This document shows, in pieces, positions 1 through 64,000 of a stretch of DNA of 64,000 nucleotides. Where the stretch lies: the NCBI GenBank assembly GCA_036265385.1, contig DATAPD010000046.1, positions 27,059 to 91,058 of the forward strand. The letters are read 5' to 3'. Position 1 is the first letter of the stretch, and each line of letters opens with the position of its first letter. A model generated the notes under the pieces. It did no database searches and was not told where the DNA came from. It saw only the letters and a list, made by a program, of their open reading frames with translations. The translations under genes and the position numbers were made by a program. Source of the stretch: Terriglobales bacterium. Lineage in GTDB: Bacteria; Acidobacteriota; Terriglobia; Terriglobales; Acidobacteriaceae.

Positions 1-479
1 GGCGGGACATGGGCGGTGCTGGGCAATTTGGAAATGTAACGATCCGTGCATTTCCAGTCGCCACCGTTTTTAGTCCAGACATCGACAACAAAAGATTGCT
101 TTGTTTGCTTATCGCGCGTTTCACGTAATTCGAAACTCACGATGGTGACATCATCGCGCACCGGTCGGGCAGCCATGTGTTGAATATGAAACGATGTTGG
201 AGGGCTGGAGAATGCGATTTTTTGCCAGTCTTCTCTGGGACTCGCTCCGGGCTGGTCGGGATTCCAGACCTGAAACTCATCATCGAGAAGCTGGTCGAGG
301 GCGGACGAACTTTTCTTCTGGACGGCGGCAGCCCATGCGTTCTCTTTTTCTGAAAAAGTGGCCACGAGTCGAGTCGGGGTGAGGATGCGACCCGTCGCAG
401 GGGTTTGGGACTCCTGCGAGAGTGCTGGCGATATCGCGAGAGCAAACAGCACTAGATTTTTGAGGACTCGGTGAATCAT
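1..479 (-). CDS. NTF2-like / DUF4440-like secreted protein, 3' end runs off the window (not in the ORF track)
   Basis: Manual translation of the minus strand from ATG at 477-479 gives MIHRVLKNLVLFALAISPALSQE... (signal-peptide-like). It then reads ...ALDQLLDDEFQVWNPDQ...VDVWTKNGGDWKCTDRY with no stop down to position 1. The pattern resembles SnoaL/DUF4440 folds. Confidence 0.5.
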   Translation of the reverse strand, partial: MIHRVLKNLVLFALAISPALSQESQTPATGRILTPTRLVATFSEKENAWAAAVQKKSSSALDQLLDDEFQVWNPDQPGASPREDWQKIAFSSPPTSFHIQHMAARPVRDDVTIVSFELRETRDKQTKQSFVVDVWTKNGGDWKCTDRYISKLPSTAHVP

Positions 480-660
480 GGGTTGTTCTTTCTTCAACGT
501 TTGTTTGCGCAATGCGCGAGATCCCTCCGCGCGCTGGCAAAAACGCGCGCGTTCGGGATGAGGGTTCTATGCATTTGAAGTGAAGCGGTTCTCGCACACA
601 AGTGTGTTTTTGGAATGAGAGAAAGAAATGCGTTGGTATTGGATATCTCGATGCACATCC

Positions 661-697
661 TGAAAAATAAGAATGCCGCCCGCGGAAGCAGGCGGCA
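661..697 (-). terminator. Rho-independent terminator candidate downstream of the PHI-1-like gene
   Basis: Stem TGCCGCC (674-680) / GGCGGCA (691-697) with a 10-nt loop. On the minus strand it is followed by TTCTTATTTTT (661-673). It lies about 20 nt after the stop at 717. Confidence 0.5.
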
Positions 698-716
698 CGC
701 ACAATTGATAGTGGCA

Positions 717-1670
717 TTACTGTGTATAAAAGGTTCCACCCAGTCTCTGGTCGCACCCGCCTCCGCGCGAGTTCTCCCAGTTCATCTGGATGAGCCAGTT
801 GTGTCCGCCGAGCACTTGATTGTAACCACCGTTGCCGAGAGTTCCGGTCACAGGCCCAAACTTCCAGGCACATTTGTCGGCATTCTCCGCACCAGCTGAA
901 TCGTACCAGGCATTCAAATCGGGGTCCGTAGCAGTTTCTTCTGCTTCGTGAGCCATAACGGACGCCATGCCATCAGCGCCGCTGTCTCCGTTCGGACTCA
1001 CAGTTTCTTCCTCGCAAGAGGATGGGCACCGATCGGGATTTCCGATGAACGAATACTTGATATCGGAATTCAGCAAAGTCGCGTGCGTATGCCAGCCGCA
1101 GTATTGGCTGCAGAAGCCGGACGTTTCGCGAACATCAGAACTCGTCAATACGAAGTACAGGCCGTTCGTATCCTTGGGCAAGCGGCCACTCGAGATTGCA
1201 TTGGAAACAACGGTTTTCACTCCGGCGTCGCGCAGTCGGGTGCCCTGCGAATAGTTATCGGTGGTTGATCCTGCCAAAACGATGCCGCCGCTCACGTTTG
1301 CGCTGGTATCGCCGTAGGTAGTGTTGATCTTGAAGTAATTGGAATTGTTCAGTCCGCTTGAACCGAACAGCGAGGTCAGTAGATTTACGGTGGTTTGGCT
1401 GTCGGAGGCATGGGCTCCGTTTGTCCAGTTGCCATACCAGATGAAGTAAACGTTGACCGTTCCGTGCATGACTGGACCGTTATGGTAGTTGATACCGTTG
1501 CCGGTCGTGACCGCATAGGGACGTCCAAGTCCTGGAGCGGTGCCGGGAAGCGCTTCAACTCCCCAACCTTTACCGGTCGGAACAACATGCGTGGCTGACT
1601 TGACACTTTGCGCGCTGACCAAAGAAGCACAGGTCAGCAAGACTCCGAGAATGAACAACTGTTTTCGCAT
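717..1670 (-). CDS. Secreted phosphate-induced protein 1 (PHI-1)/EXORDIUM-like protein
   Basis: Start moved to MRKQLFILGVLLTCASLVSAQS (signal peptide) with GGAGGA 6 nt upstream. The body contains NYHNGPVMHGTVNVYFIWYGNW, characteristic of the Phi_1/EXORDIUM family as I recall it. Confidence 0.7.
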   Translation of the reverse strand: MRKQLFILGVLLTCASLVSAQSVKSATHVVPTGKGWGVEALPGTAPGLGRPYAVTTGNGINYHNGPVMHGTVNVYFIWYGNWTNGAHASDSQTTVNLLTSLFGSSGLNNSNYFKINTTYGDTSANVSGGIVLAGSTTDNYSQGTRLRDAGVKTVVSNAISSGRLPKDTNGLYFVLTSSDVRETSGFCSQYCGWHTHATLLNSDIKYSFIGNPDRCPSSCEEETVSPNGDSGADGMASVMAHEAEETATDPDLNAWYDSAGAENADKCAWKFGPVTGTLGNGGYNQVLGGHNWLIQMNWENSRGGGCDQRLGGTFYTQ

Positions 1671-1995
1671 TCTTCCTCCACTTCGATTTGGAAGTACTCC
1701 CAAGGGCGCGTGAGAGCAACTTGCGGCGAGGGCAAACGCGAGTGGAGAGTCAATGTGAAGTTCATGAATCCAGAGGCTCACCCCACGGCAAGTGGGCGGT
1801 AGCGTAGTACGGTGTTGAGCCAGAGTCAACACAACATTAGTACATCCATACGTTTCCGTGGAGAGTTGGATTTTAGTGAAAAAGAAGTGCACTTTTTAGC
1901 ATTGGATTGTCGGATAGTTATCTTTCAAGGCACTGAAGAACTTCCGGAAACGTTATGATGGATATAGATTTCATCTACATGCCAGGTTTTGACGA

Positions 1996-2802
1996 ATGAT
2001 AAACGGCAAGCGCATTGCGGTTGTGTTACCTGCGTACAACGCCGAAAAAACACTTGAAGCGACCGTGCGTGAGTTGCCGGAAATCGTCGACACGACGATT
2101 CTGGTGGATGATCACAGCTCTGACGATACGGTAAGAGTGGCAGAGCAGCTTGGCCTGCAGTATTTCGTCCATACACAGAACTATGGATACGGACGTAACC
2201 AACAAACCTGTTATCGGGAAGCGTTGGCGGCAAATGCCGACATTGTGATCATGGTCCACCCGGATTATCAATACACGCCCCTTTTGGTAACGGCGATGGC
2301 GAGCATGATCGCATATGACGTATATGACGTTGTACTGGGATCGCGAATCATCGGCGGCACCGCGTTGCGCGGTGGAATGCCGATCTGGAAATACATTTCG
2401 AATCGACTGCTGACAGGGTTTGAAAATTTCTTTTTAAAAGCGAAGCTTTCGGAGTACCACTCGGGTTATCGAGCGTTCAGCCGTAAGGTTTTGACGCAGT
2501 TGCCTCTACTAGAGAATTCGGACGATTTCGTATTCGATAACCAGATGTTGGCCCAGTGCGTTCACTTCGGATTCCGCATCGGTGAAGTTTCGTGTCCGAC
2601 AAAATATTTCGAAGAAGCTTCGTCGATCAACTTCAGCCGCAGTGTGACGTATGGCTTTGGAGTCTTGCGAACCTCTCTTCAGTTTGCGCTTGAGCGCTGG
2701 GGCATTGCGCATTTCCGGATCTTCAGCGATAAGGGACGCCGCCTTGAACCAGGTGTACCGGAGTACTATGTCCGGGGCGCGGCGGGTGGCCTGAAGGCCT
2801 AA
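1996..2802 (+). CDS. Family 2 glycosyltransferase (polyprenol-phosphate sugar synthase-like)
   Basis: [18 protein letters not shown]...VDDHSSDDT...MVHPDYQY is a typical GT2 N-terminal Rossmann region with DxD-like motifs. Confidence 0.85.
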
Positions 2803-2805
2803 TCC

Positions 2806-4263
2806 TTGAGAAACAAAATCCGAGATCTCGCTAGACTGTTGGCAATTTCAGTCGGCGCGATTCTTGTCCATGGTTACCACCCTTATGTCGAAGACGCTGA
2901 GATTTACCTGCCGGGCGTTAAGAAGTTACTGAATCCTGCACTTTACCCGTACAACCAAGCTTTCTACGCTTCGCACGCGCATTTGTCCTTTTTCCCGAAC
3001 ATCATTGCGGGCTCAATTCGGTTGACTCACATCCCCTTCGATTGGGCAATTCTGTCCTGGCAGTTCGTGTGCGTGTTCGTCCTTCTTTATGCGTGCTGGC
3101 GACTCGGCAACCTGGTTTTTCGCGATCGCATGGCCAGCTGGGGCGGGACGGCACTTGTCGCTTCTTTGCTCACGATACCGATCGCAGGCACGGCGCTCTA
3201 CATCATGGACCAATACCTCACGGCACGGTCGATGTCGACAGCGACTGTGATGATGATGGTGGTTAGTGCTGTTGAGAAGAGGTATTTGCGAAGCGGTTTG
3301 TGGGCGGTTGTTACGGCACTCGTTCATCCACTCATGGTCGGGTTCGGAGTGTCGTATTGCGTGGTGCTCGTTCTTGAGCGGAGGGACAGGCGCCGAAATG
3401 TTTCAGCGGCTACTGTCGCGCTATTGTTCCCGCTTGGACTGTTCCCGCCTGCGACCGACGCATATCGGCAAGTGGTGCAGAGCCGATCCTATTTTTTCTT
3501 ATTGCAATGGGAGTGGTACGAATGGCTGGGTATTTTTGCACCACTCTTAATTTTCTGGTGGTACGCACGGATTGCTAAGAAACAAAACTTTCCTGTTCTC
3601 GTGGCGATGTGCCGAGCGTTGATTGTGTACGGCGCGATCTTCTTCGTGGCCGGCCTGATACTGACAATTCCCTCAAGCATGCTACCGTTCGCACAATTGC
3701 AACCGCTCCGCGCATTGCATCTGGAATACATCCTGTTGTTCGTGTTCACAGGTGGTCTGTTAGGTAAGTTCGTTTTGAAGAAACACGTGTGGCGCTGGCT
3801 ATTGGTGTTCGTGCCGTTATGCGGAGGTATGTTTTATGCGTCGCGAGAACTATTCCCGGACTCACGACATCTTGAATTGCCGAATGCGAATCCCCGTAAC
3901 GTTTGGGTGGACGCTTTTTTGTGGGTAAGGAACAACACACCCACGGGCGCGTACTTTGCGCTCAATCCTGGGCACATGGAATTACCGGGTGAGGATCAAC
4001 ACGGATTTCGTGCGATTGCGGAACGGTCGATGCTTGCCGATCGGGTGAAGGACTCTGGCGTTGTGACCATGTTTCCGCGTCTGGCCGAGACGTGGATGGA
4101 GCAGACTAATGCTCAGAAGAACTGGAAAGAATTCAAGCAAGCGGATCTGCTTAGACTGAAAAGCGTTTACGGAGTGAATTGGGTTGTGCTCGAGAAGCCC
4201 GGGATCCCGGGGCTCACCTGCCCTTACGAAAATGCTCGCCTCCTCGTCTGCAGGATTGAATAA
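2806..4263 (+). CDS. Polytopic membrane protein, possible GT-C type glycosyltransferase partner of the GT2
   Basis: 485 aa with about 10 hydrophobic segments and a soluble C-terminal part. It starts (TTG) 3 nt after the GT2 stop. There is no specific motif I can name. Confidence 0.45.
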   Translation: MRNKIRDLARLLAISVGAILVHGYHPYVEDAEIYLPGVKKLLNPALYPYNQAFYASHAHLSFFPNIIAGSIRLTHIPFDWAILSWQFVCVFVLLYACWRLGNLVFRDRMASWGGTALVASLLTIPIAGTALYIMDQYLTARSMSTATVMMMVVSAVEKRYLRSGLWAVVTALVHPLMVGFGVSYCVVLVLERRDRRRNVSAATVALLFPLGLFPPATDAYRQVVQSRSYFFLLQWEWYEWLGIFAPLLIFWWYARIAKKQNFPVLVAMCRALIVYGAIFFVAGLILTIPSSMLPFAQLQPLRALHLEYILLFVFTGGLLGKFVLKKHVWRWLLVFVPLCGGMFYASRELFPDSRHLELPNANPRNVWVDAFLWVRNNTPTGAYFALNPGHMELPGEDQHGFRAIAERSMLADRVKDSGVVTMFPRLAETWMEQTNAQKNWKEFKQADLLRLKSVYGVNWVVLEKPGIPGLTCPYENARLLVCRIE

Positions 4264-4314
4264 GGTTTATGAGCCGGAAACTGGCGAGGAAAGCTGCGAT
4301 TGTTTAGCATCTAA

Positions 4315-5562
4315 TTGATCATGCCCACAGCCACGGCAACTTCGCTTGGCAGACGCAGCATTGCGCTGGGCGAGATTCTGTCTTTCGCCTACGAGACCTT
4401 TACGAGCAACAAGGTGAAGTTTGCGCTGACGGCGCTCGGGATGATTATCGGTACGGCATCGCTGATCCTGGTGACGACCATCGGGCTTACGGGAAAGCAG
4501 TACGTCCTAAATCTCATTCAGTCGATCGGGGCCAATGAGATTTACGCGGAGTACGAGGGTGGCGCCCCGAGAATCACAAATGTGAGCGCGGATCCGCTGA
4601 CGATTGATGATATGAAAGCGGTGCTTGCTCAAGTGCCGGGGATTGCTGCTGCGACACCGGTGGTACCGCTCGATGAGCGCGTTCCAATCGGAAATGGGCA
4701 GGAACGAGACGTGCGCGTTTTGGGCGTTTATCCCGATTACATTGTGGTGCGGAATTTGGTGGTGGTCAGCGGCCGGTTCTTTGATGACCAAGACTCACAT
4801 GCTCATAACAAAGTCGGTGTCATCACGCAGGAGATGGCAACCCAGTTTTATGGATCTCCGGACGAGGCCGTGGGTAAGGTCGTCAAGTTGAGTGGCCTCC
4901 CATTCACGATCATTGGCACTTTCAAGGAGCGCGTCGATACATTCGGCCAGACCGAGGTCACCAACAATACGATGGTGATTCCGTATGCGGTCAGCTTGTA
5001 TTTTCAGGACACGCCGACGGTGAAGCAGATTTACTTCTCAACCGTCGACGCTTCGGACGTGATTCCGGTGACAGAGCAGATCCGCAAGGTGATCCAGTCG
5101 CGGCACCGGCCCGAGTCCGTTTACAACGTCCAGAACCTTACGCAGTTGGTTGCAGTGGCTGAAAAGACTGCGAATGCGCTGACGCTGGTGTTGCTTAGCG
5201 TGTCATTGGTGGTGTTGCTGGTGAGCGGAATCGGCATTATGAACATCATGCTGTCGACCGTGAGTTCGAGGATTCGGGAGATAGGCGTTCGGAAGGCAAT
5301 CGGCGCCACCACACGGGAGATCCGGTTCCAGTTTTTGTCTGAGGCAATACTGATTTCGCTTGTTGGAGGAATCCTGGGAACGATCATTGGATTGGCGCTC
5401 CCATTTTCAGTCCGCTTCTTCACGGATTACCGTCTGCCGATTTCAGGTCTGTCAGCGATTATCGCGATTGTGGTTTCGTCGCTGGTCGGAATAATCTTTG
5501 GAACGGTGCCGGCAACGCGCGCGGCACAACTCGATCCGGTGGAGAGTTTGAGGTACGAGTAG
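4315..5562 (+). CDS. ABC transporter permease, MacB-like periplasmic core plus FtsX domain
   Basis: N-terminal TM, a large periplasmic domain, and a C-terminal FtsX-type 3-TM bundle (…REIGVRKAIGAT..I..QFL.EA…). The alternative ATG start is at 4321. No cognate ATPase gene is adjacent. Confidence 0.85.
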   Translation: MIMPTATATSLGRRSIALGEILSFAYETFTSNKVKFALTALGMIIGTASLILVTTIGLTGKQYVLNLIQSIGANEIYAEYEGGAPRITNVSADPLTIDDMKAVLAQVPGIAAATPVVPLDERVPIGNGQERDVRVLGVYPDYIVVRNLVVVSGRFFDDQDSHAHNKVGVITQEMATQFYGSPDEAVGKVVKLSGLPFTIIGTFKERVDTFGQTEVTNNTMVIPYAVSLYFQDTPTVKQIYFSTVDASDVIPVTEQIRKVIQSRHRPESVYNVQNLTQLVAVAEKTANALTLVLLSVSLVVLLVSGIGIMNIMLSTVSSRIREIGVRKAIGATTREIRFQFLSEAILISLVGGILGTIIGLALPFSVRFFTDYRLPISGLSAIIAIVVSSLVGIIFGTVPATRAAQLDPVESLRYE

Positions 5563-5566
5563 AGAA

Positions 5567-5601
5567 GCACTCAGCATTCAGCACTCAGCATTCAGTCATT
5601 C
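5567..5601. repeat. 14-nt tandem repeat (GCACTCAGCATTCA x2 plus a partial copy)
   Basis: Direct reading gives gcactcagcattca at 5567-5580 and again at 5581-5594, then gtcattc. The region is intergenic between convergent genes. Confidence 0.7.
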
Positions 5602-5689
5602 GAGTGTCGCGGCGTGTAAAACAAAGTTCCTTCCGGTCCTCGTATTGATGTAAGAGGCTGTTGGCGAAAAGGCAGCCAAGTGCTGACAG

Positions 5690-6175
5690 TTAACCCCGAA
5701 ATTCCCATTTCGTCGCGGTTTCCGCGAATTCCTTTTCATACATGGCAAACACGACGGAAGGGCGCACCTCGAAAATCGGTCCCATTTTCGGGTCGAGTTT
5801 CCATGGCTTGTATTTGCGGTGGTAGTGCGGCGCGATGCTTGTGAGTAGTTTCTTATCTCGAACAGCCGTCGCAGTTCCTTCCACGATTACTGCTTCGTGC
5901 GCCTTCTCGGTGCACAGTACACAGTGACGATTCTTTGCGAGATTCTTAGCCTTTCGCGATTTTGCGCCAGTGCTGAAATAGAACCGGCTGTCCACCCAGA
6001 CGCCCCAGATTGGCATGCAATGCGGAGTACGATCTGGCCGCACCGTCATGAGCCAATAATTATGGGATTTTGTTAAACGATCTTCGGCCCACTTCCAGGG
6101 TAGGAGGCCGTCGGAGGCGGGAGGGAATCCGTAACCTGGAGCAACGGGTCGAGAAGAGTTAGGCGGCTTCGGCAT
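5690..6175 (-). CDS. Pyridoxamine 5'-phosphate oxidase family (FMN/F420-binding split-barrel) protein
   Basis: HNYWLMTVRPDRTPHCMPIWGVWVDSRFYFSTG...AVIVEGTA resembles the PPOX-class split beta-barrel family. Confidence 0.65.
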   Translation of the reverse strand: MPKPPNSSRPVAPGYGFPPASDGLLPWKWAEDRLTKSHNYWLMTVRPDRTPHCMPIWGVWVDSRFYFSTGAKSRKAKNLAKNRHCVLCTEKAHEAVIVEGTATAVRDKKLLTSIAPHYHRKYKPWKLDPKMGPIFEVRPSVVFAMYEKEFAETATKWEFRG

Positions 6176-6225
6176 CGAAACATTCTGTCATAAGCAGACT
6201 GCTCAAGCCCGGCGAGTTGTGAACG

Positions 6226-6268
6226 CAAAAGAAAAAGCCGGGCTGGTTGACCCGGCTTCCACTTTTTT
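6226..6268 (-). terminator. Bidirectional-looking intrinsic terminator
   Basis: Stem GCCGGG (6237-6242) / CCCGGC (6251-6256) with an 8-nt loop. It is flanked by an A-run (6226-6236, a T-run on the minus strand) and TTCCACTTTTTT on the plus side. It lies just downstream of the minus-strand ORF ending at 6290. Confidence 0.55.
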
Positions 6269-6289
6269 ACTTACATCAACCGAAACTTG

Positions 6290-6529
6290 TTACATCACCA
6301 GGGCGAGCGCTTCGAGTTCGTGCTGCAAAACCGGGAATGCACATCCGGCCATTTCAACACGCCCCGCTGCATCGAGAGCTGCCTGCGGCGACACCCCGTA
6401 GCCGCGCCCCATCAGGAAGACCTGCAAAAGTTCTGCTGCTTCGCGCGAATCGATCATGCCGCCCTGCAGCAAATCGTTTCGCAACGCCGATATTTCTGTC
6501 ACCGAGAACCGTTCTTTCATGGTCGTCAT
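6290..6529 (-). CDS. Small hypothetical protein (79 aa)
   Basis: Start set at MTTMKERF, preceded by GGAGGTG. I recognise no family. Support is the terminator downstream and the SD upstream. Confidence 0.4.
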   Translation of the reverse strand: MTTMKERFSVTEISALRNDLLQGGMIDSREAAELLQVFLMGRGYGVSPQAALDAAGRVEMAGCAFPVLQHELEALALVM

Positions 6530-6799
6530 CACCTCCGACCTCTCTTGCCTGATTAGACTCATCGGCAGCTTGATTTGTTGCATGCAATTTGGAGGCCGTA
6601 ACTTTGGTACCGGGATGGCTGGATACCGCTAGGGTACGAGAGTGCGGTAAGGCACTGTATTTATGACCACTTGTGAAGGCATTCAGGAGGGGAAAGATGA
6701 GCGCACTTTTGGCTAAGCGGGTTACCAGAGTTGACACGAAGTGTCGGTTTGGGACAGAAAGCGTCGGACGGTGCGTGAGTTCACGCGGGATGAAGCGAG

Positions 6800-6970
6800 C
6801 TAGACAGGATCCGTTGTAGCCTCGTCAACGAGCAGGATCGGAATGTCATCCCGCACGGGGTAGACGCGGCTGCATTCACCACACTTCAAGCTCTCGCCAT
6901 TATCTTTTTCGACGAGTGGCTTTTTACAGACCGGGCAGACCAGGATTTCTAGCAGCTCTTTGGAAACCAT
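6800..6970 (-). CDS. Trm112/YcaR (UPF0434) family zinc-ribbon protein
   Basis: MVSKELLEILVCPVCKKPLVEKDNGESLKCGECSRVYPVRDDIPILLVDEA is the canonical Trm112 pattern. The 169-aa track ORF is an upstream over-extension. Confidence 0.8.
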   Translation of the reverse strand: MVSKELLEILVCPVCKKPLVEKDNGESLKCGECSRVYPVRDDIPILLVDEATTDPV

Positions 6971-7081
6971 GGGCTGATTGTACGCCGGAATCGTAGGGTC
7001 CGAACGGCAGCCCATGTGATCAAACGCCCGAATTGGATTGTTGTGTACGATAGAAGTTGCATACAGAACTGGGAGACGTGC

Positions 7082-8020
7082 ATGGGAGCCACCGTTCTCG
7101 ACGGAACCAAAATCGCTGCCGAAATACGGGCAGAGGTCGCAGCTGAAGTGCGGAGCATGTCTGCCGGGGGAGTACGTCCGGGACTGGCGGTTGTGCTGGT
7201 CGGCCACAATCCGGCCTCGGAAATTTACGTGCGCGGCAAGGTTAAGAGCTGCGAAGAAGTCGGGATTTATAGCGAAAAACATACGCCGCCGGAGAGTTCG
7301 AGCACGCAAGACTTGCTTGCGCTGATTGAGGAGTTGAACAGGCGCGAAGAGATCGATGGAATTCTGGTGCAGTTGCCGTTACCTCCGCAGGTAGACGCCA
7401 AGAAAGTGTTGCTGGCGGTTGATCCGGGGAAGGATGTGGATGGGTTCCATCCAATGAATGTGGGATTTCTTTCGACGCAGAGGCCGGGGCTGGTGCCGTG
7501 CACCCCAGCTGGAGTGATGGAAATTTTGAACCGAAGCAAAATCCCCGTTGCAGGTCAGGAAGCAGTTGTTGTCGGGCGAAGCGACATTGTCGGTAAGCCG
7601 GTTGCGATGCTGCTGACGAATGCCAACGCGACCGTAACAATCTGTCACTCAAAGACTCGGGACTTGCCGGGAGTTTGCCGACGTGCTGACATCCTGGTGG
7701 CGGCGATCGGGAAGGCCGGATTGATTAGCCGCGATTTTGTGAAGCCGGGTGCGACGGTAATCGATGTCGGAATGAACACAGTCACGGATCCGGCCGAGTT
7801 TCGGCGGTTCTTTGCCGGAAACCTGAAGCGCGAAGAAACGTTTGCCAAGAAAGGCTCCACGCTGATGGGAGATGTGGATCCGCACGTGACCGAGGTGGCA
7901 GGGGCCATGACGCTAGTGCCGGGAGGCGTTGGTCCGCTCACGATCGCGATGCTGATGGCGAATACAGTGAAGGCGGCAAAGATGCGACGCGGTTCGGTCG
8001 TGACTGCGATGGCGAGATAA
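7082..8020 (+). CDS. folD: Bifunctional methylenetetrahydrofolate dehydrogenase/methenyl-THF cyclohydrolase
   Basis: MGATVLDGTKIAAEIR..., GILVQLPLP, VVVGRSDIVGKPVAMLL and PVPGGVGPLT-type motifs. Start moved to the internal ATG at 7082. Confidence 0.95.
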   Translation: MGATVLDGTKIAAEIRAEVAAEVRSMSAGGVRPGLAVVLVGHNPASEIYVRGKVKSCEEVGIYSEKHTPPESSSTQDLLALIEELNRREEIDGILVQLPLPPQVDAKKVLLAVDPGKDVDGFHPMNVGFLSTQRPGLVPCTPAGVMEILNRSKIPVAGQEAVVVGRSDIVGKPVAMLLTNANATVTICHSKTRDLPGVCRRADILVAAIGKAGLISRDFVKPGATVIDVGMNTVTDPAEFRRFFAGNLKREETFAKKGSTLMGDVDPHVTEVAGAMTLVPGGVGPLTIAMLMANTVKAAKMRRGSVVTAMAR

Positions 8021-8070
8021 GAATGGCGCAAGTATCCGGTGTCTCTCTTCGTGTGGTGAAATAATCCGCC

Positions 8071-8706
8071 ATGCTCAAGGTGGGCCTTACCGGCGGGATT
8101 GCCAGCGGAAAATCGGTGGTGGGCGAGATGTTCGCTAAGCGTGGGGCGCATGTCATCCAAGCTGATGTCATCTCGCATGAACTGATGCAACCCGGCCAGC
8201 CTGTTTACCAGGAGGTAGTTCGGCGATTTGGAAAGCAGATTCTGAACGCTGATGGGACTGTCAATCGGCCAAAGCTAGCAGAAGCGGCCTTTGGAACGCC
8301 GGGATCGAATGGCCCGTCACGAGTACAAGAATTGAATCAGATTGTTCACCCGGCGGTGATCAGTCGGCAGGAAGAGTGGATGGATGAAGTCGGGCGGCGC
8401 GATCGGAAGGCAGTAGCGATAGTGGAGGCAGCTCTGATCCTGGAGGCTGGCGCGGCGGAGCGCTTTGACAAACTGGTCGTCGTAACCTGTGAAACAGTCC
8501 AGCGCATTCAACGTTTCGCAAGCCGGATGAAGATCTCTCTTGATGCGGCACGTGACGAAGTGGCACGACGCATCGCGGCCCAGCTGCCGGATGAAGAGAA
8601 GATCAAAGCTGCCGATTACGTCATCGATAATTCAGGTTCGCTGGACGCAACGGAAGCACAAGTGGCGGAAGTGTGGGACGTTTTGAGGGAAAAGGCAGGA
8701 CGATAG
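8071..8706 (+). CDS. coaE: Dephospho-CoA kinase
   Basis: MLKVGLTGGIASGKSVVGEMF (P-loop) plus the overall CoaE layout. Confidence 0.9.
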   Translation: MLKVGLTGGIASGKSVVGEMFAKRGAHVIQADVISHELMQPGQPVYQEVVRRFGKQILNADGTVNRPKLAEAAFGTPGSNGPSRVQELNQIVHPAVISRQEEWMDEVGRRDRKAVAIVEAALILEAGAAERFDKLVVVTCETVQRIQRFASRMKISLDAARDEVARRIAAQLPDEEKIKAADYVIDNSGSLDATEAQVAEVWDVLREKAGR

Positions 8707-8788
8707 AGCGTCAGTCTGCCTGCTCCAGGGTGCAGGCTCCAGCTTTGGAATGAAGTACAAACCAGGTCTCATTCGGATTTGGTTGCGA

Positions 8789-9139
8789 TCAGTTTTTTTC
8801 TGACGGGTTGACAAGCCAGCGCAGCAACATGTTCACAAGACTGAGCACGATCGCACCCCAGAACGCCGCCCAGAACGTAGACACGTGAAAGCCGGGCACG
8901 ACGGCGCCGGCGAGCTCCAGCATGATTGCGTTGATGATCAGCCAGAAAATTCCCAGTGTGAGCACAGTCAGCGGAAACGTAATGATCTTCAAGAATATGC
9001 CTAGCGTTGCATTGATAAATCCGATCACGAGCGCTGCAATCAGCGCCGCCAAAGGGCCACTTACGGAGATGCCCGGCACGATACGTGAGACGATCCAAAC
9101 CGCCAGCGCACTCAGTACCCAATTCAGAAGCATCCGCAT
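8789..9139 (-). CDS. Phage holin superfamily IV-like (YvlD/DUF360) small membrane protein
   Basis: 116 aa with four hydrophobic helices. MRMLLNWVLSALAVWIVSRIVPGISV... is typical of this family. Confidence 0.65.
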   Translation of the reverse strand: MRMLLNWVLSALAVWIVSRIVPGISVSGPLAALIAALVIGFINATLGIFLKIITFPLTVLTLGIFWLIINAIMLELAGAVVPGFHVSTFWAAFWGAIVLSLVNMLLRWLVNPSEKN

Positions 9140-9242
9140 TTAAGGGCCCTCCTGGTTCGTGAAAAATATAAGCGGCAGCAGCCGGAACGGCAATCGGCTC
9201 GATCTTTCCTAAAGCCACTTCTGCCACGTCTAGAATATCGTT

Positions 9243-9725
9243 GTGCCCGCAAAAACAAACGCGGCTCGGTTTCTGGATAAGCTGGGTATCCGCTACGAAT
9301 TGCGCGAGTATGAAGTGGATCCAGAAGATCTTGCCGCCGAATCGGTTGCCGCAAAAATCGGGCTTCCCGCCGAGCAAGTGTTGAAAACACTGGTAGCTCG
9401 AGGCGATCGCAATGGAATTTCGAAGGCGGTAATTCCGGGAGATGCCGAACTGGAGTTGAAAGCGTTGGCCTCAGCTACTGGTGATAGAAAAATCCAGCTT
9501 GTTCCGGTGAAAGAACTGCAGGCGCTGACTGGTTACATTCGAGGCGGCGTGACTGCACTAGCGGGGAAGAAAGATTATCCGGTGTACGTGGATGAAACAC
9601 TTGAGCTGTTTGACTTAATTTCTGTTTCAGCTGGAATACGGGGAGTGCAAATCTTGCTTGCACCAGCTGACTTCCTGCGTGCAACGAAAGCGACGATTAC
9701 GGCGCTGTCGCATCCGAAGAGATAG
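9243..9725 (+). CDS. ybaK: Cys-tRNA(Pro)/Cys-tRNA(Cys) deacylase
   Basis: (GTG)PAKTNAARFLDKLGIRYELREYEV...TGYIRGGVT..G is the YbaK pattern. Confidence 0.8.
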   Translation: MPAKTNAARFLDKLGIRYELREYEVDPEDLAAESVAAKIGLPAEQVLKTLVARGDRNGISKAVIPGDAELELKALASATGDRKIQLVPVKELQALTGYIRGGVTALAGKKDYPVYVDETLELFDLISVSAGIRGVQILLAPADFLRATKATITALSHPKR

Positions 9726-9743
9726 AGAGTTTAGGGTTGGATC

Positions 9744-10271
9744 ATGTTGACGAAAATTGAATCTCGAAAAGCCGGAGAGGAAGATGCAATCTCGCTGCTG
9801 CTCGGGTGTCATGATCGCATTCGCCACTTTACCGAGGTTGCGCGGAAATTGAGCGATCATCCCGGAGCATCGGCTGTCGACAGAGCGGACGCGGCCGGCA
9901 ACGTGCTTCGCTATTACACGGTGGCGCTGCCGCTGCATGAAGCCGATGAGAACGAGTCCATTTATCCACGGTTGAAAGTAGCTCTTCCTGAAGGCGCGCT
10001 GGCGGAGGCTAATCAGCAGATGGTTGAGCAGCATGGCGGGATCGATGCGCTTATCGCTGAACTGGTGCCGATGTGGCAGGCGGTGAAATCGCGCCCGGAA
10101 GACCAGGGACGAATCAATGCTGCATTGAGAGACCGCGTCGCCCGTTTACAGAGTTTGTGGAATGTTCACTTGAGCTTGGAAGAAGAGCAGGTTGTGCCTG
10201 CGATGCGACAGTACCTCACAGCAGAAGACTTGGATCTCATCAAGCAGGAGATGCGTGAACGGCGGAAGTAG
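9744..10271 (+). CDS. Hemerythrin HHE cation-binding domain protein
   Basis: LLLGCHDRIRHF... and H/E-rich helices (LHEADENESIYPRL, VEQHGGID, HLSLEEEQVVP). Confidence 0.6.
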   Translation: MLTKIESRKAGEEDAISLLLGCHDRIRHFTEVARKLSDHPGASAVDRADAAGNVLRYYTVALPLHEADENESIYPRLKVALPEGALAEANQQMVEQHGGIDALIAELVPMWQAVKSRPEDQGRINAALRDRVARLQSLWNVHLSLEEEQVVPAMRQYLTAEDLDLIKQEMRERRK

Positions 10272-10316
10272 ACTTGCATTTCCAACAATTTGAATTTTAT
10301 GTCTGCTTTACGCAGT

Positions 10317-12023
10317 TCACTTTTTACCCACCATCCCTTGCGCTTCTAGTTTTTCGAAGACGTCTTCGGCGCGTTGCAATGCTTCCAGAACGTGTTCGCA
10401 AATGTTTTCAGGGCCGATGATTTCTTCAAACTCGGCTTGATGGATCAGTTGTGCTGGTTGCTGGCGCGCCCCACAAAGAATCAATGTCCGTCCCGTTTTA
10501 TGAAGATTTCGCGCTACTTCCTCAAGAGCAAACAAACCGGTTGCATCGAGGGCCGTCATGTTGCGAAGACGAATGATCACAATTGGCGGCAACCGATGCA
10601 TGTTCTCGGTGACCAGGGAGATCTTGTCGGTGGCACCGAACAAGAACGGACCGTGAATACGGAAAATGGTTGCGTAGTAGGGGATGTCTTTGTCCTGCAG
10701 GATGTGCACTCGGCCGTCTTCGATGTAGTCGTCAGTCACTTGTGAGACCGTGGTCGTCGCCGCAACGCGGCTGATGAAAAGAAGGGCGGCTAAAATCATG
10801 CCGGCTTCGACTGCAACGGTGAGGTCGGCAAACACAGTAAGCGCAAACGTTACGAGCCACACGCTGATGTCTGTTTTTGTCAGTTTCAGCAATTGAGGGA
10901 TTTCACGCCACTCGCCCATGTTGTAAGACACGACCATCAAAATGCCAGCGAGAACCGCCATGGGGACGAACTTCACGAGCGGCGCGGCAAAAAGCACCAC
11001 GCACAAGAGAGTCAGGGCATGGATAATACCTGCGATCGGCGACTGTGCTCCCGACCGAATATTGGTCGCTGTGCGTGCAATGGCGCCGGTGGCCGGCAGT
11101 CCGCCAAAAAGCGGCGAGAAAATATTCGCTATGCCTTGACCGAATAGTTCGACGTTCGGATTGTGGCGGTCATTGCTCATACGATCGGAAACCACCGCCG
11201 ACATGAGAGATTCGATCGCGCCAAGCATTGCGACAGTCAATGCGGGGCTCAACAAGTGCAGAATAAGGTCACTACGAAATGGTGGAATCTCGAAATGTGG
11301 CAGTCCGCTCGGGATTCCGCCGAAACGAGTGCCTACGGTTTCGACGGGAAGTTTGAATAGCGCTACCGCGGCCGTCCCCAGAAGCAACGCAACAATGGGG
11401 CCGGGTACGCGGTTCGAGATCATTCGGCAAACAATCAGGATGAATACGGTCGAGACAGCCAGAATGGTTGAGGTGTAGTTGAGGCTATGAAACTGCTGCG
11501 CGAGGGCCTGCATGCGGTGCAGGAATTCGCCGGGAACCTTGTCGAGTTGGAGCCCGAAAAAGTCTTTGATCTGCGTGCTGGCGATCAGGATTGCGATTCC
11601 GTTTGTGAAGCCAATCACAATGGGGCGAGGGATGAACTTTACGGCTGAGCCCATGCCGGTCAGTCCGAGGATGACGAGCAAGACACCTGCCATCACCGTG
11701 CACATGAACAGGCCGTCTACGCCGTAACGGGCGATGATGCCAGCAACGACTACCACGAATGCGCCGGTCGGACCGCCGATCTGGGTTTTTGAGCCTCCCA
11801 AGAGCGAAATCAGGAAACCGGTCACGATCGCGCAATAGATTCCGGCCTGCGGAGTAAGGCCAGACGCGATAGAGAACGCCATGGCCAGCGGAAGAGCAAC
11901 GAGGCCGACCGTAATTCCGGCGATCAAGTCACGTAGGAATTTGTCGGACGAGTAGTTTCGTAAGCAGAGAATTGACTTCGGCAACCAACGGTCGTCGAGC
12001 TTGGGGAAAGTAATCCCAGACAT
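10317..12023 (-). CDS. SulP family anion transporter with C-terminal STAS domain
   Basis: …DLIAGITVGLVALPLAMAFSIASG… and the multi-TM core. The C-terminal part (…IIRLRNMTALDATGLFALEEV…) is STAS-like. Confidence 0.9.
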   Translation of the reverse strand: MSGITFPKLDDRWLPKSILCLRNYSSDKFLRDLIAGITVGLVALPLAMAFSIASGLTPQAGIYCAIVTGFLISLLGGSKTQIGGPTGAFVVVVAGIIARYGVDGLFMCTVMAGVLLVILGLTGMGSAVKFIPRPIVIGFTNGIAILIASTQIKDFFGLQLDKVPGEFLHRMQALAQQFHSLNYTSTILAVSTVFILIVCRMISNRVPGPIVALLLGTAAVALFKLPVETVGTRFGGIPSGLPHFEIPPFRSDLILHLLSPALTVAMLGAIESLMSAVVSDRMSNDRHNPNVELFGQGIANIFSPLFGGLPATGAIARTATNIRSGAQSPIAGIIHALTLLCVVLFAAPLVKFVPMAVLAGILMVVSYNMGEWREIPQLLKLTKTDISVWLVTFALTVFADLTVAVEAGMILAALLFISRVAATTTVSQVTDDYIEDGRVHILQDKDIPYYATIFRIHGPFLFGATDKISLVTENMHRLPPIVIIRLRNMTALDATGLFALEEVARNLHKTGRTLILCGARQQPAQLIHQAEFEEIIGPENICEHVLEALQRAEDVFEKLEAQGMVGKK

Positions 12024-12078
12024 AGCATGATTATGGCAGTCTCAGAGCAGAAGGCGCAGTGACGAAAGTGACTACAGT

Positions 12079-12146
12079 TGAAGTTTCGAGTGTCGAGTTT
12101 CGAAGTTCAGGTTTCGAGTTTCAGGTTCGAAGTTTCAACGGTTCGG
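12079..12146. repeat. Degenerate short tandem repeat (GTTTCGAG / GTTCGAAG units)
   Basis: The sequence reads ttgaagtttcgagtgtcgagtttcgaagttcaggtttcgagtttcaggttcgaagtttcaacggttcggg. It lies in the divergent intergenic region between the SulP and DAACS genes. Confidence 0.65.
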
Positions 12147-12181
12147 GCTGAACTACCGGAAACTTGTTACTATGCCCCGGA

Positions 12182-13555
12182 ATGACGAAGCGCCTGCTCT
12201 ATCTTTCGCTTGCGGTACTTGCCGTAGCGGCATTGCTTCACGTCATTCCCGGCACGATCCCGCATGTCGTGCTCGTTGCGTCCCGGTGGGTCACGCTGGC
12301 TGCTTTCGTAAGTTATGCAGTATTCCGACGAACTCTCGCGACATGGATTGTGGTGGCCATGTTTGTCGGAGCAGTCCTCGGACACGACTGGCCCTCGCTG
12401 GCCGTGAATCTGCGAGTTGTGGCGCAGATTTTTCTACGGCTCATCAAGACGATCATCGCGCCGCTGTTATTTGCCACGCTGGTCAGCGGCATTGCGGCTC
12501 ACTCCAATCTGAAAAAAGTCGGGCGGATGGGCGTGAAGGCGATTGTCTACTTCGAGATTGTCACGACATTCGCACTCTTTATTGGTCTCGCTGCGATCAA
12601 CTTGAGCAAGGCGGGCGTTGGCGCGCAACTGCCGCCCCCCACGGGAGAAACGCTTCCGGCAACCAAGCTTACTTTTACCGACGTTCTGCTCCACACGTTC
12701 CCCGAAAACATTGCGAAGTCGGTGGCTGAAGGGCAAGTCCTACAAGTTGTCGTGTTCAGCATCCTGTTTGGGATCGCTCTGGCGCTGGTAAGAGAAGAAC
12801 GGCGGAAGCCGCTTGTACAGCTTACGGAGAGCCTTGCCGAGACGATGTTCAAGTTTACGAACATCGTCATGTATTTCGCGCCGCTCGGGGTAGGGGCTGC
12901 AATCGCGTATACGGTGGGAAGCACCGGCATGGGCATTCTGCTGAATCTGGCGAAGCTGCTGGCGACGTTGTATGTCGCACTGCTGATTTTCGTCTTCGGT
13001 GTGCTGCTGCCGATAGCACTGCTGGTGCGCGTGCCGCTGCGTCGATTCATTGCCGCGGCCGCAGAGCCGGTGACTATCGCATTTGCGACGTCCAGTTCGG
13101 AAGCGGCGCTCCCGCGCGCGATGGAGACGATGGAAGCGCTGGGTGTCCCGAGGCAAACGGTGGCTTTCGTCATGCCTACCGGATACAGCTTCAACCTGGA
13201 CGGGAGCACCTTGTATCTTTCGTTGGCTGCGATTTTCGTGGCGCAGGCTTCGAACGTCCACCTGTCGCTCGGCCATCAACTTCTGCTGATGCTCACCCTC
13301 ATGCTAACGAGTAAGGGCGTTGCAGGGGTCTCGCGAGCGGCGATCGTAATTTTACTGGGCACGGTCGGATCATTCGGGCTGCCAACGGAGCCGGTGTTCA
13401 TTTTGCTAGGGATCGATCAGTTGATGGATATGGCGCGCACATCGGTGAACGTGCTCGGCAATTGCCTCGCGACGGTTGTGATCGCGAAGTGGGAAGGGGA
13501 TTTTGAGAGTGAGAGGGCGTCGGCGGAGGTAGTGTTGGACGGAGTAAGGGAGTGA
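12182..13555 (+). CDS. Dicarboxylate/amino acid:cation symporter (DAACS, GltP/DctA-like)
   Basis: …AFATSSSEAALP…, …GYSFNLDGST… and …TSKGVAGV… are family signatures. Start set at MTKRLLYL. Confidence 0.9.
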   Translation: MTKRLLYLSLAVLAVAALLHVIPGTIPHVVLVASRWVTLAAFVSYAVFRRTLATWIVVAMFVGAVLGHDWPSLAVNLRVVAQIFLRLIKTIIAPLLFATLVSGIAAHSNLKKVGRMGVKAIVYFEIVTTFALFIGLAAINLSKAGVGAQLPPPTGETLPATKLTFTDVLLHTFPENIAKSVAEGQVLQVVVFSILFGIALALVREERRKPLVQLTESLAETMFKFTNIVMYFAPLGVGAAIAYTVGSTGMGILLNLAKLLATLYVALLIFVFGVLLPIALLVRVPLRRFIAAAAEPVTIAFATSSSEAALPRAMETMEALGVPRQTVAFVMPTGYSFNLDGSTLYLSLAAIFVAQASNVHLSLGHQLLLMLTLMLTSKGVAGVSRAAIVILLGTVGSFGLPTEPVFILLGIDQLMDMARTSVNVLGNCLATVVIAKWEGDFESERASAEVVLDGVRE

Positions 13556-13652
13556 GTCGAAATCAGCGAGTATCTCTCAGAGGGAGTTTCGGGAGAGACG
13601 ATCAGAATCGGTGGAAATGCAGGTGCCAAAGGGGTCACGCAGGAGTGCTAGG

Positions 13653-13703
13653 GTCCTTCGACTTCGTTCGGCGCGCCTCACTTCGCTCAGGAGGACAGTT
13701 TTT
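13653..13703. repeat. REP-like imperfect palindromic element, possibly also a terminator
   Basis: The sequence is GTCCTtcgacttcgttcGGCGCGCCtcacttcgctcaggAGGAC, followed by AGTTTTTG. It has outer 5-7 bp arms and a central GGCGCGCC palindrome. Only one copy is present in this window. Confidence 0.3.
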
Positions 13704-13879
13704 GAAAGCGGCTTAAGATGGTGACATCAGCTGATAGGCGGCTGAATAACCTGCGGTCATATTTGTCTGAAAAATCTGCGCTTTCCCGAGCTGTTTCGCT
13801 GTGTCCATCGGTTATACTTCAAACCCAGCCCCCGGTTCCGAAATCCTACATTCGAACTCTACATTGAGGAGGACTCCCC

Positions 13880-14725
13880 ATGCCTGACGCCGCATTGACT
13901 GGCGCCGAATTCAAAAAACAGCTGCGCGAGGGCAAGCCGAAATTCGGCCTGTTCATCAATTCGCACAGCCCGACTGTGGTTGAGCAGTTAGCATTCAGTG
14001 GATATGACTGGCTGCTCGTTGATACGCAACACGGTCCGATGACCTATGAAAAACTTTCCGCCATGCTTGCCGGCATTGCCAATGGCGGCGCAAAGTCGAT
14101 GGTTCGCGTTGGCGGATACGATGACCGTCCTGGCATTCAGCAAGCCCTGGATATGGGCGCCGATGGCGTGCTCATTCCATATATCAATACTGCCGAGGAA
14201 GCGCGCCAGGCCGTGAGCTGTGCGAAATATCCGACGGTTGGAACGCGTTCCGTGTATTTCCCGCAACGCAGTATGAATGCCGCCGGACTGCTGGGCTATG
14301 CCGGGAATTGGAACAACGAAGGCATCGTCGCGTTGCAGGTGGAAACCGCTTCGTGTATTGAGAACATCGCCGAGATCGCCGCGGTGCCGGGCGTCGATAT
14401 TCTGTTCCTTGGCCAGAACGACTTGTGCATGTCGATGGGTCTCTATAACAAGTACGAATTCCCGCACATGTATACATCGCCCGAGCTGGGCGCAGCTACG
14501 CAAAAACTGGTCGACAATGCGCGCAAGAACAACGTGATTCTTGGATTGTTCTTGTTCGGCACTTCGCGCGTCGGGGAATTCCTGGAGAAAGGGTTCACGT
14601 TCATCAGCATCGGAAATGACTTGCACCACGTGCTGACACAAGCGGGCGCATACGTGAATGACATGGAAAACATCTCCAAAGAGAAGGGCAAGACCTGGAA
14701 GCGGAGATCGACGGCGCTGTTCTAG
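13880..14725 (+). CDS. HpcH/HpaI family 2-keto-3-deoxy-acid aldolase
   Basis: …VRVGGYDDRPGIQQALDMGADGVLIPYINTAEEARQAVSCAKYPTVGTRS… and …DILFLGQNDL… fit the HpcH/HpaI aldolase pattern. GAGGAGG lies upstream of the ATG. Confidence 0.85.
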   Translation: MPDAALTGAEFKKQLREGKPKFGLFINSHSPTVVEQLAFSGYDWLLVDTQHGPMTYEKLSAMLAGIANGGAKSMVRVGGYDDRPGIQQALDMGADGVLIPYINTAEEARQAVSCAKYPTVGTRSVYFPQRSMNAAGLLGYAGNWNNEGIVALQVETASCIENIAEIAAVPGVDILFLGQNDLCMSMGLYNKYEFPHMYTSPELGAATQKLVDNARKNNVILGLFLFGTSRVGEFLEKGFTFISIGNDLHHVLTQAGAYVNDMENISKEKGKTWKRRSTALF

Positions 14726-14750
14726 GCCAAAGAGCAACTACATCGAGGTT

Positions 14751-14786
14751 CCCACCCTGTTCGCCAAGAACGCGGACAAGGGTGGG
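14751..14786. repeat. REP-like hairpin (8-bp arms CCCACCCT / AGGGTGGG, 20-nt loop)
   Basis: Direct reading. It lies 26 nt downstream of the aldolase stop and has no T-run. Confidence 0.45.
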
Positions 14787-14974
14787 GCACCCGCAAGGCC
14801 GGCGGAAAGTTAAGCCTTCTGTTTGTTTTGTGTCAGTGTTTCCACGCTGCGTTCTGGCCGCCACACTCTCTTGTTCTGTTTGACCTCTAAGTTCTGATTT
14901 ATCAATCACCACATCACTGGTGGCTCCTGTGCATTGTCATCAGGCGACTGGCGAGACCAGCACGGGAGACCACC

Positions 14975-15931
14975 ATGGCACACTTCACGCAACTTAACAT
15001 CGGTTCGAAAGAGGAATCGAAAAAACCAGAATCAATCAAGTCCCTACAGCAGAAGCGCAAGATGATGATGGAAGAAAAGGCCGTCCTGTTCGGCTCGCTA
15101 GTCATCATTTGTTTGACGTCGGGCGCAGTGCTTTTGACGACTCAGGGTTGTTCGCGCAGCTCCGAGAAACCGACATCGATTGCTCATGAAATGCCGCAAT
15201 CGCCAGCTTTCACTACACCGGCACCCGCCGCGGCTGCGCCTGCCGCGGAAAAGAAGAAACCGAAGCGGCCGGCGATCGTGACCTACAAGGATGCTGCGAG
15301 TGGTTTGTCCTTCCAGTATCCGCGGAAGTACACGATCAAGACTGGCAATACAGCGAAGGAAGATTTGGCGGGACTCGGCCCAGTGCCGATGAACTTCTCC
15401 GAAGCTGGCGGTAAAACGCTCGCCACGATTGAAGTGAATAACAGCTTCTTTCCTGGGACAGACTTGAAGACTGCGTTCGTGAACGTGAGCGTGAATTCGA
15501 CACTTGACGCGACTGAATGTTCGCAGTTTTCGGTGCCAGTGCACACTGAGGGCACCAATGTTCCGGCGTCGAATATGCAGATAGGACCAAACGATTTCGC
15601 GGTCGTGGAAGATTTCGATCAAGTGAACGCGGAACAACCTGCTGCACGCTATTACCACACGTACGCGAACGGCAGCTGCTTTGAATTTGCGCTGGGAATC
15701 GCAACGGATGGGAATGGCGATAAAGAAGAAGTGCGCGCCATCGATCGCGATGCAGTATTCGCCAAGCTAACGAAGATTGTTGCGAGCGCGCAGATCGCTT
15801 CCACCGACGAAACCAAGCCGACGGTGGCTCCGGTAGAAGTAGGACAGGCTGCGCACCCAACGGTTACTCAATCAGAGTCAGCGGGGACGGATGTTTCGAG
15901 TCCGGAAGAAAGTAACAACGACAATCATTAA
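14975..15931 (+). CDS. Hypothetical membrane-anchored or lipoprotein-like protein
   Basis: A single N-terminal hydrophobic segment ends in ...LLTTQGC. A Pro/Ala-rich linker and a roughly 200-aa domain of unknown family follow. The start is uncertain (an alternative is MMMEEK at about 15059). Confidence 0.45.
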   Translation: MAHFTQLNIGSKEESKKPESIKSLQQKRKMMMEEKAVLFGSLVIICLTSGAVLLTTQGCSRSSEKPTSIAHEMPQSPAFTTPAPAAAAPAAEKKKPKRPAIVTYKDAASGLSFQYPRKYTIKTGNTAKEDLAGLGPVPMNFSEAGGKTLATIEVNNSFFPGTDLKTAFVNVSVNSTLDATECSQFSVPVHTEGTNVPASNMQIGPNDFAVVEDFDQVNAEQPAARYYHTYANGSCFEFALGIATDGNGDKEEVRAIDRDAVFAKLTKIVASAQIASTDETKPTVAPVEVGQAAHPTVTQSESAGTDVSSPEESNNDNH

Positions 15932-15948
15932 TACCCTCCTGGAACTGT

Positions 15949-15976
15949 GGCCACGCTTCGGCGTGGCCTTTTTTAT
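15949..15976 (+). terminator. Rho-independent terminator
   Basis: GGCCACGC-TTCG-GCGTGGCC followed by TTTTTTATT, 18 nt after the stop at 15931. Confidence 0.75.
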
Positions 15977-16176
15977 TGCAGCCCGTCTTTTGGAGTGCGT
16001 GGGTTCTCCGTCTCGGATATCTAAACGATTACAAATGAAGCGGTTTGCGTTCTGGCCAAAAAAATACGGCGGCGTGTCGATTCGCGAGAGTTTCGTTCGA
16101 CATACCTGTGAAAGCGGGATTCAAGAGGCAAGTGAAAGAGTCCCTGCCGGAACAAAGATTATTAAGGAGAAGACTT

Positions 16177-16641
16177 ATGGCAAGCGCAACTATCAACACG
16201 CCGTACTTGGACAGCAACGCAGCGAGAGTTTCGGGTAAGAACCGGAAGGCTGCGAACATCACGTTGTGGATTGTGCAGGGCGTGCTGGCAGCGCTGTTCG
16301 TGTCTACCGGCGCGATGAAGATGTTCACGCCACTTGCCGTTCTCGAACAACAGGCCCACATGCCAGGCTTATTTCTGCGATTCATTGCCACGTGTGAATT
16401 GCTGGGCGCACTCGGATTAGTCTTGCCGGGCATTTTCCGGGCTCGAACTTATCTGACACCATTGGCGGCTTCGGGTCTGGTGATCATCATGATTGGCGCG
16501 ACGATTGCTACGGTTGCAGCAGTTTCTGCGGCGATGGCGACGCTGCCGTTTGTGGTGGGCGTTCTTTCTGGAGTGGTGGTATACGGGCGCCGAGAGTTCG
16601 CATCCAATCTGATCTCGCCCGAGTGTGATCGGGTAAACTGA
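16177..16641 (+). CDS. DoxX-like family membrane protein
   Basis: Start at MASATINT with AAGGAGA upstream. It has four TM helices and …LWIVQGVLAALFVSTGAMKMF… is typical of DoxX-like proteins. Confidence 0.65.
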   Translation: MASATINTPYLDSNAARVSGKNRKAANITLWIVQGVLAALFVSTGAMKMFTPLAVLEQQAHMPGLFLRFIATCELLGALGLVLPGIFRARTYLTPLAASGLVIIMIGATIATVAAVSAAMATLPFVVGVLSGVVVYGRREFASNLISPECDRVN

Positions 16642-16675
16642 ATAGAATTCTTGGGGTATCACGTCCAGTTCTGCC

Positions 16676-16700
16676 GAAACCAGGCACTTCGTCCAACGTC
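16676..16700 (+). promoter_or_regulatory. Candidate ECF-type promoter (GAAAC-N16-CGTC) upstream of the first YciI gene
   Basis: GAAAC at 16676-16680 and CGTC at 16697-16700, about 47 nt upstream of the ATG at 16747. This is a pattern match only. Confidence 0.25.
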
Positions 16701-16746
16701 TAATTGAAATCGAAAATATTCAACTGATAGAGAGAAGGAGATTTTT

Positions 16747-17181
16747 ATGCGAGTCATGGTAATCGTAAAAGCGAGCAAGGCTTCGGAAGCCGGAGTGATG
16801 CCGAGCACGGAACTGCTGACAGCTATGGGCAAGTTCAATGAAGAATTGACGAAGGCCGGCGTAATGGTGTCCGGGGATGGTCTGAAACCAAGTTCACTAG
16901 CAAAGCGCGTGGAGTTCAAAGGTGACAAGCGGGTGGTTATCGATGGTCCGTTTGCCGAGACAAAGGAACTTGTCGCCGGTTACTGGGTCTGGAATGTGAA
17001 GTCGATGGACGAAGCTTTGGAATGGGCGAAGCGATGCCCGAATCCGCACCAAGATGGCGGAACGCTGGAAATTCGCCCGTTCTTTGAGATGGAGGATTTC
17101 GGCGCCGAGTTGACACCGGAACTGAGAGAGCAGGAAGCTCGCCTTCGCGAAAAACTGGAAGGAAAACAGAAGACCGCCTAA
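16747..17181 (+). CDS. YciI/DGPF family protein
   Basis: MRVMVIVKASKASE...VIDGPFAETKELVAGYWVWNVKSMDEALEWAKRCP is the YciI-like (DGPF) pattern. Confidence 0.8.
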   Translation: MRVMVIVKASKASEAGVMPSTELLTAMGKFNEELTKAGVMVSGDGLKPSSLAKRVEFKGDKRVVIDGPFAETKELVAGYWVWNVKSMDEALEWAKRCPNPHQDGGTLEIRPFFEMEDFGAELTPELREQEARLREKLEGKQKTA

Positions 17182-17194
17182 GGATGGTTTCGCA

Positions 17195-18448
17195 TTAAGC
17201 GACAGAGGATACTTCCTTCAAGCGTTTCTCCAGAAATCTTCGTTCGCTGTCATGAGTTACGAGCGCCAGGGCGCGTTCGTAACTCTTCGCAGCTTCGCTA
17301 TTCGATCCCAGTCGCCGCAGCAGGTCGGCGCGGGCAGCATGAAGAAGATGATAGTTCTCGAGTTCATCGTCGCCGGCCAATTGGTCAATCAACGCAAGAC
17401 CAGCTTGCGGACCCTGCGCCATCGCAACGGCGACGGCTCGATTCAGAGATACCACCGGAGACGGCTGCAAACGTTCGAGGGCAGTATAGAAACGTACTAT
17501 TCCGGCCCAGTCCGTCTGCTCAGGAAGTGTTGCGCGGCAGTGCACGGCAGCAATGGACGCCTGCAATGCGAATGGACCGATCGGGCCACGCGAGACTTCC
17601 GCCACGAGCGCAAGCGCCTCTTCGATCTGTTTTTGGTGCCAGAGGGTACGATCCTGCTCCTCGAGGACTACGAGATTTCCCGATTCATCTGTTCGAGCGT
17701 CGCGACGGGCGTCGTGCAAAAGCATCAGCGCCAGCAATGCCGTGGCTTCCGCAGGAGGTTGAGGAGCCATCAACTCCCGTACCAATCGCGCGAGGCGGAT
17801 AGCTTCAGCACACAGATCGGTTCTGACGAGTTGGTGGCCACGGGTTGCGGAGTAACCTTCATTGAAGACGAGGTAAATGGCGGTGAGAACCGCGTCCACA
17901 CGTTCCGCCAGTTCGTCCGGTTCCGGAACAGCGTAGGGAATACCCGCGTCTCGAATTTTCCGTTTTGCACGCACCAATCGTTGCGCCATGGTTGGAACGG
18001 GAACAAGAAAAGCACGCGCGATCTCATCGGTTTCAAGCCCGCAGAGAGTTCGAAGTGTCAAAGCGACTTGCGCATCCATCGCCAGGGCGGGGTGGCAACA
18101 CGTAAAGATCAAGCGAAGGCGATCATCGGGGATCTCGCTGGAATCGTAGTCCGGTTTTTCGCTTTCGCGCACGAACCCGGATTTCACGTAGGAATCGAGT
18201 TTTTCCTCGAATTTTATTTTGCGTCGGATGCGGTCGATGGCCTTGTGGCGGGCAGTTTGAATGATCCAGGCTTTCGGAAATTCCGGCACGCCGCTTACTC
18301 GCCATTGATCTACGGCAGCGGCGAAAGCTTCCTGTGCAGATTCCTCAGCCAATTCGAAGTCTCCGACGAGGCTGATCAGGGCGGCGACGATCCGGCCCCA
18401 TTCGGCACGGTAGACCTCTTCTACGGCTTGTGTGGGGTCCAGAGCCAT
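17195..18448 (-). CDS. ECF sigma factor with a long C-terminal TPR-like extension (ECF42-like)
   Basis: Sigma region 2 (…EVYRAEWGRIVAALISLVGDFELAEESAQEAF…) and region 4 (…LRTLCGLETDEIARAFLVPVPTMAQRLVRAKRKI…). A helical extension of about 230 aa follows. YciI/DGPF genes sit on both sides. Confidence 0.85.
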   Translation of the reverse strand: MALDPTQAVEEVYRAEWGRIVAALISLVGDFELAEESAQEAFAAAVDQWRVSGVPEFPKAWIIQTARHKAIDRIRRKIKFEEKLDSYVKSGFVRESEKPDYDSSEIPDDRLRLIFTCCHPALAMDAQVALTLRTLCGLETDEIARAFLVPVPTMAQRLVRAKRKIRDAGIPYAVPEPDELAERVDAVLTAIYLVFNEGYSATRGHQLVRTDLCAEAIRLARLVRELMAPQPPAEATALLALMLLHDARRDARTDESGNLVVLEEQDRTLWHQKQIEEALALVAEVSRGPIGPFALQASIAAVHCRATLPEQTDWAGIVRFYTALERLQPSPVVSLNRAVAVAMAQGPQAGLALIDQLAGDDELENYHLLHAARADLLRRLGSNSEAAKSYERALALVTHDSERRFLEKRLKEVSSVA

Positions 18449-18468
18449 TCACACGATTTTAAATTTTT

Positions 18469-18491
18469 CTCGAATCGAGTGTCGATTCGAG
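18469..18491. promoter_or_regulatory. Perfect 10-bp inverted repeat (CTCGAATCGA-gtg-TCGATTCGAG) in the sigma/YciI divergent region
   Basis: Direct reading. It overlaps a TGTCGA hexamer (18480-18485), which is followed 17 nt later by CGAC (18503-18506). Confidence 0.4.
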
Positions 18492-18525
18492 GCTCGTCTG
18501 ACCGACTAACTTATGGAGAACAAGC

Positions 18526-18882
18526 ATGAAATATATGTTGCTCGTTTACGCGGACGAAACAACCTATCCATATTCCGAGCGCCAGGAGTGCTTTGACGAA
18601 TCAACACAATTCGCACACGCACTGCAAAACAATGGACAGTACATCTCCGCAAGTCCATTGCAGCCGATCGCGACGGCGACAAGCATCCAAGTCAGAAATG
18701 GCAAACGGCTCGTGATGGACGGTCCATTCGCGGAAACCCGCGAGCAATTGGGCGGGTATTTCATGGTCGAAGCGAAGAATCTGGATGAAGCCATCGATAT
18801 CGCCGGACGAATTCCAGGAGCTCGACGGGGAACTGTTGAGATCCGGCCGGTGCTAGAAATACCCGACCTGCCCGCAGCCTAA
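18526..18882 (+). CDS. YciI/DGPF family protein
   Basis: MKYMLLVYADE...VMDGPFAETREQLGGYFMVEAKNLDEAIDIAGRIP. Confidence 0.85.
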   Translation: MKYMLLVYADETTYPYSERQECFDESTQFAHALQNNGQYISASPLQPIATATSIQVRNGKRLVMDGPFAETREQLGGYFMVEAKNLDEAIDIAGRIPGARRGTVEIRPVLEIPDLPAA

Positions 18883-19028
18883 AGCCTGGTTAATACGCTA
18901 AACAATTTGAACACCGTGGTGAATAGAACGGAGAAGAAACATTTTGGGCTCCGCGGCAAGTTGCGGAGCTTATCCAACCCGTAAGGCTGTTTAGAGTTTG
19001 AACGAAATCTTACCGAATGGAGTCGATC

Positions 19029-19439
19029 ATGAAAGGAATTACAACGTACTTGATTTTCAATGGAAACTGTGGCGAGGCTATGAAATTTTATGCGAAGTGC
19101 CTAGATGCAAAACTCGACTTGATGCGCTTCTCCGATGCGCCGATGGATTCGCCCAAAGAGGCAAAGGATCGCATTATGCATGCGCATCTACAAAGGGGAT
19201 CGAGCGCGATCATGGCGTCTGACACGATGCCCGGCATGCCACATCAGGACGGAAATAACTTTTCCATAGCGATCGGATGCGAAACTGTCCCGGAGATTGA
19301 TAAGTTATTTGCCGCTTTGAGCGAAAAAGGCAAAGTGACCATGCCACTGCAGGAAACATTCTGGGCTCCTCGTTTTGGTATGCTCACTGATCAGTTTGGG
19401 ATTAATTGGATGCTGAATCTGGAACAGCAGCAGAAGTAA
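19029..19439 (+). CDS. VOC/glyoxalase superfamily protein (PhnB-like)
   Basis: [21 protein letters not shown]...HAHL...[19 protein letters not shown] is the PhnB/3-demethylubiquinone methyltransferase-like domain pattern. Confidence 0.75.
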
Positions 19440-19551
19440 GCCACTCGAGGTCATTCAGCACTCTCAGCCCGCGCCAGCGCAGTCGTCGTGGCGCAGGCCG
19501 GGCTCAGATGCTAGACAGTTCAGAACCAACCATAGATTAGGAGCACGTCGC

Positions 19552-20733
19552 ATGAGTAACGTCCGAGTCCTCGTCGGAACACGCAAGGGCGCTTTCATAC
19601 TTGAGTCCGATGGCAAACGTGAAAAATGGTCGGTGTCGGGGCCGCATTTTGCCGGGTGGGAGATCTATCACCTGAAGGGGTCTCCCGTTGACCCCAATCA
19701 AATTTATTGCTCGCAGACTAGCGGATGGTTCGGACAGCTGATTCAGCGTTCGGATGATGGTGGGAAAACGTGGCATCAGCCGGGAACGCCGCCAGGCGAG
19801 ACAACGACGCCGGATGGTTCGCCGAAAGGCGAGAGCAACAAATTTGTCTACGATACCTCAGCCGAAACTGGCAAGCCGCTCACCACGCATCAGTTCTACG
19901 ACGGAACGCAGCATCCCTGGGAGTTCAAACGTGTCTGGCATCTCGAACCTTCTCTGAATGATTCGGAGACGGTGTATGCCGGAGTTGAGGATGCAGCCAT
20001 TTTCAAGTCAACGGATGGTGGAAAGAATTGGAAGGAGATGTCTGGTCTTCGCGGGCACGGGACGGGACCGCAGTGGCAACCGGGTGCGGGTGGCATGTGT
20101 CTGCACACTCTGATTCTTGATCCCTCAAATCCGGGACGAATTTACATCGCCATATCGGCGGCCGGCGCGTTTCGCACGGATGACGGTGGCAAAACGTGGA
20201 AGCCGATCAATAAAGGTCTCAACTCGCGATACATCCCGAATCCCACTGCGGAAGTTGGACACTGTGTGCACCACGTCGCGATGAACCCGAAGCGGCCCGG
20301 CGTGCTCTTCATGCAAAAACACTGGGACGTGATGCGCTCCGATGATGCTGGCGAAAACTGGCGGGAGATCAGCGGGAATTTGCCGACTGATTTCGGCTTC
20401 GTGATCGATGTTCATTCGCACGAGCCGGAAACCGTGTACGTCATCCCGATCAAAAGTGATGGCGAGCACTACGTGCACGAAGGCAAGCTCCGCGTGTATC
20501 GCAGCCGTAGTGGTGGAAATGAATGGGAAGCTCTCACGAAGGGCCTGCCGCAGAGCAACTGTTACGTGAATGTCTTGCGAGACGCCATGGCTGTCGACAC
20601 GCTCGACAAGTGCGGCATCTACTTCGGCACCACGGGTGGACAGGTGTATGTGTCGAACGATGCCGGAGACAATTGGCAAGCCATCGTGCATGATTTGCCG
20701 GCGGTACTGTCAGTGGAAGTGCAGACGCTATGA
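19552..20733 (+). CDS. BNR/Asp-box repeat beta-propeller protein (sialidase-like fold)
   Basis: Six SxDxGxxW boxes: [48 protein letters not shown]. Confidence 0.75.
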
Positions 20734-21038
20734 ACTCCTACGCAATTCGGATCTTCCTGCCACAGCATCTCCGCACGCTCGCTCAGGTTGGTGCGGAGGT
20801 GCAGCTGGAAGTCAAACCGCCGATCACCATCCGCGCTGTTCTTGATGCGGTGGAAGAAAAGTATCCGATGTTGCGGGGCACCATTCGCGACCACAACACG
20901 AAAGAGCGTCGGGCATTTTTGCGCTTTTTCGCATGTGACGAGGACCTTTCGCATGTGTCAACTGAGACTGCGCTTCCGGAGCCTGTTGTGCAAGGTAAAG
21001 AACCTTTTCTGATCATTGGGGCCATCGCCGGCGGATAG
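20730..21038 (+). CDS. MoaD/ThiS-family ubiquitin-like beta-grasp protein ending in Gly-Gly
   Basis: 102 aa, C-terminus ...IIGAIAGG*. The ATG overlaps the upstream TGA (ATGA), which suggests translational coupling. Confidence 0.7.
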
Positions 21039-21156
21039 CGTCGATGTCTCACAGTGGAAGAGCTCTTAGCAAACTCTCGTCTCCGCCGCGCTCCATAAAA
21101 CTTCAGACAACCTACGTAAAGGCTGCTCTAGACTTGAATGAGCAGCGGCGATTTCC

Positions 21157-21582
21157 ATGGCTCAGACTGAATTTAGTGTGTCGATCGAAATCATAGCGGC
21201 TCCGGAACGAGTCTGGTCCGTGATGAGTGATGTGGTGCAGTGGCCGGACTGGACTCCCTCAGTCACAAGCGTCGAACGCCTGGACAGTGGTCCCCTTCGA
21301 GTCGGCAGCCGTGCGCGAATCAAGCAGCCCAAATTGATGCCCGCTGTGTGGGAAGTGGTCGCACTGGAAGAAGGGAAGAGTTTTATGTGGGTGACGAAGA
21401 GTCCTGGCGTGCAGGTTAGCGGATTTCACTCGGTCGAGCCGAACGGAAGTAGCAGGCGCGCTACTCTTTCAATCGAATTCTCTGGAATGTTGGGCCCGCT
21501 AGTGGCGTGGATTACGCGCAATCTGAATGAGCGCTACCTTAACTTCGAAGCGAACGGGCTGAAACAGCGCTGCGAAGAATGA
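21157..21582 (+). CDS. SRPBCC (START/polyketide cyclase-like) family protein
   Basis: …IEIIAAPERVWSVMSDVVQWPDWTPSV… is a typical SRPBCC N-terminus. Confidence 0.7.
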   Translation: MAQTEFSVSIEIIAAPERVWSVMSDVVQWPDWTPSVTSVERLDSGPLRVGSRARIKQPKLMPAVWEVVALEEGKSFMWVTKSPGVQVSGFHSVEPNGSSRRATLSIEFSGMLGPLVAWITRNLNERYLNFEANGLKQRCEE

Positions 21583-21592
21583 ATGCGTTGCG

Positions 21593-22465
21593 TCAGGCCG
21601 CTTTTGCGATTCTCTGAATTAAGTCTTCCTGTTCTGTTTTGCTCTCAGCGCCAATCGTAAACGCATCGAGCACGCCGAGCGATAACGCATACCGAATGGC
21701 TTCGTCCTGACGATTCTTCAGATCGCCTTGTCCGAGAATTTTCATTCCGATTACTGCTTTTCCGCTGGCTTTCATCTCCCGCAAAACGCTAACGACGGTA
21801 GGTGGATCTGCGTCCATGTGCGAGCCGATTGGATTGATCCTGGCCAAATCCACTTCGACCCAGGAAGACTTCGCCGCAGCACGCAATGCCTGGATGGTGT
21901 GGCAGGAACAACCATGAGCCCGAATGGTTCCTTTCTCCTTGGCTTCCGAGAAAACATCCATCACGCCGCGAAAGCGTTCGGTCCAATCGCCTTCGCTTAA
22001 ACAATGCATTAAACAAATGTCTATGTAATCGATGCCCAATTCGCGGCGAAAGCGGTCGAGGTCGGCACGTGCGGTCTTGGCGTCCCTGGCCCAAGTCTTG
22101 GTGAGTACGACAACTTTGTCTCGAGGGATATGCTTAAGCGCCTCAGCGACGTGTGGATGACTGCCGTAGGCATCGGCTGCGTCAAAGAAACGGAGACCAT
22201 GGTCGTAGCCGTTGAGAAGTAAGCCCGAAAGTCCTTTCAAGCCAAGCTGCGTCTGATTCGATCGACCGCCGAAACCAACGGTGCCAGTGCCCATCGCGAG
22301 ACGGCTTGTCTGGATCCCGGTTTTTCCGAGCGTCACTGTATCGGTTGCTTGGAATTTATGTGGGAGGCTGGGGAGAGCCCAAATGGCTTCGGAGAGAGTG
22401 CGGCCGCCCAGCCACGCAGCTCCCATGCTCACGGCTGTCTTGCGAATGAAGTCTCGGCGCTTCAT
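21593..22465 (-). CDS. Aldo/keto reductase with a twin-arginine (Tat) signal
   Basis: Start at MKRRDFIRKTAVSMGAAWLGG with GGAGG upstream. The AKR core includes …FFDAADAYGSH… and …IDYIDICLMHC…. Confidence 0.85.
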   Translation of the reverse strand: MKRRDFIRKTAVSMGAAWLGGRTLSEAIWALPSLPHKFQATDTVTLGKTGIQTSRLAMGTGTVGFGGRSNQTQLGLKGLSGLLLNGYDHGLRFFDAADAYGSHPHVAEALKHIPRDKVVVLTKTWARDAKTARADLDRFRRELGIDYIDICLMHCLSEGDWTERFRGVMDVFSEAKEKGTIRAHGCSCHTIQALRAAAKSSWVEVDLARINPIGSHMDADPPTVVSVLREMKASGKAVIGMKILGQGDLKNRQDEAIRYALSLGVLDAFTIGAESKTEQEDLIQRIAKAA

Positions 22466-22648
22466 GGTGCCTCCACCGACGAATGGCTCCAATAAGCTAT
22501 TGGACTAAAGGATAGACGAATGTGATGCTGATTCGTTGCAGGCGGGATGTTTTGGAGATGATTTAGTTGAAACAGGCAGGCGGCTTTGGCCGGTGCCAGC
22601 CGAATGTGATCAGGCTAAAATCGCCAGAAGTGCACAGGGAGTGAATCG

Positions 22649-23314
22649 TTGACCGATATCCAGCTGAACCCGACCGAGATTCGCGTTCTCGGCGCGCTCG
22701 TCGAAAAGGACATCACGACGCCAGATTACTATCCACTTTCGTTGAATGCGCTGGTAAACGCATGCAATCAGAAGAATAACCGGGATCCAGTGTTGTCTCT
22801 CGATGAAAACTCAGTGCGGGATGCGCTGGCTGGTTTGCAGGAGATGCGACTCGCTGGGCCAGCCGGCGGAGCTGACAGCCGGGTCACGAAATACGAGCAC
22901 CGATTACAGGAAGTGTTCAACTTCACCCGCGGGGAAACAGCGATCTTGTGTGTTCTGCTTTTGCGCGGACCCCAGACTCCCGGCGAATTGCGCGGACGTA
23001 CAGAGCGCATGCACCGATTCGAGACACTCGATGACGTGCTGAGCTCATTGCAAAAGCTGATGGATCGGCAGCCGCCGCTCGCACGCGTGCTGCCGCGTCA
23101 GCCGGGCACCAAGGAATCACGCTATGCGCAGTTGCTAGGAGGGAATCAGGAAGCTTGGGATAGCGTGGCGAGCCCCTCAGCCGAGGATGCGCCGAAGTTT
23201 TCATCCGGAAAAAGCGAACAGATGACGAGACTCGAGCAGGAAGTGGCGGAATTGCGAGCTGAGCTGGCGAGTTTGCGCGAAGAAGTGGCGGAGTTCAAAA
23301 AGAGATTCGAGTGA
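22649..23314 (+). CDS. yceH: YceH (DUF480) family protein
   Basis: Close colinearity with E. coli YceH as I recall it: LNPTEIRVLGALVEKDITTPDYYPLSLNALVNACNQKNNRDPV, RVTKYEHR, LLLRGPQTPGELR, and a C-terminal coiled coil. The start codon is TTG. Confidence 0.85.
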   Translation: MTDIQLNPTEIRVLGALVEKDITTPDYYPLSLNALVNACNQKNNRDPVLSLDENSVRDALAGLQEMRLAGPAGGADSRVTKYEHRLQEVFNFTRGETAILCVLLLRGPQTPGELRGRTERMHRFETLDDVLSSLQKLMDRQPPLARVLPRQPGTKESRYAQLLGGNQEAWDSVASPSAEDAPKFSSGKSEQMTRLEQEVAELRAELASLREEVAEFKKRFE

Positions 23315-23343
23315 ATCTTGCGGCTGCGGCGAAGCTCGGGTTT

Positions 23344-24261
23344 TCAGGCGGCTTTCATCTCATCTTCCAAGGTGCGTTTCTTTGCTTCGAACTCTCTTGC
23401 TTTCCTGTCTTCGTTCTCGATTACCCAATTCACTTCCGCACCAATCAAAAAGGCGTATCCCGTGTTGTAAAGCCACAACATTAGGATTACGACGGCTCCG
23501 ACCGAGCCGTATGTCGCGCTGTAACTATTGAAGAAGTGGAGGTAGATGCGGAAGGCGACGGATGCAAGTAGCCAGAGCAAGACGCCGGCCGCACTTCCTG
23601 GAGTGACCCAATACCATTTTCTTTCTTTCAGCGAAGGTCCAAAGTAATACACGATCGAGAAAGCCAGGAACATGGCGCCGAACGTAATCGGCCACTGCAG
23701 AATCTTCCAAACGACACGAAAGACGCTACCGGCGCCGATGTAGTTGAAGACAACTTCGCCGATTTTGCCTCCGTACAATGCGAGCACCAGCGCGAAGATG
23801 ATGAGAGCTGAAAGTGCCAAAGTTAGGCTGATGATGGTTACTTTTTGCTTCCACCACGGTCGACCTTCGTTGATTTCGTAAATTTTATTTAGAGAAACAA
23901 TGACTGCGCTCATGCCTCCGGAGGCCGCCCATAATGCTCCCAGGATTCCCGCAGCAAGCTTCACACCGCTGCTGGCTCGGAATGTTTGTTCGACGACGTT
24001 GCGAACCAGGTCAGCGGCTGAACCCGGTGCGAGGCGTCCCAGGGCAGCCATGATTCTGAACTGAAGCACAGAGTGTGGACCAGCGATCACGCCAATCAGG
24101 GACAAAAGGAAAAGAATGAGGGGGAACAGCGCAAGCAGAAAATAATAGGAGAGCGAGGCGGAACGGGTTGGCAGTTCATCTTCGCGATGTTTTTGCGCGG
24201 CGAGGCGGATAAGCGCGAGCGGAGTGAGCTGCCCGAATTTCCATAGAGATGTCATCGCCAC
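23344..24261 (-). CDS. YihY/BrkB (virulence factor BrkB) family membrane protein
   Basis: …SASLSYYFLLALFPLILFLLSL… and six TM segments. The ATG at 24255 is an alternative to the GTG at 24261. Confidence 0.8.
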   Translation of the reverse strand: MAMTSLWKFGQLTPLALIRLAAQKHREDELPTRSASLSYYFLLALFPLILFLLSLIGVIAGPHSVLQFRIMAALGRLAPGSAADLVRNVVEQTFRASSGVKLAAGILGALWAASGGMSAVIVSLNKIYEINEGRPWWKQKVTIISLTLALSALIIFALVLALYGGKIGEVVFNYIGAGSVFRVVWKILQWPITFGAMFLAFSIVYYFGPSLKERKWYWVTPGSAAGVLLWLLASVAFRIYLHFFNSYSATYGSVGAVVILMLWLYNTGYAFLIGAEVNWVIENEDRKAREFEAKKRTLEDEMKAA

Positions 24262-24675
24262 TCAAGCGGCTCTTCTTCGTTTCCTGCGGACCTGTGGGGT
24301 ATCGGTTAATTCAGCAACCGCGGTTGTCACCGCTCCGTGAGCCAGGAAGAAGTTCTTTTCCCGTCCATCGAACGCGAGGAACTCTGGCAGCATCGCAGTC
24401 ATTGCCCCAAGTCCGACATCGATATCCCGATGCGCTTCCAACGTTATAGTTTTCATTCCGTCGCCGTCGTAGTCAGTGAGAAGACTAAGAGCAAGCTGCG
24501 TTCCGCCGCCTACCAGCGCTGCCAAAGAAGCGCGTTGATTGCGACGCCAGAAGAATGCTGCTGAAAGCAGAGATGCGGCGACGGACAGATAATCGATGGT
24601 CGCGTGCGCTTGCGGCGAAATTCTCCGAGGCAGAGGCTTGACTGCCATTTTGACTGCATTGTTCAGCATAGGCAT
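24262..24675 (-). CDS. Hypothetical membrane protein
   Basis: 137 aa with two to three hydrophobic segments and a basic tail (RRKRRRAA). I recognise no family. Confidence 0.4.
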   Translation of the reverse strand: MPMLNNAVKMAVKPLPRRISPQAHATIDYLSVAASLLSAAFFWRRNQRASLAALVGGGTQLALSLLTDYDGDGMKTITLEAHRDIDVGLGAMTAMLPEFLAFDGREKNFFLAHGAVTTAVAELTDTPQVRRKRRRAA

Positions 24676-24702
24676 AGAGTGCTCCGGTTTGTGTAATTGA
24701 AA

Positions 24703-24924
24703 TTAGTCGCGCGTGAAGATACCGGCGAAAGCGAACCCAGAGGCAAGCCCCAACAACCCGGCTATGCCCGCGACAATCGGAAAGTGCTCGCGGGCTTGAT
24801 TGCTGAAACTCAGTTTGTCGCGAGTCTCGTGAACTTTCTCGCGAAGATCCGAGGCTGTCTTATGAAGCTGCTTCCGCTGCTCAATCGCTTTGAGTTGGAG
24901 ATTGTCTATCTGCGGAGTGCTCAT
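24703..24924 (-). CDS. Small tail-anchored coiled-coil protein (YqjK-like position)
   Basis: Start at MSTPQ, overlapping the upstream stop (ATGA). It has an N-terminal coiled coil and a C-terminal TM (IVAGIAGLLGLASGFAFAGIF). Confidence 0.4.
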   Translation of the reverse strand: MSTPQIDNLQLKAIEQRKQLHKTASDLREKVHETRDKLSFSNQAREHFPIVAGIAGLLGLASGFAFAGIFTRD

Positions 24925-25346
24925 ATCTGCTGCCTCGCTTCGTTCTCCAGCCACGCTTTATCTTCTTTAAGCACAGCTATGGTCCTCTGCGGCACGAGGC
25001 GCGCCAGTTTGAATTCCCGTTTCGCGACGTAAAGCGCGATCGCTCCGAGAAGACCCCAGAGCACGCCGCCGCCAAGCAGTGCGAACACCCATCGATATGG
25101 AGTGTTCCCGATCAAAACAGCGGCCAAAGCTACGATAGTCGCCGTAATCAAGAGATAAGAGGTTGCTAGAAGAAGGATTCCGACAACGGCTAATGGCGCA
25201 GCCGTTTTCCAATTGGCGGTTTTCTCACGAAGTTCGCTCCTGAATAGTTCGAAGCGCGTTTCGGCGAATTCCTTTAACTCGCGCTTCATCTCGGAAGCGA
25301 TGTCCGATATAGAGCGCGCGGTGTGATTTCTGTCGACTTCATTCAT
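24921..25346 (-). CDS. Holin-X / YqjE-like (Phage_holin_3_6, former DUF1469) membrane protein
   Basis: MNEVDRNHTARSISDIASEMKRELKEFAETRFELFRSELREK followed by two TM helices. This pattern is typical of the family. Confidence 0.6.
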   Translation of the reverse strand: MNEVDRNHTARSISDIASEMKRELKEFAETRFELFRSELREKTANWKTAAPLAVVGILLLATSYLLITATIVALAAVLIGNTPYRWVFALLGGGVLWGLLGAIALYVAKREFKLARLVPQRTIAVLKEDKAWLENEARQQI

Positions 25347-25665
25347 GGTTGGATCTCCATACACGGATTAGAGCTCCAAGTACAAAAGCTGCCCCGGCAG
25401 TGATGGCCACTAACTTCATCGGATCGTCAGCCCGCATGCGTTCAAACTCATCGGACAGGCCTTCCGCCCAAAAGCGCACCTTCGCGATTCCTGATGAGAG
25501 GGAATAGCCAGCACGCTGGGCGATACTCTGGCCATCCGATGCAGAGGTTTCTATGGGAACCATTTGTAGGCTTTCCGTCACGACAACGATTTCGGGCTCC
25601 GAGGTGATTTGGCTCGGGTCGTTCACATTAGGGTCGGGATTCAACGGCTCAGCTCGTTGAGCCAT
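25339..25665 (-). CDS. DUF883 (ElaB/YqjD-like) tail-anchored protein
   Basis: Start at MAQRAEP with AAGGAG upstream. The C-terminus …RADDPMKLVAITAGAAFVLGALIRVWR resembles the ElaB/YqjD C-terminal anchor. Confidence 0.5.
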   Translation of the reverse strand: MAQRAEPLNPDPNVNDPSQITSEPEIVVVTESLQMVPIETSASDGQSIAQRAGYSLSSGIAKVRFWAEGLSDEFERMRADDPMKLVAITAGAAFVLGALIRVWRSNHE

Positions 25666-25790
25666 AGGCACGCTCCTTGACTGCTGCCTTTCTGATGAAA
25701 ACGGATCGCGCTGGGTGGGATCAAAAGGCAGAAAGATTCGTAAGCAGGTTTTCGGCAAATCGTGTTTGCCCCGGTTCTGGTAAATCTGGG

Positions 25791-27635
25791 CTACTTCATG
25801 AGGGCATCCAGAGTCTTCTCTGCCTGCTGATGAAGATCGGGGGGAGCTCCATAGAGGACTTTTGCTGAGTTGCCGGACTGATCGAAAAGAAACAAGGTAG
25901 GGACCGAGGTGATGTCGCCGAAGGCTTGGGCGGTATGGGCATCGGTGATGGCCCAGCGCAATTCGGGGCTGAGCGCTGCAGCGGTTAAGCGAATCTTGTC
26001 CTCGGGAGATTCAACAGCCAGGGCCACCACTGCCAGGTTGTCGCCATACTTCTTCTTCAAGTCGCCCAGCCATTGCAGAGTGGAGCGGCATGGCGGACAC
26101 CACGTAGCCCAAAATTCGACGAGCACAACCCGTCCGGCCAGCTGGTCGCTGGTTAGCGGTTTACCCGAGAGGTCGGTAACTTTGAAAGCCGGAAGTTTGG
26201 TCAACTCGCCGGTTGCTGCAGGTTTGTGCTCACTCGCAACGACGTCTTTTTTGCCGGCGAGGATCAGGTCGATCATCCTGATGAGATCTGCTTTGAATTT
26301 CGCCTGATTGTCAGCATTGCGCCAAGGCGCGTATCGACCAGCGCCTTCGACTTCGCCGAAGTAGCCAAACTCCCGCGGTGCTGCCACGAGAACGTCGTCA
26401 ACAAAAATGGCTGGGTACCCCTTCACGCCAAACTGTTCTGCCAGTTTGGAAGCACCGAAATTTTCGCTGACGAAGGTGACTTGACCGGGGTATTGTGCGG
26501 CAACTTCTTGGACCAGCAAACTTGCTGGATCAGAAATGTTTCAAGTGTAGGGCCATCGAACTAGAGTGAGGGTGACGGTTTTGCCTGATATGTGGTCGAC
26601 GTGGCGGGCAGGTTTTTGAGCCGCAAGATAAGCAGGCAACACCTGCTCAACTATCACCTGTGCGGCCTTCCATTCATCAGGAGTGGGAGCCGAACCGTCG
26701 TTGTGTGCGATATAAGACGATGCACGTTCGAGAAATAGTTGAGCGATCGAGTCGTCCTGCTCCGAGGATGCAGTTTTGTTGAGTTGGCTTTCTATTTCCA
26801 ACTTGAGTTTGGACTGTTCAGTTTGCTCTGGTACGGCAGTGTCCAGCATGCCGTACTGCCGTGTTGCCTCGAGATACTGGTACAGACTTCCGGCATAAAA
26901 CTTTTGGGAATCGAGTTCCTGCGCGAGTTTGAGCGCCGAGTTCAACGCGATGAAGCGAGGATGCAATTCAATTGACTTCGGTGGACGAAACGCATCGTTC
27001 GTTTTTTGTTGAAGCTTCTGCAATTCGGGAAGGTAGGACCGAAGTTCAAAGCCAGATGGTTTCGAGTCGGGATGAACCTCGGAGCAAAACTTGGCGAACT
27101 CTGCTTCGCCCTGGGCTTGGCCCACATAGAACAGGCCTTCCTGTGGTTTGGTAGCGGTAGCAAAGCCCCTTCCACCATCAAGAAGAGGAATCGATCGACC
27201 CTGCGCCGCTTCCGCCAACGCGCGCCATGCAATGGGCACGTTGCTCCATGTTTTCTTGCGCGCTTCCTGATCGTAGGCAGTGAGTTGAAGGCTGGTCTTG
27301 TTCCATTCCGCTTCGAAAGCGGGCAAGCTGTCTCCAATCGCAGCCGATTTCTCGTCGATTGTCCGGCCGCCTGAAAGCAGATCCTCTGCCTGAGCCAATT
27401 CCTCCATTGCGAGATAAAGATGTCCAGACTTCAGGGAGTCTTTCGCCCCCTTCAAGCTATCGGAGACCATCTCGTTGACGGCTGAAAAATCCTTCGACGT
27501 GATCGGTTTGTCTTTCAGAGAGCGTTCCAGTCGATCGATCTCCGCCTGAATTTGAGAGGAAGGCGTTTGGGCGAGGGCGATGAACGCACACAAAACAAGA
27601 GCAGACAGCAATAAGACAGTGCGGCAGTTTCTCAT
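25791..27635 (-). CDS. Secreted multidomain protein read through an in-frame TGA (26541-26543): unknown N-domain, thioredoxin fold with U-x-x-S, and TlpA-like CPPC domain (putative selenoprotein)
   Basis: Track ORFs 26541..27647 and 25791..26519 are in the same frame, separated only by TGA plus 7 sense codons. The Trx fold is split by the TGA: beta1 (TVTLTLV) lies before it; alpha1, beta2 and the cis-Pro (GYPAIFV) lie after it. The signal peptide is MRNCRTVLLLSALVLCAFIALAQ. CPPC is at 26088-26099. Confidence 0.6.
26504..26536 (-). promoter_or_regulatory. SECIS-like stem-loop downstream of TGA 26541-26543
   Basis: mRNA: UGA-AACA-UUUCU-GAU-CCAGCA-AGUU-UGCUGG-UCCA-AGAAG. The 6-bp upper stem starts 12 nt after the UGA and the apical loop AGUU contains GU. 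There is a 5-bp lower stem. Confidence 0.5.
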
Positions 27636-27689
27636 GCGGAGCTCCACAGCATAGACGCAGGTGCTGCCCCGAGGTGAGCTCTGTGCAGA

Positions 27690-28415
27690 CTAATGAACTC
27701 GCTGGATTGCGGCTTCCAGTTCGGCTGGCTTGAACCCGAACGGGCCGGGCTTGCTCTTGTACGCGACTCGCCCTTGGGTATCGACGAGATAGAGCCGATC
27801 CGGCCATCCTGTATAAGCGCTTTCTGTCACGTTGTTGAATTCGTCGATCACTGCGGGAATCTTAATTCCGAGTCGATTTATGCATGTGCCGGCGAGGGAG
27901 ACACGCTCAGCGTCATCTCGCGGGCTGGCAAAAACCAGATTCTCTTTCACATTGTTCTCTGTTTGCCAAACATCGCTCGGATGAGCTTCCAGGATGTAGA
28001 CGATCAGGAATGCGATATGATCGCCGTACTTTTGATAAAGGCTGTTTAAGGCGGGAACCTCCCGTCGGAACGGCGGTCAGGTGTAGCTGCCAAAGACCAG
28101 CACGACTGGTTGCTTCGAGGCGAGGGCGCTCAGTTGAACGTGCGCGCTCTTGTCGAGCTTTGGTAAATCGAAATCGGTAGCGGGGTCACCGACGCGAAGC
28201 TGTCCGGCACGAGCTTGAGTCCACAATGTCTCAAAGGGCAGGATCAAGAAGACGGCGTCGGGCATGTGGGACATGACTCGGCCAAAAGTCTCGGGTGGCT
28301 GATGCATAGCCCAGACGATGAGTCCAGCAAAAGCGATATACAACATCAGCACAAGCGCTAGCCCGCGCCGTAGCCATTTTTTGGTGGAAATGCTCAACCC
28401 CATGTGAGGCAGCAT
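27690..28415 (-). CDS. Iodothyronine deiodinase-family protein with in-frame TGA (28077-28079) at the catalytic Sec position; N-terminal membrane anchor
   Basis: Track ORFs 28077..28415 and 27690..27950 are in one frame. My manual translation across the gap has no other stop. It reads …VVLVFGSYT-TGA-PPFRREVPALNSLYQKYGDHIAFLIVYILEAHPSDVW…PDRLYLVDTQGRVAYKSKPGPFGF…. This matches the vertebrate DIO motifs FGSCTUPxF, FLVIYIEEAHxSDGW and PERLYI..G.I.YKG..GP. Confidence 0.8.
28050..28066 (-). promoter_or_regulatory. SECIS-like hairpin downstream of TGA 28077-28079
   Basis: mRNA: UGA-CCGCCGUUCC-G-A-CGGGA-GGU-UCCCG-C-C. The 5-bp stem (plus a G-C pair beyond one A.C mismatch) starts 10-12 nt after the UGA. 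The apical loop is GGU. Confidence 0.5.
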
Positions 28416-28476
28416 AGTACCTGCACATGGGGTGTGTGATCTCTAGTGTTTTTCGACTAGGGCTTGATGAACTCAC

Positions 28477-29460
28477 TTAATAGATTGAGCCACCCGCCTG
28501 GGTCGAACTCAGCACGCCCGCATTCGCGGAGACGCTATAGCTGGTTCCGTTGCGGCCAGTCCAACGACCAAGATCGAAGGTGCCGCTCGAGTTGATGCGA
28601 TAGACGCCAACATTCGTATAGGTCAGAGGAGTCTTGGGAGCGCAAACCTCCGGTGCACCTGGTGCCTGCAGAAAATAAGCGGTGCTGCTACCAACCACGG
28701 AAAGAGTTCCAGTGGGCTCGATCAGAAGCGCTGTTTTCTCATCGACTGATATCCCGCGTGGCGCAGTTGACCAACCGTTCGTGTAAATACGGCAGAGGAA
28801 AGCAAGGTCACGCCCCATGCGGTCCCGTGTAACGAAGTGCGGATCCCCGATGACACCTTGCAATGCGCTGACATTTGCAAAATCACGCGCCAACGTGATG
28901 TATCTGTTGAAGGGATCGGCGAGCGACTGACTCGAGGTCGCTCCCTGGCTCGCCAAGGCTGAATAGACAAACTGCGTCAACACATTCATGCCGGCGCTGG
29001 TGCCGCCAACAGGAACGCCGCGCGCGATGGCGTCATTGAGATTGCTCTGGACAGGGGTTCCAGTCCAATAGTTGATGTAGTTCGACTGATCGCCGCCGGC
29101 AATCCAGATTGCCTCCGCGTTGCGGATGGTTGCCGCTACGAAGGGATCGTTCGCAGCTGCGTTGTTTGGAATTATCAGAGTCGCGACGGAGTTCTCGCTC
29201 GGGCAGAGCTGTTGGATGTAGGGATTGTAAGCGTCCGTGCCGGTCGCACGGATCACTAGGAAGTCCCCATTGCCGCTGCGGCCACACATCCACTGAAAAG
29301 CGGCATCGACGTCGGTGCCACCGCCCATCAGAACAGTTCCGGCTGAGGTCGTCGTGGTCACATCATTGGCATTTCCAACCCGGAAATAAGAATACTGTTT
29401 GGCAGCCCAAAGCTGGGTTACGGAGCAAAAGAACAGAGCGAGCATTGCGAACCGTTTCAT
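28477..29460 (-). CDS. Secreted peptidase S51 (cyanophycinase-like) family protein
   Basis: Start at MKRFAMLALFFCSVTQLWA with GGAGG upstream. Motifs include …AIWIAGGDQSNY…, …VGGTSAGMNVL… (Ser nucleophile context) and …GISVDEKTALLIE…. Confidence 0.7.
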   Translation of the reverse strand: MKRFAMLALFFCSVTQLWAAKQYSYFRVGNANDVTTTTSAGTVLMGGGTDVDAAFQWMCGRSGNGDFLVIRATGTDAYNPYIQQLCPSENSVATLIIPNNAAANDPFVAATIRNAEAIWIAGGDQSNYINYWTGTPVQSNLNDAIARGVPVGGTSAGMNVLTQFVYSALASQGATSSQSLADPFNRYITLARDFANVSALQGVIGDPHFVTRDRMGRDLAFLCRIYTNGWSTAPRGISVDEKTALLIEPTGTLSVVGSSTAYFLQAPGAPEVCAPKTPLTYTNVGVYRINSSGTFDLGRWTGRNGTSYSVSANAGVLSSTQAGGSIY

Positions 29461-29583
29461 CGAAGCCTCCGGCAAAGGCCGCTATGATAGCCGTGTTTCG
29501 CCGAACGGCGCAATCAGCAAGGGCCTGAATAAGAAGAAAACTCGGGGTCATCCGCTACAATAGCCGCGCTCGCAGGAGGGAAA

Positions 29584-31053
29584 ATGCGCCTGAATTCTCG
29601 TCTTATCGTTTTGACACTTTGTCTCACCGCTGTTCTTGCTCATGCACAGACTCCAGCCAAGCTCTCGGATGAAGTTAAGAAATACGTGCGTGTGCAGACG
29701 CCGAAGTTTGTGTTGACGCACATCCGCGTCATCGACGGGAAAGGTGGCGCAGCACTCGATGACCAAAATGTGACAGTCGAAAACGGCAAGATCGTCTCGG
29801 TTGAGAAGGGCGCCGACGTTGCAGCACCTGAAGGATCAACGGTTCTGGATTTGCGAGGTTACACCGTCATGCCCGGCATTGTAGGCATGCACAATCACTT
29901 GTTTTATATCGCCCGTCCAAACGAAGACGCACAGTGGCATTCGGAGGAACCCCTTCTTGTTCCACAGATGACGTTTTCCGCACCCCGCCTTTACCTAGCA
30001 GCGGGCGTGACTACGATGCGAACGACTGGGAGCGTAGAAACCTACTCGGATCTGAACTTGAGGGACTTAATCGACAAGGGAGAACTGGTTGGTCCGCACC
30101 TGGACGTGACCGGTCCCTACCTGGAAGGCGCTGATAGTTATTTCATTCAGATGCACCATCTCAGCAGTCCGGAGGAAGCGAAGCAGTTTGTAGATTACTG
30201 GGTGGATCGCGGCGTGACGTCTTTCAAAGCCTACATGAACATCTCGCGCGCGGAGTTGAAAGCCGCGATCGACGAAGCGCATAAGCGCGGTGTGAAGGTG
30301 ACTGGCCATCTGTGCGCGGTGACGTACCCAGAAGCTGCAGAACTTGGCATCGACGATCTAGAACATGGCTTCTTCGTGAATACGCAGTTAGATCCGGACA
30401 AGAAACCGGATAGCTGCTCTGAGGGCGCGGGTACGCCAACACTTGAGAAGATGGATCCGGCCGGCTCTGATGCCAAAGCGCTCATCGATACACTCGTGAA
30501 ACATCACGTCGCGGTCACATCAACGCTTCCGGTTTTTGAAAGTGGAATACCGGGGCGACCCCCGCTGCGCCCGGAGATGCTCGGAGCAATGAGTCCGCCA
30601 GCGCGAGAAGCCTATCTCTACAATCGCGAACGTCCATCTCGACTCAAGCCTTCGAAAAATGATTGGGCGGCGCTGTTGAAACGCGACATGCAACTCGAGC
30701 GCGCGTTCGTTGCTGCGGGCGGATTGCTCATCGCGGGGCCGGATCCCACTGGCAATGGAGGCGTTGTCCCTGGTTTTGGAGATCAGCGCGAAATCGAGTT
30801 GCTCGTCGAAGCTGGGTTTACGCCAACGGAAGCTATCAAAATTGCGACCCTGAACGGTGCAACGTACATGGGCAAGGATAAGCAGATTGGCTCCATTGAT
30901 GTGGGCAAAAACGCCGACCTGGTCGTGATGAAGGGCGATCCATCGAAGAACATTTCAGATATCGAAAATGTTGAAATCGTTTTCAAAGATGGCGTTGGAT
31001 ACGATTCGAAGAAACTGATGGAATCCGTGCGAGGGCGGTACGGACAGTACTGA
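29584..31053 (+). CDS. Secreted amidohydrolase family protein (metal-dependent hydrolase)
   Basis: Signal peptide, then …VMPGIVGMHNHLFY… (HxH metal motif). The C-terminus …GSIDVGKNADLVVMKGDP… is typical of the amidohydrolase superfamily. Confidence 0.85.
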   Translation: MRLNSRLIVLTLCLTAVLAHAQTPAKLSDEVKKYVRVQTPKFVLTHIRVIDGKGGAALDDQNVTVENGKIVSVEKGADVAAPEGSTVLDLRGYTVMPGIVGMHNHLFYIARPNEDAQWHSEEPLLVPQMTFSAPRLYLAAGVTTMRTTGSVETYSDLNLRDLIDKGELVGPHLDVTGPYLEGADSYFIQMHHLSSPEEAKQFVDYWVDRGVTSFKAYMNISRAELKAAIDEAHKRGVKVTGHLCAVTYPEAAELGIDDLEHGFFVNTQLDPDKKPDSCSEGAGTPTLEKMDPAGSDAKALIDTLVKHHVAVTSTLPVFESGIPGRPPLRPEMLGAMSPPAREAYLYNRERPSRLKPSKNDWAALLKRDMQLERAFVAAGGLLIAGPDPTGNGGVVPGFGDQREIELLVEAGFTPTEAIKIATLNGATYMGKDKQIGSIDVGKNADLVVMKGDPSKNISDIENVEIVFKDGVGYDSKKLMESVRGRYGQY

Positions 31054-31055
31054 AC

Positions 31056-33874
31056 CTACTTACACGTGTCGGTCATGTCCCTGGCAGGTTGCGATTGTGC
31101 AGAGCTGAGTTCCTGCGTTATTCGCTCCAAAGCCGATTGAGCTTCTGCCTTGGAAGTTCCTTCAACTTGTTCGAAGCATGTTTGGGCACGCGCAAGATTT
31201 CCGCGCTTTTCGGCTACATAGCCTAGAACCAATTTGCGTTCGTTTTCAGAAGGCACATTTTTAATCAGATCTGGAGACAAGCTGTCGGGCCGAAATTTCC
31301 TCAAGAACAACGTATTTGGAACGACAGTGTCGTACGGCAACACGACGCCTTTAGGGGCATGGTATTCGAGATAAGGATGGAAATCGGTAGAAGCAAAATC
31401 TTTTCGAAGGCCGGTCATCTCGTGAAGAGAGGCGATTGCATCGCGAAAACCAGAACCGTGAAGGACAACCTCGCCGAGAAGCGGCCATGCGTCTCGCATG
31501 CCAAGCGCGTTCAATTCTTCGCGTACCTTAGGGTTGGCTCCATACTCGGCAACAACCTGATAGTCGATTTCCAACGGTGCCGAAGAAGCGATCAAAAATG
31601 CGTGGCCCTGGTTTTCGCCCTGAAACAAAGCAACGTGCGGAAATACCTGTGCCGCAGTATTAAGAGCTATCAGCAGATCTTGAGTGCGCAAGTGGTGCAG
31701 CGCGACCCATTGCTGCAGAACTCCGTGCTCAGTCAGGTGCGATTTGCAAAGTTGATAGAACTCTTCGTTATATAAATCAGCCTCGCCGCTGATCCACAGT
31801 GAAGTTATTTCCACAGTGATCATGTCGTACTTGTCGCGCGAAAGCAGCAGAAAGTTGCGACCATCGGCTACGGACACATGCAACCGGGGGTCGCTATCTA
31901 AAATTCCGCCATTCACATCCTGAAACCAAAGTCTTGCAGCCTCGACCACGTGCGGCGCGAGTTCAGCGACATCGATTCGTTGAAACGGAAATTTCGCTGC
32001 CGTACTTAGTACGTGTCCTGTTCCTAACCCAATGATTAATGCTCGGTCCCATTTGTTCATGAACAACGATGGGATCAACGCGAAGCGCGCCTGGGTCGAC
32101 CGTTCATTTGTGTTGTCCCCTTGGAACTTTCCATTTGAGAGTAAAGTGCGAGTCGCGCCAGCTTGGACCACCGATGTGAGACCACCCTGGACATCTTCCT
32201 TCGCATATACGACTTGAGCACCGGGCCAGCCTTCATTGAAATAGGCGTAAGAACCTGTAACGTGGCGAACATCCCACTGCATGGGTAAGGCGATGAAAAG
32301 CGCCGCAAGAACTAAACCAGCCAAAACATAAGTGGCTTTTTGTTTTCGGGTCGGCGAGCAGAGAGAGAGAGCAAAGGCAAGCGCCAAGCCAACATTCAAC
32401 GCAGCGCAGGCCCGCAGGGTCATCGATGAACCGAAACGCGGAAGCACAAAAAATCCGGTTACGAGTGATCCGACGACTGTGCCTATCGTATTAACTGCAT
32501 ACACCTTCCCAACGGATGATCCGACGCGCTGCGATTCGATGCTGTACAAATTGAGCAAGAGAGGGAAAGTCAATCCCAGTAGAAGCGAAGGAACGATGAG
32601 TAATCCGAAAACGCAGAAGAAACGCAGGAGTTCTCCCGCGATAAACCACACAGGCTCACATCTCCAGAGCAGCGGCATCAAACCCGCTACCAATAAGGCG
32701 AAAACGAGCGCTGCAATGTGCGGTTCGTGAGTGCGATACCAAGACAGCTTCGCGGTGCGAGATTCTTTTCGATTTCTCCAGAACACGTAAGTGATGCGTC
32801 CGAGAACGAGAAGCGTAATCACACCTAGGTCTCGATCGTAGGCGCCAGAAATTCCGTGCGAAAACAGCGCGGGAATGCGAGGCCAGAGTGGCAGCGTTAC
32901 GAAAACCGTAAGCCCCAGCAAAAGTTGTGATATTGCCAAGACTCGGCCCCAAGCTTCAGCGGATTTCCACCGGCGAGCAACGATTCGTGCGCCAATGCCC
33001 AACCCGCATAAGAATGTAAAGAGCATGAGACCAAACGCATAAACCGTGTTTCCTATCAGGAAACTTAGCGCGTGGGTCCAAACGATCTCGTATGCCAATG
33101 CGACCACGCCAGTCAGAAAGGAACCGGCAAGCAGGAAGGTCAAACGCCTGTTTCCTCCGAACGGAGATTCCGGATTCGGATTGATATCAGTCCCGTTCCA
33201 TTCGACCGCGCAGCCTCGTGATAAATAGAGAATGGTGAAAAAGATCCCGATGTTAATCGCCGCTGCGCTCCAGATCGTTTGTGGGATGCCAAGTGATGGG
33301 ATTAGAAGGTAGGTTGAAACGAGCACGCCAATGGCGCCGCCCAAGGTGTTAAACGCGTAGAACCGATCAAGTTCCGGCTGAAAATCAGAACGCGTAGCTG
33401 CCAGGAAGCGCGCGATGGCAGGCAAGGTGCCCCCCATCAGGAAGGCGGGAATAAGTATGAGAACTGCGGCGAGTGAAACCCGAAGTCCGATCAGGCCCAC
33501 CGGGCCCAAACTCCATCGGTGGTAAAGAGCCACGTAAGCGTTCGTCAGAAATCCGTAGAAGGCAGGAACAAACAGACAATAAATTCCTGTGCACAGTTCG
33601 AGTGTTCCGTAGAAAAGCAGAGATGGTCGACGGCGATCCGCCCATCGGCCAATGAGAAACGCGCCTACTGCAAGGCCGCCGAGGAAACTTGCCAATACTG
33701 TGCTGACCGCGTACGCGGTATTGCCAAATGTGTAGTAAGCAATCGCGTGAACACGTTTTCGAACACAAGGCTCGAAGCCCCCGATAACAGGAACAGGACT
33801 GGTAAGAATCGAAGTCTCCTGTTCGTGCTGAAGCTTGTGGACTGGCTCGCAATCTTGGCGTCCGCAGTTGCCAT
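31056..33874 (-). pseudogene. Fused polytopic-membrane/spermidine synthase-like protein with C-terminal TPR, interrupted by a 1-nt frameshift near 33734-33740
   Basis: ORF 33665..33874 encodes …FLLSGASSLVFENVFTRLLT. A different frame continues YYTFGNTAYAVSTVLASFLGGLAVGAFLIGRWADRR…, which is the start of ORF 31056..33695. Together they form one conserved N-terminus. The SAM/spermidine synthase-like core is …ALIIGLGTGH…DMITVE…. Confidence 0.7.
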
Positions 33875-33966
33875 TTGAGGTGCAATCTTACAAGGCGAGG
33901 ATCGGAAACCTAGAGTATGTAAGAAGTGACTCGTCGGTTAGGAGAGGATGCCTAACCCTGAGGAAA

Positions 33967-36411
33967 CTAATGCGTTCCGGAAACGGCTCGACGATAATCG
34001 TCGGCAGTAGTGCGATAGCAAGGCAATTTGCTGTTGCGGTCGGCTGGATCGGAAGATTCGTTCTTCTGCGATGTGACGGCCGCAGGGGGGCGGTTGTCAT
34101 CCGGCCACTCCATCTGCATCAAGCTTTCATCGCAAGTTCGGTCTCGCACCACTCGCAACTTGTGCACCTTCGCGTCGGAGCCATACTCCGACAGTCTCTT
34201 TTGATACGGCAAGAACACGTATACGAGCTTGATCAGCTGCGATTGTTTATTCGTCCACTTTTCTGCGATGAATACTTCGTAATTTGAAAAGTACGAGGAG
34301 CGCGCCGGCGACCAAGCGGCGCTGATAAGGCGAAGCTGGACATCCTGAGGCGGAGGCGCTTGCTTTTCAGCGAGTTTCGATTTGACGGATTCGGGTCCAG
34401 CGCTGGCGCTGGCAGAAGAAGAGGCATCGCCCGATCCGCCTTGTCCAGATGCGGGTGGAAGAGCGCCTTGCGTCCCAAGTTGTGAACCTGCCCCGCGTCC
34501 AGCACCGAGCGTGCCGGAGCCTCCTTCAACCGACGGCGGCGGTCCAGCAACGGCCGTACCAGTTCCATTCAGAGATCCATAGCGGCCTGGGCCTATGCCG
34601 CCGGAGCCTCCTTCAATGGACGGCGGTGGTCCGGCAACGGATGTACCAGTTCCATTCAGAGATCCGTATCGCCCTTGGCCTATGCCGCCAGCACCGTCGC
34701 CTTGCAAAGAGGGTGATGGGGGCACAACCTCGCCACCGGTTCCGGCGATGGTACCTAGCTGTCTGCCTTGTCCATATTTTCCCGCACTCTGCAGAGCTGG
34801 AGGGGGCGGCACGACATCTGATCCGCCTGCGATTCCAGTTCCTCTGCCCTTGCCCAGGCTTGATCCGCTGCCATCGAGCGATGCCGGAGGAGGAACGACC
34901 TCAGCGCCGCTAGTCCCGATGGAAACGGCAGTGCCTCGTCCGCCGGTGGTCCCAGCTTGCAAAGATGGCGGAGGGCCGACGACTTGTACGCCGCTTTGCG
35001 AAGTGAGGCCAGAACCGCCTCTGTAGGTCGCTCCGGAGTGACCGCTCAGTGATGGCGCGGGAGGAACAACCGAATTAGCATCGCCGCCAACCCCGCCTCC
35101 TAGCCGGCTACCGCCCGCTCGCATCGTTGCGCCTTGGACGTCGGGAGCGGGGGCGACAATTGTTGTTCCAGGTGCGCTCAATCTTCGCGACCCGGATCCG
35201 GTGCCGATTTCAGGAGCGGGCGCAACAACGCCATACCCCGGCAAACCGACTCGTCGGGATTGACCTCCTGCACCCGCGTCTGGGGGCGCGGGCAGGACCG
35301 AACTCGCGGCGCCCATTTCAAATTTTTGACTCTGACGCGTCGCCAAGTTCGGAGCGGCTGATGCCGTCGTGTCATTACGGCGGTTGCCGCTGCCGCGAGG
35401 AACGACCAAGACATTTCTAGTTTTTGGAGCGGCAGCCTGCTGAGTTAGTTGAGTACGTCTAACGGTTCGTCTCGCGCTGGTTGAAGCAGGTTGCGGCTTG
35501 CTGGGATACGCTTCCGCCGCCGGATAATACGTGATTTGAGCTTGGCGTAACGGCCGGTTCGAATGGGTCAACTCGCGCGGCCAGATTGCTCCCAGTCCGA
35601 AAGCTAGAGCAATGACTGCAAGGTGAAGAGCAATGGACTGCCCGAATCGTTTCCACGGAAGTTGCGAGTCAACAAAAACGTGATCCCATCCGTAATCCAG
35701 CCGAGAAGTTTTTGGAATCGGTGCAGGTCTGGATGCCAGTTCGGCCAAATTGTGGAAGAACACACGGTAGGCGGACTCCGGCTCGACCAGCAGATTGATC
35801 TCGGAAGGTTTGGGCTGCTCGACTTTTTTGGGTTCTGTCTCCGCAGGCTTTCTCGGACTTTCCTCGATGACTAGCCCCGTGGGGAACTCAACTAGGCTAG
35901 CCAAGTGCTCAAGCAATTTCAGGTGACGATCATTGAATGTGCCCGGGGTTCGCGAAAAAACCGCCAACACGCCCGAAATCTTGGCGCTTTGAAAAATGGG
36001 AACTACGGCCATGGACCGGATTGCAACAGCAAGGGCTACCTGGGGATCGACACGACCATCCGTTCGAACGTCATCACATCGAAGTGAACTTCCGGTATCC
36101 AAACACTGCTTGGAGATTCCGGTGGTGGTGTTCACGGGGGCGCCAAGTGCGGGTCCGTCCTCACCCGATCGAGCTCGGCAGATCGTGCCATGGTCGCTCT
36201 TGAAAGCGATGGCTGATCCGGTAGCGCCGGTAAGAATGTTGGCCAATTCGGCGACTTTTGTCAGAACACTCTGAATATCCGCTTGTGCGTGGCCGCTCAA
36301 GCTGCGGAAAGGCAGCACGCCCGCAAGTCCGTCATCCTTCGGTAGCGCGGAGCTCTCCTTCGGCTTCTCCAAACCGGGAGACTGAAAAGCGGGAATGCGG
36401 TGATGTGCCAT
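33967..36411 (-). CDS. GAF-domain, single-TM protein with Gly/Pro-rich tandem repeats and a conserved C-terminal domain
   Basis: N-terminal GAF-like region (aa 45-175; …ATGSAIAF…AVVPIF…GVLAVFS…). The TM segment is SIALHLAVIALAFGLGAIW. About 10 repeats with a V-V-P-P-x-P-S core span aa 370-660. A C-terminal globular part of about 120 aa follows. Confidence 0.7.
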   Translation of the reverse strand: MAHHRIPAFQSPGLEKPKESSALPKDDGLAGVLPFRSLSGHAQADIQSVLTKVAELANILTGATGSAIAFKSDHGTICRARSGEDGPALGAPVNTTTGISKQCLDTGSSLRCDDVRTDGRVDPQVALAVAIRSMAVVPIFQSAKISGVLAVFSRTPGTFNDRHLKLLEHLASLVEFPTGLVIEESPRKPAETEPKKVEQPKPSEINLLVEPESAYRVFFHNLAELASRPAPIPKTSRLDYGWDHVFVDSQLPWKRFGQSIALHLAVIALAFGLGAIWPRELTHSNRPLRQAQITYYPAAEAYPSKPQPASTSARRTVRRTQLTQQAAAPKTRNVLVVPRGSGNRRNDTTASAAPNLATRQSQKFEMGAASSVLPAPPDAGAGGQSRRVGLPGYGVVAPAPEIGTGSGSRRLSAPGTTIVAPAPDVQGATMRAGGSRLGGGVGGDANSVVPPAPSLSGHSGATYRGGSGLTSQSGVQVVGPPPSLQAGTTGGRGTAVSIGTSGAEVVPPPASLDGSGSSLGKGRGTGIAGGSDVVPPPPALQSAGKYGQGRQLGTIAGTGGEVVPPSPSLQGDGAGGIGQGRYGSLNGTGTSVAGPPPSIEGGSGGIGPGRYGSLNGTGTAVAGPPPSVEGGSGTLGAGRGAGSQLGTQGALPPASGQGGSGDASSSASASAGPESVKSKLAEKQAPPPQDVQLRLISAAWSPARSSYFSNYEVFIAEKWTNKQSQLIKLVYVFLPYQKRLSEYGSDAKVHKLRVVRDRTCDESLMQMEWPDDNRPPAAVTSQKNESSDPADRNSKLPCYRTTADDYRRAVSGTH
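34432..35304 (-). repeat. In-frame coding tandem repeats (about 25-30 aa period) inside the GAF-TM gene
   Basis: Repeated VAPAPEI / VAPAPDV / VVPPAPSL / VVGPPPSL / VVPPPASL / VVPPPPAL / VVPPSPSL / VAGPPPSI / VAGPPPSV cores. The two copies at 34522-34689 are near-identical. Confidence 0.8.
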
Positions 36412-36803
36412 GAATACAAACTTCTCGGCTCGGATGCGGTGAAAGCAGCCCGATCGGGAGAACGTCGAATCCGTTCATTTTAATGGAGGACCCGCCCCCT
36501 CCTTCTTCTCACATTGCCCTAATGAGTAACTAAAGTGTATTGGAGAGATGTTGATGGTTAGGTAAACAACCTGCCCTTTCTTGACGAGGTTAGAATTTTA
36601 AAAATTTTGATTCCCATCTCTCGTTGCATTCGCCGCCGTGCGGTCCTTCAGCAGAAAAGTTGAGGAAGTTGACCCGAAATGAGATCTGTTTCCGCCTTTC
36701 TCGATAAGGAAGGCAGTCGCAGGCTGAAACGGCTGGTTCCGGTTGTGAGTCTTCAACCAGCCGTGATGCCTGCCGATTGCCGAAGATTTACAGAGGGGTG
36801 ACT

Positions 36804-38456
36804 ATGCCTTCCAAGCCGCTACAAACAGTTCTTTCTTCCGTTGTTCTGCTGATTGGGATTGGACTCCAAGCCCAGGATCTCCACATCAAGAAAAACATAC
36901 TGGTGGGAGGGAACTTCACCTCCAGTGCAGAAACATCAATCAAAGGTGCACGAGAACGCACCGTTACCCAGACCCAGGGTGGCACGACTGTTACGTTGAA
37001 GCAATGCGATCTCAAGCGAACCTTGACCCTGAATGATCAAACGCAGACTTACATGGTTGCGAATGATCCGCAGGACGAGAATGCCGCGAAGGCCGCCGCC
37101 CTGGCTACTGGGGCGCAGGCGCCCGAAGCGACTGGCGGAAAGATCGTCATTACCACAACTGTGACCGACACGGGTGAACGCAAGACGATGTACGGATATC
37201 CTGCCCGCCATTTGAAAGCCAAGGTCGTGCAGGAGCCGTCAGAGGATGCTTGCACAAAAGTGAAACAGAGCTTCGAAATTGATGGCTGGTTTGCTGACGT
37301 TTCGAAAGAGCTATTGTCCTGCGCGAGCATCGCTCCACCGCTGCAGCAAGCTGCTGGATGCCAGGACCGGATCATCGCACGCCGGGTGGGCAGCGGGAAG
37401 CTCGGTTATCCGTTGCAGGAGAACATAACCATGCCCACTCCCGATGGTGGGACGATGAGTGTAGGTATCCAAATATCTGAAATCAGCAAGCAGGAACTAT
37501 CAGCGGATCTGTTCGATGTGCCTGCTGGCTATCGCCAAGTGAATTCCGTAGCCGAATTGAATGGCTTGCCGACGGCTCAATCGCAAGTGGCGCAGCAGGC
37601 GATGCCACAGCAGCAAGTTCCACAACAGGCGCAGCAGGCATATGTGCCTCCCGCCCAGCCAGCAGCGAACGCTGGACACCCATCGATGGCGCAGATGATG
37701 TTCAACCCGGGTGCACAGGTGGCGATGCAACAAGCCGCCATGGCACAAGCCCAACAGGCAGGGATGATGAATCCCCAGGCAATGGGTGCGATGAATGGCA
37801 TGCAAGGGGCCGGTCAGCCCGCGGCGGCTCCGATTGCAGCACCACAACAATTGGGCCCGAAGGCACCTGGAAAGATCCGCATTGGCGTTGCTCCTCCTGA
37901 CGCGCAAGTTGGACAAGGCAGCAACACAGGTGCGGATTACAGCACGCCGATCCGTAATGCCGAGGTTGCTCTTATGAATGGTCCGGCCATCGAGATTGCA
38001 GCGCTGGACTCTCATATTCCGATGCAGTTGCAGGCTGAGGCACAGCAGAAGCAGTGCGATTTCATCCTGTATTCCTCGGTCGCCGTGAAACATGCCTCGA
38101 GCGGAGGATTCGGCAAGTTCGCCAAGATGGCGGGTCCTATGGCGAGCATGACGCCGATCGGCGCCATGGCACATGGCATGGGAGGAGCAGTGGCTGCCAG
38201 TGCTGCCTCAGCGGCAGCGTCTGCTGCAGCCCAATCAGCCCAGCAACAAGCCATGAATCAGCTTGCTGGGTTCAACGGCCAAATCAAGTCAAAGGATGAT
38301 GTGACCGTGCAATATCAGCTAGTGGGAACGGGGCAGTCGAGTCCAATTCTCCAGAACACACTTAAAGCGAAAGCTAAATCAGATGGTGAGGACGTCCTCA
38401 CTCCGCTGTTGCAGCAAACGGCGACCTCGGTATTGGATCAAGCAAGCAAAAAGTAA
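36804..38456 (+). CDS. Secreted hypothetical protein with a central Gln/Ala/Met-rich low-complexity region
   Basis: Start at MPSKPLQTVLSSVVLLIGIGLQAQ (signal peptide). It has a structured N-domain and a roughly 110-aa Q/A/M/P-rich tract (…QQAMPQQQVPQQAQQAYVPP…MAQMMFNPGAQVAMQQAAMAQAQQAGMMNPQAMGAMNGMQ…). A C-domain follows. Confidence 0.55.
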   Translation: MPSKPLQTVLSSVVLLIGIGLQAQDLHIKKNILVGGNFTSSAETSIKGARERTVTQTQGGTTVTLKQCDLKRTLTLNDQTQTYMVANDPQDENAAKAAALATGAQAPEATGGKIVITTTVTDTGERKTMYGYPARHLKAKVVQEPSEDACTKVKQSFEIDGWFADVSKELLSCASIAPPLQQAAGCQDRIIARRVGSGKLGYPLQENITMPTPDGGTMSVGIQISEISKQELSADLFDVPAGYRQVNSVAELNGLPTAQSQVAQQAMPQQQVPQQAQQAYVPPAQPAANAGHPSMAQMMFNPGAQVAMQQAAMAQAQQAGMMNPQAMGAMNGMQGAGQPAAAPIAAPQQLGPKAPGKIRIGVAPPDAQVGQGSNTGADYSTPIRNAEVALMNGPAIEIAALDSHIPMQLQAEAQQKQCDFILYSSVAVKHASSGGFGKFAKMAGPMASMTPIGAMAHGMGGAVAASAASAAASAAAQSAQQQAMNQLAGFNGQIKSKDDVTVQYQLVGTGQSSPILQNTLKAKAKSDGEDVLTPLLQQTATSVLDQASKK

Positions 38457-38481
38457 AAAAAGAAGTAGAAGCTGACCAACA

Positions 38482-38524
38482 GCCCACTCATCTTTCTCTC
38501 TCGGTGAGTGGGCATTCTTATTCG
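38482..38524 (+). terminator. Intrinsic terminator candidate
   Basis: GCCCACTCA (38482-38490) / TGAGTGGGC (38505-38513) followed by ATTCTTATTC. It lies between convergent genes. Confidence 0.55.
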
Positions 38525-38528
38525 TGGG

Positions 38529-40730
38529 TCAACGTGGACTGTCTGTCATAGCAATTGGCTCAGTTGTTTCCTGGAACAGAACAATTTCAGAGCTGTTGGG
38601 GTAAGGCAATGAGATGGAGAGCCCTTTTGTCATGAGGTGCTCTCCCGTCAGAACCCGATCGCTAGAAGAGTGGTCTTGGAAATGGAGTTGATAATGTGAC
38701 CCGGGTTCTAATCCACGGAGTTGGAAGTTGTGGGACTTTTCGTTCTCGTTGGAACCTCGAAACGCGTAAAGTGCTCCGTGCTTGCTGGACGGGTCGAAGT
38801 ACTCCATACCATCCCAATCCACTCCGTTCGGCCGTTCCGACACGTGGTGCAGGTTGGCCTCTCGGATCAAAGGACGCAGTTGCTTCTTATAGAGGTTGAT
38901 CTCTTCTTTCGCACCAGCATGCTGTTCGGCTGTCCATGAATTTGTGTCAACCATGATGGTGAACCAGCCCATCATGCCGCTGCGAAGCATGTAGCGAAAA
39001 TTTTCAATACGCGGCGCAGGCCATCGCTCCACATAGCTTTCGAGCATCGCGGGAGGCAAAACCCAACTGGCATCATAGAACGCGCGTCGATTGGAAAGTG
39101 GATCATAGGTATCAGTAATCGAGAAGTAGTCGGCGTGGGCAGCGCTGCCGAAGTCGACCATGCGTCCGCCATCATTGCAGACTTCGAACAAGAGACCTGG
39201 ATGTGATTTACGAAGCTGGGAGTGGATATCGTAATAGGCGCGCACGGCGTGATAACTGACATCTGTTGCGTTCGAGCTTTCGAGGAAATCCGCGCCCATG
39301 TCGTGGCGAATGCATGCATTCTTCGCGTCTGGTGGAGCGTGCGGATGATCGGTTCCCATGCATCCTTGCGCGACTAGATAGCCGTCATGCTCCAGCATGT
39401 CGAGATGGTAGTCGGTGACGATTCTTTCGAGATCGCGTTGTGCCCAATCTCTCGCAGCAGGAACACCTATATCGATGGTTTGTCCTTTGAACTCCTCAGG
39501 CTTCCAGTCCGGTGCAGGTTCGGCCACCAGCCAATCTTTGATTTTGGGATCACGAATGTTCAGGGCACCGGGCTCAGTACCAAGAGCAGCCTGGGTCCAG
39601 TCGACCCAGAGTCCGAACTTCAATCCGTGTTGGTGGGCATCATCGGCGATGGGGGCGAGTCCGTGCGGAAATTTCTGCGGATTGGGATACCAGTCGCCTA
39701 CTCCACGAAACCAGCCCGCGTCGATGTGAAACATTTCCAGGCCGAGTTCGGCAGAGTCGCGGATCATGCGATGCGCGAGGGCTTCGTCCACGATCATGCC
39801 ACTGCCCCAACTGTTGTTCGTGAGGTAAGGATAGTGAGAGTCCTTCCGGATTAGTGGATTCGCGAGCGTATTCTGTACCCATCTGCGGAGCGTATTGCTG
39901 GCGGCATCGACGCCATTCGAGAAGACACCGAGAAAAATAGTAGGCGTCTCGAAACTTTCACCGCGCGCAAGCCGAGTGCGAAATGAACCTGGATCCGGGT
40001 TGAGGCCTGCTGCACCGGTTAGTGAGTCCCCGAGTCGGGTGAGTGATAGCCGAGTTCGACCACTGAACTCTATCCCCACGTACCATCCGGAATGAGAACT
40101 GTCGCGTTCGACCAAAGAGAATGGAATGATTTCGCGCTGTTCCCCCGGTTTCGGATGTGCATAGGTGCTGGAGAGGCCTGTCCACCGGTAAGACTCTGTA
40201 ATTGCTAAACGGTGAGTGCCCTCGGCCGAGGGAGTGTCGGCACCCTTCTCAACATAAAAATGTCGTAGCTTTTCCTGCGGGCTAAGCTTCCAGTGAAACT
40301 GAAAACTGTCCTGCAGCGGAATCCAGAGTTCCTGGTTGGTGAGATTTTGAATCTGGATTCGGTGCTCGAGGGGACCTGAGGTGGTTCGTGCGAGCCACTC
40401 CCAAATGAGCCGCAGATGTGGAGTTGGCGATTCATATGTGAAAGCAATGCGTTGAGGAGTGATTACAGCTTGAGCAGGGTCGAAGTGCCAGTGAAGTTCC
40501 TGAGAGTTTCCATTCACGATCGCGTGGTCAATGAGCGAGTCAGGTTCTGTGTTTGACCATGCGGCTTCGCCGGGTGACCGGAGATCGATGATACGAGGCG
40601 CCGACTGACCGGCCTCTAGTCTCACAATCGTGTCAGTTGTTTGGAGAGTTGCGGCCCTCTGGGCAGTGGCAACGACACACAATGAGAACAGGAATGCGGT
40701 GATTCCGAAGAAATCGCGTATGCAGTTCAT
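38529..40730 (-). CDS. Secreted glycoside hydrolase, alpha-galactosidase-like (GH36/GH27 clan)
   Basis: Signal peptide, then …LEMFHIDAGWFRGVGDWYPNPQKFPHGLAPIADDAHQHGLKFGLWVDW… resembles the GH36 catalytic (beta/alpha)8 region. The canonical KWD nucleophile motif is not obvious. Confidence 0.55.
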   Translation of the reverse strand: MNCIRDFFGITAFLFSLCVVATAQRAATLQTTDTIVRLEAGQSAPRIIDLRSPGEAAWSNTEPDSLIDHAIVNGNSQELHWHFDPAQAVITPQRIAFTYESPTPHLRLIWEWLARTTSGPLEHRIQIQNLTNQELWIPLQDSFQFHWKLSPQEKLRHFYVEKGADTPSAEGTHRLAITESYRWTGLSSTYAHPKPGEQREIIPFSLVERDSSHSGWYVGIEFSGRTRLSLTRLGDSLTGAAGLNPDPGSFRTRLARGESFETPTIFLGVFSNGVDAASNTLRRWVQNTLANPLIRKDSHYPYLTNNSWGSGMIVDEALAHRMIRDSAELGLEMFHIDAGWFRGVGDWYPNPQKFPHGLAPIADDAHQHGLKFGLWVDWTQAALGTEPGALNIRDPKIKDWLVAEPAPDWKPEEFKGQTIDIGVPAARDWAQRDLERIVTDYHLDMLEHDGYLVAQGCMGTDHPHAPPDAKNACIRHDMGADFLESSNATDVSYHAVRAYYDIHSQLRKSHPGLLFEVCNDGGRMVDFGSAAHADYFSITDTYDPLSNRRAFYDASWVLPPAMLESYVERWPAPRIENFRYMLRSGMMGWFTIMVDTNSWTAEQHAGAKEEINLYKKQLRPLIREANLHHVSERPNGVDWDGMEYFDPSSKHGALYAFRGSNENEKSHNFQLRGLEPGSHYQLHFQDHSSSDRVLTGEHLMTKGLSISLPYPNSSEIVLFQETTEPIAMTDSPR

Positions 40731-40796
40731 CGCGTGTAGCGCAGGCGCCGATGAGGCGACCGCAGGTTAAAGGTACTACATGCAATTCCCGAATTC

Positions 40797-41714
40797 TTAA
40801 ATTGGCCCTTGAGAGTGGCGCAAACGGATCGCCGCAACGAGGAAGACGGCGGCGATAACGAAACCGAGCCACAGCGCGGGATTGCCCAGGAAACATGAAG
40901 GATGGATGTGGGTCATGGGATCGGTTGGAAATGCGTCGCGCGATGTTGCTGCACCAGTCGCCAGATTGCCGATCAGTCGAGATCCAACCAAGGCGGCAAA
41001 ATGCCAAGTGCCAAAGACCAGCCGTTCGACCCCGCCGATTGCTATCACTGGCAAAACCGCCCAAATAAAAGTTGCGCGCCGTGCCCACCCCGATACAAGG
41101 AGAAGCCAGCAATACACTGGCAGCGGCCAGAGAGCATGAGCGGTGACGAGGTGGTAGAGCAACAGCCACGTCATCCGAAAAAACGACAAATTTCTCCACA
41201 ACTCCGCCACGCTTTTTCCGCTTACGAAGAGCACTGCGCTGCTCACCAACAACATGAGCCATTGCAAAGCGAAGGCAATTGCGAAGATAAGCAGTGGGAG
41301 AACAACGAGTGGGATGCAGCCTTTTGCGAGCACCGTCGTCGTGTCGGAGACCGGCAAAGATTTCCAAAACAATATGCTCCGGTCGCGACGCTCACCATGC
41401 AGAGCATCAGCACAATAAAAGATACTTACAACGATGCCCGTTAGCATCATCAGGCCGGCGGCAAGGTTGTACGGTCCATGAGGCTTGGCCGGGTCGAGAC
41501 TTAGCGGTGTTTCCCAGATTCCGACGATAGAGCTGAGCGAAAAAGCGATCAGGGCCACTGCGGCAATCGTCAGTGGGGCAACATAAAGCGAACGGTTCTC
41601 CCACAATTCACGTCGGATCGACCAATAAAAACGCTGGGCGGGCGAAACGGCAGGAGCAACGGCACTGCGCGATTCGCCCTCAAATTCACGCATCGCATTC
41701 ACCTGGTTATTCAT
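40797..41714 (-). CDS. ABC-2-type transporter permease-like membrane protein
   Basis: 305 aa with 6-7 TM segments. It overlaps the upstream ATPase stop by 4 nt. Confidence 0.55.
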   Translation of the reverse strand: MNNQVNAMREFEGESRSAVAPAVSPAQRFYWSIRRELWENRSLYVAPLTIAAVALIAFSLSSIVGIWETPLSLDPAKPHGPYNLAAGLMMLTGIVVSIFYCADALHGERRDRSILFWKSLPVSDTTTVLAKGCIPLVVLPLLIFAIAFALQWLMLLVSSAVLFVSGKSVAELWRNLSFFRMTWLLLYHLVTAHALWPLPVYCWLLLVSGWARRATFIWAVLPVIAIGGVERLVFGTWHFAALVGSRLIGNLATGAATSRDAFPTDPMTHIHPSCFLGNPALWLGFVIAAVFLVAAIRLRHSQGPI

Positions 41715-42595
41715 AAGGCCGCCCGCTCCCGGATTTCGTGATTGGTGGACTTCTCTCCCAATAACGCCACGAACAAATCGGCGATGCTTGGCGTTCGGAG
41801 CTCGCCGAATGCAGCGAGTTGCTGACGATTAACGCCGTCATAAAGAAAAATGCTGCGACCGAAGGCGTGACGCTCGTGAATTGGCTTGAAGGTACGTGCC
41901 TCGGCAGCATGATCAGGATGGGCCAACAACTCCAGATACCGCGATTCAAATTCTTCCATGCTGCAACGGAATACGATTCGGCCATGGTTGATGAACATGA
42001 GGTCGGTTAACACGTTCTGTACTTCCTCCACCTGGTGCGTGGTGACGATAATCGTGCGGCTTCGATCGAAGTAGTCGTTCAGCAGGGAATCGTAGAACTG
42101 CTTGCGATAGAGAATGTCGAGGCCGAGCGTTGGCTCATCCAAAACGAGTAAGCGCGCGTCAATCGCCATGATGAGGGCCAGATGCAGCTGGGTTACCATG
42201 CCCTTCGACAACGCCGAAACTTTGGCATCGAGCTGGATGCTGGTTCTGCTGAGGAAAGTTGTGGCTTTCGTGCGATCAAAACGCGGGTGCACGCCTGCGA
42301 CATAGTCGAGCAGTTGGTTAATTCGCGCCCAACGAGGCAGCAGCGCTACATCAGCGATGAAACTGACATCACACATCAATTGATCGCGTTCGGTCCACGG
42401 GTTGCGGCCCAGTACCTTAAGTTCCCCTTCATACGATGTGAGTCCGAGGATCGCATTAAGAGCGGTTGTCTTGCCGGCGCCATTCGGTCCGATCAATCCG
42501 AGAATGCGTCCTTCTTCGACATGTAGATCGATGCCGTCCAGGGCGACTTTCGTTCCGAATGCTTTTCGGAGGCCGCGAGCTTCGATACAAACCAT
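41711..42595 (-). CDS. ABC transporter ATP-binding protein
   Basis: Walker A GPNGAGKTT, signature LSKGMVTQL, Walker B LLVLDEPTLGLD. Confidence 0.9.
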   Translation of the reverse strand: MVCIEARGLRKAFGTKVALDGIDLHVEEGRILGLIGPNGAGKTTALNAILGLTSYEGELKVLGRNPWTERDQLMCDVSFIADVALLPRWARINQLLDYVAGVHPRFDRTKATTFLSRTSIQLDAKVSALSKGMVTQLHLALIMAIDARLLVLDEPTLGLDILYRKQFYDSLLNDYFDRSRTIIVTTHQVEEVQNVLTDLMFINHGRIVFRCSMEEFESRYLELLAHPDHAAEARTFKPIHERHAFGRSIFLYDGVNRQQLAAFGELRTPSIADLFVALLGEKSTNHEIRERAAL

Positions 42596-42598
42596 AAT

Positions 42599-43012
42599 TC
42601 AGCGCTCCTCCTTCTTGGTCGATTTCGGGGACGCTTTCCGCTTCGCCGCTGCGTTCAGCAGTTCTTCTGTTTCGAGGCCGAGCCGATGAATGGTTTCGCA
42701 GATCCGGGGCCAATCGTCGGCAAGAAACTTTTGGCGCTCGCCTTTCAGCAGCAGGGTGCGCGCTCCGTCTTTAACAAAGAACCCGAGCCCGCGCTTCTTC
42801 TCAATCAGATCTTCATCCACCAATTCCTGGTACCCCTTGAGGACCGTGAGCGGATTCACGCGATAGTCGGTCGCAACATTGCGCACCGAGGGCAGCGGAT
42901 CGCCTTCCTTGAGCATGCCATCGAGAATCATCGCCACCACGCGGTCGCGAAGCTGACGGTAAATCGGCTGAGTATCGTTCCACTCACGGTCCATCCTGTT
43001 TTCCAGAATCAT
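42599..43012 (-). CDS. GntR family transcriptional regulator, YtrA-like (short effector domain)
   Basis: …PIYRQLRDRVVAMILDGMLKEGDPLPSVRNVATDYRVNPLTVLKGYQELVDE… is a winged HTH of the GntR family. At about 130 aa it fits the YtrA subfamily, which is typically followed by ABC genes. The alternative start is at 42994. Confidence 0.85.
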   Translation of the reverse strand: MILENRMDREWNDTQPIYRQLRDRVVAMILDGMLKEGDPLPSVRNVATDYRVNPLTVLKGYQELVDEDLIEKKRGLGFFVKDGARTLLLKGERQKFLADDWPRICETIHRLGLETEELLNAAAKRKASPKSTKKEER

Positions 43013-43030
43013 CCTCGCGAAAAGGTGAAA

Positions 43031-43588
43031 CTACTGTACCCGCTTCAAATCAAAGTGGGCGTGGATCGGCTTGTCCTTCATCATGAAGGTCCAATCTTCG
43101 AGATGATGATTGGAGTCGATGATGGTAAAAGTCGAGTGGTGCATATGCTCTTCCATGCTCCCGCTGATGTCCTTGAACTCGAAGTCAACGACCTTGCCGT
43201 CCGGCGACATCTTGCCGGTCATGCGCGGCCGATTGCCGGCGTCGCAATAATGAACGAGCATAACCTCTTGCCCATCCACATAGAACATCGACACTGGATG
43301 GTCGTATTTCGCGGGATCGAGCGGCGTTCCTGCCTCCTGAAACTCGTGCACGAGCGCATTTCCTCTCGAGGTCACGCGCATCGTCACGCGGAGCGGCTTG
43401 CCGTTTGACATCTGGGGCATTTCGGCAACGGTGACCGGCCCTTCCCACTCTCCTGCAAGACTTTTGATGGTCGTAAAAGATTTTTGCGCTTCGGAGGGCG
43501 GAGGAGAAGGGGACTTATGCATGTCGGATTGGGCAAACATGACGACAGAAAACATCAGCAAAGCTGTGACACGGCAGAGAAGCTTCAT
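43031..43588 (-). CDS. Secreted hypothetical protein (possibly DUF1579-like beta-barrel)
   Basis: Start at MKLLCRVTALLMFSVVMFAQS with AAGGAG upstream. It is His-rich and is the first gene of the GntR-ABC operon. The family call is tentative. Confidence 0.45.
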   Translation of the reverse strand: MKLLCRVTALLMFSVVMFAQSDMHKSPSPPPSEAQKSFTTIKSLAGEWEGPVTVAEMPQMSNGKPLRVTMRVTSRGNALVHEFQEAGTPLDPAKYDHPVSMFYVDGQEVMLVHYCDAGNRPRMTGKMSPDGKVVDFEFKDISGSMEEHMHHSTFTIIDSNHHLEDWTFMMKDKPIHAHFDLKRVQ

Positions 43589-43671
43589 TTCTAATCTCCT
43601 TGACTGGATATCGGGGTACTGGATCGAACTGCGCCTTTGCCACAATCAGGGCGTTCGTTGCAGCTGATCGA

Positions 43672-43693
43672 CTGTTATAGTTAACTATAACAG
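43672..43693. promoter_or_regulatory. Perfect 22-bp palindrome CTGTTATAGTTAACTATAACAG (candidate operator)
   Basis: Direct reading. It lies 84-105 nt upstream of the start of the 43588 gene / GntR-ABC operon, in the 490-bp divergent region shared with the giant Kelch gene. Confidence 0.5.
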
Positions 43694-44079
43694 TAGAGAA
43701 ATTGCAAGGGGCAATTAAAAAATCTGAACATCTGCCGAAGAGAGGGAGAACCACCGGTGCGCATTCCACGCAACCAATCCAGAATTGGACCTCGGGTCTT
43801 TGCTCGTGACCTTCAACTTGATCATCACTCTGTGTCCCGCATCGTGTTCACTTAAGTTGCAACTTACTGCAGAACACACCTCCGTATCCTTTTGTTTCCA
43901 CGCCGCGTAAGCCTCAAGCCTGCTTGCCCGTTTGCCGAAATCGCTTCTCCTCGCGCTTTGGCAGACGTTCTGCAATAAAGGATTCGCCTCCCCAAGTTTC
44001 CTTGTCCCCGAAGGTGCCAGCCAGTCCGATCTGTGGCTGGGTTGAAGCGTTCTGCTCAATCTTCCTCCCCGGAGATCCG

Positions 44080-47000
44080 ATGACCGCATTCAAGCGCTTT
44101 TTCATGGCGTCATTGCTCGTTGTGTGCTGTGTTTTCGCACTGACTGCTTCCGTTCCGAATGTGCCGTCCGGCACCTGGCAAGCATGGGGGGACATGAGCG
44201 TGGCCCGGCAAGGCGCCGCCACGGTTCGGCTACAAGATGGAAGACTGCTAATTGTTGGCGGGTCTGATGCGAATGGTCCGCTCGCGAGCGTAGAAATCTT
44301 CGGAAATGATGGCACCTTCAGCAATGCGCAGCCGATGCACGCAGCGCGTACGGGTCATGCCGCGACCATGCTGACGGATGGGCGAGTGCTAGTCAGCGGC
44401 GGTGCCAGCAGCGGTGGCAATGTGACGAATGCCACCGAGATTTACGATCCCGCTTCGGATTCATGGACTGTCGTTGGCGGCGGGATGGTTGATGCGCGCG
44501 CGGGTCACACGGCGAGCTTGCTGTTGGATGGACGAGTCTTCGTCGCTGGAGGACGCGATTCCTCCGGCAACGCACTTTCCAGCACAGAGATTTTCGATCC
44601 GATCATGCAAGGCTTTATCCCCAGCGCGACGATGGGTTCGCCGCGAACGAACCACGCGGCCGCCATGCTGGGCGATGGACGCGTGTTTCTAATTGGAGGT
44701 AGTGATGGCGCAAACACATTGAACTCCGTGGACATTTTTGATCCCGTTGCCGGAACGGTTGCCCCTGGACCAGCTCTGTCTACTCCTCGGTCAGCGGCCA
44801 CTGCCACGACCACATTGGATGGCAAGGTCGTTGTAATCGGCGGCAACAATGAATCCGGAGACCTAGCTTCCATTGAAATCTTCGATCCTTTCGTTGGGAC
44901 GTTTGCGCTTTCATCTGCGAGCCTCACAGCCCCTCGTTCGGGCCACAGGGCTTTCCTGCTACCGAACAACAACGGTGTGCTGATTGTTGGAGGAACATCT
45001 GCAGGAACCGACTTGAGTAGCGCGGACCTTTACCAAACATGGAACGATACCGCGCAAGCGACAGGTGCGATGGCGGGGGCGCGTTCAGGACTGAGCGGAA
45101 GTGCGCTGAACACGGATGGATTACTACTAGCGTTTGGCGGAACTAACGCATCGACAGAGCTGTACGGATTCCCGACGGTGAAAACTGACCAGACGGATTA
45201 CCCTCCGGGAACCCCGGTGACGATCACAGGCAGCGGTTGGCAGCCCGGCGAAACAGTTACCTTGACCTTGGCCGAGTCACCCGATCTGGACACCCATCCG
45301 GTGATGACTGCGGTAGCGGATGCGAATGGTCACATTGTTAATGCCGATTTCGCGCCCGATTTGCATGATCTCGATATCCGGTTCTACCTGACAGCGGTCG
45401 GGAGTGTTTCCGGCCGACAGGCGCAGAACACATTTACTGACGCGAACCGGCAGATCAACATCACCGGGTTCAGTATCAACTCGCCTTCGGGTGCTACCGA
45501 CAACACGATGAACGTGTCGCAGCAGTTCAATGTTCATTTGGTTTACAACGTTTCGGGTGGAAGCTGGACCAATGTCGGGCCAGTGTTGACCGTGCCCACC
45601 GGGTGGAGCAAGAGTGCGGATCCGGCGACCCAGAGTATCTCCAACACAACCAACCGTACCGCGGATTGGACCGTAACTCCGCCTTCAAGCCCAGGCAGCG
45701 GGGCGATTTCGGTTTCTGTGAACGGTACAGTTGCGAATCCCGATAACTGCAACCAATGTCCCGCGACGGGCAGTTTCAATGCGACGGCGGTAAACCCAGC
45801 CTCTCTGAGTATCTCCAGCATGACTGCAGCGAAAACTGTCGGTGGTGGAACGACGGCGAAAACCGGCGATGCAATCACCGTGACAATGGTGGTGGCGAAT
45901 GCTGCAGCGCCGCGCGCGACCGCGAACTCCGTCGCACCCTCATTATTGACGGTGAATGCCTCCGGTGCCACTGGAACGTGCTCTGCGAGTGGAACTGCAG
46001 CCGGGACCATCGCAGCGGGCGGGAATCGAACTTACACGTACAGCTGCACAGTCACGGGCGGCAATGGCACATTGAGCTTCACTGGTTCGGCGGCGGGCAC
46101 CGACGAAAACAGTTTGGCGGCTGTAAGTTCAGGCAGCGCTACAACCAATTCCATCACAATCGACAACGTTGTTCCTGCTCCGCCATCAACGCCCGATCTG
46201 GATCCTGCGAGCGACAGCGGGGCGTTGAACAACGATGACATCACGAACGTTCAGAAGCCCAAGTTCAACGGAACAGCGGAACCGGGCGCGACCATCACCC
46301 TGCTTGTCGATGGAACAGCGAATGGCACAGCTGTTACGGATGGCTCCGGGAATTGGTCGGTAACAGCAGCCAATAACATTACAGATGGCCAGCATTCGAT
46401 CACCGCAACGGCGACGGATGCCGCAAACAACGTTTCGTCGCCCTCGGGGGCGTTAAGCGTCAAGATTGACACGGTCGCGAATCCACCGTCGGCGCCAGAT
46501 CTCGATCCAGCAAGCGACAGCGGCGCACTGAACACGGATAACATCACGAACGTCACGACCCCGAAATTCAACGGCACAGCGGAGCCGAATGCTTCGGTGG
46601 AAGTCTTCCGTGGAGGTTCGACATCTCTCGGAACAACAACCGCCGATAACTCAGGAAACTGGAGTTTGACGGTTGCTTCAGCCTTAGCAGACAACATCTA
46701 CAGCATCACTGCGAAGCAGACCGATGTGGCTGGGAATATTTCGAATGCATCTGGAGCGCTCAGCCTAACTATCGATACAGTGCCGCCGAGTGCCCCATCA
46801 TCGCCAAACCTCAGTTCGAGTGACGACACTGGGATTCTGAACAACGACAACATCACGAATAAAACCAGCAATCTCAATTTCACGGGTTCAGCCGATCCGA
46901 ACATAACCGTGTCTCTGTTTGAGGGCGCAACGCAACTAGGCACAACCACTGCGAACAACGGGTCAGGGAATTGGACCATCGTTGCTCCAGGGCCATTTGC

Positions 47001-50000
47001 GCCTGGGACTCACGTCTTCATTGCGAAAGCGACAGACGTGGCCGGAAATACGAGCACATCAGTTCCGCATACCGTGGTGATTGATACGACCTCCCCAACG
47101 GTCACGATCAACCAGGCCGTGGGACAAGCGGATCCGGCGGTAACAGGCCCCATCAACTTCACTGTTGTATTCAGCGAAGCCGTCACTAATTTCGCGACAG
47201 GGGATGTCACTCTGAGCGGAACGGCCGGCGCGACGACCGCCGTTGTTACCGGCAGCGGAACAACTTATAACGTCAGTGTGAGCGGTATGACGTCATCCGG
47301 CACGGTGATTGCTTCGATCAACGCTGGTGTTGCGACAGACACCGCTGGTAACGGCAACACTGCTTCCACCAGCACTGACAACACTGTGACCTACAACCCC
47401 GACAGTAAAGCACCAATCGTTACGATCAGTTTCGGAGCGCCTGATGGACAAAATGGCTGGTTTGTTCATTCCCCTGTTGCGGGAACTGTCACGGCAAATG
47501 ACACGACAACTGGCAACAGCAATGTCACCGCGATCAGCTGCACGGATGGAGTGAACGCGCTTGCCGTCGGATCTCTTGCCGGAATCGGAACACCGAGCGC
47601 GAGCGGCTCGATCTCTGTTTCTGGCGACGCGACGCATAGCATTTCGTGCGCGGCTACTGACAGTGCGGGAAATACGGGGGCATTTACCGGCTCAACCGTG
47701 ATGCCGGTTGTAGTGAAAATTGATACTCAGGCACCAACTGGCGTAACAGGAAGTGCGGCACGCGCAACTGACCACAACGGTTGGTACAACGCGTCAGTTG
47801 GGATCACCTTCAACGGCACCGATTCCACATCTGATATTGCAAGCTGTACGAGCACCACTTACACAGGGCCCGATTCTGCAACTGCATCGGTGCTCGGACA
47901 TTGCACGGACAATGCTGGCAACACAAGTGCTGATGTAGCTTTCAATTTCAAATTTGATGCGACAGCGCCGACCGGCGTAGCTCTTTCTGTTACAGCTGGA
48001 ACAATGGGAACGAATGGCTGGTACACGAGCGACGTGACTGTGCACACTTCCGGAACGGAAGCTGTCAGCGGTCCCCCAATTTGCACTGCAGATCAGATTC
48101 AGTCGGCGGAGACAATGGGCCAAGTCTTCAATGGGTCTTGCACGAATGATGCGGGATTGTCGGCGAATGCGGCTGCACTGACGGTCAAGCTGGACAAGAC
48201 GCCGCCCTCTGCAAGTCTGGCTGTTTTTGCAGGAACGCTTGGTAATGCCGGCTGGTACATAAGTGATGTAACGGTTCGCGCGTCTGGCTCCGACTCGATC
48301 GCCTCACCTGTAACGTGTACTGCGGATCAATTCCTCACGACAGACAGCACGGGCCATACGTTCGGTGGTTCGTGCACCAACGATGCTGGTCTCACGGCGA
48401 ATGCCACAGATCTAACTGTCAAGCTCGACAAGACAGCGCCTACAGTCCAGATCACACCTTCGCGATCGGCCGATCACAACGGCTGGTACAACCATGGGCT
48501 GTCGTTCACGAATCCTGGAACAGACTCGACATCTGGAATTGCCAGCTGCACGACCCCCGCTGCGTATTCCGCTCCAGACAATGCCAATGCCGTTGTCACT
48601 GCGACCTGTACAGATAACGCGGGGAACGTGGGCAATGGCTCGTTTAACCTCCAGTACGATTCGACTCCTCCTACGAACGTCTCGGGAGCGCCGAATCGTG
48701 CCGCCGATCACAACGGTTGGTACAACCACGCAGTGGATGTCGTGTTCTCTGGGCTGGATGCGACCTCGGGAATCGAGGCTTGCACAAGCACAAACTACAG
48801 TGGACCGGACAGCGTGAGTGCATCAGCCAACGGCCACTGCACTGATAATGCCGGCAACAGTAGCGCTGACGCTGCATCTCCGGCGTTCAAATTTGATTCG
48901 ACTCCGCCGACGGCGACGTCAGTCGTATCCGCGGGTACAGCCGGGACGAATGGTTGGTACACGAGCAACGTGACCGTTCATACGAGCGGCACAGACAACA
49001 TCAGCACTCCGGTGGCGTGCGATGCGGACCAGGTGATTAGTACGGAGACCGCGGGCATCCCAGTGAGTGGCAATTGCACGAACGATGCGGGCTTGTCGGC
49101 TGTGTCGACCGCGATCACCGTGAAGTTGGATAAGACGCCGCCCACAAATGTCTTGCTGACAGCAACAGGCACTGTTGGACTGAACAGTTGGTACACCAGC
49201 GACGTCAGCATCAAGACGACTGGGCAAGAGTCGATCAGCACGCCGCTGGTTTGCACGGCGGATCAAAGTCAAACTACAGATACGATCGGTCAGGCCTTCC
49301 ACGGTTCTTGTACAAACGATGCCGGATTGGCTGCAAACGCGACGGATCTCACGATCAAGCGCGACGCGACTCCTCCGGTTCTCACAGTAACGTTCACGCC
49401 GGATGCCCCAGATGGAAATAATGGCTGGTGGAAGACGCCGGGTGGAGTTCCGTATAACTGGACGTGCAGCGATGTTACGTCTGGAGTTGACGGTTCTTAC
49501 GCCGGTGGATGTCCGACTCCTGCCAGCGGCACGACAACAGCAAACGGGACCACGCACTTTGGTGGACAAATCCGAGATCAGGCAGGGAACTTGAGTGTCA
49601 TGGTTTCGCGCGACCTGAAATTGGACAACGTTGCGCCGGTCGTTACGTGGAATTCGGCAGGTGACACGTGCTCATTGCCGGGCAACTCCGGATGGTGCCG
49701 TGGAACTGAAACGGCAGCATTCACAGCGAGCGATGCGACGTCTGGCCTCGCCAATCTTGCTCAAGCGTCGTTCACGCAATCGACTGGAACGAATGGTGGG
49801 TCCGTTTCGATTGCATCGGGCAGCGTGACCGATCAGGCTGGCAACACCAACTCTGGTGTGAACGCGGGGCCGTACAAGATTGATAGTGTTGCTCCCACAA
49901 TCACGATTAACAATCCGGCGAATGGGTCGAACTTCCTGCTGAACGCTGCCATTCCGGCGAATTACAGTTGCAATGACTCGACGTCCGGAGTCTCGAACTG

Positions 50001-50517
50001 TGCCGGCCCGGTGACGAATGGATCGAATTTCAGCACCAGTCCGGTGGGATCACACACGTTCACGGTGAATGCCACTGACGTGGCGGGTAATCCAGCCACG
50101 CCGGTTAGCTACAACTACAGCGTGCTTTACGCTTCCGGTGGAATGTGTCTCGGCTCACCAGGGCACGCAATCCTGCAACCGATCAACATGGATGGGACCA
50201 GTGTGTTCAAACTGGGCAGCACAGTGCCAACGAAGTTCCGAGTGTGCGATGCCAATGGAGTTTCCATCGGAACCTCGAATGTTGTGGCGCAGTACGGTCT
50301 GACCTCGGCTGCGAACACTCCCAATATCACGGTGGCTGAAGACATTTACTCAACCACTCCAGACACTGCGTTCCGTTGGGACCCGACTGATCAGCAGTGG
50401 ATCTTCAACCAGAGCACCAAGAACAACTCGACGATGAATGCCAAGGGAGTGACATACTTGCTGGCTATCAAATTGAATGATGGCTCATTCATCTACTTCC
50501 AGTACGGTTTGAAATAA
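44080..50517 (+). CDS. Giant (2145 aa) secreted Kelch beta-propeller plus multi-Ig-like repeat surface protein
   Basis: Start at MTAFKRFFMASLLVVCCVFALTAS with GGAG upstream. Six to seven Kelch-like blades carry DGR(V/L)(L/F)(V/I)xGG (aa 35-365). Three DLDPASDSGxLNxDxITN Ig-like modules span aa 700-1005. About 9-10 NGWY/Cys-containing modules span aa 1115-1850. Further Ig-like domains follow. Confidence 0.8.
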   Translation: MTAFKRFFMASLLVVCCVFALTASVPNVPSGTWQAWGDMSVARQGAATVRLQDGRLLIVGGSDANGPLASVEIFGNDGTFSNAQPMHAARTGHAATMLTDGRVLVSGGASSGGNVTNATEIYDPASDSWTVVGGGMVDARAGHTASLLLDGRVFVAGGRDSSGNALSSTEIFDPIMQGFIPSATMGSPRTNHAAAMLGDGRVFLIGGSDGANTLNSVDIFDPVAGTVAPGPALSTPRSAATATTTLDGKVVVIGGNNESGDLASIEIFDPFVGTFALSSASLTAPRSGHRAFLLPNNNGVLIVGGTSAGTDLSSADLYQTWNDTAQATGAMAGARSGLSGSALNTDGLLLAFGGTNASTELYGFPTVKTDQTDYPPGTPVTITGSGWQPGETVTLTLAESPDLDTHPVMTAVADANGHIVNADFAPDLHDLDIRFYLTAVGSVSGRQAQNTFTDANRQINITGFSINSPSGATDNTMNVSQQFNVHLVYNVSGGSWTNVGPVLTVPTGWSKSADPATQSISNTTNRTADWTVTPPSSPGSGAISVSVNGTVANPDNCNQCPATGSFNATAVNPASLSISSMTAAKTVGGGTTAKTGDAITVTMVVANAAAPRATANSVAPSLLTVNASGATGTCSASGTAAGTIAAGGNRTYTYSCTVTGGNGTLSFTGSAAGTDENSLAAVSSGSATTNSITIDNVVPAPPSTPDLDPASDSGALNNDDITNVQKPKFNGTAEPGATITLLVDGTANGTAVTDGSGNWSVTAANNITDGQHSITATATDAANNVSSPSGALSVKIDTVANPPSAPDLDPASDSGALNTDNITNVTTPKFNGTAEPNASVEVFRGGSTSLGTTTADNSGNWSLTVASALADNIYSITAKQTDVAGNISNASGALSLTIDTVPPSAPSSPNLSSSDDTGILNNDNITNKTSNLNFTGSADPNITVSLFEGATQLGTTTANNGSGNWTIVAPGPFAPGTHVFIAKATDVAGNTSTSVPHTVVIDTTSPTVTINQAVGQADPAVTGPINFTVVFSEAVTNFATGDVTLSGTAGATTAVVTGSGTTYNVSVSGMTSSGTVIASINAGVATDTAGNGNTASTSTDNTVTYNPDSKAPIVTISFGAPDGQNGWFVHSPVAGTVTANDTTTGNSNVTAISCTDGVNALAVGSLAGIGTPSASGSISVSGDATHSISCAATDSAGNTGAFTGSTVMPVVVKIDTQAPTGVTGSAARATDHNGWYNASVGITFNGTDSTSDIASCTSTTYTGPDSATASVLGHCTDNAGNTSADVAFNFKFDATAPTGVALSVTAGTMGTNGWYTSDVTVHTSGTEAVSGPPICTADQIQSAETMGQVFNGSCTNDAGLSANAAALTVKLDKTPPSASLAVFAGTLGNAGWYISDVTVRASGSDSIASPVTCTADQFLTTDSTGHTFGGSCTNDAGLTANATDLTVKLDKTAPTVQITPSRSADHNGWYNHGLSFTNPGTDSTSGIASCTTPAAYSAPDNANAVVTATCTDNAGNVGNGSFNLQYDSTPPTNVSGAPNRAADHNGWYNHAVDVVFSGLDATSGIEACTSTNYSGPDSVSASANGHCTDNAGNSSADAASPAFKFDSTPPTATSVVSAGTAGTNGWYTSNVTVHTSGTDNISTPVACDADQVISTETAGIPVSGNCTNDAGLSAVSTAITVKLDKTPPTNVLLTATGTVGLNSWYTSDVSIKTTGQESISTPLVCTADQSQTTDTIGQAFHGSCTNDAGLAANATDLTIKRDATPPVLTVTFTPDAPDGNNGWWKTPGGVPYNWTCSDVTSGVDGSYAGGCPTPASGTTTANGTTHFGGQIRDQAGNLSVMVSRDLKLDNVAPVVTWNSAGDTCSLPGNSGWCRGTETAAFTASDATSGLANLAQASFTQSTGTNGGSVSIASGSVTDQAGNTNSGVNAGPYKIDSVAPTITINNPANGSNFLLNAAIPANYSCNDSTSGVSNCAGPVTNGSNFSTSPVGSHTFTVNATDVAGNPATPVSYNYSVLYASGGMCLGSPGHAILQPINMDGTSVFKLGSTVPTKFRVCDANGVSIGTSNVVAQYGLTSAANTPNITVAEDIYSTTPDTAFRWDPTDQQWIFNQSTKNNSTMNAKGVTYLLAIKLNDGSFIYFQYGLK

Positions 50518-50702
50518 ATAGCGCGGAAAATCAGCCGCGTGAGTTGTGCCCTCCCGTCTCGCGATCCGGAGCCGAGTTCTTCCATGAACCGGCTCCGGGC
50601 GCGATGCTCATGATCGGACTCGCTGACAACCAGCTCCGAAGTACTCCAATCGCTCACCTTTATAATCCCAGCTGATAAAACTCACTTCGACGAAGAGGCC
50701 GT

Positions 50703-51479
50703 ATGGGATATCCCCTGCTTGATTTGAGCGGAAAAACTGCTGTCGTTATCGGAGGAACCAGCGGTATCGGGCTTGCATTAGCGAAAGGTTTGGCGGAGGC
50801 AGGAGCTAATGTTGTTCCGACTGGCCGTCGGGCCGAGCAAGTGCGTGAGGCAGCGGCCGCTGTCGAGAGCGCGGGGAGACGATCGTTGCGGTTAACGTGT
50901 GATGTGGGTGATGAGGCTAGTCTGGAGAAATTCCTCAAAGAGACGTGTGCTGCTTTCGGAAGCGCCGAAATTTTGATCAACTGCGCAGGTCGAACAAAGC
51001 GGACTCCGTCACTCAATGTACCTGATGCGGAGTGGGATGCGATCGTGGATACGAATCTGAAAGGGACCTGGCGCGCTTGCCGGGTGTTCGGCCGCCACAT
51101 GATGGAGCGGCGTTATGGACGCATCATCAACATAGCGTCGCTTGCGTCGTTCGTGGGGCTTTATGAAGTGGCAGCTTACTGCGCCAGCAAAGGAGCTGTG
51201 GCATCGCTGACGCGTGCGTTAGCGGTGGAGTGGGCCAAGTCCGGGATCTGCGTTAACGCAATTGCTCCGGGAGTTTTCCGAACGGATCTGAATGCATCCT
51301 TGTTAGACGGAACTGAACGGGGACGAGAATTTCTTATGCGCACTCCCATGGGACGATTTGGAAAGGTCGAAGAATTAGTGGGTGCGGCAGTTTTTCTAGC
51401 ATCGGACGCGGCGAGCTTTGTGACCGGCCACGTACTGGCTGTGGATGGAGGATTTCTCGCGAGTGGAGTGAATCAGTAA
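50703..51479 (+). CDS. SDR family oxidoreductase (KduD / gluconate 5-dehydrogenase-like)
   Basis: GGTSGIGLALAKGLAEAGA (TGxxxGxG), NAG-type motif, and the YxxxK context (YCASKGAV). Confidence 0.85.
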   Translation: MGYPLLDLSGKTAVVIGGTSGIGLALAKGLAEAGANVVPTGRRAEQVREAAAAVESAGRRSLRLTCDVGDEASLEKFLKETCAAFGSAEILINCAGRTKRTPSLNVPDAEWDAIVDTNLKGTWRACRVFGRHMMERRYGRIINIASLASFVGLYEVAAYCASKGAVASLTRALAVEWAKSGICVNAIAPGVFRTDLNASLLDGTERGREFLMRTPMGRFGKVEELVGAAVFLASDAASFVTGHVLAVDGGFLASGVNQ

Positions 51480-51509
51480 GTCTCGGGGCGTACGGAGATC
51501 TCTGCCGTC

Positions 51510-52172
51510 CTATTTCTTAGTCAGCTTTTGGCGCGCTTCTTTCACCAGCGAGAGAAACTTGCGTGCATTCTCAACGATCACGCTGGCATTGCCAGTTTTC
51601 AATGCATCGGCCTGAACCAATTCTCCGCCTACGCCGAGGGCGGCTGCGCCCGCAAGAATGAAATCGGCGGCAGTGTTTAGATTCACACCACCGGTTGGAA
51701 CGAGCGGTACTTGCGGGAGAGGTCCTTTGAGAGACTTGATGTAAGCTGCTCCACCGACTTGTCCGCATGGGAAAATCTTCACGAGTTCGGAGCCAGCATT
51801 CCACGCAGTGATGACCTCAGTGGGTGTGAGCGCGCCGGCCAGCATCAGCATCCCTTCTTTCTGAGCAAATTCCACTGACGGAACATCAAGGCCGGGGCTG
51901 ACAAGGAATTGAGCGCCTGCATCGACACAATCCTGCGCCATCTTTTTATTTAGTACCGTGCCCGCTCCGATGAGAACGCTCGAGTCCGATGCTTTCCGCA
52001 ATTCACGGATGACATCAAGAGCTCCGGGGACGGTCATTGTGATTTCGACAATTGGAATACCGCCATCACGGACAGCTTGGGCTGCCATCAATGCTTGAGC
52101 TGAGGAAGAAGCTCGCACAACCGGGATCACGCCTATCTCGATGAGTCGTTCTCGAACGTGCTGTTTATCCAT
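51510..52172 (-). CDS. eda: KDPG/KHG aldolase
   Basis: …VIPVVR…IEITM…GAGTVLN…FLVSPG…KIFP…VPTGGVN… is the Eda pattern. Confidence 0.85.
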   Translation of the reverse strand: MDKQHVRERLIEIGVIPVVRASSSAQALMAAQAVRDGGIPIVEITMTVPGALDVIRELRKASDSSVLIGAGTVLNKKMAQDCVDAGAQFLVSPGLDVPSVEFAQKEGMLMLAGALTPTEVITAWNAGSELVKIFPCGQVGGAAYIKSLKGPLPQVPLVPTGGVNLNTAADFILAGAAALGVGGELVQADALKTGNASVIVENARKFLSLVKEARQKLTKK

Positions 52173-52189
52173 AAAAGGTATTTTCGAAA

Positions 52190-53284
52190 TTATCGCGCGA
52201 TACGCGCGCCCTTTCCTTCCATTACGCGTAGGACCTCTGAAAGCGTGACCATGCTCGTATCACCGGGCGTGGTCATCGCCAGCGCGCCGTGCGCTGCGCC
52301 GCACTCGACGGCCCATTGCGGGTCTTTGCCTGCTAGAAAGCCGTAAATCAATCCGGACGCGAAAGAATCACCTCCACCGACGCGATCGTAGATTTCGAGA
52401 TCCTTACGTTCGCGAGCTTGGTAAAACTTTCCGTCGGCAAAGCAGATGGCACCCCAATCGTTACGGGAAGCCGTGTGCGCCTTGCGCAGCGTGGTTGCGA
52501 CAACCTGAAAAGGGTAGTCTTGCACGACCTTCGTGATCATGTTCTTGAAACTGGTGGCTTCGAATTCAGTCAGGTCGGCAGTGGTGCCGGCAATTTCGTA
52601 GCCGAGCGCTGCAGAAAAGTCTTCTTCATTGCCGATCATGACATCCACATGAGGAGCGATGCGGCGGTTCACTTTCTGAGATTGCTGCTTGCCCCCAATC
52701 GACTTCCAAAGCGAGGGACGATAGTTCAGATCATAGGAAACAATCGTTCCGTGCCGCTTGGCTGCTTGCATGGCTTCGAGCGTCACTTCGGGAGTTGTAG
52801 CAGATAAAGACGTGAAGATGCCGCCGGTGTGTAGCCAGCGCGCGCCGTATTCACCGAAGATGTTGTCCCATGGCACATCGCCGGGTTTGAGTTGTGAAAC
52901 AGCAGTGTGGCCTCGGTCGTATGAGCCAACGGCAGCGCGCACACCGAAGCCTCGCTCGGTGAAATTGAGGCCATTGCGTACGGACCGTCCAACTCCGTCG
53001 TGGTCGACCCATCGGATGAGTGACTGATCGACGCCGCCCTGGTAAATGAAATCCTGGATGAGACGGCCGACTGGATCATCAGCGAAAGCAGTGACGACTG
53101 CCGTTTCCAACCCGAAGCAGCGCTTCAAACCGCGCGCGACGTTGTATTCGCCTCCACCTTCGCAGACATCGAACGTTCGTGCATTCGCAATCCGGCGATC
53201 CCCTGGGTCGAAGCGAAGCATCACCTCGCCGAGGCTGACGAGATCCCACTTGCATGTATTCTTCGGACGAATCGAAAGTCCCAT
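52190..53284 (-). CDS. kdgK: PfkB-family sugar kinase, 2-dehydro-3-deoxygluconokinase-like
   Basis: Start at MGLSIRP. Motifs …LVSLGEVMLRFDPG… and …DRVGGGDSFASGLIYG… (PfkB signature 2). It is adjacent to eda. Confidence 0.75.
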   Translation of the reverse strand: MGLSIRPKNTCKWDLVSLGEVMLRFDPGDRRIANARTFDVCEGGGEYNVARGLKRCFGLETAVVTAFADDPVGRLIQDFIYQGGVDQSLIRWVDHDGVGRSVRNGLNFTERGFGVRAAVGSYDRGHTAVSQLKPGDVPWDNIFGEYGARWLHTGGIFTSLSATTPEVTLEAMQAAKRHGTIVSYDLNYRPSLWKSIGGKQQSQKVNRRIAPHVDVMIGNEEDFSAALGYEIAGTTADLTEFEATSFKNMITKVVQDYPFQVVATTLRKAHTASRNDWGAICFADGKFYQARERKDLEIYDRVGGGDSFASGLIYGFLAGKDPQWAVECGAAHGALAMTTPGDTSMVTLSEVLRVMEGKGARIAR

Positions 53285-53430
53285 TAGTATTGACTCCCGT
53301 AGAGCGCGAGAGCTCGGCGCGCCATACAAAGATTCTGTATTGTTATACACAAAGGGAAAGCCCGAGTGCGGTGCTTACGGCTGATCCCAAAAGATTGTGC
53401 ATTTGCAGTACGGAGATCAAGAGGAAGTGA

Positions 53431-55074
53431 ATGGCAAGCGTTTTGAAATTGCACCCCGAAGACAATGTTCTGATCGCTCTGCGAGATTTGCGCAAAGGAG
53501 AGCACGTCGCGATTGCGGAACACTCGGTGACGCTCGCGTCCGACGTTCCGTCTAAACATAAATTTGCGACCGACTCACTTCAACCGGGCGATGCCGTGAT
53601 GATGTACGGAGTTCTTGTTGGACGGGCAGCGCAGCCGATATCTCAGGGTTCCGTTTTGACAACGCTGAACACTCGCCATGAAGCCTCCCCATTTCAGGAG
53701 AAATCGTCCGAGTACCGTTGGCAGGCTCCTGACGTTGCGCGATGGAAAAACCTCAGTTTCCTCGGATATCAAAGGAGTGATGGGCAGGTAGGAACCAGGA
53801 ATTACTGGTTAGTTGTGCCTCTCGTTTTTTGTGAGAACCGGAATGTCGAGGTGCTGAAAGAAGCATTCGAAGAAGAGTTAGGATTTGCGCGACCGAAGGT
53901 GTATCGGCAACAAGTGTCGCGGCTGGCACAGCTCTATCGCGAAGGCCAATTAGAAAAAGAATCAGCATTTGCTGATGAGCCCCGTCCATCGGCCAAGCAA
54001 CCTCCTCTCTTTAAGAACGTTGATGGGGTCAAGTTCCTGTTACATCAGGCGGGCTGCGGCGGAACGCGTGACGATTCGCAAACTTTGTGCGGGCTGATCG
54101 CAGGCTATTTGCATCATCCGAATGTTGCAGGCGCGACGATCTTGAGCCTCGGTTGTCAGAATGCGCAGGTGAAGATCCTGCGCGAAGAATTGGAACGGCG
54201 CGACCGGGACTTCAGGAAACCATTTCTGATTTTCGAGCAGCAAAAGAGTGGAACGGAGCTCGCCATGATGTCGGAAGCGATCCGGTCTACGTTCTTCGGG
54301 CTGGTTGAGGCGGAGAAGTGCACCCGCACTCCTAGCCCGCTCTCGAAGTTGTGCATCGGTTTGAAATGTGGCGGATCAGATGGTTTTTCGGGCATCTCTG
54401 CGAATCCGGCGGTCGGACAGGTATCGGACCTTGTTGTTTCTCTTGGCGGCCGAACAATCTTGTCAGAGTTTCCTGAATTGTGCGGGGTTGAACAAGCTCT
54501 GATCAATCGGGCCGTAAATAAAGAAGTGGGAAATCGGTTCATTCAACTTATGAGCGATTACGCTGCGCGTGCGAAGGCGGTCCGGTCGGGATTCGAGATG
54601 AATCCTTCGCCAGGAAATATTAAGGACGGTTTGCTCACCGACGCCATGAAGTCGGCAGGGGCCGCGCGAAAGGGAGGCACCGCACCCGTGGCAGCCGTCA
54701 TCGATTATCCGGAGTACTCGACCACGCCGGGACTGAATCTGCAATGCACTCCAGGGAATGATGTCGAATGCGTGACAGCGCAGGTGGGCGCGGGCGCAAA
54801 TATCGTGCTTTTCACAACTGGTCTTGGAACGCCCACTGGGAACCCGATCGCACCTGTGATCAAAGTTGCGACCAACTCTGAACTGACGCAACGGATGGGT
54901 GACATCATCGATGTAGACTGCGGCCCGATTGTTTCCGGAGAAAGATCGATCGAGCAGATGGGAGCGGATTTGCTAGAGACGATCGTGCACGTTGCAAGCG
55001 GAGAAGTGCGTACTAAAGCGGAATTACTTGGACAGGACGATTTCATTCCATGGAAACGCGGAATTTCTCTATGA
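53431..55074 (+). CDS. uxaA: UxaA family (altronate/galactarate-type) sugar-acid dehydratase
   Basis: N-terminal SAF domain (LHPEDNVLIALRDLRKGE) and a large C-terminal GD_AH domain (…GYQRSDGQVGTRNYWLV…, …GCGGTRDD…, …LFTTGLGTPTGNPIAPVIKV…). Confidence 0.8.
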   Translation: MASVLKLHPEDNVLIALRDLRKGEHVAIAEHSVTLASDVPSKHKFATDSLQPGDAVMMYGVLVGRAAQPISQGSVLTTLNTRHEASPFQEKSSEYRWQAPDVARWKNLSFLGYQRSDGQVGTRNYWLVVPLVFCENRNVEVLKEAFEEELGFARPKVYRQQVSRLAQLYREGQLEKESAFADEPRPSAKQPPLFKNVDGVKFLLHQAGCGGTRDDSQTLCGLIAGYLHHPNVAGATILSLGCQNAQVKILREELERRDRDFRKPFLIFEQQKSGTELAMMSEAIRSTFFGLVEAEKCTRTPSPLSKLCIGLKCGGSDGFSGISANPAVGQVSDLVVSLGGRTILSEFPELCGVEQALINRAVNKEVGNRFIQLMSDYAARAKAVRSGFEMNPSPGNIKDGLLTDAMKSAGAARKGGTAPVAAVIDYPEYSTTPGLNLQCTPGNDVECVTAQVGAGANIVLFTTGLGTPTGNPIAPVIKVATNSELTQRMGDIIDVDCGPIVSGERSIEQMGADLLETIVHVASGEVRTKAELLGQDDFIPWKRGISL

Positions 55075-57113
55075 GGCCTATCGTGTGGTTCGCAATTCTG
55101 GTTCTTCTTATTTCGGCTGCTGCGCCTTCAATATTTGCTGCGGATAACCCGGCACCTCCAGCCGAAGCATTCCAGGTCTTACCTAGTCCCGCCAAAGTGG
55201 CACCAATCATCACACCATATCTGCGATACCAAACGGAGATGGCTTGGCGCCAAGACGATCAACGCAAGAAAAAATGGGAAGGGATCAAGACCGAAAATGA
55301 TTTGCTCCGGGTGCAAAAAGAAATGGAGCGGCAACTTCTAGCGATGCTCGGTGGACTTCCAGAGAAACGAACTCCTCTGAATCCGCAGGTCACCGGCAAG
55401 ATCCCGATGAATGGATTCCATATCGAAAAGTTGATTTTTGAAAGTTTGCCGGGAATATACGTAACTGCGCTCGTGTACGTCCCCGAGGACGGCAAGGAAA
55501 AACATCCTGGCATTCTTGTGCCCGTGGGACATGCCTCGAACGGAAAGGCACATTACCAAGCTCTGTGTCAGCACCTCGTGAAGCGAGGGTACGTGGTGAT
55601 TTGCTGGGATCCTCCCGGACAAGGTGAAAGGAGCCAGTTCTGGGATGCTAAGGCAGGGAAAAGTCGTTACAACCTCATCTGCGCGGAACACGCGGTGATG
55701 GGAAACTTAGCGTATCTCGCCGGCACCAATCTGGCGCGCTGGGAAATCTGGGATGGCATTCGCGCTATCGATTACCTGGTAAGCCGGCCCGATGTGGATT
55801 CTGAGCGCATCAATGTCACTGGCACGAGTGGTGGAGGCTTTCAGGCGGCGCACATCGCAGCGCTCGACCGTCGCATCAAAGTAGCGGCTCCTTCCTGTTA
55901 CATCACCGCACTTCCGATGCGAGTGTATAACCGAATCTTCAAAGACCCGGACAGCGATCCCGAACAGGACTTGTATGGGATCATCTCCAAGGGCATCGAT
56001 CATCCAGGCCTATTACTGATGATGTATCCGCGGCCGGTTTTTGTGGCTGCCGCGGTTTTAGATTTTTTCCCGATCGAAGGGGCGCACAAGACCGTGCGCG
56101 AGATAACGGACATCTACAGCCGCTTTCATCATGCCGACCGAATTGCGATGGCAGAGGGATATCACGAACATCAGTTCTCGCCGGAAAATCAGGAAGCGGC
56201 TATGGATTTTTTGGATCACTTTAACGGGCTTCCACAAGTAAAAGGACTTGCCAGCGTCGAGGAACTCGACGAAAGGAAAGTGCAAGTCACGAGATCGGGC
56301 CAGGTGGTGATGGACTTTCCCAATGCTCGATCCATCATGGATGAAATCCGTGATTATTCGATTGCACATAAGACGGCTGTCCCGACTTCATTGAAATCTC
56401 TTTATTTTTCGGAGGGTTATGCGAACGTGAATCGTTGGGCAGTTGCTGAGGATTTAGGTGCCGTCGTCACGGGAGACGCAGTCACTTGGGAAAAGGTCGG
56501 AAGCACGGATCTGCAGTCCGTCCTCATCGATCGATACCTTTTGCGGCATAGTCGCTACATGGAGATGCCTTTGTTGTATGTGCATCATGCAACTCGCTCT
56601 TCACGGCTTCTGCTTTGGTTTGGGCCGAGCGGAAAAGCTTCAGCCGAGAACTGGCCGGATGTAATGAAGGCCATCGACGGCGGATATGACGTTCTTTCGA
56701 TTGATCCGCGGGGACAGGGCGAAACTCGCATGCCCTACAAAGCTGTTTCACCAGACGATCCGAAATTGGCTGAACTGCCTTTCGAACGCGCATACGCTAG
56801 TCCACTCTCCGGAGTTCTGGCTGACTATGTGTACAACTCTGTTCTCACGGGGAGACCTTATTTCTTGCAGATGATCGAAGACGCAGAAATCGCGCTGCGC
56901 TTCGATGCGTCGCTAGGACCCCGTGAAGAGATAGCTGTTACGGGAACCGGTGAGGGGTACACGGTTGCGACTGCAGTTTCAGAGACGCTGCCGGATGTGA
57001 AACTGCTGCCCAGTTCGACGGAACACACGTTCGCGTGGTCGGAAGTAGTCGACCAAAAAGCCGAGACTTGGCCCATCCAATTCTTACTGCCCAGCGGCGC
57101 GCACATTCATTGA
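55071..57113 (+). CDS. Secreted alpha/beta hydrolase (acetylxylan esterase-like N-part plus a second a/b-like region)
   Basis: The ATG overlaps the uxaA stop (ATGA). A signal peptide is present and the nucleophile elbow is GTSGGG. Confidence 0.6.
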   Translation: MRPIVWFAILVLLISAAAPSIFAADNPAPPAEAFQVLPSPAKVAPIITPYLRYQTEMAWRQDDQRKKKWEGIKTENDLLRVQKEMERQLLAMLGGLPEKRTPLNPQVTGKIPMNGFHIEKLIFESLPGIYVTALVYVPEDGKEKHPGILVPVGHASNGKAHYQALCQHLVKRGYVVICWDPPGQGERSQFWDAKAGKSRYNLICAEHAVMGNLAYLAGTNLARWEIWDGIRAIDYLVSRPDVDSERINVTGTSGGGFQAAHIAALDRRIKVAAPSCYITALPMRVYNRIFKDPDSDPEQDLYGIISKGIDHPGLLLMMYPRPVFVAAAVLDFFPIEGAHKTVREITDIYSRFHHADRIAMAEGYHEHQFSPENQEAAMDFLDHFNGLPQVKGLASVEELDERKVQVTRSGQVVMDFPNARSIMDEIRDYSIAHKTAVPTSLKSLYFSEGYANVNRWAVAEDLGAVVTGDAVTWEKVGSTDLQSVLIDRYLLRHSRYMEMPLLYVHHATRSSRLLLWFGPSGKASAENWPDVMKAIDGGYDVLSIDPRGQGETRMPYKAVSPDDPKLAELPFERAYASPLSGVLADYVYNSVLTGRPYFLQMIEDAEIALRFDASLGPREEIAVTGTGEGYTVATAVSETLPDVKLLPSSTEHTFAWSEVVDQKAETWPIQFLLPSGAHIH

Positions 57114-57133
57114 TCGCCGGGCAGTACGCTTCT

Positions 57134-58918
57134 CTATTGCGATGGCACAACCGGCAAGATCAACGCAGAGGGATGTTCTGCATCGTGATATACGGTGTTC
57201 GTGGCATTCAGGAAAGTACGCGCTGAAGCGCTGTCCTGGCCAGTGTTCGGGTTTCGATCAAAACGAGGAAAGTTGCTGCTGCTGATTTCCAGACGCAAGC
57301 GGTGTCCTTTTAGAAACACATTGCTGGTCGCCCAAACATCGATGTTGAATTTGTAGACCTGGCCGGGGTTCATGAGCGTGGGCTTTTCTTGCGATTCACG
57401 ATAGCGTGCCCGAATGATGCCCTCGGTCAGGTTTTGAGCATAGCCGTCAGGCCAGACGTCCACCAGCTTGGCTGTGAAATCGGTATCCGCTGCGGAAGAA
57501 CTTGCGAAGAGCTCAACAGCCACTGGTCCGGTAACTTCGAAGTCTTGTGCGAAGGCAGGCGTGGAATAGACCAATACATCCGGACGAGCCTCTGCCGCGC
57601 GCTGATCCCGTGGTCCTGGCGGCCAATGGTTCGAGTCACAGCAGAGTGGGCCACCGATCGTGGGCACCGGGTTCGTGGGATCGTAGATATAACGATCTGA
57701 GTTTTCTGCTTTCGGCGCTGATGTAGAGAGAACGCCATCCCCAGTTACCGAATTGGCTTTGCCTGCTGAGTGCAGAAAATACTTTGTTGTGCGCGCTCTC
57801 GGAAGTGGCCAATCATCTTCGCTTCGCCACTGATTAATACCCATCACAAAAATCTTAACGGGCTGTTTCGACGCGAATTCGTTGTTGATGCCTTTGAAGA
57901 TAGAGTCGTACCAGGCTAGGGATTGCATGTCTTCTTGGTCAGGCTCGGCGGCAGGACCAAAATCGAGGTCTCCGATTTTGCGTCCCGATCCGGCGTGTCC
58001 GCCAATGGCCACGAGAAGGCGCTGCCCTTGTCGAGCGGCATCCGTCGCAGCATGCGATTTGATTCCTACGTAATTGCGCAGCGATCCACCCAGAAAGATG
58101 TCATACCATGCTGCGACCGTCAGGATGGGAACATTGATCTGCGAATAGCGCTCTTCGATCGAAAGATCTTTCCAATACGAGTCGTAATTCGGATGCGCCA
58201 GCCAGTCCAGGAAGTAAGGCGCTAGCGATCGCAGTCGGTCCCCCTCTGAGGCACTCTGGGGTATAGAGAACAACGGATATTCTGTGAGCGGCACCGTCCA
58301 CATGCCGTTTCTGGTATTCGTGCCATTCTCCACGGCGCGCCGAAATGTATCTTGCGCCAGGCCAGACGTCCACGACTCGTTGAACCATTGCTCGAACGCG
58401 CCGCCCTGGTAAGTCCACCCGTCGTGGTAATTGCTCGCGGTCACGACCGGGGCGATTCCGGCGAGATGCGGAGGATGCATGACGGCGGTTAGCATCTGCG
58501 TGGCTCCGACATAGGAACCACCAAACATGCCAACCTTGCCATTCGATTGCGGTAGTGCTGCAGCCCACTCGACGGTATCAAAGCCGTCATTGGATTCATT
58601 TTTGAATGGATACCACTCGCCATCGGACGAGTAGCGGCCACGAACGTCCTGCACCACCACGATGTAGCCGCGGCTCGCCGCTTTGATTGCAAGACCTGCC
58701 GTGCTGTCCTTGTTGTAAGGAGTTCGTTCGAGGAGCACAGGAAATGTGCCCTCGCTTTTGGGACGGTACACGTCAGCGCGCAGCACAGTGCCGTCTCGCA
58801 TCTTTGCCTCGACACCATATTCGACTGTGATCGGATATGGCTCAGCGCCGTAGGACACGACACAAGTCATCCAACAGATTTGCAAGATCACCAGGAACAG
58901 TTTTCTTTGAAGTGGCAC
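57134..58918 (-). CDS. CocE/NonD family hydrolase (S15 X-Pro dipeptidyl-peptidase-like)
   Basis: …PVLLERTPYNKD…, …VVQDVRGRYSSDGEW…, …GMFGGSYVGATQ…, and a C-terminal jelly-roll domain. A signal peptide is present. Confidence 0.8.
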   Translation of the reverse strand: MPLQRKLFLVILQICWMTCVVSYGAEPYPITVEYGVEAKMRDGTVLRADVYRPKSEGTFPVLLERTPYNKDSTAGLAIKAASRGYIVVVQDVRGRYSSDGEWYPFKNESNDGFDTVEWAAALPQSNGKVGMFGGSYVGATQMLTAVMHPPHLAGIAPVVTASNYHDGWTYQGGAFEQWFNESWTSGLAQDTFRRAVENGTNTRNGMWTVPLTEYPLFSIPQSASEGDRLRSLAPYFLDWLAHPNYDSYWKDLSIEERYSQINVPILTVAAWYDIFLGGSLRNYVGIKSHAATDAARQGQRLLVAIGGHAGSGRKIGDLDFGPAAEPDQEDMQSLAWYDSIFKGINNEFASKQPVKIFVMGINQWRSEDDWPLPRARTTKYFLHSAGKANSVTGDGVLSTSAPKAENSDRYIYDPTNPVPTIGGPLCCDSNHWPPGPRDQRAAEARPDVLVYSTPAFAQDFEVTGPVAVELFASSSAADTDFTAKLVDVWPDGYAQNLTEGIIRARYRESQEKPTLMNPGQVYKFNIDVWATSNVFLKGHRLRLEISSSNFPRFDRNPNTGQDSASARTFLNATNTVYHDAEHPSALILPVVPSQ

Positions 58919-59018
58919 GGCGTGGCTCCTTTTCGGTTTTTTCGAAGGGTTCGTGGACTCTTCACGAACGGATTGCTATGAGATCGCAATGCATGCTTCC
59001 GTATAATGCAAACTCATT

Positions 59019-59990
59019 GTGAATCTGGACAAGTCGAATGCGCCTGTGCCCGCGGCCGCTCTCGGTTTCGATATCGGCGCAACCAGCATCAAGGCCGGAA
59101 TTGTCAGCAGCGACGGGAAGATGCTTGAAAGCTGGCATCAACCATCCCCGCGAAGCCGCGAAACCCTCCGAGATTTCATTCATGCATGCCTTAATAAAAC
59201 TAAGGCTCCGATAAAAGGAGTTGGCGTCGGTTGTCGTGGGATTATCGACCCGAGGACGTCGCGCATCAACGATATTCCGGGTGTTCTGCAATTTTTGAAA
59301 GGTACGCTGCTGACCGAGTTGATCGGAGTTGATGGGCTTCTTGTTCGAGTCGATAACGATGCGCGAACCGCTCTGCTCGCCGAAGTCTTGTGGGGTGCCG
59401 CACGCGGTCGACGCAATGTCGTGCTGTTGACGTTGGGGACGGGAGTGGGCGGAGCAGCCATGGTGGATGGCGTGATTTTGCATGGTGCCGCTGGCATTGC
59501 GGGGCACTTCGGCCACATGACAGTCGATATCGGAGGCGGACTCTGCATTTGTGGCAACCGCGGTTGCCTCGAAACGCGCTTCTCTTCGCGGGCGATCGAA
59601 GCCGACTACTTCGCTCATATGCATCGAGCGGCAAAACACAGGTTGGCACTTGGCAAAGACGGCCAGACTCCGGATACCGAAGCAATCTTTCGTGCAGCGG
59701 CCAATGGCGATGAGAGCGCTATCTGTGTGCTCGATCGAGCGATTGAGTCGCTGACCGCCGCTGTCGTGAGTCTTCTTCACATCTTCGATCCCGAAGTGCT
59801 CATCGTGGGTGGAAACATCGTTACGGCGGGTGAGCAATTGCTGGTCCCACTGCGCACGGGTGTTACGAAATACTCTCGCAGGATGCTCCGCCGTGAAGTT
59901 CCGATTGTTGCCCAAACTCAGATCGGATACGGTGGCGTACTCGGCGCAGCCGGGCTGGTCTTCCTTGAACATGGGCTATTGAAAATCTAA
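59019..59990 (+). CDS. ROK family sugar kinase/regulator-like protein
   Basis: …LGFDIGATSIKAG…, …LTLGTGVGGA…, and the zinc motif GHM…CICGNRGCLE. The start codon is GTG. Confidence 0.85.
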   Translation: MNLDKSNAPVPAAALGFDIGATSIKAGIVSSDGKMLESWHQPSPRSRETLRDFIHACLNKTKAPIKGVGVGCRGIIDPRTSRINDIPGVLQFLKGTLLTELIGVDGLLVRVDNDARTALLAEVLWGAARGRRNVVLLTLGTGVGGAAMVDGVILHGAAGIAGHFGHMTVDIGGGLCICGNRGCLETRFSSRAIEADYFAHMHRAAKHRLALGKDGQTPDTEAIFRAAANGDESAICVLDRAIESLTAAVVSLLHIFDPEVLIVGGNIVTAGEQLLVPLRTGVTKYSRRMLRREVPIVAQTQIGYGGVLGAAGLVFLEHGLLKI

Positions 59991-60032
59991 AGCCCCGCCT
60001 TGCCTGAGAGGTGAACAAGGCAGGGCATCTTC

Positions 60033-61253
60033 TCAATGAACTGTGACCGTTACTGTCGCGGTGGTGCGTCCAAACTGGTTTGTTGAATAGAACGTGTAAG
60101 TGGTGGTGGCTGTAGGTGTGACCACGATTTGTGTTCCGCGCACTGGTCCAACCTGTGGATCGATGATGTTGTAGGTGCTATTGCTTACACTCCAGCTGAG
60201 TGTCACGGGAGATCCGGCCGTCACACTTGTTGGATTCGCGGTGAAACTGCTGATCGTTGGTGACGGTCCAGTTGGAACATTGGCCGGTGTGTAGATAGTC
60301 CCCATTTGCACCACTTCGAAATTGCTGGCTGTGATGTTCTTCAGCAGATTGAGATTGGTATTGTTCCAGCGATCGTCCGGCACGCCACTGATGAAGATGG
60401 CACTGCCGTTGTCTGCCAGGATCATGCCGTATTTCTTCATGGCGGTAAGGATCACCTGGTCATCCGCGGGGTAACCGGAGATGTTGAAGCTAGCCTTCAG
60501 GCGTATCCGTGTGCCCATCGGAGGAGCGTTCGGATCGGTTGTTGTCGAAGCCCAGTGCGTGGCAGGTAGCACGAAGGCTTTTTGCGAAGTTGGTACCGTA
60601 AAACGTAACGCATGATTGATGGCACCTGCTGTTACTTCGTCGTATCTCGCGAGTCCCACAAATACGGGAAGGCCCGCCGCATCTGCTGAGGTCCAGGTGT
60701 AAGGGCGCTGTTCATTGATGGTCATGTCCCAAATCGCGGTTGAGTCTGCGCTCCATTTGCCGTTCTTCACAGATGCGTTGTAGAGCTCGTACAACCAGCA
60801 TCCATCTTTTTCAAGAACGAGAACGTGCCGGTCACCGTTGCCAGGTTTTGGATAACCTTCGATGAGTGCATTCGAAGGAATCGGTTCAGGACCAGGATCA
60901 CTCTCGTCGAAAAAGGCCCCGAGTGTGACTGGAACTTTTGCCTGACTTCCGGCGACAACTTGATAGGGAATACCGAGCGTCTGATTGTGGAATGTGCCGG
61001 CGCCGAAATCCGGGTGTAGCGTGACGGTGGACCCAATGAAGTTGATGATGTTCGCCGAGTTGGGGTCGACTGGAAGTGCCGAGACATCCGTATTCCACAA
61101 GTTGCTTGTGGGGAAAGGCACGAAGCCATTCAGGCTAGCACCTTGTCCGAGAATCATCCCACTGCACGTACCTGCCTGACCCAGAGCCGTAATCGCGTAA
61201 AGCAAGAAAGCAACGAATACAGAGATTGCTGCCAAGTTGCTCGACTTTCGCAT
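60033..61253 (-). CDS. Secreted hypothetical protein with a C-terminal Ig-like domain
   Basis: Start at MRKSSNLAAISVFVAFLLYAITALGQ. The last 90 aa or so (…ISSFTANPTSVTAGSPVTLSWSV…TTYTFYSTN…) look Ig-like. The core family is not recognised. Confidence 0.5.
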   Translation of the reverse strand: MRKSSNLAAISVFVAFLLYAITALGQAGTCSGMILGQGASLNGFVPFPTSNLWNTDVSALPVDPNSANIINFIGSTVTLHPDFGAGTFHNQTLGIPYQVVAGSQAKVPVTLGAFFDESDPGPEPIPSNALIEGYPKPGNGDRHVLVLEKDGCWLYELYNASVKNGKWSADSTAIWDMTINEQRPYTWTSADAAGLPVFVGLARYDEVTAGAINHALRFTVPTSQKAFVLPATHWASTTTDPNAPPMGTRIRLKASFNISGYPADDQVILTAMKKYGMILADNGSAIFISGVPDDRWNNTNLNLLKNITASNFEVVQMGTIYTPANVPTGPSPTISSFTANPTSVTAGSPVTLSWSVSNSTYNIIDPQVGPVRGTQIVVTPTATTTYTFYSTNQFGRTTATVTVTVH

Positions 61254-61383
61254 ACTAACTTCCTTTCTGAACTGCTCACAGCAGTCGTTTGGGTTTTGGA
61301 TTTGCATGTCCCCAACGATGGTGGCGCTACTTCGGGCCCTGACGATGTGACGCTAACTCTTTGGAAGTGTCTATTTGGATCGA

Positions 61384-62085
61384 TCAATGAACGAGTTTCA
61401 ACAAGCCAAATCTTTCCGGCGTGTGGAATGTTTTGTTCATTGGTGGCTGCCATGTGACTTCGTGCGCATGTTGGCCTTCGCCTCCGCTTCGGAACAGATT
61501 CATACGAAGAGTATTGCCCGGTCCTGCTGGTCGATTGTCGACAGAGCTGTACGGAATTCGCATTGCTGCATACCAAATGTGCTTGTCTTGATCCACTCGG
61601 GCCACTACTTCGAAACCCGAGTTCCATGTCCAACCTTCTTCGTGGTGCGGATTGTGCAGATTGATGTCGAGATCCACCCATTCACCTTGTGGCGAGACTT
61701 CAAACTCCTTGTAACGCTGGATGTCGGAAAAGTCCGATCCTAAAAAGACCTCGGCTACGTCCCAGTTCCACAGCTCATTGGTTTCTTTATCGGTGACTGG
61801 GTTCGATTTGAGGTGCAGCTGTTCGAAAGGACAAGTGAAGAGGAAGTACAGGTTGTCTTTCGTCCAGCGAGCGCGCACCTCGGTTCGATAGGCAGGCACG
61901 GCCTTGCCGAACGAGTCACGCTCCAGGAAAGCAGGATGCGCCTTTCGCCAGAAGTCGGACTTCGCGTCTAGGGTGAGGGGTACATTCTTTTCGGCATAGC
62001 GAGCCTCGACAACCCCGGGATCAGCGGCGAGAGCGGGGAGAATTCCGAGTAAGACGAAGCAAACTGCTTTAGCGAAGCCATTCAT
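61384..62085 (-). CDS. Secreted carbohydrate-binding family 9 (CBM9/DOMON-like) protein
   Basis: Start at MNGFAKAVCFVLLGILPALA with AGGAG upstream. …VRARWTKDNLYFLFTC…WNWDVAEVFL…YKEFEVSPQGEWVDL…WYAAMRIP… fits the CBM9-like pattern. Confidence 0.6.
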   Translation of the reverse strand: MNGFAKAVCFVLLGILPALAADPGVVEARYAEKNVPLTLDAKSDFWRKAHPAFLERDSFGKAVPAYRTEVRARWTKDNLYFLFTCPFEQLHLKSNPVTDKETNELWNWDVAEVFLGSDFSDIQRYKEFEVSPQGEWVDLDINLHNPHHEEGWTWNSGFEVVARVDQDKHIWYAAMRIPYSSVDNRPAGPGNTLRMNLFRSGGEGQHAHEVTWQPPMNKTFHTPERFGLLKLVH

Positions 62086-63082
62086 CGAGGTGCTCCTGCA
62101 CGAAAAGGTCGTCTTGCAAATGCGGATACAGCTTGCATACGCGGTCAATTTCTTCCACCTGATTCGCAGAAAGTTCTTCTTTGGGATCGAGACACCAACG
62201 CCCCGCGAGCAAACCTTGCCGCCGTAGAATTTCGTGGATTCCTGGGATACAACCGTGAAAATGGTGGGCCGGATCAAAAATTGCCGCGTTCGCGTCAGTA
62301 ATCTGAGCCGCCAAGGTCAAGAGTTCGCCAGTGCCTTTGTCCGCGCAATTCTTAGCTAACGCGAGATGTTCGACGGCTTTGCTGGTCCACACAGCCCAGT
62401 GTCCGAGCAATCCGCCGACGATTCGGATCTTGTGGCCGCCTAGTTCGAAGGATGTCAGCAGGTCAACGAGGATGTTGTCATCGTTTCCTGTGTAGAGTGC
62501 GACTTCATGGGCACGACCGGATTCAGCGAGAGCTCGTACCACATCGATGGTTTGATAGCGATTGAAAGGGGCAATTTTAATCGCGACAACATTTTCAACT
62601 TCAAGAAACTTTCGCCAGAACTCGTACGGAAGAATGCGGCCGCCGACGGCAGGCTGTAAGTAAAAACCCATCACTGGGATGATTTCCGCTACTGCACGAG
62701 CGTGCGCAACGAGCTCTGCGATCGAAGCATCGCCGAGTGCGGCTAGACTGAGAAGAGCGGCATCATACCCGAGTTTGTTGGCGAGTTGCGCTTCGTTTGC
62801 TGCCTGATCGCGTTGACCACAAACGCCGGCAACCTTCAATACATCGCGTCCAGGTGTTTCTTCGATTGCCAGGGAAAGTACTGGCTCGAGCAAGCCGATC
62901 TTAGGGTCGCGGATCGTAAACTGCGTCGTGTGGACGCCGACAGCGATCCCCCCCGCGCCGGCAGCAAGATAATAGCGAGTAAGAGCACGTTGCCTGCGCT
63001 CATCCAAGCGGCGATTCGCGTCGAGCGCGAGCGGATGGGCAGGAATCACCAGGCCTGAGCGAAGCTTTTCTCGCAAGGTCAT
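62069..63082 (-). CDS. Dihydrodipicolinate synthase (DapA/NAL) family lyase-like protein
   Basis: Start at MTLREKLRSGLVIPAHPLALD, overlapping the upstream stop (ATGA). Motifs include …GIAVGVHTTQF…. The long N-terminal extension in the track ORF was rejected. Confidence 0.65.
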   Translation of the reverse strand: MTLREKLRSGLVIPAHPLALDANRRLDERRQRALTRYYLAAGAGGIAVGVHTTQFTIRDPKIGLLEPVLSLAIEETPGRDVLKVAGVCGQRDQAANEAQLANKLGYDAALLSLAALGDASIAELVAHARAVAEIIPVMGFYLQPAVGGRILPYEFWRKFLEVENVVAIKIAPFNRYQTIDVVRALAESGRAHEVALYTGNDDNILVDLLTSFELGGHKIRIVGGLLGHWAVWTSKAVEHLALAKNCADKGTGELLTLAAQITDANAAIFDPAHHFHGCIPGIHEILRRQGLLAGRWCLDPKEELSANQVEEIDRVCKLYPHLQDDLFVQEHLDEWLR

Positions 63083-64000
63083 CAGAATTTGCCATCCCGT
63101 GCTTCGAAATGAGTTGGCTTGTTGAGGGAAGTTCCGCCTTGCTGTATCCAAGCGGCTGTCCAGCGGATGAGTTCCTCTGGTTCTACACTTGGGGGTCCAA
63201 ACAATTTTTGCGCATGGCTGGAATCGTTGAGCAGGGAGGTGTTGCCTTCCGAACCGGGGGAAAAAACAGGATCCACCCCGAACTCTTTCCCGAATGATGT
63301 TGCGATCTCGCGAACCGACAGCGTCTCCGGTCCCGTGATATTCAAAACAAGGGGAGGCGATTGACAGTGAGCAAACGAACGCAAGCACCAGGAGTTCGCA
63401 TCTCGCTGCCAAATCACATTCACGTAAGGCATCCCAAGCGGCACTGGGCGTCTCTCGAAGACTGCGCGTCCAATGTCGACAAGAACGCCGTAGCGCATCT
63501 CGACGGCATAGTTGAGCCGCAAGAGTACAACCGGTGTCCCCCACTGTGCGGATCCGTATTCAAACATACGCTCCCGACCTAAGGCCGATTGCGCATACTC
63601 ACCGATCGGACCGGGCGGAGTTGATTCCATTGCTCCTCCCTCAGCGAAGGAACGCAGCGGATAAACGTTCCCGGTCGAAAACGCGACGATACGCGACTTC
63701 CTGTACCGCTCTGCAACTAAACCGGGCAAGTAGGTATTCATCGCCCAGGTGAGGTGCTCTGCGCCGGTGCTCCCGAACTTCCGAGCCGCCATAAAAATGA
63801 CATTCGGAATATCCGGCAAAACTCGAAGTGCATCGGGTTCGAGAAGATCGCAACTGATTGTTTCGATGTTCTCGGCAGCGAGCTCCTCACGCACCGCGGA
63901 ATTCGTAAAACGCGCGACTGCAACGATTCGCTTCGGGACGCCAGCCTTTTCGACGGCTCGACGGGCAAGACGGCACAAACTAGGTCCCATTTTGCCCCCT
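63082..64000 (-). CDS. NAD-dependent epimerase/dehydratase family protein, 5' end outside the window
   Basis: …VIFMAARKFGSTG…TGNVYP… and the general SDR-extended layout. The GxxGxxG N-terminus is missing, and the frame is open to the window edge. Confidence 0.65.
   Translation of the reverse strand, partial: GGKMGPSLCRLARRAVEKAGVPKRIVAVARFTNSAVREELAAENIETISCDLLEPDALRVLPDIPNVIFMAARKFGSTGAEHLTWAMNTYLPGLVAERYRKSRIVAFSTGNVYPLRSFAEGGAMESTPPGPIGEYAQSALGRERMFEYGSAQWGTPVVLLRLNYAVEMRYGVLVDIGRAVFERRPVPLGMPYVNVIWQRDANSWCLRSFAHCQSPPLVLNITGPETLSVREIATSFGKEFGVDPVFSPGSEGNTSLLNDSSHAQKLFGPPSVEPEELIRWTAAWIQQGGTSLNKPTHFEARDGKF

Follow-up and report, generated by a model that had tools for sequence, protein, structure and literature searches.

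Does the TGA that parts two same-frame open reading frames (ORFs) on the minus strand of an acidobacterial contig end one gene, or does it encode selenocysteine (Sec) inside a longer one? Bacterial Sec decoding is textbook biology and new selenoprotein families are reported regularly. Acidobacteriota form a dominant, poorly cultured soil phylum in which selenium use is little documented. In the stretch of 64,000 nucleotides analyzed here (the window), gene 25791..27635 is presently called as two ORFs, and public annotation (PGAP, gene callers) gives a ~368-aa 'hypothetical protein' followed by a ~239-aa 'TlpA disulfide reductase family protein'. The frame from 27647/27635 to 25791 was read directly and contains a single internal stop, the TGA at 26543–26541, as an earlier note on this DNA had stated; joined across it, the ORFs comprise 364 codons, the TGA (residue 365 if Sec), 249 codons and a TAG, or 614 residues. 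The probable start is the ATG at 27635, with GGAG at 27645–27642, 6 nt upstream. Two homologues that have Cys in place of the TGA, P0003 and P0079, align collinearly with 96% of the length of the joined product. The comparisons below indicate that the two annotated ORFs are almost certainly one secreted redox protein whose 'stop' is read as Sec, and that 25791–27635 (minus strand) is very likely a single gene for a 614-residue exported selenoprotein.

The codon at this position was compared across related loci. Among the matches listed, 140 pattern matches were recovered, with TGA in 137 and TGC in three; the latter consisted of the Cys forms L081 and L082, which were fetched separately, and one spurious match. 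The 137 TGA sites, drawn from more than 130 loci (both at least, among the matches listed), never had TAA or TAG at the Sec codon. The pattern used for the metagenome scan admitted TGA, TGC or TGT, and the matches listed give a lower bound; every genuine match among them had TGA and none was a genuine Cys form. All full-length relatives on genome contigs that keep the site (L001–L017 and L019–L022) have TGA at the identical codon. Their metagenome-assembled genomes (MAGs) belong to Terriglobia, Thermoanaerobaculia, Vicinamibacteria, Pyrinomonadaceae, Eisenbacteria and Planctomycetota, and the other TGA sites are from soil metagenomes. P0003 and P0079, the sole two uninterrupted homologues found, are 41–46% identical to the window protein overall and read RWPYT-C-NLSDPA (TGC, motif C-N-L-S), with 15 of the 19 columns around the site invariant. 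The question of which residue homologues place at the aligned position, raised in the earlier note, is thereby answered: TGA in the Sec forms and Cys in both uninterrupted proteins. A search for more Cys forms with a 45-residue consensus across the site returned no candidates, and Cys forms may account for less than ~3% of family members (among the matches listed).

The residues on either side of the codon are constrained as protein. No block of the protein is more conserved than the one around the site, where the spanning peptide is RWPYT-U-NISDPASLLVQEVAAQYPGQVTFVSENFGASK. Purifying selection acts on the coding sequence both before and after the TGA, and residues are conserved right up to it. 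Selection at the protein level also extends over the seven codons that separate the TGA from the earliest possible restart, with NISDPAS kept under synonymous drift. Taken with the codon counts, these sequence comparisons make us highly confident that the UGA would be decoded as Sec.

A putative bacterial SECIS element follows the codon (26503..26537, minus strand), assessed by folding, pair counts, covariation, synonymous-codon constraint and published bSECIS criteria. The hairpin begins 12 nt after the UGA, within codons for D-P-A-S-L-L. Its core at 26513–26528 (+16 to +31 from the U of UGA) is made of CCAGCA, the loop AGUU and UGCUGG, with G23 and U24 in the loop; pairing of loop positions 22:25 would add a seventh base pair to the stem. 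The minimum free energy (MFE) fold of the 50 nt from the UGA has −13.6 kcal/mol and a lower stem UUUCU(G)/(C)AGAAG; by itself, the hairpin fold energy is unexceptional (z = −1.6). The bSECIS model of PMC13188914 (Fig. 2) specifies a loop of 3–9 nt with G in its first two positions, a stem of 4–16 bp, a UGA-to-loop distance of 16–37 nt and an MFE of at most −7.5 kcal/mol; with the loop AGUU, a 6-bp stem, 18-nt spacing and −13.6 kcal/mol, the hairpin lies within all four limits. The upper stem, loop and position proposed in the earlier note were thus recovered by both folding and comparison. The lower stem that it proposed does fold in the window sequence, but RNAalifold found no register of it conserved across homologues.

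Conservation of the hairpin extends to synonymous sites, where 132 distinct sequences keep it. Across these, 98.4% of cells are paired, a share that falls to 50% or less once the partners are shifted out of register, and positions 22:25 covary (A:U in 102 sequences, G:C in 26 and G:U in two), which supplies the covariation that the earlier note had called for. Codons of the stem are frozen, with Ala as GCA in 130 of 132, Leu as CTG in 132 of 132 and Ser as AGT in 102 of 102. The Pro codon is CCA (69) or CCG (63) and never CCY, its third position being A or G opposite U. Synonymous codons vary freely only where the stem is not involved, in Asn (AAC/AAT), Ser (TCC/TCT/TCG/TCA) and Asp (GAC 67, GAT 65). 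The two Cys forms serve as natural controls, and the hairpin is degraded in both: the stem of L081 is recoded to CCC GCC AGC CUG AUC, and L082 has the loop GCUC, in which GU is lost. In two further loci, L144 and L192, the loop is a variant, CGGGAU, that lacks GU. The Escherichia coli fdhF SECIS is likewise a hairpin immediately 3′ of the UGA that exposes G23/U24 in a 4-nt loop at the same spacing, and family variants with a GGUC loop share GCAGGUCUGC with it, identical over +19 to +28. Unlike fdhF, the family lacks the bulged U17, has a different lower stem whose register is not conserved and in most members carries AGUU in place of GGUC.

The window itself provides a background for these features. 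It contains 43 same-frame ORF pairs parted by a single TGA (at least 60 codons on each side), a common arrangement there, and the weight of the evidence lies with the comparison. Only two of the 43, namely gene 25791..27635 and a neighboring deiodinase-like gene, have a hairpin with 5 bp or more and a GU-containing loop in the bacterial SECIS register, where it begins at nt 16 counted from the U of UGA; in four further pairs such a hairpin begins at nt 11, 12, 15 or 19. In the adjacent gene, one continuous match to Pfam T4_deiodinase (E = 6e-30) extends over an in-frame TGA, which occupies the catalytic position (FGSYT-U-PPF) and is followed by a hairpin with a GGU loop. An ORF scan of the 64-kb window found none of selA, selB, selC and selD and no tRNA, and Rfam (at gathering thresholds) and ARAGORN gave no matches there. 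As no sel genes lie in the window, we infer Sec use by the host from the adjoining deiodinase-like TGA gene and from deep-Sep, where Occallatibacter riparius, an acidobacterium, is listed among the Sec users.

Other explanations of the interrupted frame were weighed against the same data. Two true genes, an N-terminal protein ending at the TGA and a TlpA-family protein beginning at TTG or CTG within the hairpin, would agree with the split in public annotation and with a subfamily that does encode the N-terminal domain as a gene of its own. In that subfamily (L202 and L203), however, the N-terminal gene stops ~20 residues before RWPYT, and the downstream gene has its own signal peptide, beta1, RWP[YF]T, the TGA, the SECIS and the TlpA domain. 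The genuine cut is therefore at the domain boundary and not at the TGA, and what remains upstream of the TGA is a 42-codon ORF of signal peptide and beta1 that is meaningless alone. The earlier note had held that homologues with a genuinely ending N-terminal protein would speak against read-through; such homologues were found, and with the TGA and hairpin retained downstream of the cut they favor it. The conservation of NISDPAS between the TGA and the restart, the Cys homologues that run straight across, the break that a cut at the TGA would make in a thioredoxin fold, between beta1 with the active-site loop and all that follows, and the lack of any Shine–Dalgarno-like sequence seen before the TTG likewise make two genes highly improbable. 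The reading as a pseudogene or an assembly error, with a one-time Cys codon turned into a stop, could point to damaged relatives as precedent (in L018 the TGA is gone with a ~29-nt deletion, and L135 and L159 are frameshifted by the loss of one T from the hairpin). Retention of the TGA at no fewer than 137 sites (among the matches listed) across several phyla, purifying selection on both flanks and the conserved hairpin effectively refute it.

Read-through without Sec, through near-cognate decoding by a tRNA for Trp, Cys or Arg or through a reassigned code, with the hairpin acting only as a stimulator, draws on the fact that Sec machinery was not seen in the window. Global reassignment was rejected because 16 of the 35 long ORFs in the window end in TGA, which makes it the most frequent of the ordinary stops there. 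At the site, moreover, homologues carry Cys, the residue that characteristically replaces Sec; the hairpin agrees in sequence and spacing with the apical loop of fdhF that SelB binds; and a second gene of a recognized selenoprotein family adjoins. Together these leave non-Sec decoding a very small probability. Decoding of the UGA as Sec is the reading that we carry forward.

The complete product is a three-part secreted protein, as had been proposed, with a last part that is TlpA-like. A putative signal peptide (27570..27635, minus strand) was read from the sequence as MRNCRTVLLLSALVLCAFIALA followed by QTP; it has the appearance of a Sec/SPase I type without a lipobox, and homologues have equivalent hydrophobic N-termini. 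The N-terminal domain (26616..27569, minus strand) was modeled by AlphaFold2 as ~320 all-alpha residues in 13 helices (pLDDT 83.8, pTM 0.83). Foldseek against the PDB gave no match for it (best E = 0.7, TM at most 0.26), and no sequence match was found in Pfam, NCBIfam or the PDB. At the other end, the C-terminal domain (25839..26198, minus strand) has no Sec and contains WCPPC, with CPPC at 26088–26099. It passes the Pfam models Redoxin PF08534 (45.7 bits against a cut-off of 26.6) and AhpC-TSA PF00578 (42.9 against 26), as well as Thioredoxin and Thioredoxin_8. Its best Foldseek matches, including ResA, have E values of 1e-7 to 1e-8 and target-normalized TM scores of 0.83–0.87; across ResA and other thiol-disulfide oxidoreductases the range is 0.82–0.87, and for CcmG it is 0.72–0.73; with the full-length P0079 model as query, matches fell on this domain only. 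The C-terminal domain is a TlpA/ResA/Redoxin member at the superfamily level.

Between these two lies a divergent thioredoxin-like domain (26256..26585, minus strand), running from beta1 (GKTVTLTLV) through RWPYT-U-NIS-DPA to a candidate cis-Pro loop (GYPAIFVDD). In the AlphaFold2 model of the Cys homologue P0079, beta-alpha-beta-alpha-beta-beta-alpha topology spans the site (DSSP: E359–365, H375–385, E391–397, H402–407, E414–417, E420–423 and H448–466). Alpha1 begins five residues after the Cys, and the active-site loop has pLDDT below 50 at 368–373, where the alignment is thin. An ungapped hhalign alignment to E. coli TrxA placed W opposite W28, U opposite C32, S opposite C35 and YP opposite I75/cis-Pro76 (E = 2.7e-4, probability 42%). 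The best twelve matches of a PDB profile search were eleven thioredoxins and one PDI thioredoxin domain (E = 0.013–0.1), followed by endoplasmin chains from E = 0.12. The Pfam Thioredoxin model scored 13.6 bits on the domain, below its threshold of 23.5, and hhalign against the protein's own TlpA domain aligned only the cis-Pro region (probability 7%). From these alignments and the model, the domain is likely to have a thioredoxin-like fold with Sec in the beta1–alpha1 loop of its active site, at the position of the nucleophilic Cys32. The claim in the earlier note that the TGA cuts a thioredoxin fold with U at Cys32 and S at Cys35 is supported by hhalign and by the P0079 topology; one HMMER alignment disagrees on the register and sets U opposite the second thioredoxin Cys instead of the first. 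The Cys35 position holds Ser, or Cys in a few relatives, and with Ser there the domain would be a single-nucleophile (UxxS) redox module.

We then asked whether such a family had been cataloged. NCBIfam release 20 contains nothing for the N-terminal or middle domain, a full-text literature search for the motif strings found nothing relevant, and neither the RWPYTU motif nor the architecture is in Table 1 of the 119 prokaryotic families in PMC13188914, where accessions were compared by description only. The family could not be found in NCBIfam or in that 2026 list and is new to those inventories. The earlier note had recognized neither the architecture nor a U-x-x-S thioredoxin as a described family; the UxxS motif as such does have selenoprotein precedents, being listed for Prx-like cd02970, arsenate reductase and a rhodanese form (PMC13188914). 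The same Table 1 includes a ResA-like WAxxUGC protein (NF041054), a UGC TlpA family, a thiol:disulfide interchange protein (UxxC), a thiol-disulfide isomerase-like family (cd02966, UxxC) and a Redoxin family (UxxC). These, too, are exported bacterial thioredoxin-fold selenoproteins with the SECIS in the coding sequence, but in them Sec replaces a Cys of the TlpA CxxC, whereas WCPPC is intact in the TlpA domain of this family, whose Sec sits ~150 residues nearer the N-terminus in a separate thioredoxin-like domain that has UxxS and escapes Pfam. Scores reflect the distance: NF041054 gives 28–31 bits against a cut-off of 300, and the ResA/TlpA NCBIfam equivalogs give ~60 bits against 170–230. 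TlpA, ResA and CcmG (PF08534, PF00578 and cd02966) resemble the C-terminal domain in WCxxC and export, but that domain makes up just the final fifth of the protein and has no Sec, and the two upstream domains have no counterpart in them.

Two looser analogies bear on how such a protein might work. Monothiol CxxS folds such as ERp44, yeast Eug1p and engineered CxxS forms of DsbA or thioredoxin make mixed disulfides and need a partner for release. The Sec domain may be comparable in having a single N-terminal nucleophile and Ser at the resolving position, but those proteins use Cys, have no fused TlpA-type CxxC and are unrelated in sequence, and the similarity is one of resemblance only. Envelope redox enzymes can also be multi-thioredoxin or thioredoxin-fused, as in PDI and in Neisseria PilB, a TlpA-like Trx–MsrA–MsrB fusion. 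By analogy, the family may join catalysis and recycling in one periplasmic chain, with the redox domain that reacts and the TlpA-like domain that recycles it fused in cis; it differs in that the presumed catalytic part is a Sec-bearing minimal thioredoxin fold, accompanied by an extra helical domain without a solved relative.

A mechanism can be proposed on this basis. The hairpin 12 nt after the UGA would recruit SelB and Sec-tRNA(Sec). Once exported, the selenolate would attack an oxidized envelope substrate (a protein disulfide, sulfenate or peroxide) to give a selenenylsulfide or selenenic acid, which the WCPPC of the fused TlpA-type domain would resolve; an electron shuttle in the membrane, of the CcdA/DsbD type, would then return that Cys pair to the reduced state. 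The helical domain at the N-terminus, which some relatives encode in a translationally coupled gene of its own, would be a dedicated partner, probably for substrate binding. We put the chance of an intramolecular relay from Sec to the TlpA domain at about even. Candidate chemistries in the periplasm may include peroxide or sulfenate reduction and fast disulfide isomerization, and there may be a link to copper or oxidative stress. Across 53 loci of 6 kb or more, none of the genes that neighbor this one in the window was seen again, and when flanking ORFs were clustered all against all, no partner proved to be conserved; a conserved CcdA/DsbD or substrate gene that would support the relay was likewise not found nearby. 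Multicopper oxidase and OEP genes lie beside L081 and do not recur in 145 related loci. More broadly, we suggest tentatively that soil Acidobacteriota and their neighbors possess, in this family, a previously unrecognized envelope redox system that depends obligately on selenium and in which Cys is almost never a substitute.

The Sec domain could alternatively be a thiol (seleno)peroxidase, working in the manner of GPx or 1-Cys Prx and recycled by the fused TlpA domain in periplasmic peroxide defense. A single nucleophile close to Ser/Thr (T-U-x-x-S) would suit such chemistry, UxxT/UxxS being listed for GPx-like, OsmC-like and Prx-like selenoproteins (PMC13188914), and the adjacent Prx-fold deiodinase-like gene has T-U as well. 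Sec is also far commoner than Cys among the matches listed. A dominance of Sec fits resistance to over-oxidation. Nothing resembling the catalytic residues of GPx or Prx could be detected in the domain, however, and Pfam GSHPx and AhpC matches fall only on the TlpA domain, which leaves a peroxidase a possible but less favored function. Bacterial Sec insertion competes with termination, and the UGA might accordingly be a selenium-dependent switch, yielding a lone helical N-terminal protein without selenium and the three-domain enzyme with it. The independence of the N-terminal domain in the split forms is in keeping with a switch, which is compatible with Sec decoding; truncation at RWPYT, though, would leave beta1 unpaired, and this strand is disordered in the P0001 model (pLDDT below 50 at 351–364). 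A switch seems unlikely. Whichever chemistry applies, the three-domain selenoprotein remains the preferred reading of the gene.

Merging the two annotated pieces thus adds a selenoprotein family not found in the 2026 list or NCBIfam, one that includes a confidently modeled 320-residue helical domain without a PDB match. Sec appears near-obligatory in it, two Cys forms having been found, which is unusual for bacterial thioredoxin-fold selenoproteins; with so few Cys homologues to seed from, searches built on Cys/Sec pairs would miss the family. The family is a natural test case for what Sec achieves and Cys cannot in an exported redox enzyme. A profile of the N-terminal domain finds 681 clusters at 50% identity, and the family is present in hundreds of soil and sediment MAGs, concentrated in Acidobacteriota.

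One minus-strand frame opens at GTG 27647 or ATG 27635 and closes at the TAG at 25793-25791; the only stop within it is the TGA at 26543-26541. ATG 27635 is the likely start: a GGAG precedes it by 6 nt, and it is also the start used in public gene calls (P0001, the public record of the N-terminal ORF product). From this ATG, 364 codons, the TGA and 249 codons give a protein of 614 residues, in which the CPPC of a WCPPC motif is read from the sequence at 26088-26099 (minus strand), confirming the observation of the earlier note on 25791-27635 in both length and WCPPC location. Adjacency alone is unremarkable, as 43 same-frame ORF pairs split by one TGA were counted in the window. A hairpin of at least 5 bp with a GU loop, starting at nt 16 after the U of the UGA, was present in two of these pairs, namely the subject gene and its upstream neighbor; four further pairs had such a hairpin in another register. 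The interpretation that the TGA is read through as selenocysteine (Sec) in one joined protein was supported, and we consider it very probable that 25791-27635 is a genuine selenoprotein gene.

With the joined protein as query, the homologue search yielded over 100 close relatives of ~368 residues. They originate from MAGs of Terriglobales/Acidobacteriia and from soil metagenomes, and LVRWPYT was the C-terminus in all those examined. A middle-region query retrieved complementary fragments of ~239 aa, annotated as "TlpA disulfide reductase family protein". In public records the gene is annotated as two ORFs, with "hypothetical protein" given for the exact window sequence. Full-length matches were limited to two proteins, P0003 (673 aa) and P0079 (621 aa), both collinear with the window protein across 96% of its length and both containing RWPYT-C-NLSDPA, with Cys at the exact position of the window TGA. 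The block around this site is the most conserved of the protein, with 15 of 19 consecutive columns invariant compared to 41-46% identity overall for these Cys forms.

Whether homologues carry Cys or TGA at this position, a check proposed in the earlier note, was answered at the DNA level. TGA is the site codon in every full-length relative from species-representative genomes that keeps the site (L001-L017 and L019-L022), these being MAGs of Terriglobia, Thermoanaerobaculia, Vicinamibacteria, Pyrinomonadaceae, Candidatus Eisenbacteria and Planctomycetota. Metagenomes were scanned with a pattern permitting TGA, TGC or TGT at the site; at least 119 stretches matched, and among the matches listed no genuine family member had TGC or TGT. 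All loci together gave at least 137 TGA sites and three TGC sites, the latter being the two Cys forms, each retrieved independently of the scan, plus a single spurious match. Most members carry the redox motif U-[N/S/G/T/H]-[I/L/V]-S; four (L015, L016, L094 and L116) have U-x-x-C, and both Cys forms have C-N-L-S. One Thermoanaerobaculia MAG contig has two Sec sites ~1.8 kb apart (L011:148-201 and L011:1934-1987), each with TGA and a GGUC-loop hairpin, which are apparently tandem paralogues. In a MAG labelled Myxococcaceae (L018:4780-4960), a deletion of ~29 nt has removed WPYT-TGA-NISDP and shifted the frame, and in L135 and L159 the hairpin is short of one T (AAGTTGCTGG) and the frame is likewise shifted; all three are probably decayed or mis-assembled copies.

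The earlier note had also proposed a SECIS-like hairpin behind the TGA. When the 50 nt from the UGA were folded, its upper part was recovered, with CCAGCA/UGCUGG closing an AGUU loop; together with the lower stem UUUCU(G)/(C)AGAAG the energy was -13.6 kcal/mol, which is unremarkable on its own (fold z-score just -1.6). The lower stem folds in the window sequence but is not conserved in register across homologues. We aligned 132 distinct sequences without gaps from the UGA onward, in which the hairpin occupies nt +16 to +31 (CCRGCA, loop RGUY, UGCUGG). The proposed covariation analysis bore the hairpin out, with 98.4% of cells paired versus 2-50% when the 3' partners were slid by 1-3 columns. 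Most stem positions are invariant and uninformative by themselves; the signal lies in the synonymous sites. The Pro codon in the stem is CCA (69) or CCG (63) and never CCC or CCT (its stem partner is U), and the Asp codon just outside the stem is GAC (67) or GAT (65). The stem Ala codon is GCA in 130 of 132 sequences, with GCA, GCG and GCC about equal at the Ala codons eight and nine codons downstream. The Ser codon that supplies G23 and U24 is always AGU (102/102), the Ser codon four codons upstream is exclusively TCN, and the second Leu codon in the stem is invariably CUG (132/132). The loop-closing positions 22 and 25 covary (A:U in 102, G:C in 26 and G:U in 2 sequences), so that a Ser-to-Gly replacement is coupled to a synonymous UUG-to-CUG change.

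The E. coli fdhF SECIS, whose sequence was verified against 5,426 E. coli genomes, shares GCAGGUCUGC with the GGUC-loop variants of the family at the same +19 to +28, which places G23 and U24 at an identical distance from the UGA. These two are the bases recognized by SelB. With a UGA-to-loop distance of 18 nt, the family hairpin falls within all four published criteria for bacterial SECIS elements, a model that calls for a loop of 3-9 nt, a stem of 4-16 bp, a G in the first two loop positions, a UGA-to-loop distance of 16-37 nt and an MFE of at most -7.5 kcal/mol (PMC13188914, Fig. 2). The loci of the Cys forms serve as natural controls: in L081 the stretch is recoded to CCC GCC AGC CUG AUC and the hairpin is gone, and in L082 the stem is kept with a GCUC loop that lacks GU. 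A variant hairpin (CCAGC, CGGGAU, GCUGG; codons GCC GGG ATG), also with a loop lacking GU, occurs at L144:2838-2891 and L192:519-572; it may be either an atypical or a weakened SECIS.

The alternative is that two independent genes meet at the TGA. A profile of the N-terminal domain gave 681 clusters at 50% identity, and among the best 150 of these, 105 end in RWP[YF]T and none exceeds 491 residues. About 18 of the same 150 end ~20 residues earlier, right after the last helix. In the loci of two of these 18 (L202:51-1522 and L203:2288-4212), the N-domain gene's stop and the start of a second gene of ~290 codons share the overlap ATGA; this second gene encodes its own signal peptide, VTVTLVRWP[YF]T, the TGA, NLSDPASLL with the same hairpin and the WCPPC domain; gene callers leave a 42-codon "gene" here, consisting of the signal peptide and one strand. 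Evolution has therefore cut at a domain boundary and kept beta1, TGA and SECIS together. The earlier note would have abandoned Sec had homologues shown an N-terminal protein truly ending at the TGA and a downstream gene starting on its own; the N-proteins of L202 and L203 end ~20 residues before it, and the second gene retains both TGA and SECIS. Independent genes meeting at the TGA are very unlikely, and on sequence grounds this natural fission settles the two-gene question for the TGA-split ORFs in favor of the joined selenoprotein. By the logic of fusion/fission pairs, this also links the helical domain in function to the seleno-redox module.

The Cys homologue P0079 was modeled with AlphaFold2 as a proxy for the window protein (pLDDT 83, pTM 0.70). 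From the N-terminus, the model has a signal sequence, a domain made up entirely of helices (38-345), a compact beta-alpha-beta-alpha-beta-beta-alpha domain (beta1 359-365, alpha1 375-385) with Cys370 in the loop WPYTCNLSD between beta1 and alpha1, and a TlpA-type domain (492-620). The C-terminal domain is unambiguously TlpA/ResA-type. The N-terminal domain, modeled with confidence on P0001 (pLDDT 83.8, pTM 0.83, 13 helices), had no structural counterpart in the PDB (best E 0.7), and by sequence it matched neither an NCBIfam family nor a PDB entry. The middle domain falls below the Pfam threshold; in a PDB sequence profile search its top twelve matches were eleven thioredoxins and one PDI thioredoxin domain, at E values of just 0.013-0.1, followed by endoplasmin chains from E 0.12. 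The alignment to E. coli TrxA claimed in the earlier note was reproduced without gaps by hhalign (W-W28, U-C32, S-C35, Y-Y49, YP-I75-P76), with E 2.7e-4 and probability 42% for a 30-sequence profile, and one HMMER alignment places U at the second Trx Cys instead. The active-site loop has pLDDT below 50 and is covered by three or four alignment rows, because the fragments stop and restart there. The thioredoxin-like fold of the middle domain is thus well supported, but its exact active-site geometry is not.

In known Sec-containing TlpA-like families, Sec lies inside the TlpA motif (WAxxUGC, UGC or UxxC), whereas in the window protein this motif is all-Cys and Sec is in a different domain; the NCBIfam WAxxUGC-family model scored it at 28-31 bits against a cut-off of 300. 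Comparing by description, we found no matching entry in Table 1 of PMC13188914, a 2026 inventory covering 119 families of prokaryotic selenoproteins. NCBIfam release 20 contains no model of the family, and a full-text literature search for the motif returned nothing. The same inventory records UxxS for Prx-like (cd02970), arsenate reductase and rhodanese selenoproteins (PMC13188914), and the motif is therefore not new. We found no sign that the family, set apart from the inventory entries by their descriptions, has been described, and rate it as a new family of a known kind, the bacterial selenoproteins that have a thioredoxin fold and are decoded through an in-frame SECIS. Its three-domain architecture is undescribed, and its members favor Sec over Cys to an unusual degree.

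Within the 64-kb window, no tRNA, Rfam family or sel gene was found. TGA terminates 16 of 35 long non-overlapping ORFs in the window and is therefore an ordinary stop in the host genome. Occallatibacter riparius, listed by deep-Sep, is a documented Sec user among the Acidobacteriota. Directly upstream of the selenoprotein gene, 28415-27690 (minus strand) is called as two ORFs split by an in-frame TGA (28079-28077); when joined, they match Pfam T4_deiodinase (E 6e-30) in one stretch spanning the TGA, in FGSYT-U-PPF, and a hairpin (CGGGA, loop GGU, UCCCG) begins 12 nt after it. The predicted product of 27690-28415 is a membrane-anchored deiodinase-like selenoprotein, belonging to a recognized prokaryotic family (PMC13188914). 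Its adjacency to the subject gene is not conserved across 53 related loci.

On the basis of the domain architecture, the correspondence of Sec with Cys, the SECIS and a putative export signal, all of them observed here, a mechanism can be proposed. SelB-dependent Sec insertion would yield an exported protein, in which the selenolate, as sole nucleophile of the UxxS thioredoxin-like site, would attack an oxidized envelope substrate. The adjacent WCPPC pair would resolve the selenenylsulfide or selenenic acid so formed, and may in turn be re-reduced by a CcdA/DsbD-type shuttle. We see an internal relay from the Sec domain to the WCPPC domain as an evenly balanced proposition. The chemistry could be either disulfide exchange, as in an isomerase or reductase of the CxxS type, or the reduction of a peroxide or sulfenate in the manner of GPx or 1-Cys Prx, and no conserved neighboring gene hinting at one of them was found among the flanking ORFs of related loci. 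The Cys form P0003 lies directly downstream of genes encoding a multicopper oxidase and an efflux protein of the outer membrane (OEP) (L081:1769-7022), a context that looks like copper resistance and occurred once in the 145 related loci searched.

Directly downstream of the selenoprotein gene, 24262-25758 (minus strand) contains a series of small same-strand ORFs, four in all, with products of 139, 147, 83 and 137 aa; overlaps of 26, 34 and 4 nt join three of them to their successors. Pfam Phage_holin_3_6 (PF07332) is matched by one of the four (E 8e-17) and no family by the rest, and a gene for a BrkB-family membrane protein follows. Elsewhere in the window, 43924-50517 (plus strand) is a very long ORF of 2,197 aa.

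What the first reader, a model, noticed from the sequence alone, without database searches (positions are those of the whole stretch)
25791..28415. Two adjacent TGA-containing redox genes form a putative envelope selenoprotein module
The deiodinase-like gene (membrane-anchored) and the Sec-Trx/TlpA fusion (signal peptide) are co-directional and only 54 nt apart. Each has one in-frame TGA preceded by the same Y-T context (GSYT-U, WPYT-U).

Each TGA is followed at almost the same distance by a hairpin of similar design: a 5-6 bp GC-rich upper stem, a 3-4 nt loop containing GU, and a mismatch or bulge below.

Two independent occurrences side by side make chance or sequencing error less likely than either one alone.

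The deiodinase fold is peroxiredoxin/Trx-like. Pairing it with a Sec-thioredoxin plus a Cys-TlpA domain suggests an extracytoplasmic selenol/thiol electron relay, for example reductive dehalogenation, peroxide reduction or disulfide reduction. That functional idea is inference only.

An S51 peptidase gene lies immediately upstream on the same strand, 61 nt away.
Basis: inference. Interest (0 to 1): 0.8.

Follow-up and report, generated by a model that had tools for sequence, protein, structure and literature searches.

The report
Two neighbouring selenoprotein genes, one uncatalogued
Two adjacent genes of a soil Acidobacterium each use a UGA codon for selenocysteine: one is a known deiodinase-like enzyme, the other appears to be an unlisted family common in Acidobacteria, but the two are neighbours only in this narrow lineage, so they are not a conserved module.

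Summary
Two co-directional minus-strand genes lie 54 nt apart. Each has one in-frame TGA (GSYT-U-PPF; RWPYT-U-NIS), followed by a short G+C-rich hairpin that starts 12 nt after the TGA.

Comparative data show both are real selenocysteine codons. The TGA is present in 78/78 relatives of gene A and 79/79 Sec-type relatives of gene B. Cys stands at that exact position in the rarer Cys forms. The protein sequence stays conserved in frame after the TGA. Synonymous sites are frozen only across the hairpins.

Gene A is a membrane-anchored deiodinase-like selenoprotein. This family has been known since 2005 and is already listed for an Acidobacterium.

Gene B is more than a "Sec-Trx/TlpA fusion". It has a signal peptide, a roughly 330-aa all-helical domain with no Pfam family or PDB fold neighbour, a thioredoxin-fold domain with U-x-x-S, and a Cys TlpA/ResA domain. 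It occurs in at least 309 species-level Acidobacteriota genomes. Public annotation splits it in two, and it matches no family in a 2026 catalogue of 119 or in NCBIfam.

The "module" idea is not supported. No deiodinase-like gene lies within 5 kb of gene B in 80 other genomes. Only 1 of 45 informative gene A loci has gene B downstream.

The parts
27690..28415 (-). Gene A: deiodinase-like selenoprotein, 241 aa including Sec113
   Evidence: Read-through translation. Pfam T4_deiodinase E 6e-30. Mouse Dio3 4TR3 E 1e-20. Public annotation splits it (HEX3322007.1 is the first 112 aa).
28305..28382 (-). Gene A N-terminal membrane anchor (KKWLRR + 20 hydrophobic residues)
   Evidence: Read from the sequence. 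The topology, with the catalytic domain outside, is inferred from the positive-inside rule.
28077..28079 (-). Gene A Sec codon (UGA)
   Evidence: TGA in 78/78 relatives. Cys at this column in P0158, P0171, P0186, P0195 and P0206. Aligned with the catalytic Sec position of Dio3.
28049..28066 (-). Gene A SECIS hairpin (GACGGGA-GGU-UCCCGCC[U])
   Evidence: Codons CGG CGG GAG GTT are frozen in 64-74 of 74 relatives. The window copy has CGA, which gives an A.C mismatch.
27636..27689 (-). 54-nt intergenic spacer between A and B, with GGAG before the ATG of B
   Evidence: No terminator-like site on the minus strand in the spacer.
25791..27635 (-). Gene B: three-domain secreted selenoprotein, 614 aa including Sec365 (ATG numbering)
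   Evidence: Read-through translation. Full-length Cys orthologues P0003 and P0079. Public annotation splits it into HEX3322006.1 and HEX3322005.1.
27570..27635 (-). Gene B signal peptide (MRNCRTVLLLSALVLCAFIALA|QT)
   Evidence: Read from the sequence. The cleavage site is inferred.
26619..27569 (-). Gene B N-terminal all-alpha domain, family unknown
   Evidence: No Pfam or NCBIfam hit. AF2 pLDDT 87.9, pTM 0.84, 14 helices. No PDB fold neighbour, best E 0.96.
26238..26585 (-). Gene B thioredoxin-fold domain carrying Sec (U-N-I-S)
   Evidence: beta-alpha-beta-alpha-beta-beta-alpha in the AF2 model of Cys orthologue P0003. Weak but consistent thioredoxin alignments place U on the first Cys of WCGPC. 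The TGA splits the domain after beta-1.
26541..26543 (-). Gene B Sec codon (UGA)
   Evidence: TGA in 79/79 Sec-type genomes and TGC in the 2 Cys forms. In-frame conservation continues after it.
26503..26537 (-). Gene B SECIS: core hairpin 26513-26528 (CCAGCA-AGUU-UGCUGG) plus a weaker lower stem
   Evidence: Codons GCA AGT TTG CTG are identical in 77/77. The Cys forms use other codons there.
25794..26228 (-). Gene B C-terminal TlpA/ResA-type domain with WCPPC (26088-26102)
   Evidence: Pfam Redoxin, AhpC-TSA and Thioredoxin above cut-off. Foldseek of the orthologue model hits ResA, DsbE and CcmG, with TM up to 0.85.

Best explanation
These are two independent, genuine selenoprotein genes that happen to be neighbours in this Terriglobales lineage.

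**Decoding.** In each mRNA a bacterial SECIS hairpin sits 12 nt after the UGA, with its apical loop 17-18 nt downstream and a G in the first two loop positions. It recruits SelB carrying Sec-tRNA(Sec), so that UGA is read as selenocysteine.

**Gene A.** This is a membrane-anchored deiodinase-like enzyme whose Sec occupies the catalytic position of animal deiodinases. The family is a known bacterial selenoprotein family of unknown substrate.

**Gene B.** This protein is exported. It consists of an all-helical domain of unknown fold, a thioredoxin-fold domain whose nucleophile is Sec in a U-x-x-S motif (U-x-x-C in some lineages), and a TlpA/ResA-type domain with a C-P-P-C motif.

**Inferred mechanism for B.** The single selenol attacks an oxidised substrate such as a peroxide, sulfoxide or disulfide. 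The substrate may be presented by the helical domain. The resulting selenenic acid or selenenylsulfide is then resolved by the protein's own TlpA domain, which is in turn re-reduced by a CcdA/DsbD-type membrane electron donor.

The decoding of the UGA is well supported by the comparisons. The chemistry of gene B is inference.
For: **Sec decoding**
- TGA is present in 78/78 (A) and 79/79 (B) relatives, with conserved in-frame protein after it.
- Cys stands at the same column in full-length homologues.
- Synonymous sites are frozen exactly over the hairpins. In B the codons GCA AGT TTG CTG are identical in 77/77. In A the codons CGG CGG GAG GTT are kept in 64-74 of 74. Flanking codons vary.
- Cys forms do not keep those codons.
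- Stems are 99.8% (B) and 97.3% (A) paired, with A-U/G-U and G-C/G-U alternation.
- In the RNAalifold register for A there are two compensatory changes: L107 C-G and L138 A-U.
- Both hairpins meet the published bSECIS constraints (PMC13188914).
- TGA is also the commonest ordinary stop codon in the window, in 24 of 50 ORFs, so the code is standard.

**Gene A identity**
-.
- An orthologue (..VVLVFGSYTUPPFRREVPALNKL..) is listed as 'Deiodinase-like protein' for Occallatibacter riparius (PMC12013277 Data S1).

**Gene B architecture**
-.

**Independence of the two genes**
-.
Against: - No selA, selB, selD or tRNA-Sec lies in the 64-kb window. The rest of the genome could not be searched.
- No experimental evidence of selenium incorporation exists.
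- The hairpin stems are nearly invariant, so classical covariation is almost absent and the shuffle controls are uninformative.
- The window's gene A hairpin is weakened by a CGG->CGA change: -6.6 kcal/mol for the hairpin alone against -12.2 for the family consensus.
- The thioredoxin assignment of the Sec domain rests on sub-threshold sequence matches (Pfam 13.7 bits against a cut-off of 23.5) and on an AF2 model of a 45%-identical Cys orthologue, not of the window protein.
- The proposed chemistry of gene B has no direct support.
Confidence: 0.8

Rival explanations
1. A and B form a dedicated extracytoplasmic electron relay: the TlpA and Sec-thioredoxin domains of B recycle the selenenyl intermediate of the deiodinase-like enzyme A, and the two genes are co-transcribed as a module.
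For: - The genes are co-directional and 54 nt apart, with no terminator-like site between them.
- Both products are predicted to face the envelope.
- Animal deiodinases need a thiol reductant, and TlpA-type proteins are periplasmic reductants (established knowledge).
- The pair is retained in three related lineages: the window contigs L084-L086, L083 and L087.
Against: - No deiodinase-like gene lies within 5 kb of gene B in 80 other genomes.
- 44 of 45 informative gene A loci lack B downstream.
- Cys-form loci of both genes lack the partner.
- Each gene has variable neighbours of its own. B is preceded by an ECF sigma and anti-sigma pair in about 16 of 79 loci.
- Gene B carries its own Sec domain for the TlpA domain to serve.
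Confidence: 0.12
2. The TGAs are true stop codons. The region would then hold four separate short genes or decayed pseudogenes, and the hairpins are incidental.
For: - Public annotation calls them that way.
- Single-sequence folding is not significant.
- No Sec machinery is visible in the window.
Against: - The TGA is kept at the same codon in 157 independent relatives, with coding-type conservation straight through it and no start codon immediately after.
- Cys forms are contiguous.
- The TGA cuts a thioredoxin fold after its first strand, and it cuts the deiodinase domain at its catalytic residue.
Confidence: 0.02
3. UGA is recoded here to another amino acid rather than Sec. Candidates are Cys via a selC*-type tRNA, Ser via an acidobacterial allo-tRNA suppressor, or Trp.
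For: - Acidobacteria carry unusual allo-tRNAs that can act as suppressors, and SelC*-tRNA(Cys) exists in other phyla (PMC5389517).
- JGI gene calls for some relatives translate the TGA as W.
Against: - TGA is the commonest normal stop in the window.
- The recoding signal has the SelB-type SECIS design.
- selC* was reported outside Acidobacteria.
- An acidobacterial orthologue of gene A comes from an organism classed as Sec-utilising.
- The 'W' calls are most simply an alternative-code artefact on short contigs.
Confidence: 0.03

Closest known systems
Bacterial deiodinase-like selenoproteins (Zhang, Fomenko & Gladyshev 2005, PMC1088965; 'Deiodinase-like protein' of Occallatibacter riparius in PMC12013277 Data S1)
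   Same: Gene A has the PF00837 domain, Sec in the FGSxT-U-PPF active-site motif, Cys-containing homologues and a bacterial SECIS directly after the UGA. The O. riparius protein shares the N-terminal anchor, the MHQPPE..PFETLW segment and TUPPFRREVPALNKL.
   Different: Nothing essential differs. The window copy has a weakened SECIS stem (CGA). It scores below the cut-off of the NCBIfam model NF038285 (192 against 250 bits, C-terminal half only), so it belongs to a different subfamily from that model. The representative in the 2026 catalogue is listed with UxxC, whereas this one has U-P-P-F.
Animal iodothyronine deiodinases (mouse Dio3 catalytic domain, PDB 4TR3; Dio2, 9H48)
   Same: They share a single N-terminal membrane anchor, a thioredoxin/peroxiredoxin-like catalytic domain and Sec at the aligned position (E 1e-20).
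   Different: The SECIS is bacterial and lies inside the coding sequence, not in a 3'-UTR. Thyroid hormones are not an expected substrate. The bacterial family has a nearly invariant Cys178 that is absent from the aligned Dio3 segment.
TlpA / ResA / CcmG (DsbE) periplasmic thiol-disulfide reductases
   Same: The C-terminal domain of gene B scores above the Pfam cut-offs, has a W-C-P-P-C motif and, in the orthologue model, superposes on ResA, DsbE and CcmG (TM up to 0.85).
   Different: Here this domain is the last of three in a 614-aa secreted protein. It follows a Sec-containing thioredoxin-fold domain and an unknown helical domain. It scores below every NCBIfam equivalog cut-off.
Known Sec-containing TlpA-type or thioredoxin-type families (UGC-containing TlpA family; thiol-disulfide isomerase-like cd02966 UxxC; Redoxin family UxxC; WAxxUGC_long NF041054; Trx UxxC), as listed in PMC13188914 Table 1
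   Same: These are thioredoxin-fold redox proteins with Sec at the N-terminal position of the CxxC-type motif. Most are extracytoplasmic, and each has Cys-form homologues.
   Different: In those families the Sec sits in the TlpA, Redoxin or Trx domain that the models recognise. In gene B that domain keeps CxxC, and the Sec sits in a separate domain not recognised by sequence models, with the motif T-U-N-I-S. NF041054 scores 29 bits against a cut-off of 300, and only on the TlpA domain. None of the 119 listed families has this motif or architecture.
Neisseria PilB/MsrAB, in which a TlpA-like domain is fused to the methionine sulfoxide reductase domains it recycles (own knowledge, not tested here)
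   Same: It gives a precedent for an exported multidomain protein in which a TlpA-like CxxC domain is the built-in reductant of a neighbouring single-nucleophile catalytic domain. This is the mechanism proposed for gene B.
   Different: There is no sequence relationship to Msr domains. The order of domains is reversed. The nucleophile here is Sec.
Bacterial SECIS consensus (bSECISearch model; E. coli fdhF/fdnG elements)
   Same: The hairpin lies directly downstream of the UGA inside the ORF. [quoted passage not shown]
   Different: No Rfam model matched. The sequences are family-specific. The window's gene A hairpin alone is slightly weaker than the -7.5 kcal/mol criterion.

Membership tests
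Bacterial selenoprotein gene (both genes) | In-frame UGA aligned with Cys in homologues | tested here: met
   A: GSYT-C-PPF in P0158, P0171, P0186, P0195 and P0206. B: RWPYT-C-NLSDPA in P0003 and P0079.
Bacterial selenoprotein gene (both genes) | Conservation of the UGA and of the in-frame protein sequence downstream, across species | tested here: met
   78/78 (A) and 79/79 (B). Codons after the TGA show synonymous variation typical of coding sequence.
Bacterial selenoprotein gene (both genes) | bSECIS geometry: 3-9 nt loop, 4-16 bp upper stem, G in the first two loop positions, 16-37 nt from the UGA to the loop (PMC13188914 Fig. 2) | tested here: met
   A: loop GGU, 5 bp (7 bp in the family), 17 nt. 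B: loop AGUU, 6 bp, 18 nt.
Bacterial selenoprotein gene (both genes) | bSECIS stability, MFE <= -7.5 kcal/mol | tested here: inconclusive
   B: -7.9 for the core and -13.6 with the lower stem. A in the window: -6.6 for the hairpin alone and -8.9 in 45-50 nt. A family consensus: -12.2.
Bacterial selenoprotein gene (both genes) | Selection on the RNA structure (synonymous-site constraint or covariation) | tested here: met
   Synonymous freeze confined to the hairpin codons. A-U/G-U and G-C/G-U alternation. Two compensatory changes in A. True covariation is sparse because the stems are invariant.
Bacterial selenoprotein gene (both genes) | selA, selB, selC and selD present in the genome | not testable with these tools
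   None lies in the 64-kb window. A cultured member of the phylum with a gene A orthologue is classed as Sec-utilising.
Bacterial selenoprotein gene (both genes) | Selenium shown in the protein | not testable with these tools
   This needs 75Se labelling or mass spectrometry.
Iodothyronine deiodinase family, PF00837 (gene A) | Domain match above the curated cut-off, with Sec at the catalytic position | tested here: met
   104.7 bits against a cut-off of 27. fgsytCppf aligns with FGSCTCPPF of Dio3 4TR3.
NCBIfam NF038285 'deiodinase family protein' (gene A) | Whole-protein score above the curated cut-off | tested here: not met
   192 bits against a cut-off of 250. Only profile positions 177-340 of 347 match.
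Iodothyronine deiodinase family (gene A) | Reductive dehalogenation activity | not testable with these tools
   Biochemistry is required. The literature expects a different substrate in bacteria.
TlpA/ResA/CcmG thiol-disulfide reductases (gene B C-terminal domain) | Redoxin/AhpC-TSA domain, CxxC motif, fold match | tested here: met
   Pfam 45.7 and 42.9 bits above the cut-offs, and a WCPPC motif. Foldseek hits ResA, DsbE and CcmG at E 2e-7 with TM 0.85, on the model of Cys orthologue P0003.
Thioredoxin fold (gene B Sec domain) | Sequence-model match above the cut-off | tested here: not met
   PF00085 13.7 bits against 23.5. PDB thioredoxins E 0.03-1.6. NCBIfam TIGR02187 12.8 bits against 185.
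Thioredoxin fold (gene B Sec domain) | beta-alpha-beta-alpha-beta-beta-alpha topology, with the nucleophile at the N-terminus of helix 1 and a cis-Pro loop | tested here: met
   AF2 model of P0003: E392-398, H408-417, E424-430, H435-439, E447-450, E453-456, H479-497. U falls between beta-1 and alpha-1. A G-Y-P-A motif precedes beta-3. The model is of the orthologue and was not compared domain by domain with Foldseek.
Conserved two-gene module or operon (A + B) | Neighbourhood conserved across lineages | tested here: not met
   0 of 80 gene B genomes and 1 of 45 informative gene A loci.
Catalogued prokaryotic selenoprotein families (gene B) | Match to a listed family by model, motif or architecture | tested here: not met
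   No NCBIfam selenoprotein model covers the Sec domain or the N-domain. Nothing in the 119 families of PMC13188914 Table 1 corresponds. BSepDB itself could not be queried.

The most novel reading that the evidence does not exclude
Gene B defines an unrecognised, Sec-dominant selenoprotein family that is characteristic of soil Acidobacteriota. It is found in at least 309 species-level genomes and about 800 clusters at 50% identity, with only two Cys forms seen. It would be a secreted, self-recycling selenoenzyme: a one-selenol thioredoxin-fold domain (T-U-x-x-S) is regenerated by the protein's own TlpA domain, and it acts on a substrate bound by an N-terminal helical domain that has no structural relative. 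In the window's lineage it may additionally have been recruited as the reductant of the neighbouring deiodinase-like enzyme.
Probability: 0.35. Interest if true: 0.7.

Novelty: new variant of a known kind. Interest (0 to 1): 0.5.

Why it matters
**Annotation.** Both genes are broken into fragments in public records ("hypothetical protein", "thioredoxin domain-containing protein", "TlpA disulfide reductase family protein"). For gene B this error recurs in hundreds of Acidobacteriota genomes and thousands of metagenome contigs.

**Selenium biology.** Acidobacteriota are among the most abundant soil bacteria, yet they are credited with very few selenoproteins; three were listed for O. riparius. 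A widespread, almost exclusively Sec-containing envelope protein would change the picture of selenium demand in soils. It would also add a family with a new domain architecture to the roughly 119 known.

**Method.** The freeze of synonymous sites over the hairpin separated real Sec codons from stop codons where covariation statistics were uninformative.

**Limit on the claim.** The negative synteny result prevents an attractive but unsupported "selenoprotein operon" from being propagated.

Tried and rejected
- **Rfam scan of the window:** no match, so no curated RNA family covers these hairpins.
- **ARAGORN:** no tRNA or tRNA-Sec in the window.
- **Search for selA, selB and selD:** Pfam on 20 window ORFs, plus the precomputed Pfam of the 20-kb neighbourhood, found none. 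This is uninformative for the whole genome.
- **Single-sequence folding against shuffles:** not significant, so it was not used as evidence.
- **Covariation statistics:** observed values equal the shuffled values because the stems hardly vary. Synonymous-site analysis was used instead.
- **Lower stem of the gene B hairpin (nt 7-12 with 36-41):** only 82% paired, with many mismatches. It is treated as optional.
- **Homology between the two Sec domains as the source of the shared 'YT-U' context:** rejected, since BLASTP finds nothing.
- **Structure prediction of the window protein with U replaced by C:** The Cys orthologue P0003 and the exact N-terminal part of the window protein were modelled instead.
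- **Foldseek of the full model:** returned only TlpA-type hits.
- **Foldseek of the N-domain:** returned nothing credible.
- **Conserved neighbours of either gene as a clue to function:** none is shared with the window. The only recurrent ones are an ECF sigma/anti-sigma pair upstream of B in about 16 of 79 loci, ArgR downstream of B in 13 of 79, and IlvD-like genes near A in 14 of 78.
Full report
**What is in the sequence**

The region holds two co-directional genes on the minus strand.

- Gene A runs 28415->27690 (241 codons). Its in-frame TGA is at 28079-28077, in the context VVLVFGSYT-U-PPFRREVPAL.
- Gene B most likely starts at the ATG at 27635, which is preceded by GGAG. A GTG at 27647 is also open. 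It ends at 25791, and its in-frame TGA is at 26543-26541, in the context TLTLVRWPYT-U-NISDPASLL.
- The two genes are 54 nt apart. An S51-type (cyanophycinase-like) peptidase gene ends 61 nt upstream of gene A.
- Twelve nucleotides after each TGA a hairpin begins: CGGGA/GGU/UCCCG in A, with an A.C mismatch below, and CCAGCA/AGUU/UGCUGG in B.

On the single sequence the hairpins are no better than shuffled controls (z = -0.7 and -2.0 for 60 nt). The window alone does not settle the matter.

**Are the TGAs selenocysteine codons?**

Gene B. A scan of one genome per species found relatives in 309 genomes. The 80 best are all Acidobacteriota: Terriglobales, Acidoferrales and Bryobacterales.

- In 79 of 79 loci where the motif is present, the codon after RWPYT is TGA.
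- The frame continues with N(I/L)SDPASLL..ENFG.S.LA..GV.
- The only two full-length products in the protein database, P0003 and P0079, have Cys exactly there (RWPYT-C-NLSDPA).
- A profile search of 1.84 billion cluster representatives found 810 clusters. Almost all of the best 150 are 350-380 aa long and end exactly at the last profile position, which means they are truncated at the TGA. The Sec form is therefore the rule and the Cys form the exception.

Gene A.

- 78 of 78 metagenomic relatives have TGA in FGSYT-U-PPF.
- More distant homologues have Cys there.
- JGI calls with "W" at that position are best explained as TGA read with an alternative code.

Genetic code. TGA is also the commonest ordinary stop codon in the window, ending 24 of 50 ORFs. 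The genetic code is therefore standard and the recoding is site-specific.

**The hairpins are under selection as RNA**

- In gene B the four codons that form most of the hairpin (GCA AGT TTG CTG; 4-, 6-, 6- and 6-fold degenerate) are the same codon in 77 of 77 distinct sequences. Codons on either side use 2-4 synonymous codons freely.
- In gene A the codons CGG CGG GAG GTT are likewise fixed, in 72, 74, 74 and 64 of their respective counts.
- The Cys forms do not keep these codons.
- The one variable position in the gene B stem alternates A-U/G-U. The stem is 99.8% paired.
- The gene A stem is 97.3% paired, with G-C/G-U alternation. In the RNAalifold register, which has a bulged C, two sequences show compensatory changes: L107 C-G and L138 A-U.
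- Classical covariation statistics are uninformative because the stems barely vary.
- Both elements satisfy the published bacterial SECIS model: a 3-9 nt loop, a 4-16 bp stem, G in the first two loop positions and 16-37 nt from the UGA to the loop (PMC13188914). The distances here are 17 and 18 nt.
- The window's gene A copy carries a synonymous CGG->CGA change that weakens its stem. The hairpin alone is -6.6 kcal/mol, against -12.2 for the family consensus.

**What the proteins are**

Gene A.

- It matches Pfam T4_deiodinase (E 6e-30) and the catalytic domains of mouse Dio3 and Dio2 (E 1e-20). The Sec lies on the catalytic Sec position.
- It has an N-terminal anchor (KKWLRR followed by 20 hydrophobic residues). 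The outward orientation of the catalytic domain is an inference.
- Bacterial deiodinase-like selenoproteins were described in 2005 (PMC1088965).
- An obvious orthologue from the Acidobacterium Occallatibacter riparius is listed among "known selenoproteins" in the deep-Sep supplement.
- Gene A is thus a new member of a known family. It falls below the cut-off of NCBIfam NF038285.

Gene B has four parts.

1. A signal peptide (..AFIALA|QT).
2. About 330 residues with no Pfam or NCBIfam match. This part is modelled confidently as an all-helical domain (pLDDT 87.9, pTM 0.84) with no PDB fold neighbour (best E 0.96).
3. A domain that the TGA cuts after its first strand.
   - In the AF2 model of the Cys orthologue P0003 (pLDDT 78.9) this domain has thioredoxin topology.
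   - Weak but register-consistent alignments to many thioredoxins put U on the first Cys of WCGPC.
   - The motif is U-N-I-S in most genomes and U-S-L-C in a subset, L057, L067, L069, L071 and L072.
4. A TlpA/ResA-type domain with WCPPC.

No other Cys is conserved, so the TlpA CxxC is the only candidate resolving partner. The proposed self-recycling mechanism follows from that and is an inference.

**Is gene B known?**

- No NCBIfam selenoprotein model (release of June 2026) covers the Sec domain.
- The listed Sec-TlpA-type families carry their Sec inside the TlpA or Redoxin domain. In gene B that domain keeps Cys.
- None of the 119 families in the May 2026 catalogue corresponds in motif or architecture.
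- NCBI and JGI annotate the two halves separately, as "hypothetical protein" and "TlpA disulfide reductase family protein" or "thioredoxin domain-containing protein".
- I could not query BSepDB, so "uncatalogued" remains probable rather than certain.

**The module hypothesis**

- None of 80 species-level genomes with gene B has a deiodinase-like gene within 5 kb. The only weak tblastn hits are the TlpA domain itself.
- Of 45 gene A loci with at least 2.4 kb downstream, only L087 has gene B.
- Cys-form loci of B (L001, L002) and of A (L167-L169) lack the partner.
- The pair occurs in contigs of the same organism (L084-L086), in an 86%-identical relative (L083) and in L087, which shares many other window genes. 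This points to one lineage-specific juxtaposition.
- The S51 gene is not retained in L087.
- The neighbours of each gene vary. An ECF sigma/anti-sigma pair precedes gene B in about 16 of 79 loci.
- Co-transcription in this organism is plausible, given the 54-nt gap and the absence of a terminator-like site.

**Limits**

- No Sec-machinery gene or tRNA-Sec lies in the window, and the rest of the genome was out of reach.
- There is no experimental evidence for selenium incorporation.
- The fold assignment of the Sec domain comes from a model of an orthologue.
- The functions of both proteins are unknown. The chemistry offered is by analogy with one-Cys thioredoxin-fold enzymes that are recycled by a fused TlpA-like domain.

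**Verdict**

The conserved "module" is not supported. The most valuable part of the finding is gene B: a widespread, Sec-dominant, mis-annotated and apparently unlisted selenoprotein family with a new domain architecture.

Noticed in passing
window 26619-27569 (-): The N-terminal domain of gene B (about 330 aa) is modelled with high confidence as a 14-helix bundle, but it has no Pfam or NCBIfam family and no PDB structural neighbour. It carries strongly conserved motifs (GRSIPLLDG.RGFAT.TKP..GLFY.GQAQGEAEF; PP.SI.LH.RFIALNS.LK.A.ELD; DDSIAQLFLERA).
   Followed up: partly
L057, L067, L069, L071, L072 (TGA near 5939-6060): A subset of gene B relatives has U-S-L-C (UxxC) instead of U-N-I-S (UxxS), so the resolving position switches between Ser and Cys within one family. 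The two Cys forms have C-N-L-S.
   Followed up: partly
L031 3998-4816, L045 2774-3544 and about 14 other gene B loci: In about 16 of 79 genomes, gene B lies directly downstream of an ECF sigma factor and a zinc-finger anti-sigma factor on the same strand. This hints at envelope-stress regulation in those lineages. The arrangement is not present in the window.
   Followed up: no
window 27693-28049 (+): A 118-aa ORF antisense to the C-terminal half of gene A is called as a gene in public gene calls of the same contigs (L084 9587-9943). It is almost certainly spurious, a side effect of gene A being truncated at its TGA.
   Followed up: partly
P0121, P0122, P0126, P0146 and other JGI entries: Many JGI gene calls for gene A relatives on short contigs read the Sec codon as Trp (GSYTWPPF) and are named 'peroxiredoxin'. 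This is probably due to an alternative genetic code chosen by the gene caller, so the full-length 'W' forms are disguised Sec forms.
   Followed up: partly
window 27882-27884 (-), residue Cys178 of gene A: A Cys in the motif AG(T/A/S)C is nearly invariant in the bacterial deiodinase-like family but is not matched by a Cys in the aligned Dio3 segment. It is a candidate resolving cysteine.
   Followed up: no
window 28064-28066 (-): The window's gene A has CGA where 72 of 74 relatives have CGG. This puts an A.C mismatch into the SECIS stem. L138 has the same CGA but a compensating GCT (A-U).
   Followed up: yes
window 28477-29475 (-): The upstream 'S51 peptidase' has a signal peptide and is closest to cyanophycinase (TIGR02069, E 2e-21, below the cut-off). 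It may be a secreted cyanophycinase-like enzyme. It is not conserved next to gene A in L087.
   Followed up: partly
window 43924-50517 (+): A giant 2197-aa ORF carries Kelch beta-propeller repeats followed by several bacterial Ig-like (Big_13, Big_6, Big_12) domains. It is probably a surface protein.
   Followed up: no
window 23344-25758 (-): Directly downstream of gene B, on the same strand, is a run of small membrane-protein genes (139 aa; 147 aa Phage_holin_3_6; 83 aa; 137 aa) followed by a BrkB/YihY-family gene. The run is conserved with gene B only in the close relatives L083-L086.
   Followed up: partly

What the first reader, a model, noticed from the sequence alone, without database searches (positions are those of the whole stretch)
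27690..28415. Deiodinase-family gene with an in-frame TGA exactly at the catalytic selenocysteine position
The ORF track splits this locus into 28077..28415 and 27690..27950. I translated the gap by hand. It is one frame with a single TGA (28077-28079) and no other stop.

The junction reads VVLVFGSYT-[TGA]-PPFRRE. This reproduces the iodothyronine deiodinase active-site motif FGS(C/A)T-U-P(P/S)F, where U is Sec in vertebrate DIO1-3.

Downstream blocks also track the vertebrate enzymes:
- FLIVYILEAHPSDVW
- PDRLYLVDTQGRVAYKSKPGPFGF

A hairpin, CGGGA-GGU-UCCCG, begins 10-12 nt after the UGA (28050-28066) and has GU in its apical loop. This is the geometry known for the E. coli fdhF SECIS: the upper stem-loop lies about 11 nt from the UGA, loop G/U bases are needed for SelB binding, and there is a bulge or mismatch below.

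An N-terminal signal anchor (RRGLALVLMLYIAFAGLIVWAM) suggests the enzyme is anchored in the envelope.
Basis: partly seen in the sequence, partly recalled or inferred. Interest (0 to 1): 0.8.

Follow-up and report, generated by a model that had tools for sequence, protein, structure and literature searches.

The report
Bacterial deiodinase-like selenoprotein gene
A soil acidobacterium carries a membrane-anchored relative of the animal thyroid-hormone deiodinases whose catalytic residue is almost certainly selenocysteine, written as a TGA "stop" codon; the call is very well supported, but bacterial genes of this kind have been known from metagenomes since 2005.

Summary
Window 27690..28415 (- strand) is one 241-codon frame with a single TGA (28077-28079, codon 113) in VVLVFGSYT-TGA-PPFRRE.

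The protein belongs to Pfam T4_deiodinase (E=6e-30). The TGA aligns with the catalytic Sec of mouse Dio3 and Dio2.

The TGA is not an error. Three independent assemblies are 99.98-100% identical across it, and about 155 diverged relatives (45-70% identity, Acidobacteriota/Terriglobales) keep TGA at this codon. More distant relatives have Cys there.

Downstream codons +4 to +9 lose nearly all synonymous variation. They form a hairpin (nt +14 to +31, loop A-GGU-U) that meets the published bacterial SECIS constraints and shows G:C to C:G covariation.

TGA ends 12 of 30 long ORFs in the window, so the genetic code is not reassigned. The next gene downstream (25791..27647) is a second TGA/Cys-pair gene with its own conserved hairpin.

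Not shown: selA, selB, selC and selD (none in the 64 kb window; the rest of the genome is out of reach), selenium incorporation, substrate and membrane topology.

The bacterial "deiodinase-like protein" selenoprotein family was described in 2005 and is listed in 2022 and 2026 reviews. This is a new member of a known kind.

The parts
27690..28415 (-). Deiodinase-family selenoprotein gene: 241 codons plus TAG. The start is ATG at 28415, or possibly ATG at 28403 (Met5).
   Evidence: Single frame. Pfam PF00837 E=6e-30. PDB Dio3 E=1e-20 and Dio2 E=3e-19. JGI gene calls in identical contigs start at either Met1 or Met5.
28077..28079 (-). In-frame TGA, codon 113: proposed selenocysteine codon.
   Evidence: Aligns with the catalytic Sec (Cys in the crystallised mutants) of mouse Dio3 and Dio2. 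TGA in 80 of 80 genome loci and 75 of 83 metagenome loci. Cys in 31 of the best 120 database relatives.
28049..28066 (-). SECIS-like hairpin, nt +14 to +31 counted from the U of UGA. Pairs: 14-31, 15-30, 16-28, 17-27, 18-26, 19-25 and (20-24). Loop A-GGU-U; nt 29 bulged. In the window, 15:30 is an A.C mismatch and 14-31 is G.U. The core stem-loop is 28052-28064.
   Evidence: Synonymous entropy is near zero at codons +4 to +7 and reduced at +8 and +9. 98.2% of cells are paired, and there is G:C/C:G/G.U/U:A covariation at 15:30. Energies: -6.6 kcal/mol alone, -8.9 in context, -13.3 for the consensus.
28305..28364 (-). N-terminal transmembrane anchor, residues 18-37 (GLALVLMLYIAFAGLIVWAM).
   Evidence: Mean hydropathy 2.36, conserved in all 35 aligned relatives. 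The AlphaFold model of the 71%-identical homologue has a helix at residues 2-27.
27696..28205 (-). Catalytic thioredoxin-fold/deiodinase domain, residues 71-240.
   Evidence: PF00837 match covers 71-240 of the protein and 71-236 of 237 profile positions. Foldseek top hits are 9h48 (Dio2) and 4tr3 (Dio3).
27966..27989 (-). E143-A-H145-P-S-D-V-W150: edge of the deiodinase-specific insertion (loop-D), which in Dio enzymes holds the Glu/His of the proposed proton relay and the stacking Trp.
   Evidence: Aligned to EAHPSDGW of Dio3 and Dio2. E143 and W150 are invariant and H145 nearly invariant in 35 relatives. Residue roles are from PMC11592359.
27882..27884 (-). Cys178, nearly invariant in the bacterial family: candidate resolving thiol (inference only).
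   Evidence: At least 90% conserved in alignment A1. It does not align with the distal Cys of Dio3 or Dio2.
25791..27647 (-). Neighbouring gene, 42 nt downstream on the same strand: a second candidate selenoprotein (618 codons). It has a signal peptide, an all-alpha domain, a divergent Trx-like domain carrying the TGA, and a TlpA/ResA-like Trx domain with WCPPC. It counts here as independent evidence that this organism decodes UGA as Sec.
   Evidence: One frame with a single TGA. 116 of 118 short homologues end at ...RWPYT, and two full-length homologues have Cys there. L170 and L171 keep the TGA, the frame and the hairpin. The C-terminal domain is Redoxin/Trx.
26541..26543 (-). In-frame TGA of the neighbouring gene (context TLVRWPYT-U-NISDPASLL).
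26513..26528 (-). Hairpin CCAGCA-AGUU-UGCUGG, 12 nt after the second TGA.
   Evidence: -9.5 kcal/mol alone and -13.6 in context. Conserved in L170 and L171, with a compensatory change in the lower stem.

Best explanation
Window 27690..28415 (- strand) encodes one 241-residue, N-terminally membrane-anchored enzyme of the iodothyronine-deiodinase family (a thioredoxin/peroxiredoxin-like fold). Its catalytic residue 113 is selenocysteine.

How the UGA is decoded (inferred from established bacterial Sec biology). When the ribosome reaches UGA113, the mRNA hairpin 10 nt downstream (nt +14 to +31, apical A-GGU-U loop) recruits SelB.GTP.Sec-tRNASec. Sec is inserted instead of translation terminating.

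What the enzyme does (inferred). The selenolate sits at the N-end of helix alpha1. It is flanked by Ser110 and Thr112 and backed by Tyr140, Glu143, His145 and Trp150, the residues proposed to form the proton relay and loop-D edge in animal deiodinases. I propose it attacks an electrophile, most likely the halogen of a halogenated phenolic compound (reductive dehalogenation). The alternative is a peroxide, as in a peroxiredoxin. The oxidised selenium would then be reduced by a thiol, possibly the family-specific Cys178 followed by a Trx-type reductant.

The substrate is not thyroid hormone. The thyronine-contacting residues of Dio3 (His219, Phe258, Arg275) and its distal Cys239 are all replaced.

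Status of each step:
- Shown: one frame, family membership, TGA on the Sec column, TGA conserved in about 155 relatives, Cys homologues, a conserved and covarying hairpin, an unreassigned genetic code.
- Inferred: SelB-dependent Sec insertion, the chemistry, the substrate class and the reductant.

My confidence that this is a selenoprotein gene is about 0.9. My confidence that its reaction is a dehalogenation is about 0.4.
For: Frame and TGA.

Family:
- PF00837 E=6e-30, 104.7 bits against a cutoff of 27.
- Dio3 4tr3 E=1e-20 and Dio2 9h48 E=3e-19, with the TGA on the Sec/Cys column.
- AlphaFold model of the 71%-identical P0001 has pLDDT 94. Its best PDB matches are Dio2 (TM 0.81) and Dio3 (TM 0.78).

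TGA is real and conserved:
- L167, L168 and L169, from three separate assemblies, are 100, 100 and 99.98% identical to window 24041-30135 and include the TGA.
- 80 of 80 genome loci (Terriglobia/Terriglobales/Ca. Sulfotelmatobacter MAGs, 57-69% identity) and 75 of 83 metagenome loci have TGA.
- The 49 'W' residues in JGI proteins are TGA in the one locus whose DNA was read (L001).
- Downstream of the TGA, dN/dS is 0.07-0.36 with saturated dS.

Sec/Cys pair: 31 of the best 120 relatives have Cys. Six Cys-form DNAs do not keep the hairpin codons.

SECIS:
- Codon entropy is 0.26, 0, 0 and 0.53 bits at Arg+4, Arg+5, Glu+6 and Val+7. An Arg at +20 has 2.0 bits and a Glu at +30 has 0.98.
- 98.2% of pair cells are standard pairs. 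The covariation score is 0.201 against 0.095 in shuffles (0 of 500 reach it) and is far above all slid controls.
- Pair 15:30 reads GC 70, CG 51, GU 17, UA 1. Pair 17:27 reads GC 110, GU 34, AU 3.
- The hairpin fits the published bSECIS model: 3-9 nt loop, upper stem of at least 4 bp, N1-G-[G|U]-N-N2 loop, 16-37 nt from the UGA (PMC13188914).

Code not reassigned: TGA ends 12 of 30 long ORFs in the window.

Independent second Sec/Cys-pair gene with its own hairpin next door.

Acidobacteria are on record as Sec users: PMC1794560.
Against: - No tRNA-Sec was found in the 64 kb window. selA, selB and selD were absent from the 26 window proteins scanned against Pfam or NCBIfam. The rest of the genome could not be read, so the machinery is unverified.
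- The window's own hairpin carries an A.C mismatch (CGA instead of the consensus CGG or CGC). It folds at only -6.6 kcal/mol alone, weaker than the -7.5 of the bSECIS model. It reaches -8.9 only with flanking pairs.
- A 63-nt fold is not more stable than shuffles, z=-0.35.
- No Rfam family matches.
- Acidobacteria also carry unusual allo-tRNAs proposed to act as suppressors (PMC5389517).
- For the function: Dio3 His219, Cys239, Phe258 and Arg275 are not conserved. No conserved gene neighbour hints at a pathway. No bacterial member has been characterised biochemically in the literature searched.
Confidence: 0.88

Rival explanations
1. The UGA is read through, but not as selenocysteine. A suppressor tRNA, such as the acidobacterial allo-tRNAs, or near-cognate decoding inserts Ser, Cys or Trp. 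The hairpin would merely slow the ribosome or stimulate read-through.
For: Allo-tRNAs with suppressor potential were found mainly in Acidobacteria (PMC5389517). No sel genes or tRNA-Sec are visible in the window.
Against: The UGA sits exactly on the catalytic Sec column of a family whose animal members are selenoenzymes. The hairpin has the spacing and the G-G/U loop of bacterial SECIS elements. The classic Sec/Cys alternation is seen. TGA is a normal stop for 12 of 30 long ORFs, so a general opal suppressor would be costly. A second gene with the same signature lies next door. Acidobacteria are recorded as having the Sec-decoding trait.
Confidence: 0.05
2. The TGA is a genuine stop. The locus would then be a pseudogene, a sequencing error, or two separate products (a 112-aa membrane peptide and a separate C-terminal protein).
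For: Gene callers split the locus this way. 31 of the best 120 database relatives are stand-alone C-terminal fragments.
Against: The sequence is identical in three independent assemblies. TGA is kept at this codon in about 155 relatives that are 45-70% identical, with strong amino-acid conservation and dN/dS of 0.07-0.36 immediately downstream. The split falls between strand beta1 and helix alpha1 of one thioredoxin fold. There is no conserved start codon after the TGA. The fragments begin at varying GTG, ATG or TTG positions.
Confidence: 0.02
3. This is a selenoprotein, but functionally a thiol peroxidase or thiol-disulfide oxidoreductase (peroxiredoxin/ResA-like) rather than a dehalogenase.
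For: AhpC-TSA and Redoxin models also match. Structural neighbours after Dio2 and Dio3 are ResA, DsbE and Bcp. The discoverers of the bacterial family suggested a general redox role (PMC1088965). Thyronine-binding residues are absent.
Against: The deiodinase-specific insertion and its conserved edge residues (Y140, E143, H145, W150) are retained. So is the FGSxT-U-PPF motif, which is identical to that of the animal enzymes. Dio2 and Dio3 are clearly better matches than any Prx or ResA, by sequence (E=1e-20 against 4.5e-06) and by structure.
Confidence: 0.35
4. Genome-wide code change: TGA read as Trp or Gly, as in code 4 or code 25.
For: 49 JGI protein predictions for relatives carry W at this position.
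Against: In the one such prediction whose DNA was read (L001), the W is a TGA that the gene caller translated as Trp on a short contig. In the window TGA terminates 12 of 30 long ORFs. All relatives come from Acidobacteriota, which use the standard code.
Confidence: 0.005

Closest known systems
Bacterial 'deiodinase-like protein' selenoprotein family (Zhang, Fomenko & Gladyshev 2005, Sargasso Sea metagenome, PMC1088965; listed under PF00837 in PMC9312934 and PMC13188914)
   Same: PF00837 domain, an in-frame UGA at the active site, Cys-containing homologues, and a bacterial SECIS hairpin directly downstream with G in the apical loop. Function is unknown and presumed to be redox.
   Different: Those sequences were marine. 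The reviews give the motif as UxxC, whereas this clade reads U-P-P-F with no Cys at +3. This clade is terrestrial (Acidobacteriota/Terriglobales, at least 585 species-level genome hits), is overwhelmingly in the Sec form, and has an N-terminal transmembrane helix. I could not retrieve the published sequences to measure identity.
Vertebrate iodothyronine deiodinases DIO1-3 (structures 4tr3 and 9h48)
   Same: Fold (TM 0.78-0.81). Single N-terminal transmembrane helix. Motif FGS-x-T-U-PPF. Y..E-A-H-P-S-D-x-W at the loop-D edge. About 30-32% identity over the catalytic core.
   Different: The SECIS is a bacterial in-frame hairpin, not a 3'-UTR element. Dio3 His219, Cys239, Phe258 and Arg275 are replaced by Pro, Ile, Pro and Pro. 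The family has its own Cys178. Thyroid hormone is not expected as the substrate.
NCBIfam NF038285 'deiodinase_rel' (deiodinase family protein)
   Same: Best NCBIfam match: E=1.8e-56, covering residues 74-237.
   Different: The score of 192 bits is below the 250-bit cutoff. Only profile positions 177-340 of 347 are matched, so that family has a much longer N-terminal region.
E. coli fdhF SECIS and the consensus bacterial SECIS model (bSECISearch)
   Same: A hairpin in the coding sequence about 10 nt after the UGA, a small apical loop containing GGU, and an unpaired nucleotide in the stem. It meets the loop, stem, G-position and spacing constraints.
   Different: There is no sequence homology. 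The bulge is on the 3' side (nt 29), not the bulged U on the 5' side of fdhF (the fdhF detail is from my own knowledge). The window's copy is weakened by an A.C mismatch.
ResA/TlpA/DsbE thiol-disulfide oxidoreductases and Bcp-type peroxiredoxins
   Same: Thioredoxin-fold core with the redox residue at the N-end of alpha1.
   Different: Much weaker matches. They lack the deiodinase insertion, and they have CxxC or a peroxidatic Cys rather than T-U-P-P-F.

Membership tests
Pfam PF00837 T4_deiodinase | Whole-protein score above the curated gathering threshold | tested here: met
   104.7 bits against 27, E=6.1e-30, covering profile positions 71-236 of 237.
Iodothyronine deiodinase family | Sec (or Cys) in the active-site motif FGS-x-T-U-P-P/S-F at the N-end of alpha1 | tested here: met
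   FGSYT-TGA-PPF aligns column for column with FGSCT(C)PPF of Dio3 and FGSAT(C)PPF of Dio2.
Iodothyronine deiodinase family | Deiodinase-specific insertion (loop-D) with conserved edge residues Tyr, Glu, His and Trp | tested here: met
   Y140, E143, H145 and W150 align with YI(E/D)EAHPSDGW. They are invariant or nearly invariant in 35 relatives. Residue roles are from PMC11592359.
Iodothyronine deiodinase family | Second His of the proposed proton relay (Dio3 His219 / Dio2 His182) | tested here: not met
   It aligns with Pro of ASPRD.
Iodothyronine deiodinase family | Thyronine-contacting residues (Dio3 Phe258, Arg275) and distal resolving Cys239 | tested here: not met
   They align with Pro205, Pro223 and Ile186. 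This argues for a different substrate, not against the fold or the chemistry.
Iodothyronine deiodinase family | Three-dimensional fold closest to solved deiodinase cores | tested here: met
   The AlphaFold model of P0001 (71% identical proxy, pLDDT 94) has Foldseek rank 1 = 9h48 Dio2 and rank 2 = 4tr3 Dio3. The window protein itself could not be submitted because of the TGA.
Iodothyronine deiodinase family | Single N-terminal transmembrane helix | tested here: met
   Residues 18-37, hydropathy 2.36, conserved. The model has a helix at residues 2-27.
Iodothyronine deiodinase family | Reductive deiodination or dehalogenation activity | not testable with these tools
   This needs enzymology. No bacterial member is characterised in the papers found.
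NCBIfam NF038285 deiodinase_rel | Score above the curated cutoff | tested here: not met
   192.1 bits against a cutoff of 250; only the C-terminal half of the profile matches.
Bacterial selenoprotein (Sec-UGA gene) | In-frame TGA conserved in orthologues, with coding conservation on both sides | tested here: met
   80 of 80 genome loci and 75 of 83 metagenome loci. dN/dS downstream is 0.07-0.36.
Bacterial selenoprotein (Sec-UGA gene) | Cys-containing homologues with Cys aligned to the TGA | tested here: met
   31 of the best 120 relatives. TGC or TGT was confirmed in DNA of six loci.
Bacterial selenoprotein (Sec-UGA gene) | selA, selB, selC (tRNA-Sec) and selD in the same genome | not testable with these tools
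Indirect support comes from a second Sec/Cys-pair gene in the window.
Bacterial selenoprotein (Sec-UGA gene) | Selenium actually incorporated at the UGA | not testable with these tools
   Needs 75Se labelling or mass spectrometry.
Consensus bacterial SECIS (PMC13188914, Fig. 2) | Apical loop of 3-9 nt and upper stem of 4-16 bp | tested here: met
   The loop is GGU (3 nt) or AGGUU (5 nt). The window's upper stem is 4-5 bp and the consensus is 6-7 bp.
Consensus bacterial SECIS (PMC13188914, Fig. 2) | G in the first two loop positions, pattern N1-G-[G|U]-N-N2 | tested here: met
   A-G-G-U-U. G21 and G22 are invariant in 147 unique sequences.
Consensus bacterial SECIS (PMC13188914, Fig. 2) | 16-37 nt between the UGA and the apical loop | tested here: met
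   16 or 17 nt, depending on whether A20-U24 is counted as a pair.
Consensus bacterial SECIS (PMC13188914, Fig. 2) | Minimum free energy of -7.5 kcal/mol or lower | tested here: inconclusive
   The window hairpin alone gives -6.6, and -8.9 with 45 nt of context. The family consensus forms give -13.3 and -9.8.
Consensus bacterial SECIS (PMC13188914, Fig. 2) | Structure maintained by compensatory change | tested here: met
   Pair 15:30 reads GC 70, CG 51, GU 17, UA 1, other 8. Pair 17:27 reads GC 110, GU 34, AU 3. No shuffle out of 500 reaches the observed score. Caveat: the sequences are related, so the number of independent events is smaller than the number of cells.

The most novel reading that the evidence does not exclude
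The deiodinase-like selenoenzyme and the adjacent, apparently undescribed WPYT-U-NxS thioredoxin-like/TlpA-fusion selenoprotein form a selenium-based redox pair in the cell envelope of soil Acidobacteria. The pair would strip halogens from natural organohalogens such as halogenated phenolics and humics. On this reading, deiodinase-type Sec chemistry is ancient, predates thyroid signalling, and is a widespread unrecognised activity in soils, since at least 585 species-level genomes carry the gene.
Probability: 0.12. Interest if true: 0.7.

Novelty: new member of a known kind. Interest (0 to 1): 0.35.

Why it matters
Three things give the finding some value.

- Annotation. In every public record I looked at, this gene is mis-called. 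It is split into a 108-112 aa stub plus a spurious antisense ORF (L167-L169), reduced to a C-terminal fragment labelled 'hypothetical protein', or translated with Trp at the Sec site. The family is very common in Terriglobales, so soil selenoproteomes are being undercounted.

- Biology. The function of bacterial deiodinase homologues has been open since 2005. This clade keeps the animal active-site motif and proton-relay residues but not the thyronine-binding residues. That makes it a clean system for asking what the ancestral reaction of the deiodinase fold was.

- RNA. The SECIS is almost invariant across 147 distinct sequences and has one clearly covarying pair. That makes it a good handle for finding further selenoprotein genes and for SelB-binding studies in Acidobacteria.

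None of this overturns current knowledge.

Tried and rejected
- Rfam at gathering thresholds over the whole window, and at E<=10 over 25700-28500, found no SECIS or other relevant family.
- Single-sequence folding of 63 nt was not more stable than shuffles (z=-0.35). The structure only became convincing through comparative analysis.
- Looked for sel genes and tRNA-Sec in the window: no tRNA at all. Twenty-six window proteins scanned against Pfam or NCBIfam gave transporters, FolD, hydrolases, a sigma factor and so on, but no SelA, SelB or SelD.
- Looked for conserved synteny. The neighbouring selenoprotein gene has no homologue within 3 kb of the deiodinase-like gene in 81 other loci. Clustering of flank ORFs gave no consistent partner; the best was a large upstream protein in 22 loci.
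- Tried to gather Cys-form DNA as a control with a Cys-only query alignment. The scan still returned 75 TGA forms and only 6 Cys forms, so the control is small.
- Positive-inside analysis of the transmembrane flanks was ambiguous (K+R 2.83 against 2.40). I dropped a periplasmic-orientation claim.
- No paralogue of the gene exists in the window.
- Rejected readings: pseudogene or sequencing error, code reassignment, two separate genes (see the rival explanations).
Full report
**1. The observation**

On the - strand, 27690..28415 is a single frame of 241 codons ending in TAG. Its only internal stop is TGA at 28077-28079, which is codon 113. The ORF list splits the locus at that point. The junction reads VVLVFGSYT-TGA-PPFRRE.

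**2. Family**

With Cys placed at the TGA, the protein matches Pfam T4_deiodinase (PF00837) at E=6e-30. That is 104.7 bits against a cutoff of 27, covering almost the whole profile. AhpC-TSA and Redoxin match much more weakly.

Against solved structures, the best sequence matches are the mouse Dio3 core (4tr3, E=1e-20) and the mouse Dio2 core (9h48, E=3e-19). The TGA falls on the column of the catalytic Sec, which is Cys in the crystallised mutants. FLIVYILEAHPSDVW aligns with FLIIYIEEAHPSDGW.

The best NCBIfam match is NF038285 'deiodinase_rel'. It scores below its cutoff (192 against 250 bits) and matches only the C-terminal half of the profile.

An AlphaFold model of the 71%-identical homologue P0001 has pLDDT 94. 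Its best PDB matches by Foldseek are Dio2 (TM 0.81) and Dio3 (TM 0.78), ahead of ResA, DsbE and Bcp proteins.

**3. The TGA is real and conserved**

- A protein search returned 365 relatives. Among the best 120, the aligned position holds W in 49, C in 31, R in 3, S in 2 and G in 2. Another 31 are 132-158 aa C-terminal fragments that begin just after the TGA.
- The 'W' is an artefact. The DNA of P0001 has TGA there, and the locus does not translate to the database protein under code 11. A homologue on a 1.08 Mb contig also has the TGA in frame.
The best 80 are all Acidobacteriota (Terriglobia, Terriglobales, Ca. Sulfotelmatobacter, Acidobacteriaceae MAGs) at 57-69% identity. All 80 have TGA at this codon.
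- A metagenome scan seeded only with Cys-form proteins still returned 75 TGA forms, 6 Cys forms, and none with another residue. The 83 motif matches also count four loci fetched earlier, which add one CGA and one GGA.
- Three contigs from three separate assemblies are 100, 100 and 99.98% identical to window 24041-30135, and the single mismatch lies away from the TGA. That excludes a sequencing error.
- Downstream of the TGA, dN is about 0.2-0.4. dS is high and often too saturated to compute. Where it is defined, dN/dS is 0.07-0.36. The part after the 'stop' is therefore under purifying selection.

**4. The hairpin**

In 82 codon-aligned TGA loci, synonymous variation collapses just downstream:

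| Codon | Usage | Entropy |
|---|---|---|
| Arg+4 | CGG 79 of 82 | 0.26 bit |
| Arg+5 | CGG 79 of 79 | 0 bit |
| Glu+6 | GAG 82 of 82 | 0 bit |
| Val+7 | GTT 70 of 77 | 0.53 bit |
| Pro+8 | only CCC or CCT | reduced |
| Ala+9 | mostly GCC | reduced |

For comparison, an Arg at +20 has 2.0 bits, a Glu at +30 has 0.98 bit, and typical Val codons have 1.7-1.9 bits.

This stretch forms a hairpin. Counting from the U of UGA, the pairs are 14-31, 15-30, 16-28, 17-27, 18-26, 19-25 and, less reliably, 20-24. The loop is A-GGU-U and nt 29 is bulged.

Across 147 distinct sequences, 98.2% of pair cells are standard pairs. Slid registers give 34-73%, and column shuffles give 91.8%, with none of 500 reaching the observed value. 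Two pairs vary:

- Pair 15:30 switches between G:C (70), C:G (51), G.U (17) and U:A (1), with 8 mismatches.
- Pair 17:27 is G:C (110), G.U (34) or A:U (3).

The sequences are related, so these counts overstate the number of independent events. Even so, the G:C to C:G exchange also appears inside the clade closest to the window (L005), and the bulge nucleotide changes freely (C, A or U) while its neighbours stay paired.

The published consensus for bacterial SECIS elements requires four things (PMC13188914):

- a 3-9 nt loop;
- a 4-16 bp upper stem;
- a G in the first two loop positions, pattern N1-G-[G|U]-N-N2;
- 16-37 nt between the UGA and the loop, and an energy of -7.5 kcal/mol or lower.

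The element meets the first three and the spacing rule (16-17 nt). On energy, the family consensus forms fold at -13.3 and -9.8 kcal/mol. The window's copy has CGA at Arg+4, which puts an A.C mismatch at 15:30. It gives -6.6 kcal/mol alone and -8.9 with flanking pairs. The same variant occurs in one other species (L036).

The six Cys-form DNAs use CGC, AAG, CAC and similar codons in this stretch and do not keep the hairpin. Rfam has no matching family, and a single-sequence fold is unremarkable. The case for the hairpin rests on the comparative data.

**5. Alternative decodings**

- TGA ends 12 of 30 long ORFs in the window, so there is no code reassignment.
- Acidobacteria do carry unusual allo-tRNAs proposed as suppressors (PMC5389517). 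I cannot exclude non-Sec read-through outright, because the Sec machinery could not be examined.
- The window has no tRNA gene. None of the 26 window proteins scanned is SelA, SelB or SelD.
- Acidobacteria were recorded as Sec users in 2006 (PMC1794560).
- The window gives independent indirect evidence in a second TGA gene, described next.

**6. A second TGA gene next door**

The gene 42 nt downstream (25791..27647, - strand) is also a single frame with one TGA, at 26541-26543. The context is TLVRWPYT-TGA-NISDPASLL.

- Of 118 short database homologues, 116 end exactly at ...RWPYT.
- The two full-length homologues (P0123, P0199) read WPYT-C-NLSDPA.
- DNA from two other genomes keeps the TGA, the frame and the hairpin CCAGCA-AGUU-UGCUGG located 12 nt after the UGA. 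A U:A to C:G change occurs in the lower stem.
- A model of P0199 places the Cys at the N-end of alpha1 of a thioredoxin-type fold (beta1-alpha1-beta2-alpha2-beta3-beta4-alpha3). This domain lies between an all-alpha domain and a TlpA/ResA-like WCPPC domain.
- No Pfam or NCBIfam model covers the Sec-bearing domain.

**7. Anatomy of the deiodinase-like protein**

Residues 18-37 form a conserved hydrophobic helix. The charge distribution of its flanks is ambiguous, so the enzyme's orientation in the membrane is undetermined.

Conserved with the animal enzymes:
- Ser110, Thr112 and Sec113;
- Tyr140, Glu143, His145 and Trp150.

These are the residues assigned to the proton relay and the loop-D edge in Dio2 and Dio3 (PMC11592359).

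Not conserved are Dio3 His219 (Pro here), Cys239 (Ile), Phe258 (Pro) and Arg275 (Pro). Cys178 is nearly invariant within the bacterial family and is a candidate resolving thiol. That last point is inference only.

**8. How it most likely works**

Decoding: the SECIS hairpin would recruit SelB and Sec-tRNASec to UGA113. This follows from the established bacterial mechanism and was not tested here.

Chemistry: the retained deiodinase-specific elements favour a selenolate attack on a carbon-bound halogen, followed by protonation of the ring. The substrate would be something other than thyroid hormone, most plausibly a halogenated phenolic. I rate this at about 0.4.

The main functional rival is peroxide or disulfide reduction, at about 0.35. 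The discoverers of the bacterial family proposed only a general redox role (PMC1088965).

Genomic context does not help. No neighbour is conserved across 81 loci. The adjacency to the second selenoprotein is peculiar to this lineage. No terminator-like site lies between the two genes, so they may be co-transcribed here.

**9. Comparison with what is known**

Sec- and Cys-containing bacterial 'deiodinase-like proteins' with bacterial SECIS elements were reported from the Sargasso Sea metagenome in 2005 (PMC1088965). They are listed under PF00837 in the 2022 and 2026 reviews of prokaryotic selenoproteins.

This gene is therefore a new member of a known kind. What this analysis adds:
- the family's abundance and near-exclusive Sec usage in soil Terriglobales;
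- the U-P-P-F motif, where the reviews list UxxC;
- the very conserved, covarying SECIS;
- the systematic mis-annotation of the gene in public records.

No biochemical characterisation of any bacterial member turned up.

**10. Verdict**

My confidence that this is a genuine selenoprotein gene of the deiodinase family is about 0.9. Its function is unresolved. Interest is moderate to low (0.35) because the kind is already known. The neighbouring TGA gene may be the more novel item.

Noticed in passing
window 25791..27647 (- strand); TGA at 26541-26543; hairpin at 26513-26528: A second candidate selenoprotein gene lies immediately downstream. It is a 618-codon single frame with WPYT-U-NIS in a divergent thioredoxin-like domain, preceded by a signal peptide and an all-alpha domain and followed by a TlpA/ResA-like WCPPC domain. 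116 of 118 short homologues end at ...RWPYT, and two full-length homologues have Cys there. The TGA and a hairpin are conserved in two other genomes. No Pfam or NCBIfam model covers the Sec-bearing domain, and I did not find it in the 2026 list of more than 110 families, so it may be an undescribed selenoprotein family.
   Followed up: partly
L001 (632-634) and 48 other JGI protein predictions (P0001-P0055 range): Public protein predictions for relatives carry Trp at the Sec position. In the DNA checked, the codon is TGA. The gene caller evidently applied a TGA=Trp model on short contigs, which hides selenoprotein genes as apparently normal full-length proteins.
   Followed up: yes
L167-L169 (= window 24041-30135), gene calls at locus 1721-2059 and 2087-2443: In public annotations of the same population, the deiodinase-like gene appears as a 108-112 aa stub plus a spurious 118-aa ORF on the opposite strand covering the C-terminal half (the window's own + strand ORF 27693..28049). 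In NCBI a relative's C-terminal half is labelled 'hypothetical protein'.
   Followed up: yes
L085 (CGA) and L086 (GGA) at the Sec codon: Two relatives have Arg (CGA) or Gly (GGA) where the others have TGA. Each is one base away from TGA, and both still carry most of the SECIS hairpin codons. They could be recent loss of Sec giving an inactive or repurposed enzyme, or base-call errors.
   Followed up: partly
window 28064-28066 (codon Arg+4 = CGA): The window's SECIS differs from the family consensus by one synonymous base (CGA instead of CGG or CGC). This creates an A.C mismatch at the covarying pair 15:30 and halves the hairpin's stability (-6.6 against -13.3 kcal/mol). Only one other of 147 sequences (L036) shares it. 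Whether Sec insertion is less efficient here is unknown.
   Followed up: partly
window 43924..50517 (+ strand): A very large ORF of 2197 aa lies about 15 kb from the locus. It was not examined.
   Followed up: no
window 24400-25700 region (from L167 gene calls at locus 4471-5874): Downstream of the two TGA genes there is a run of four small ORFs (73-141 aa). One has a Phage_holin_3_6 domain hit. They lie before a BrkB-family membrane protein gene (23344..24261).
   Followed up: no
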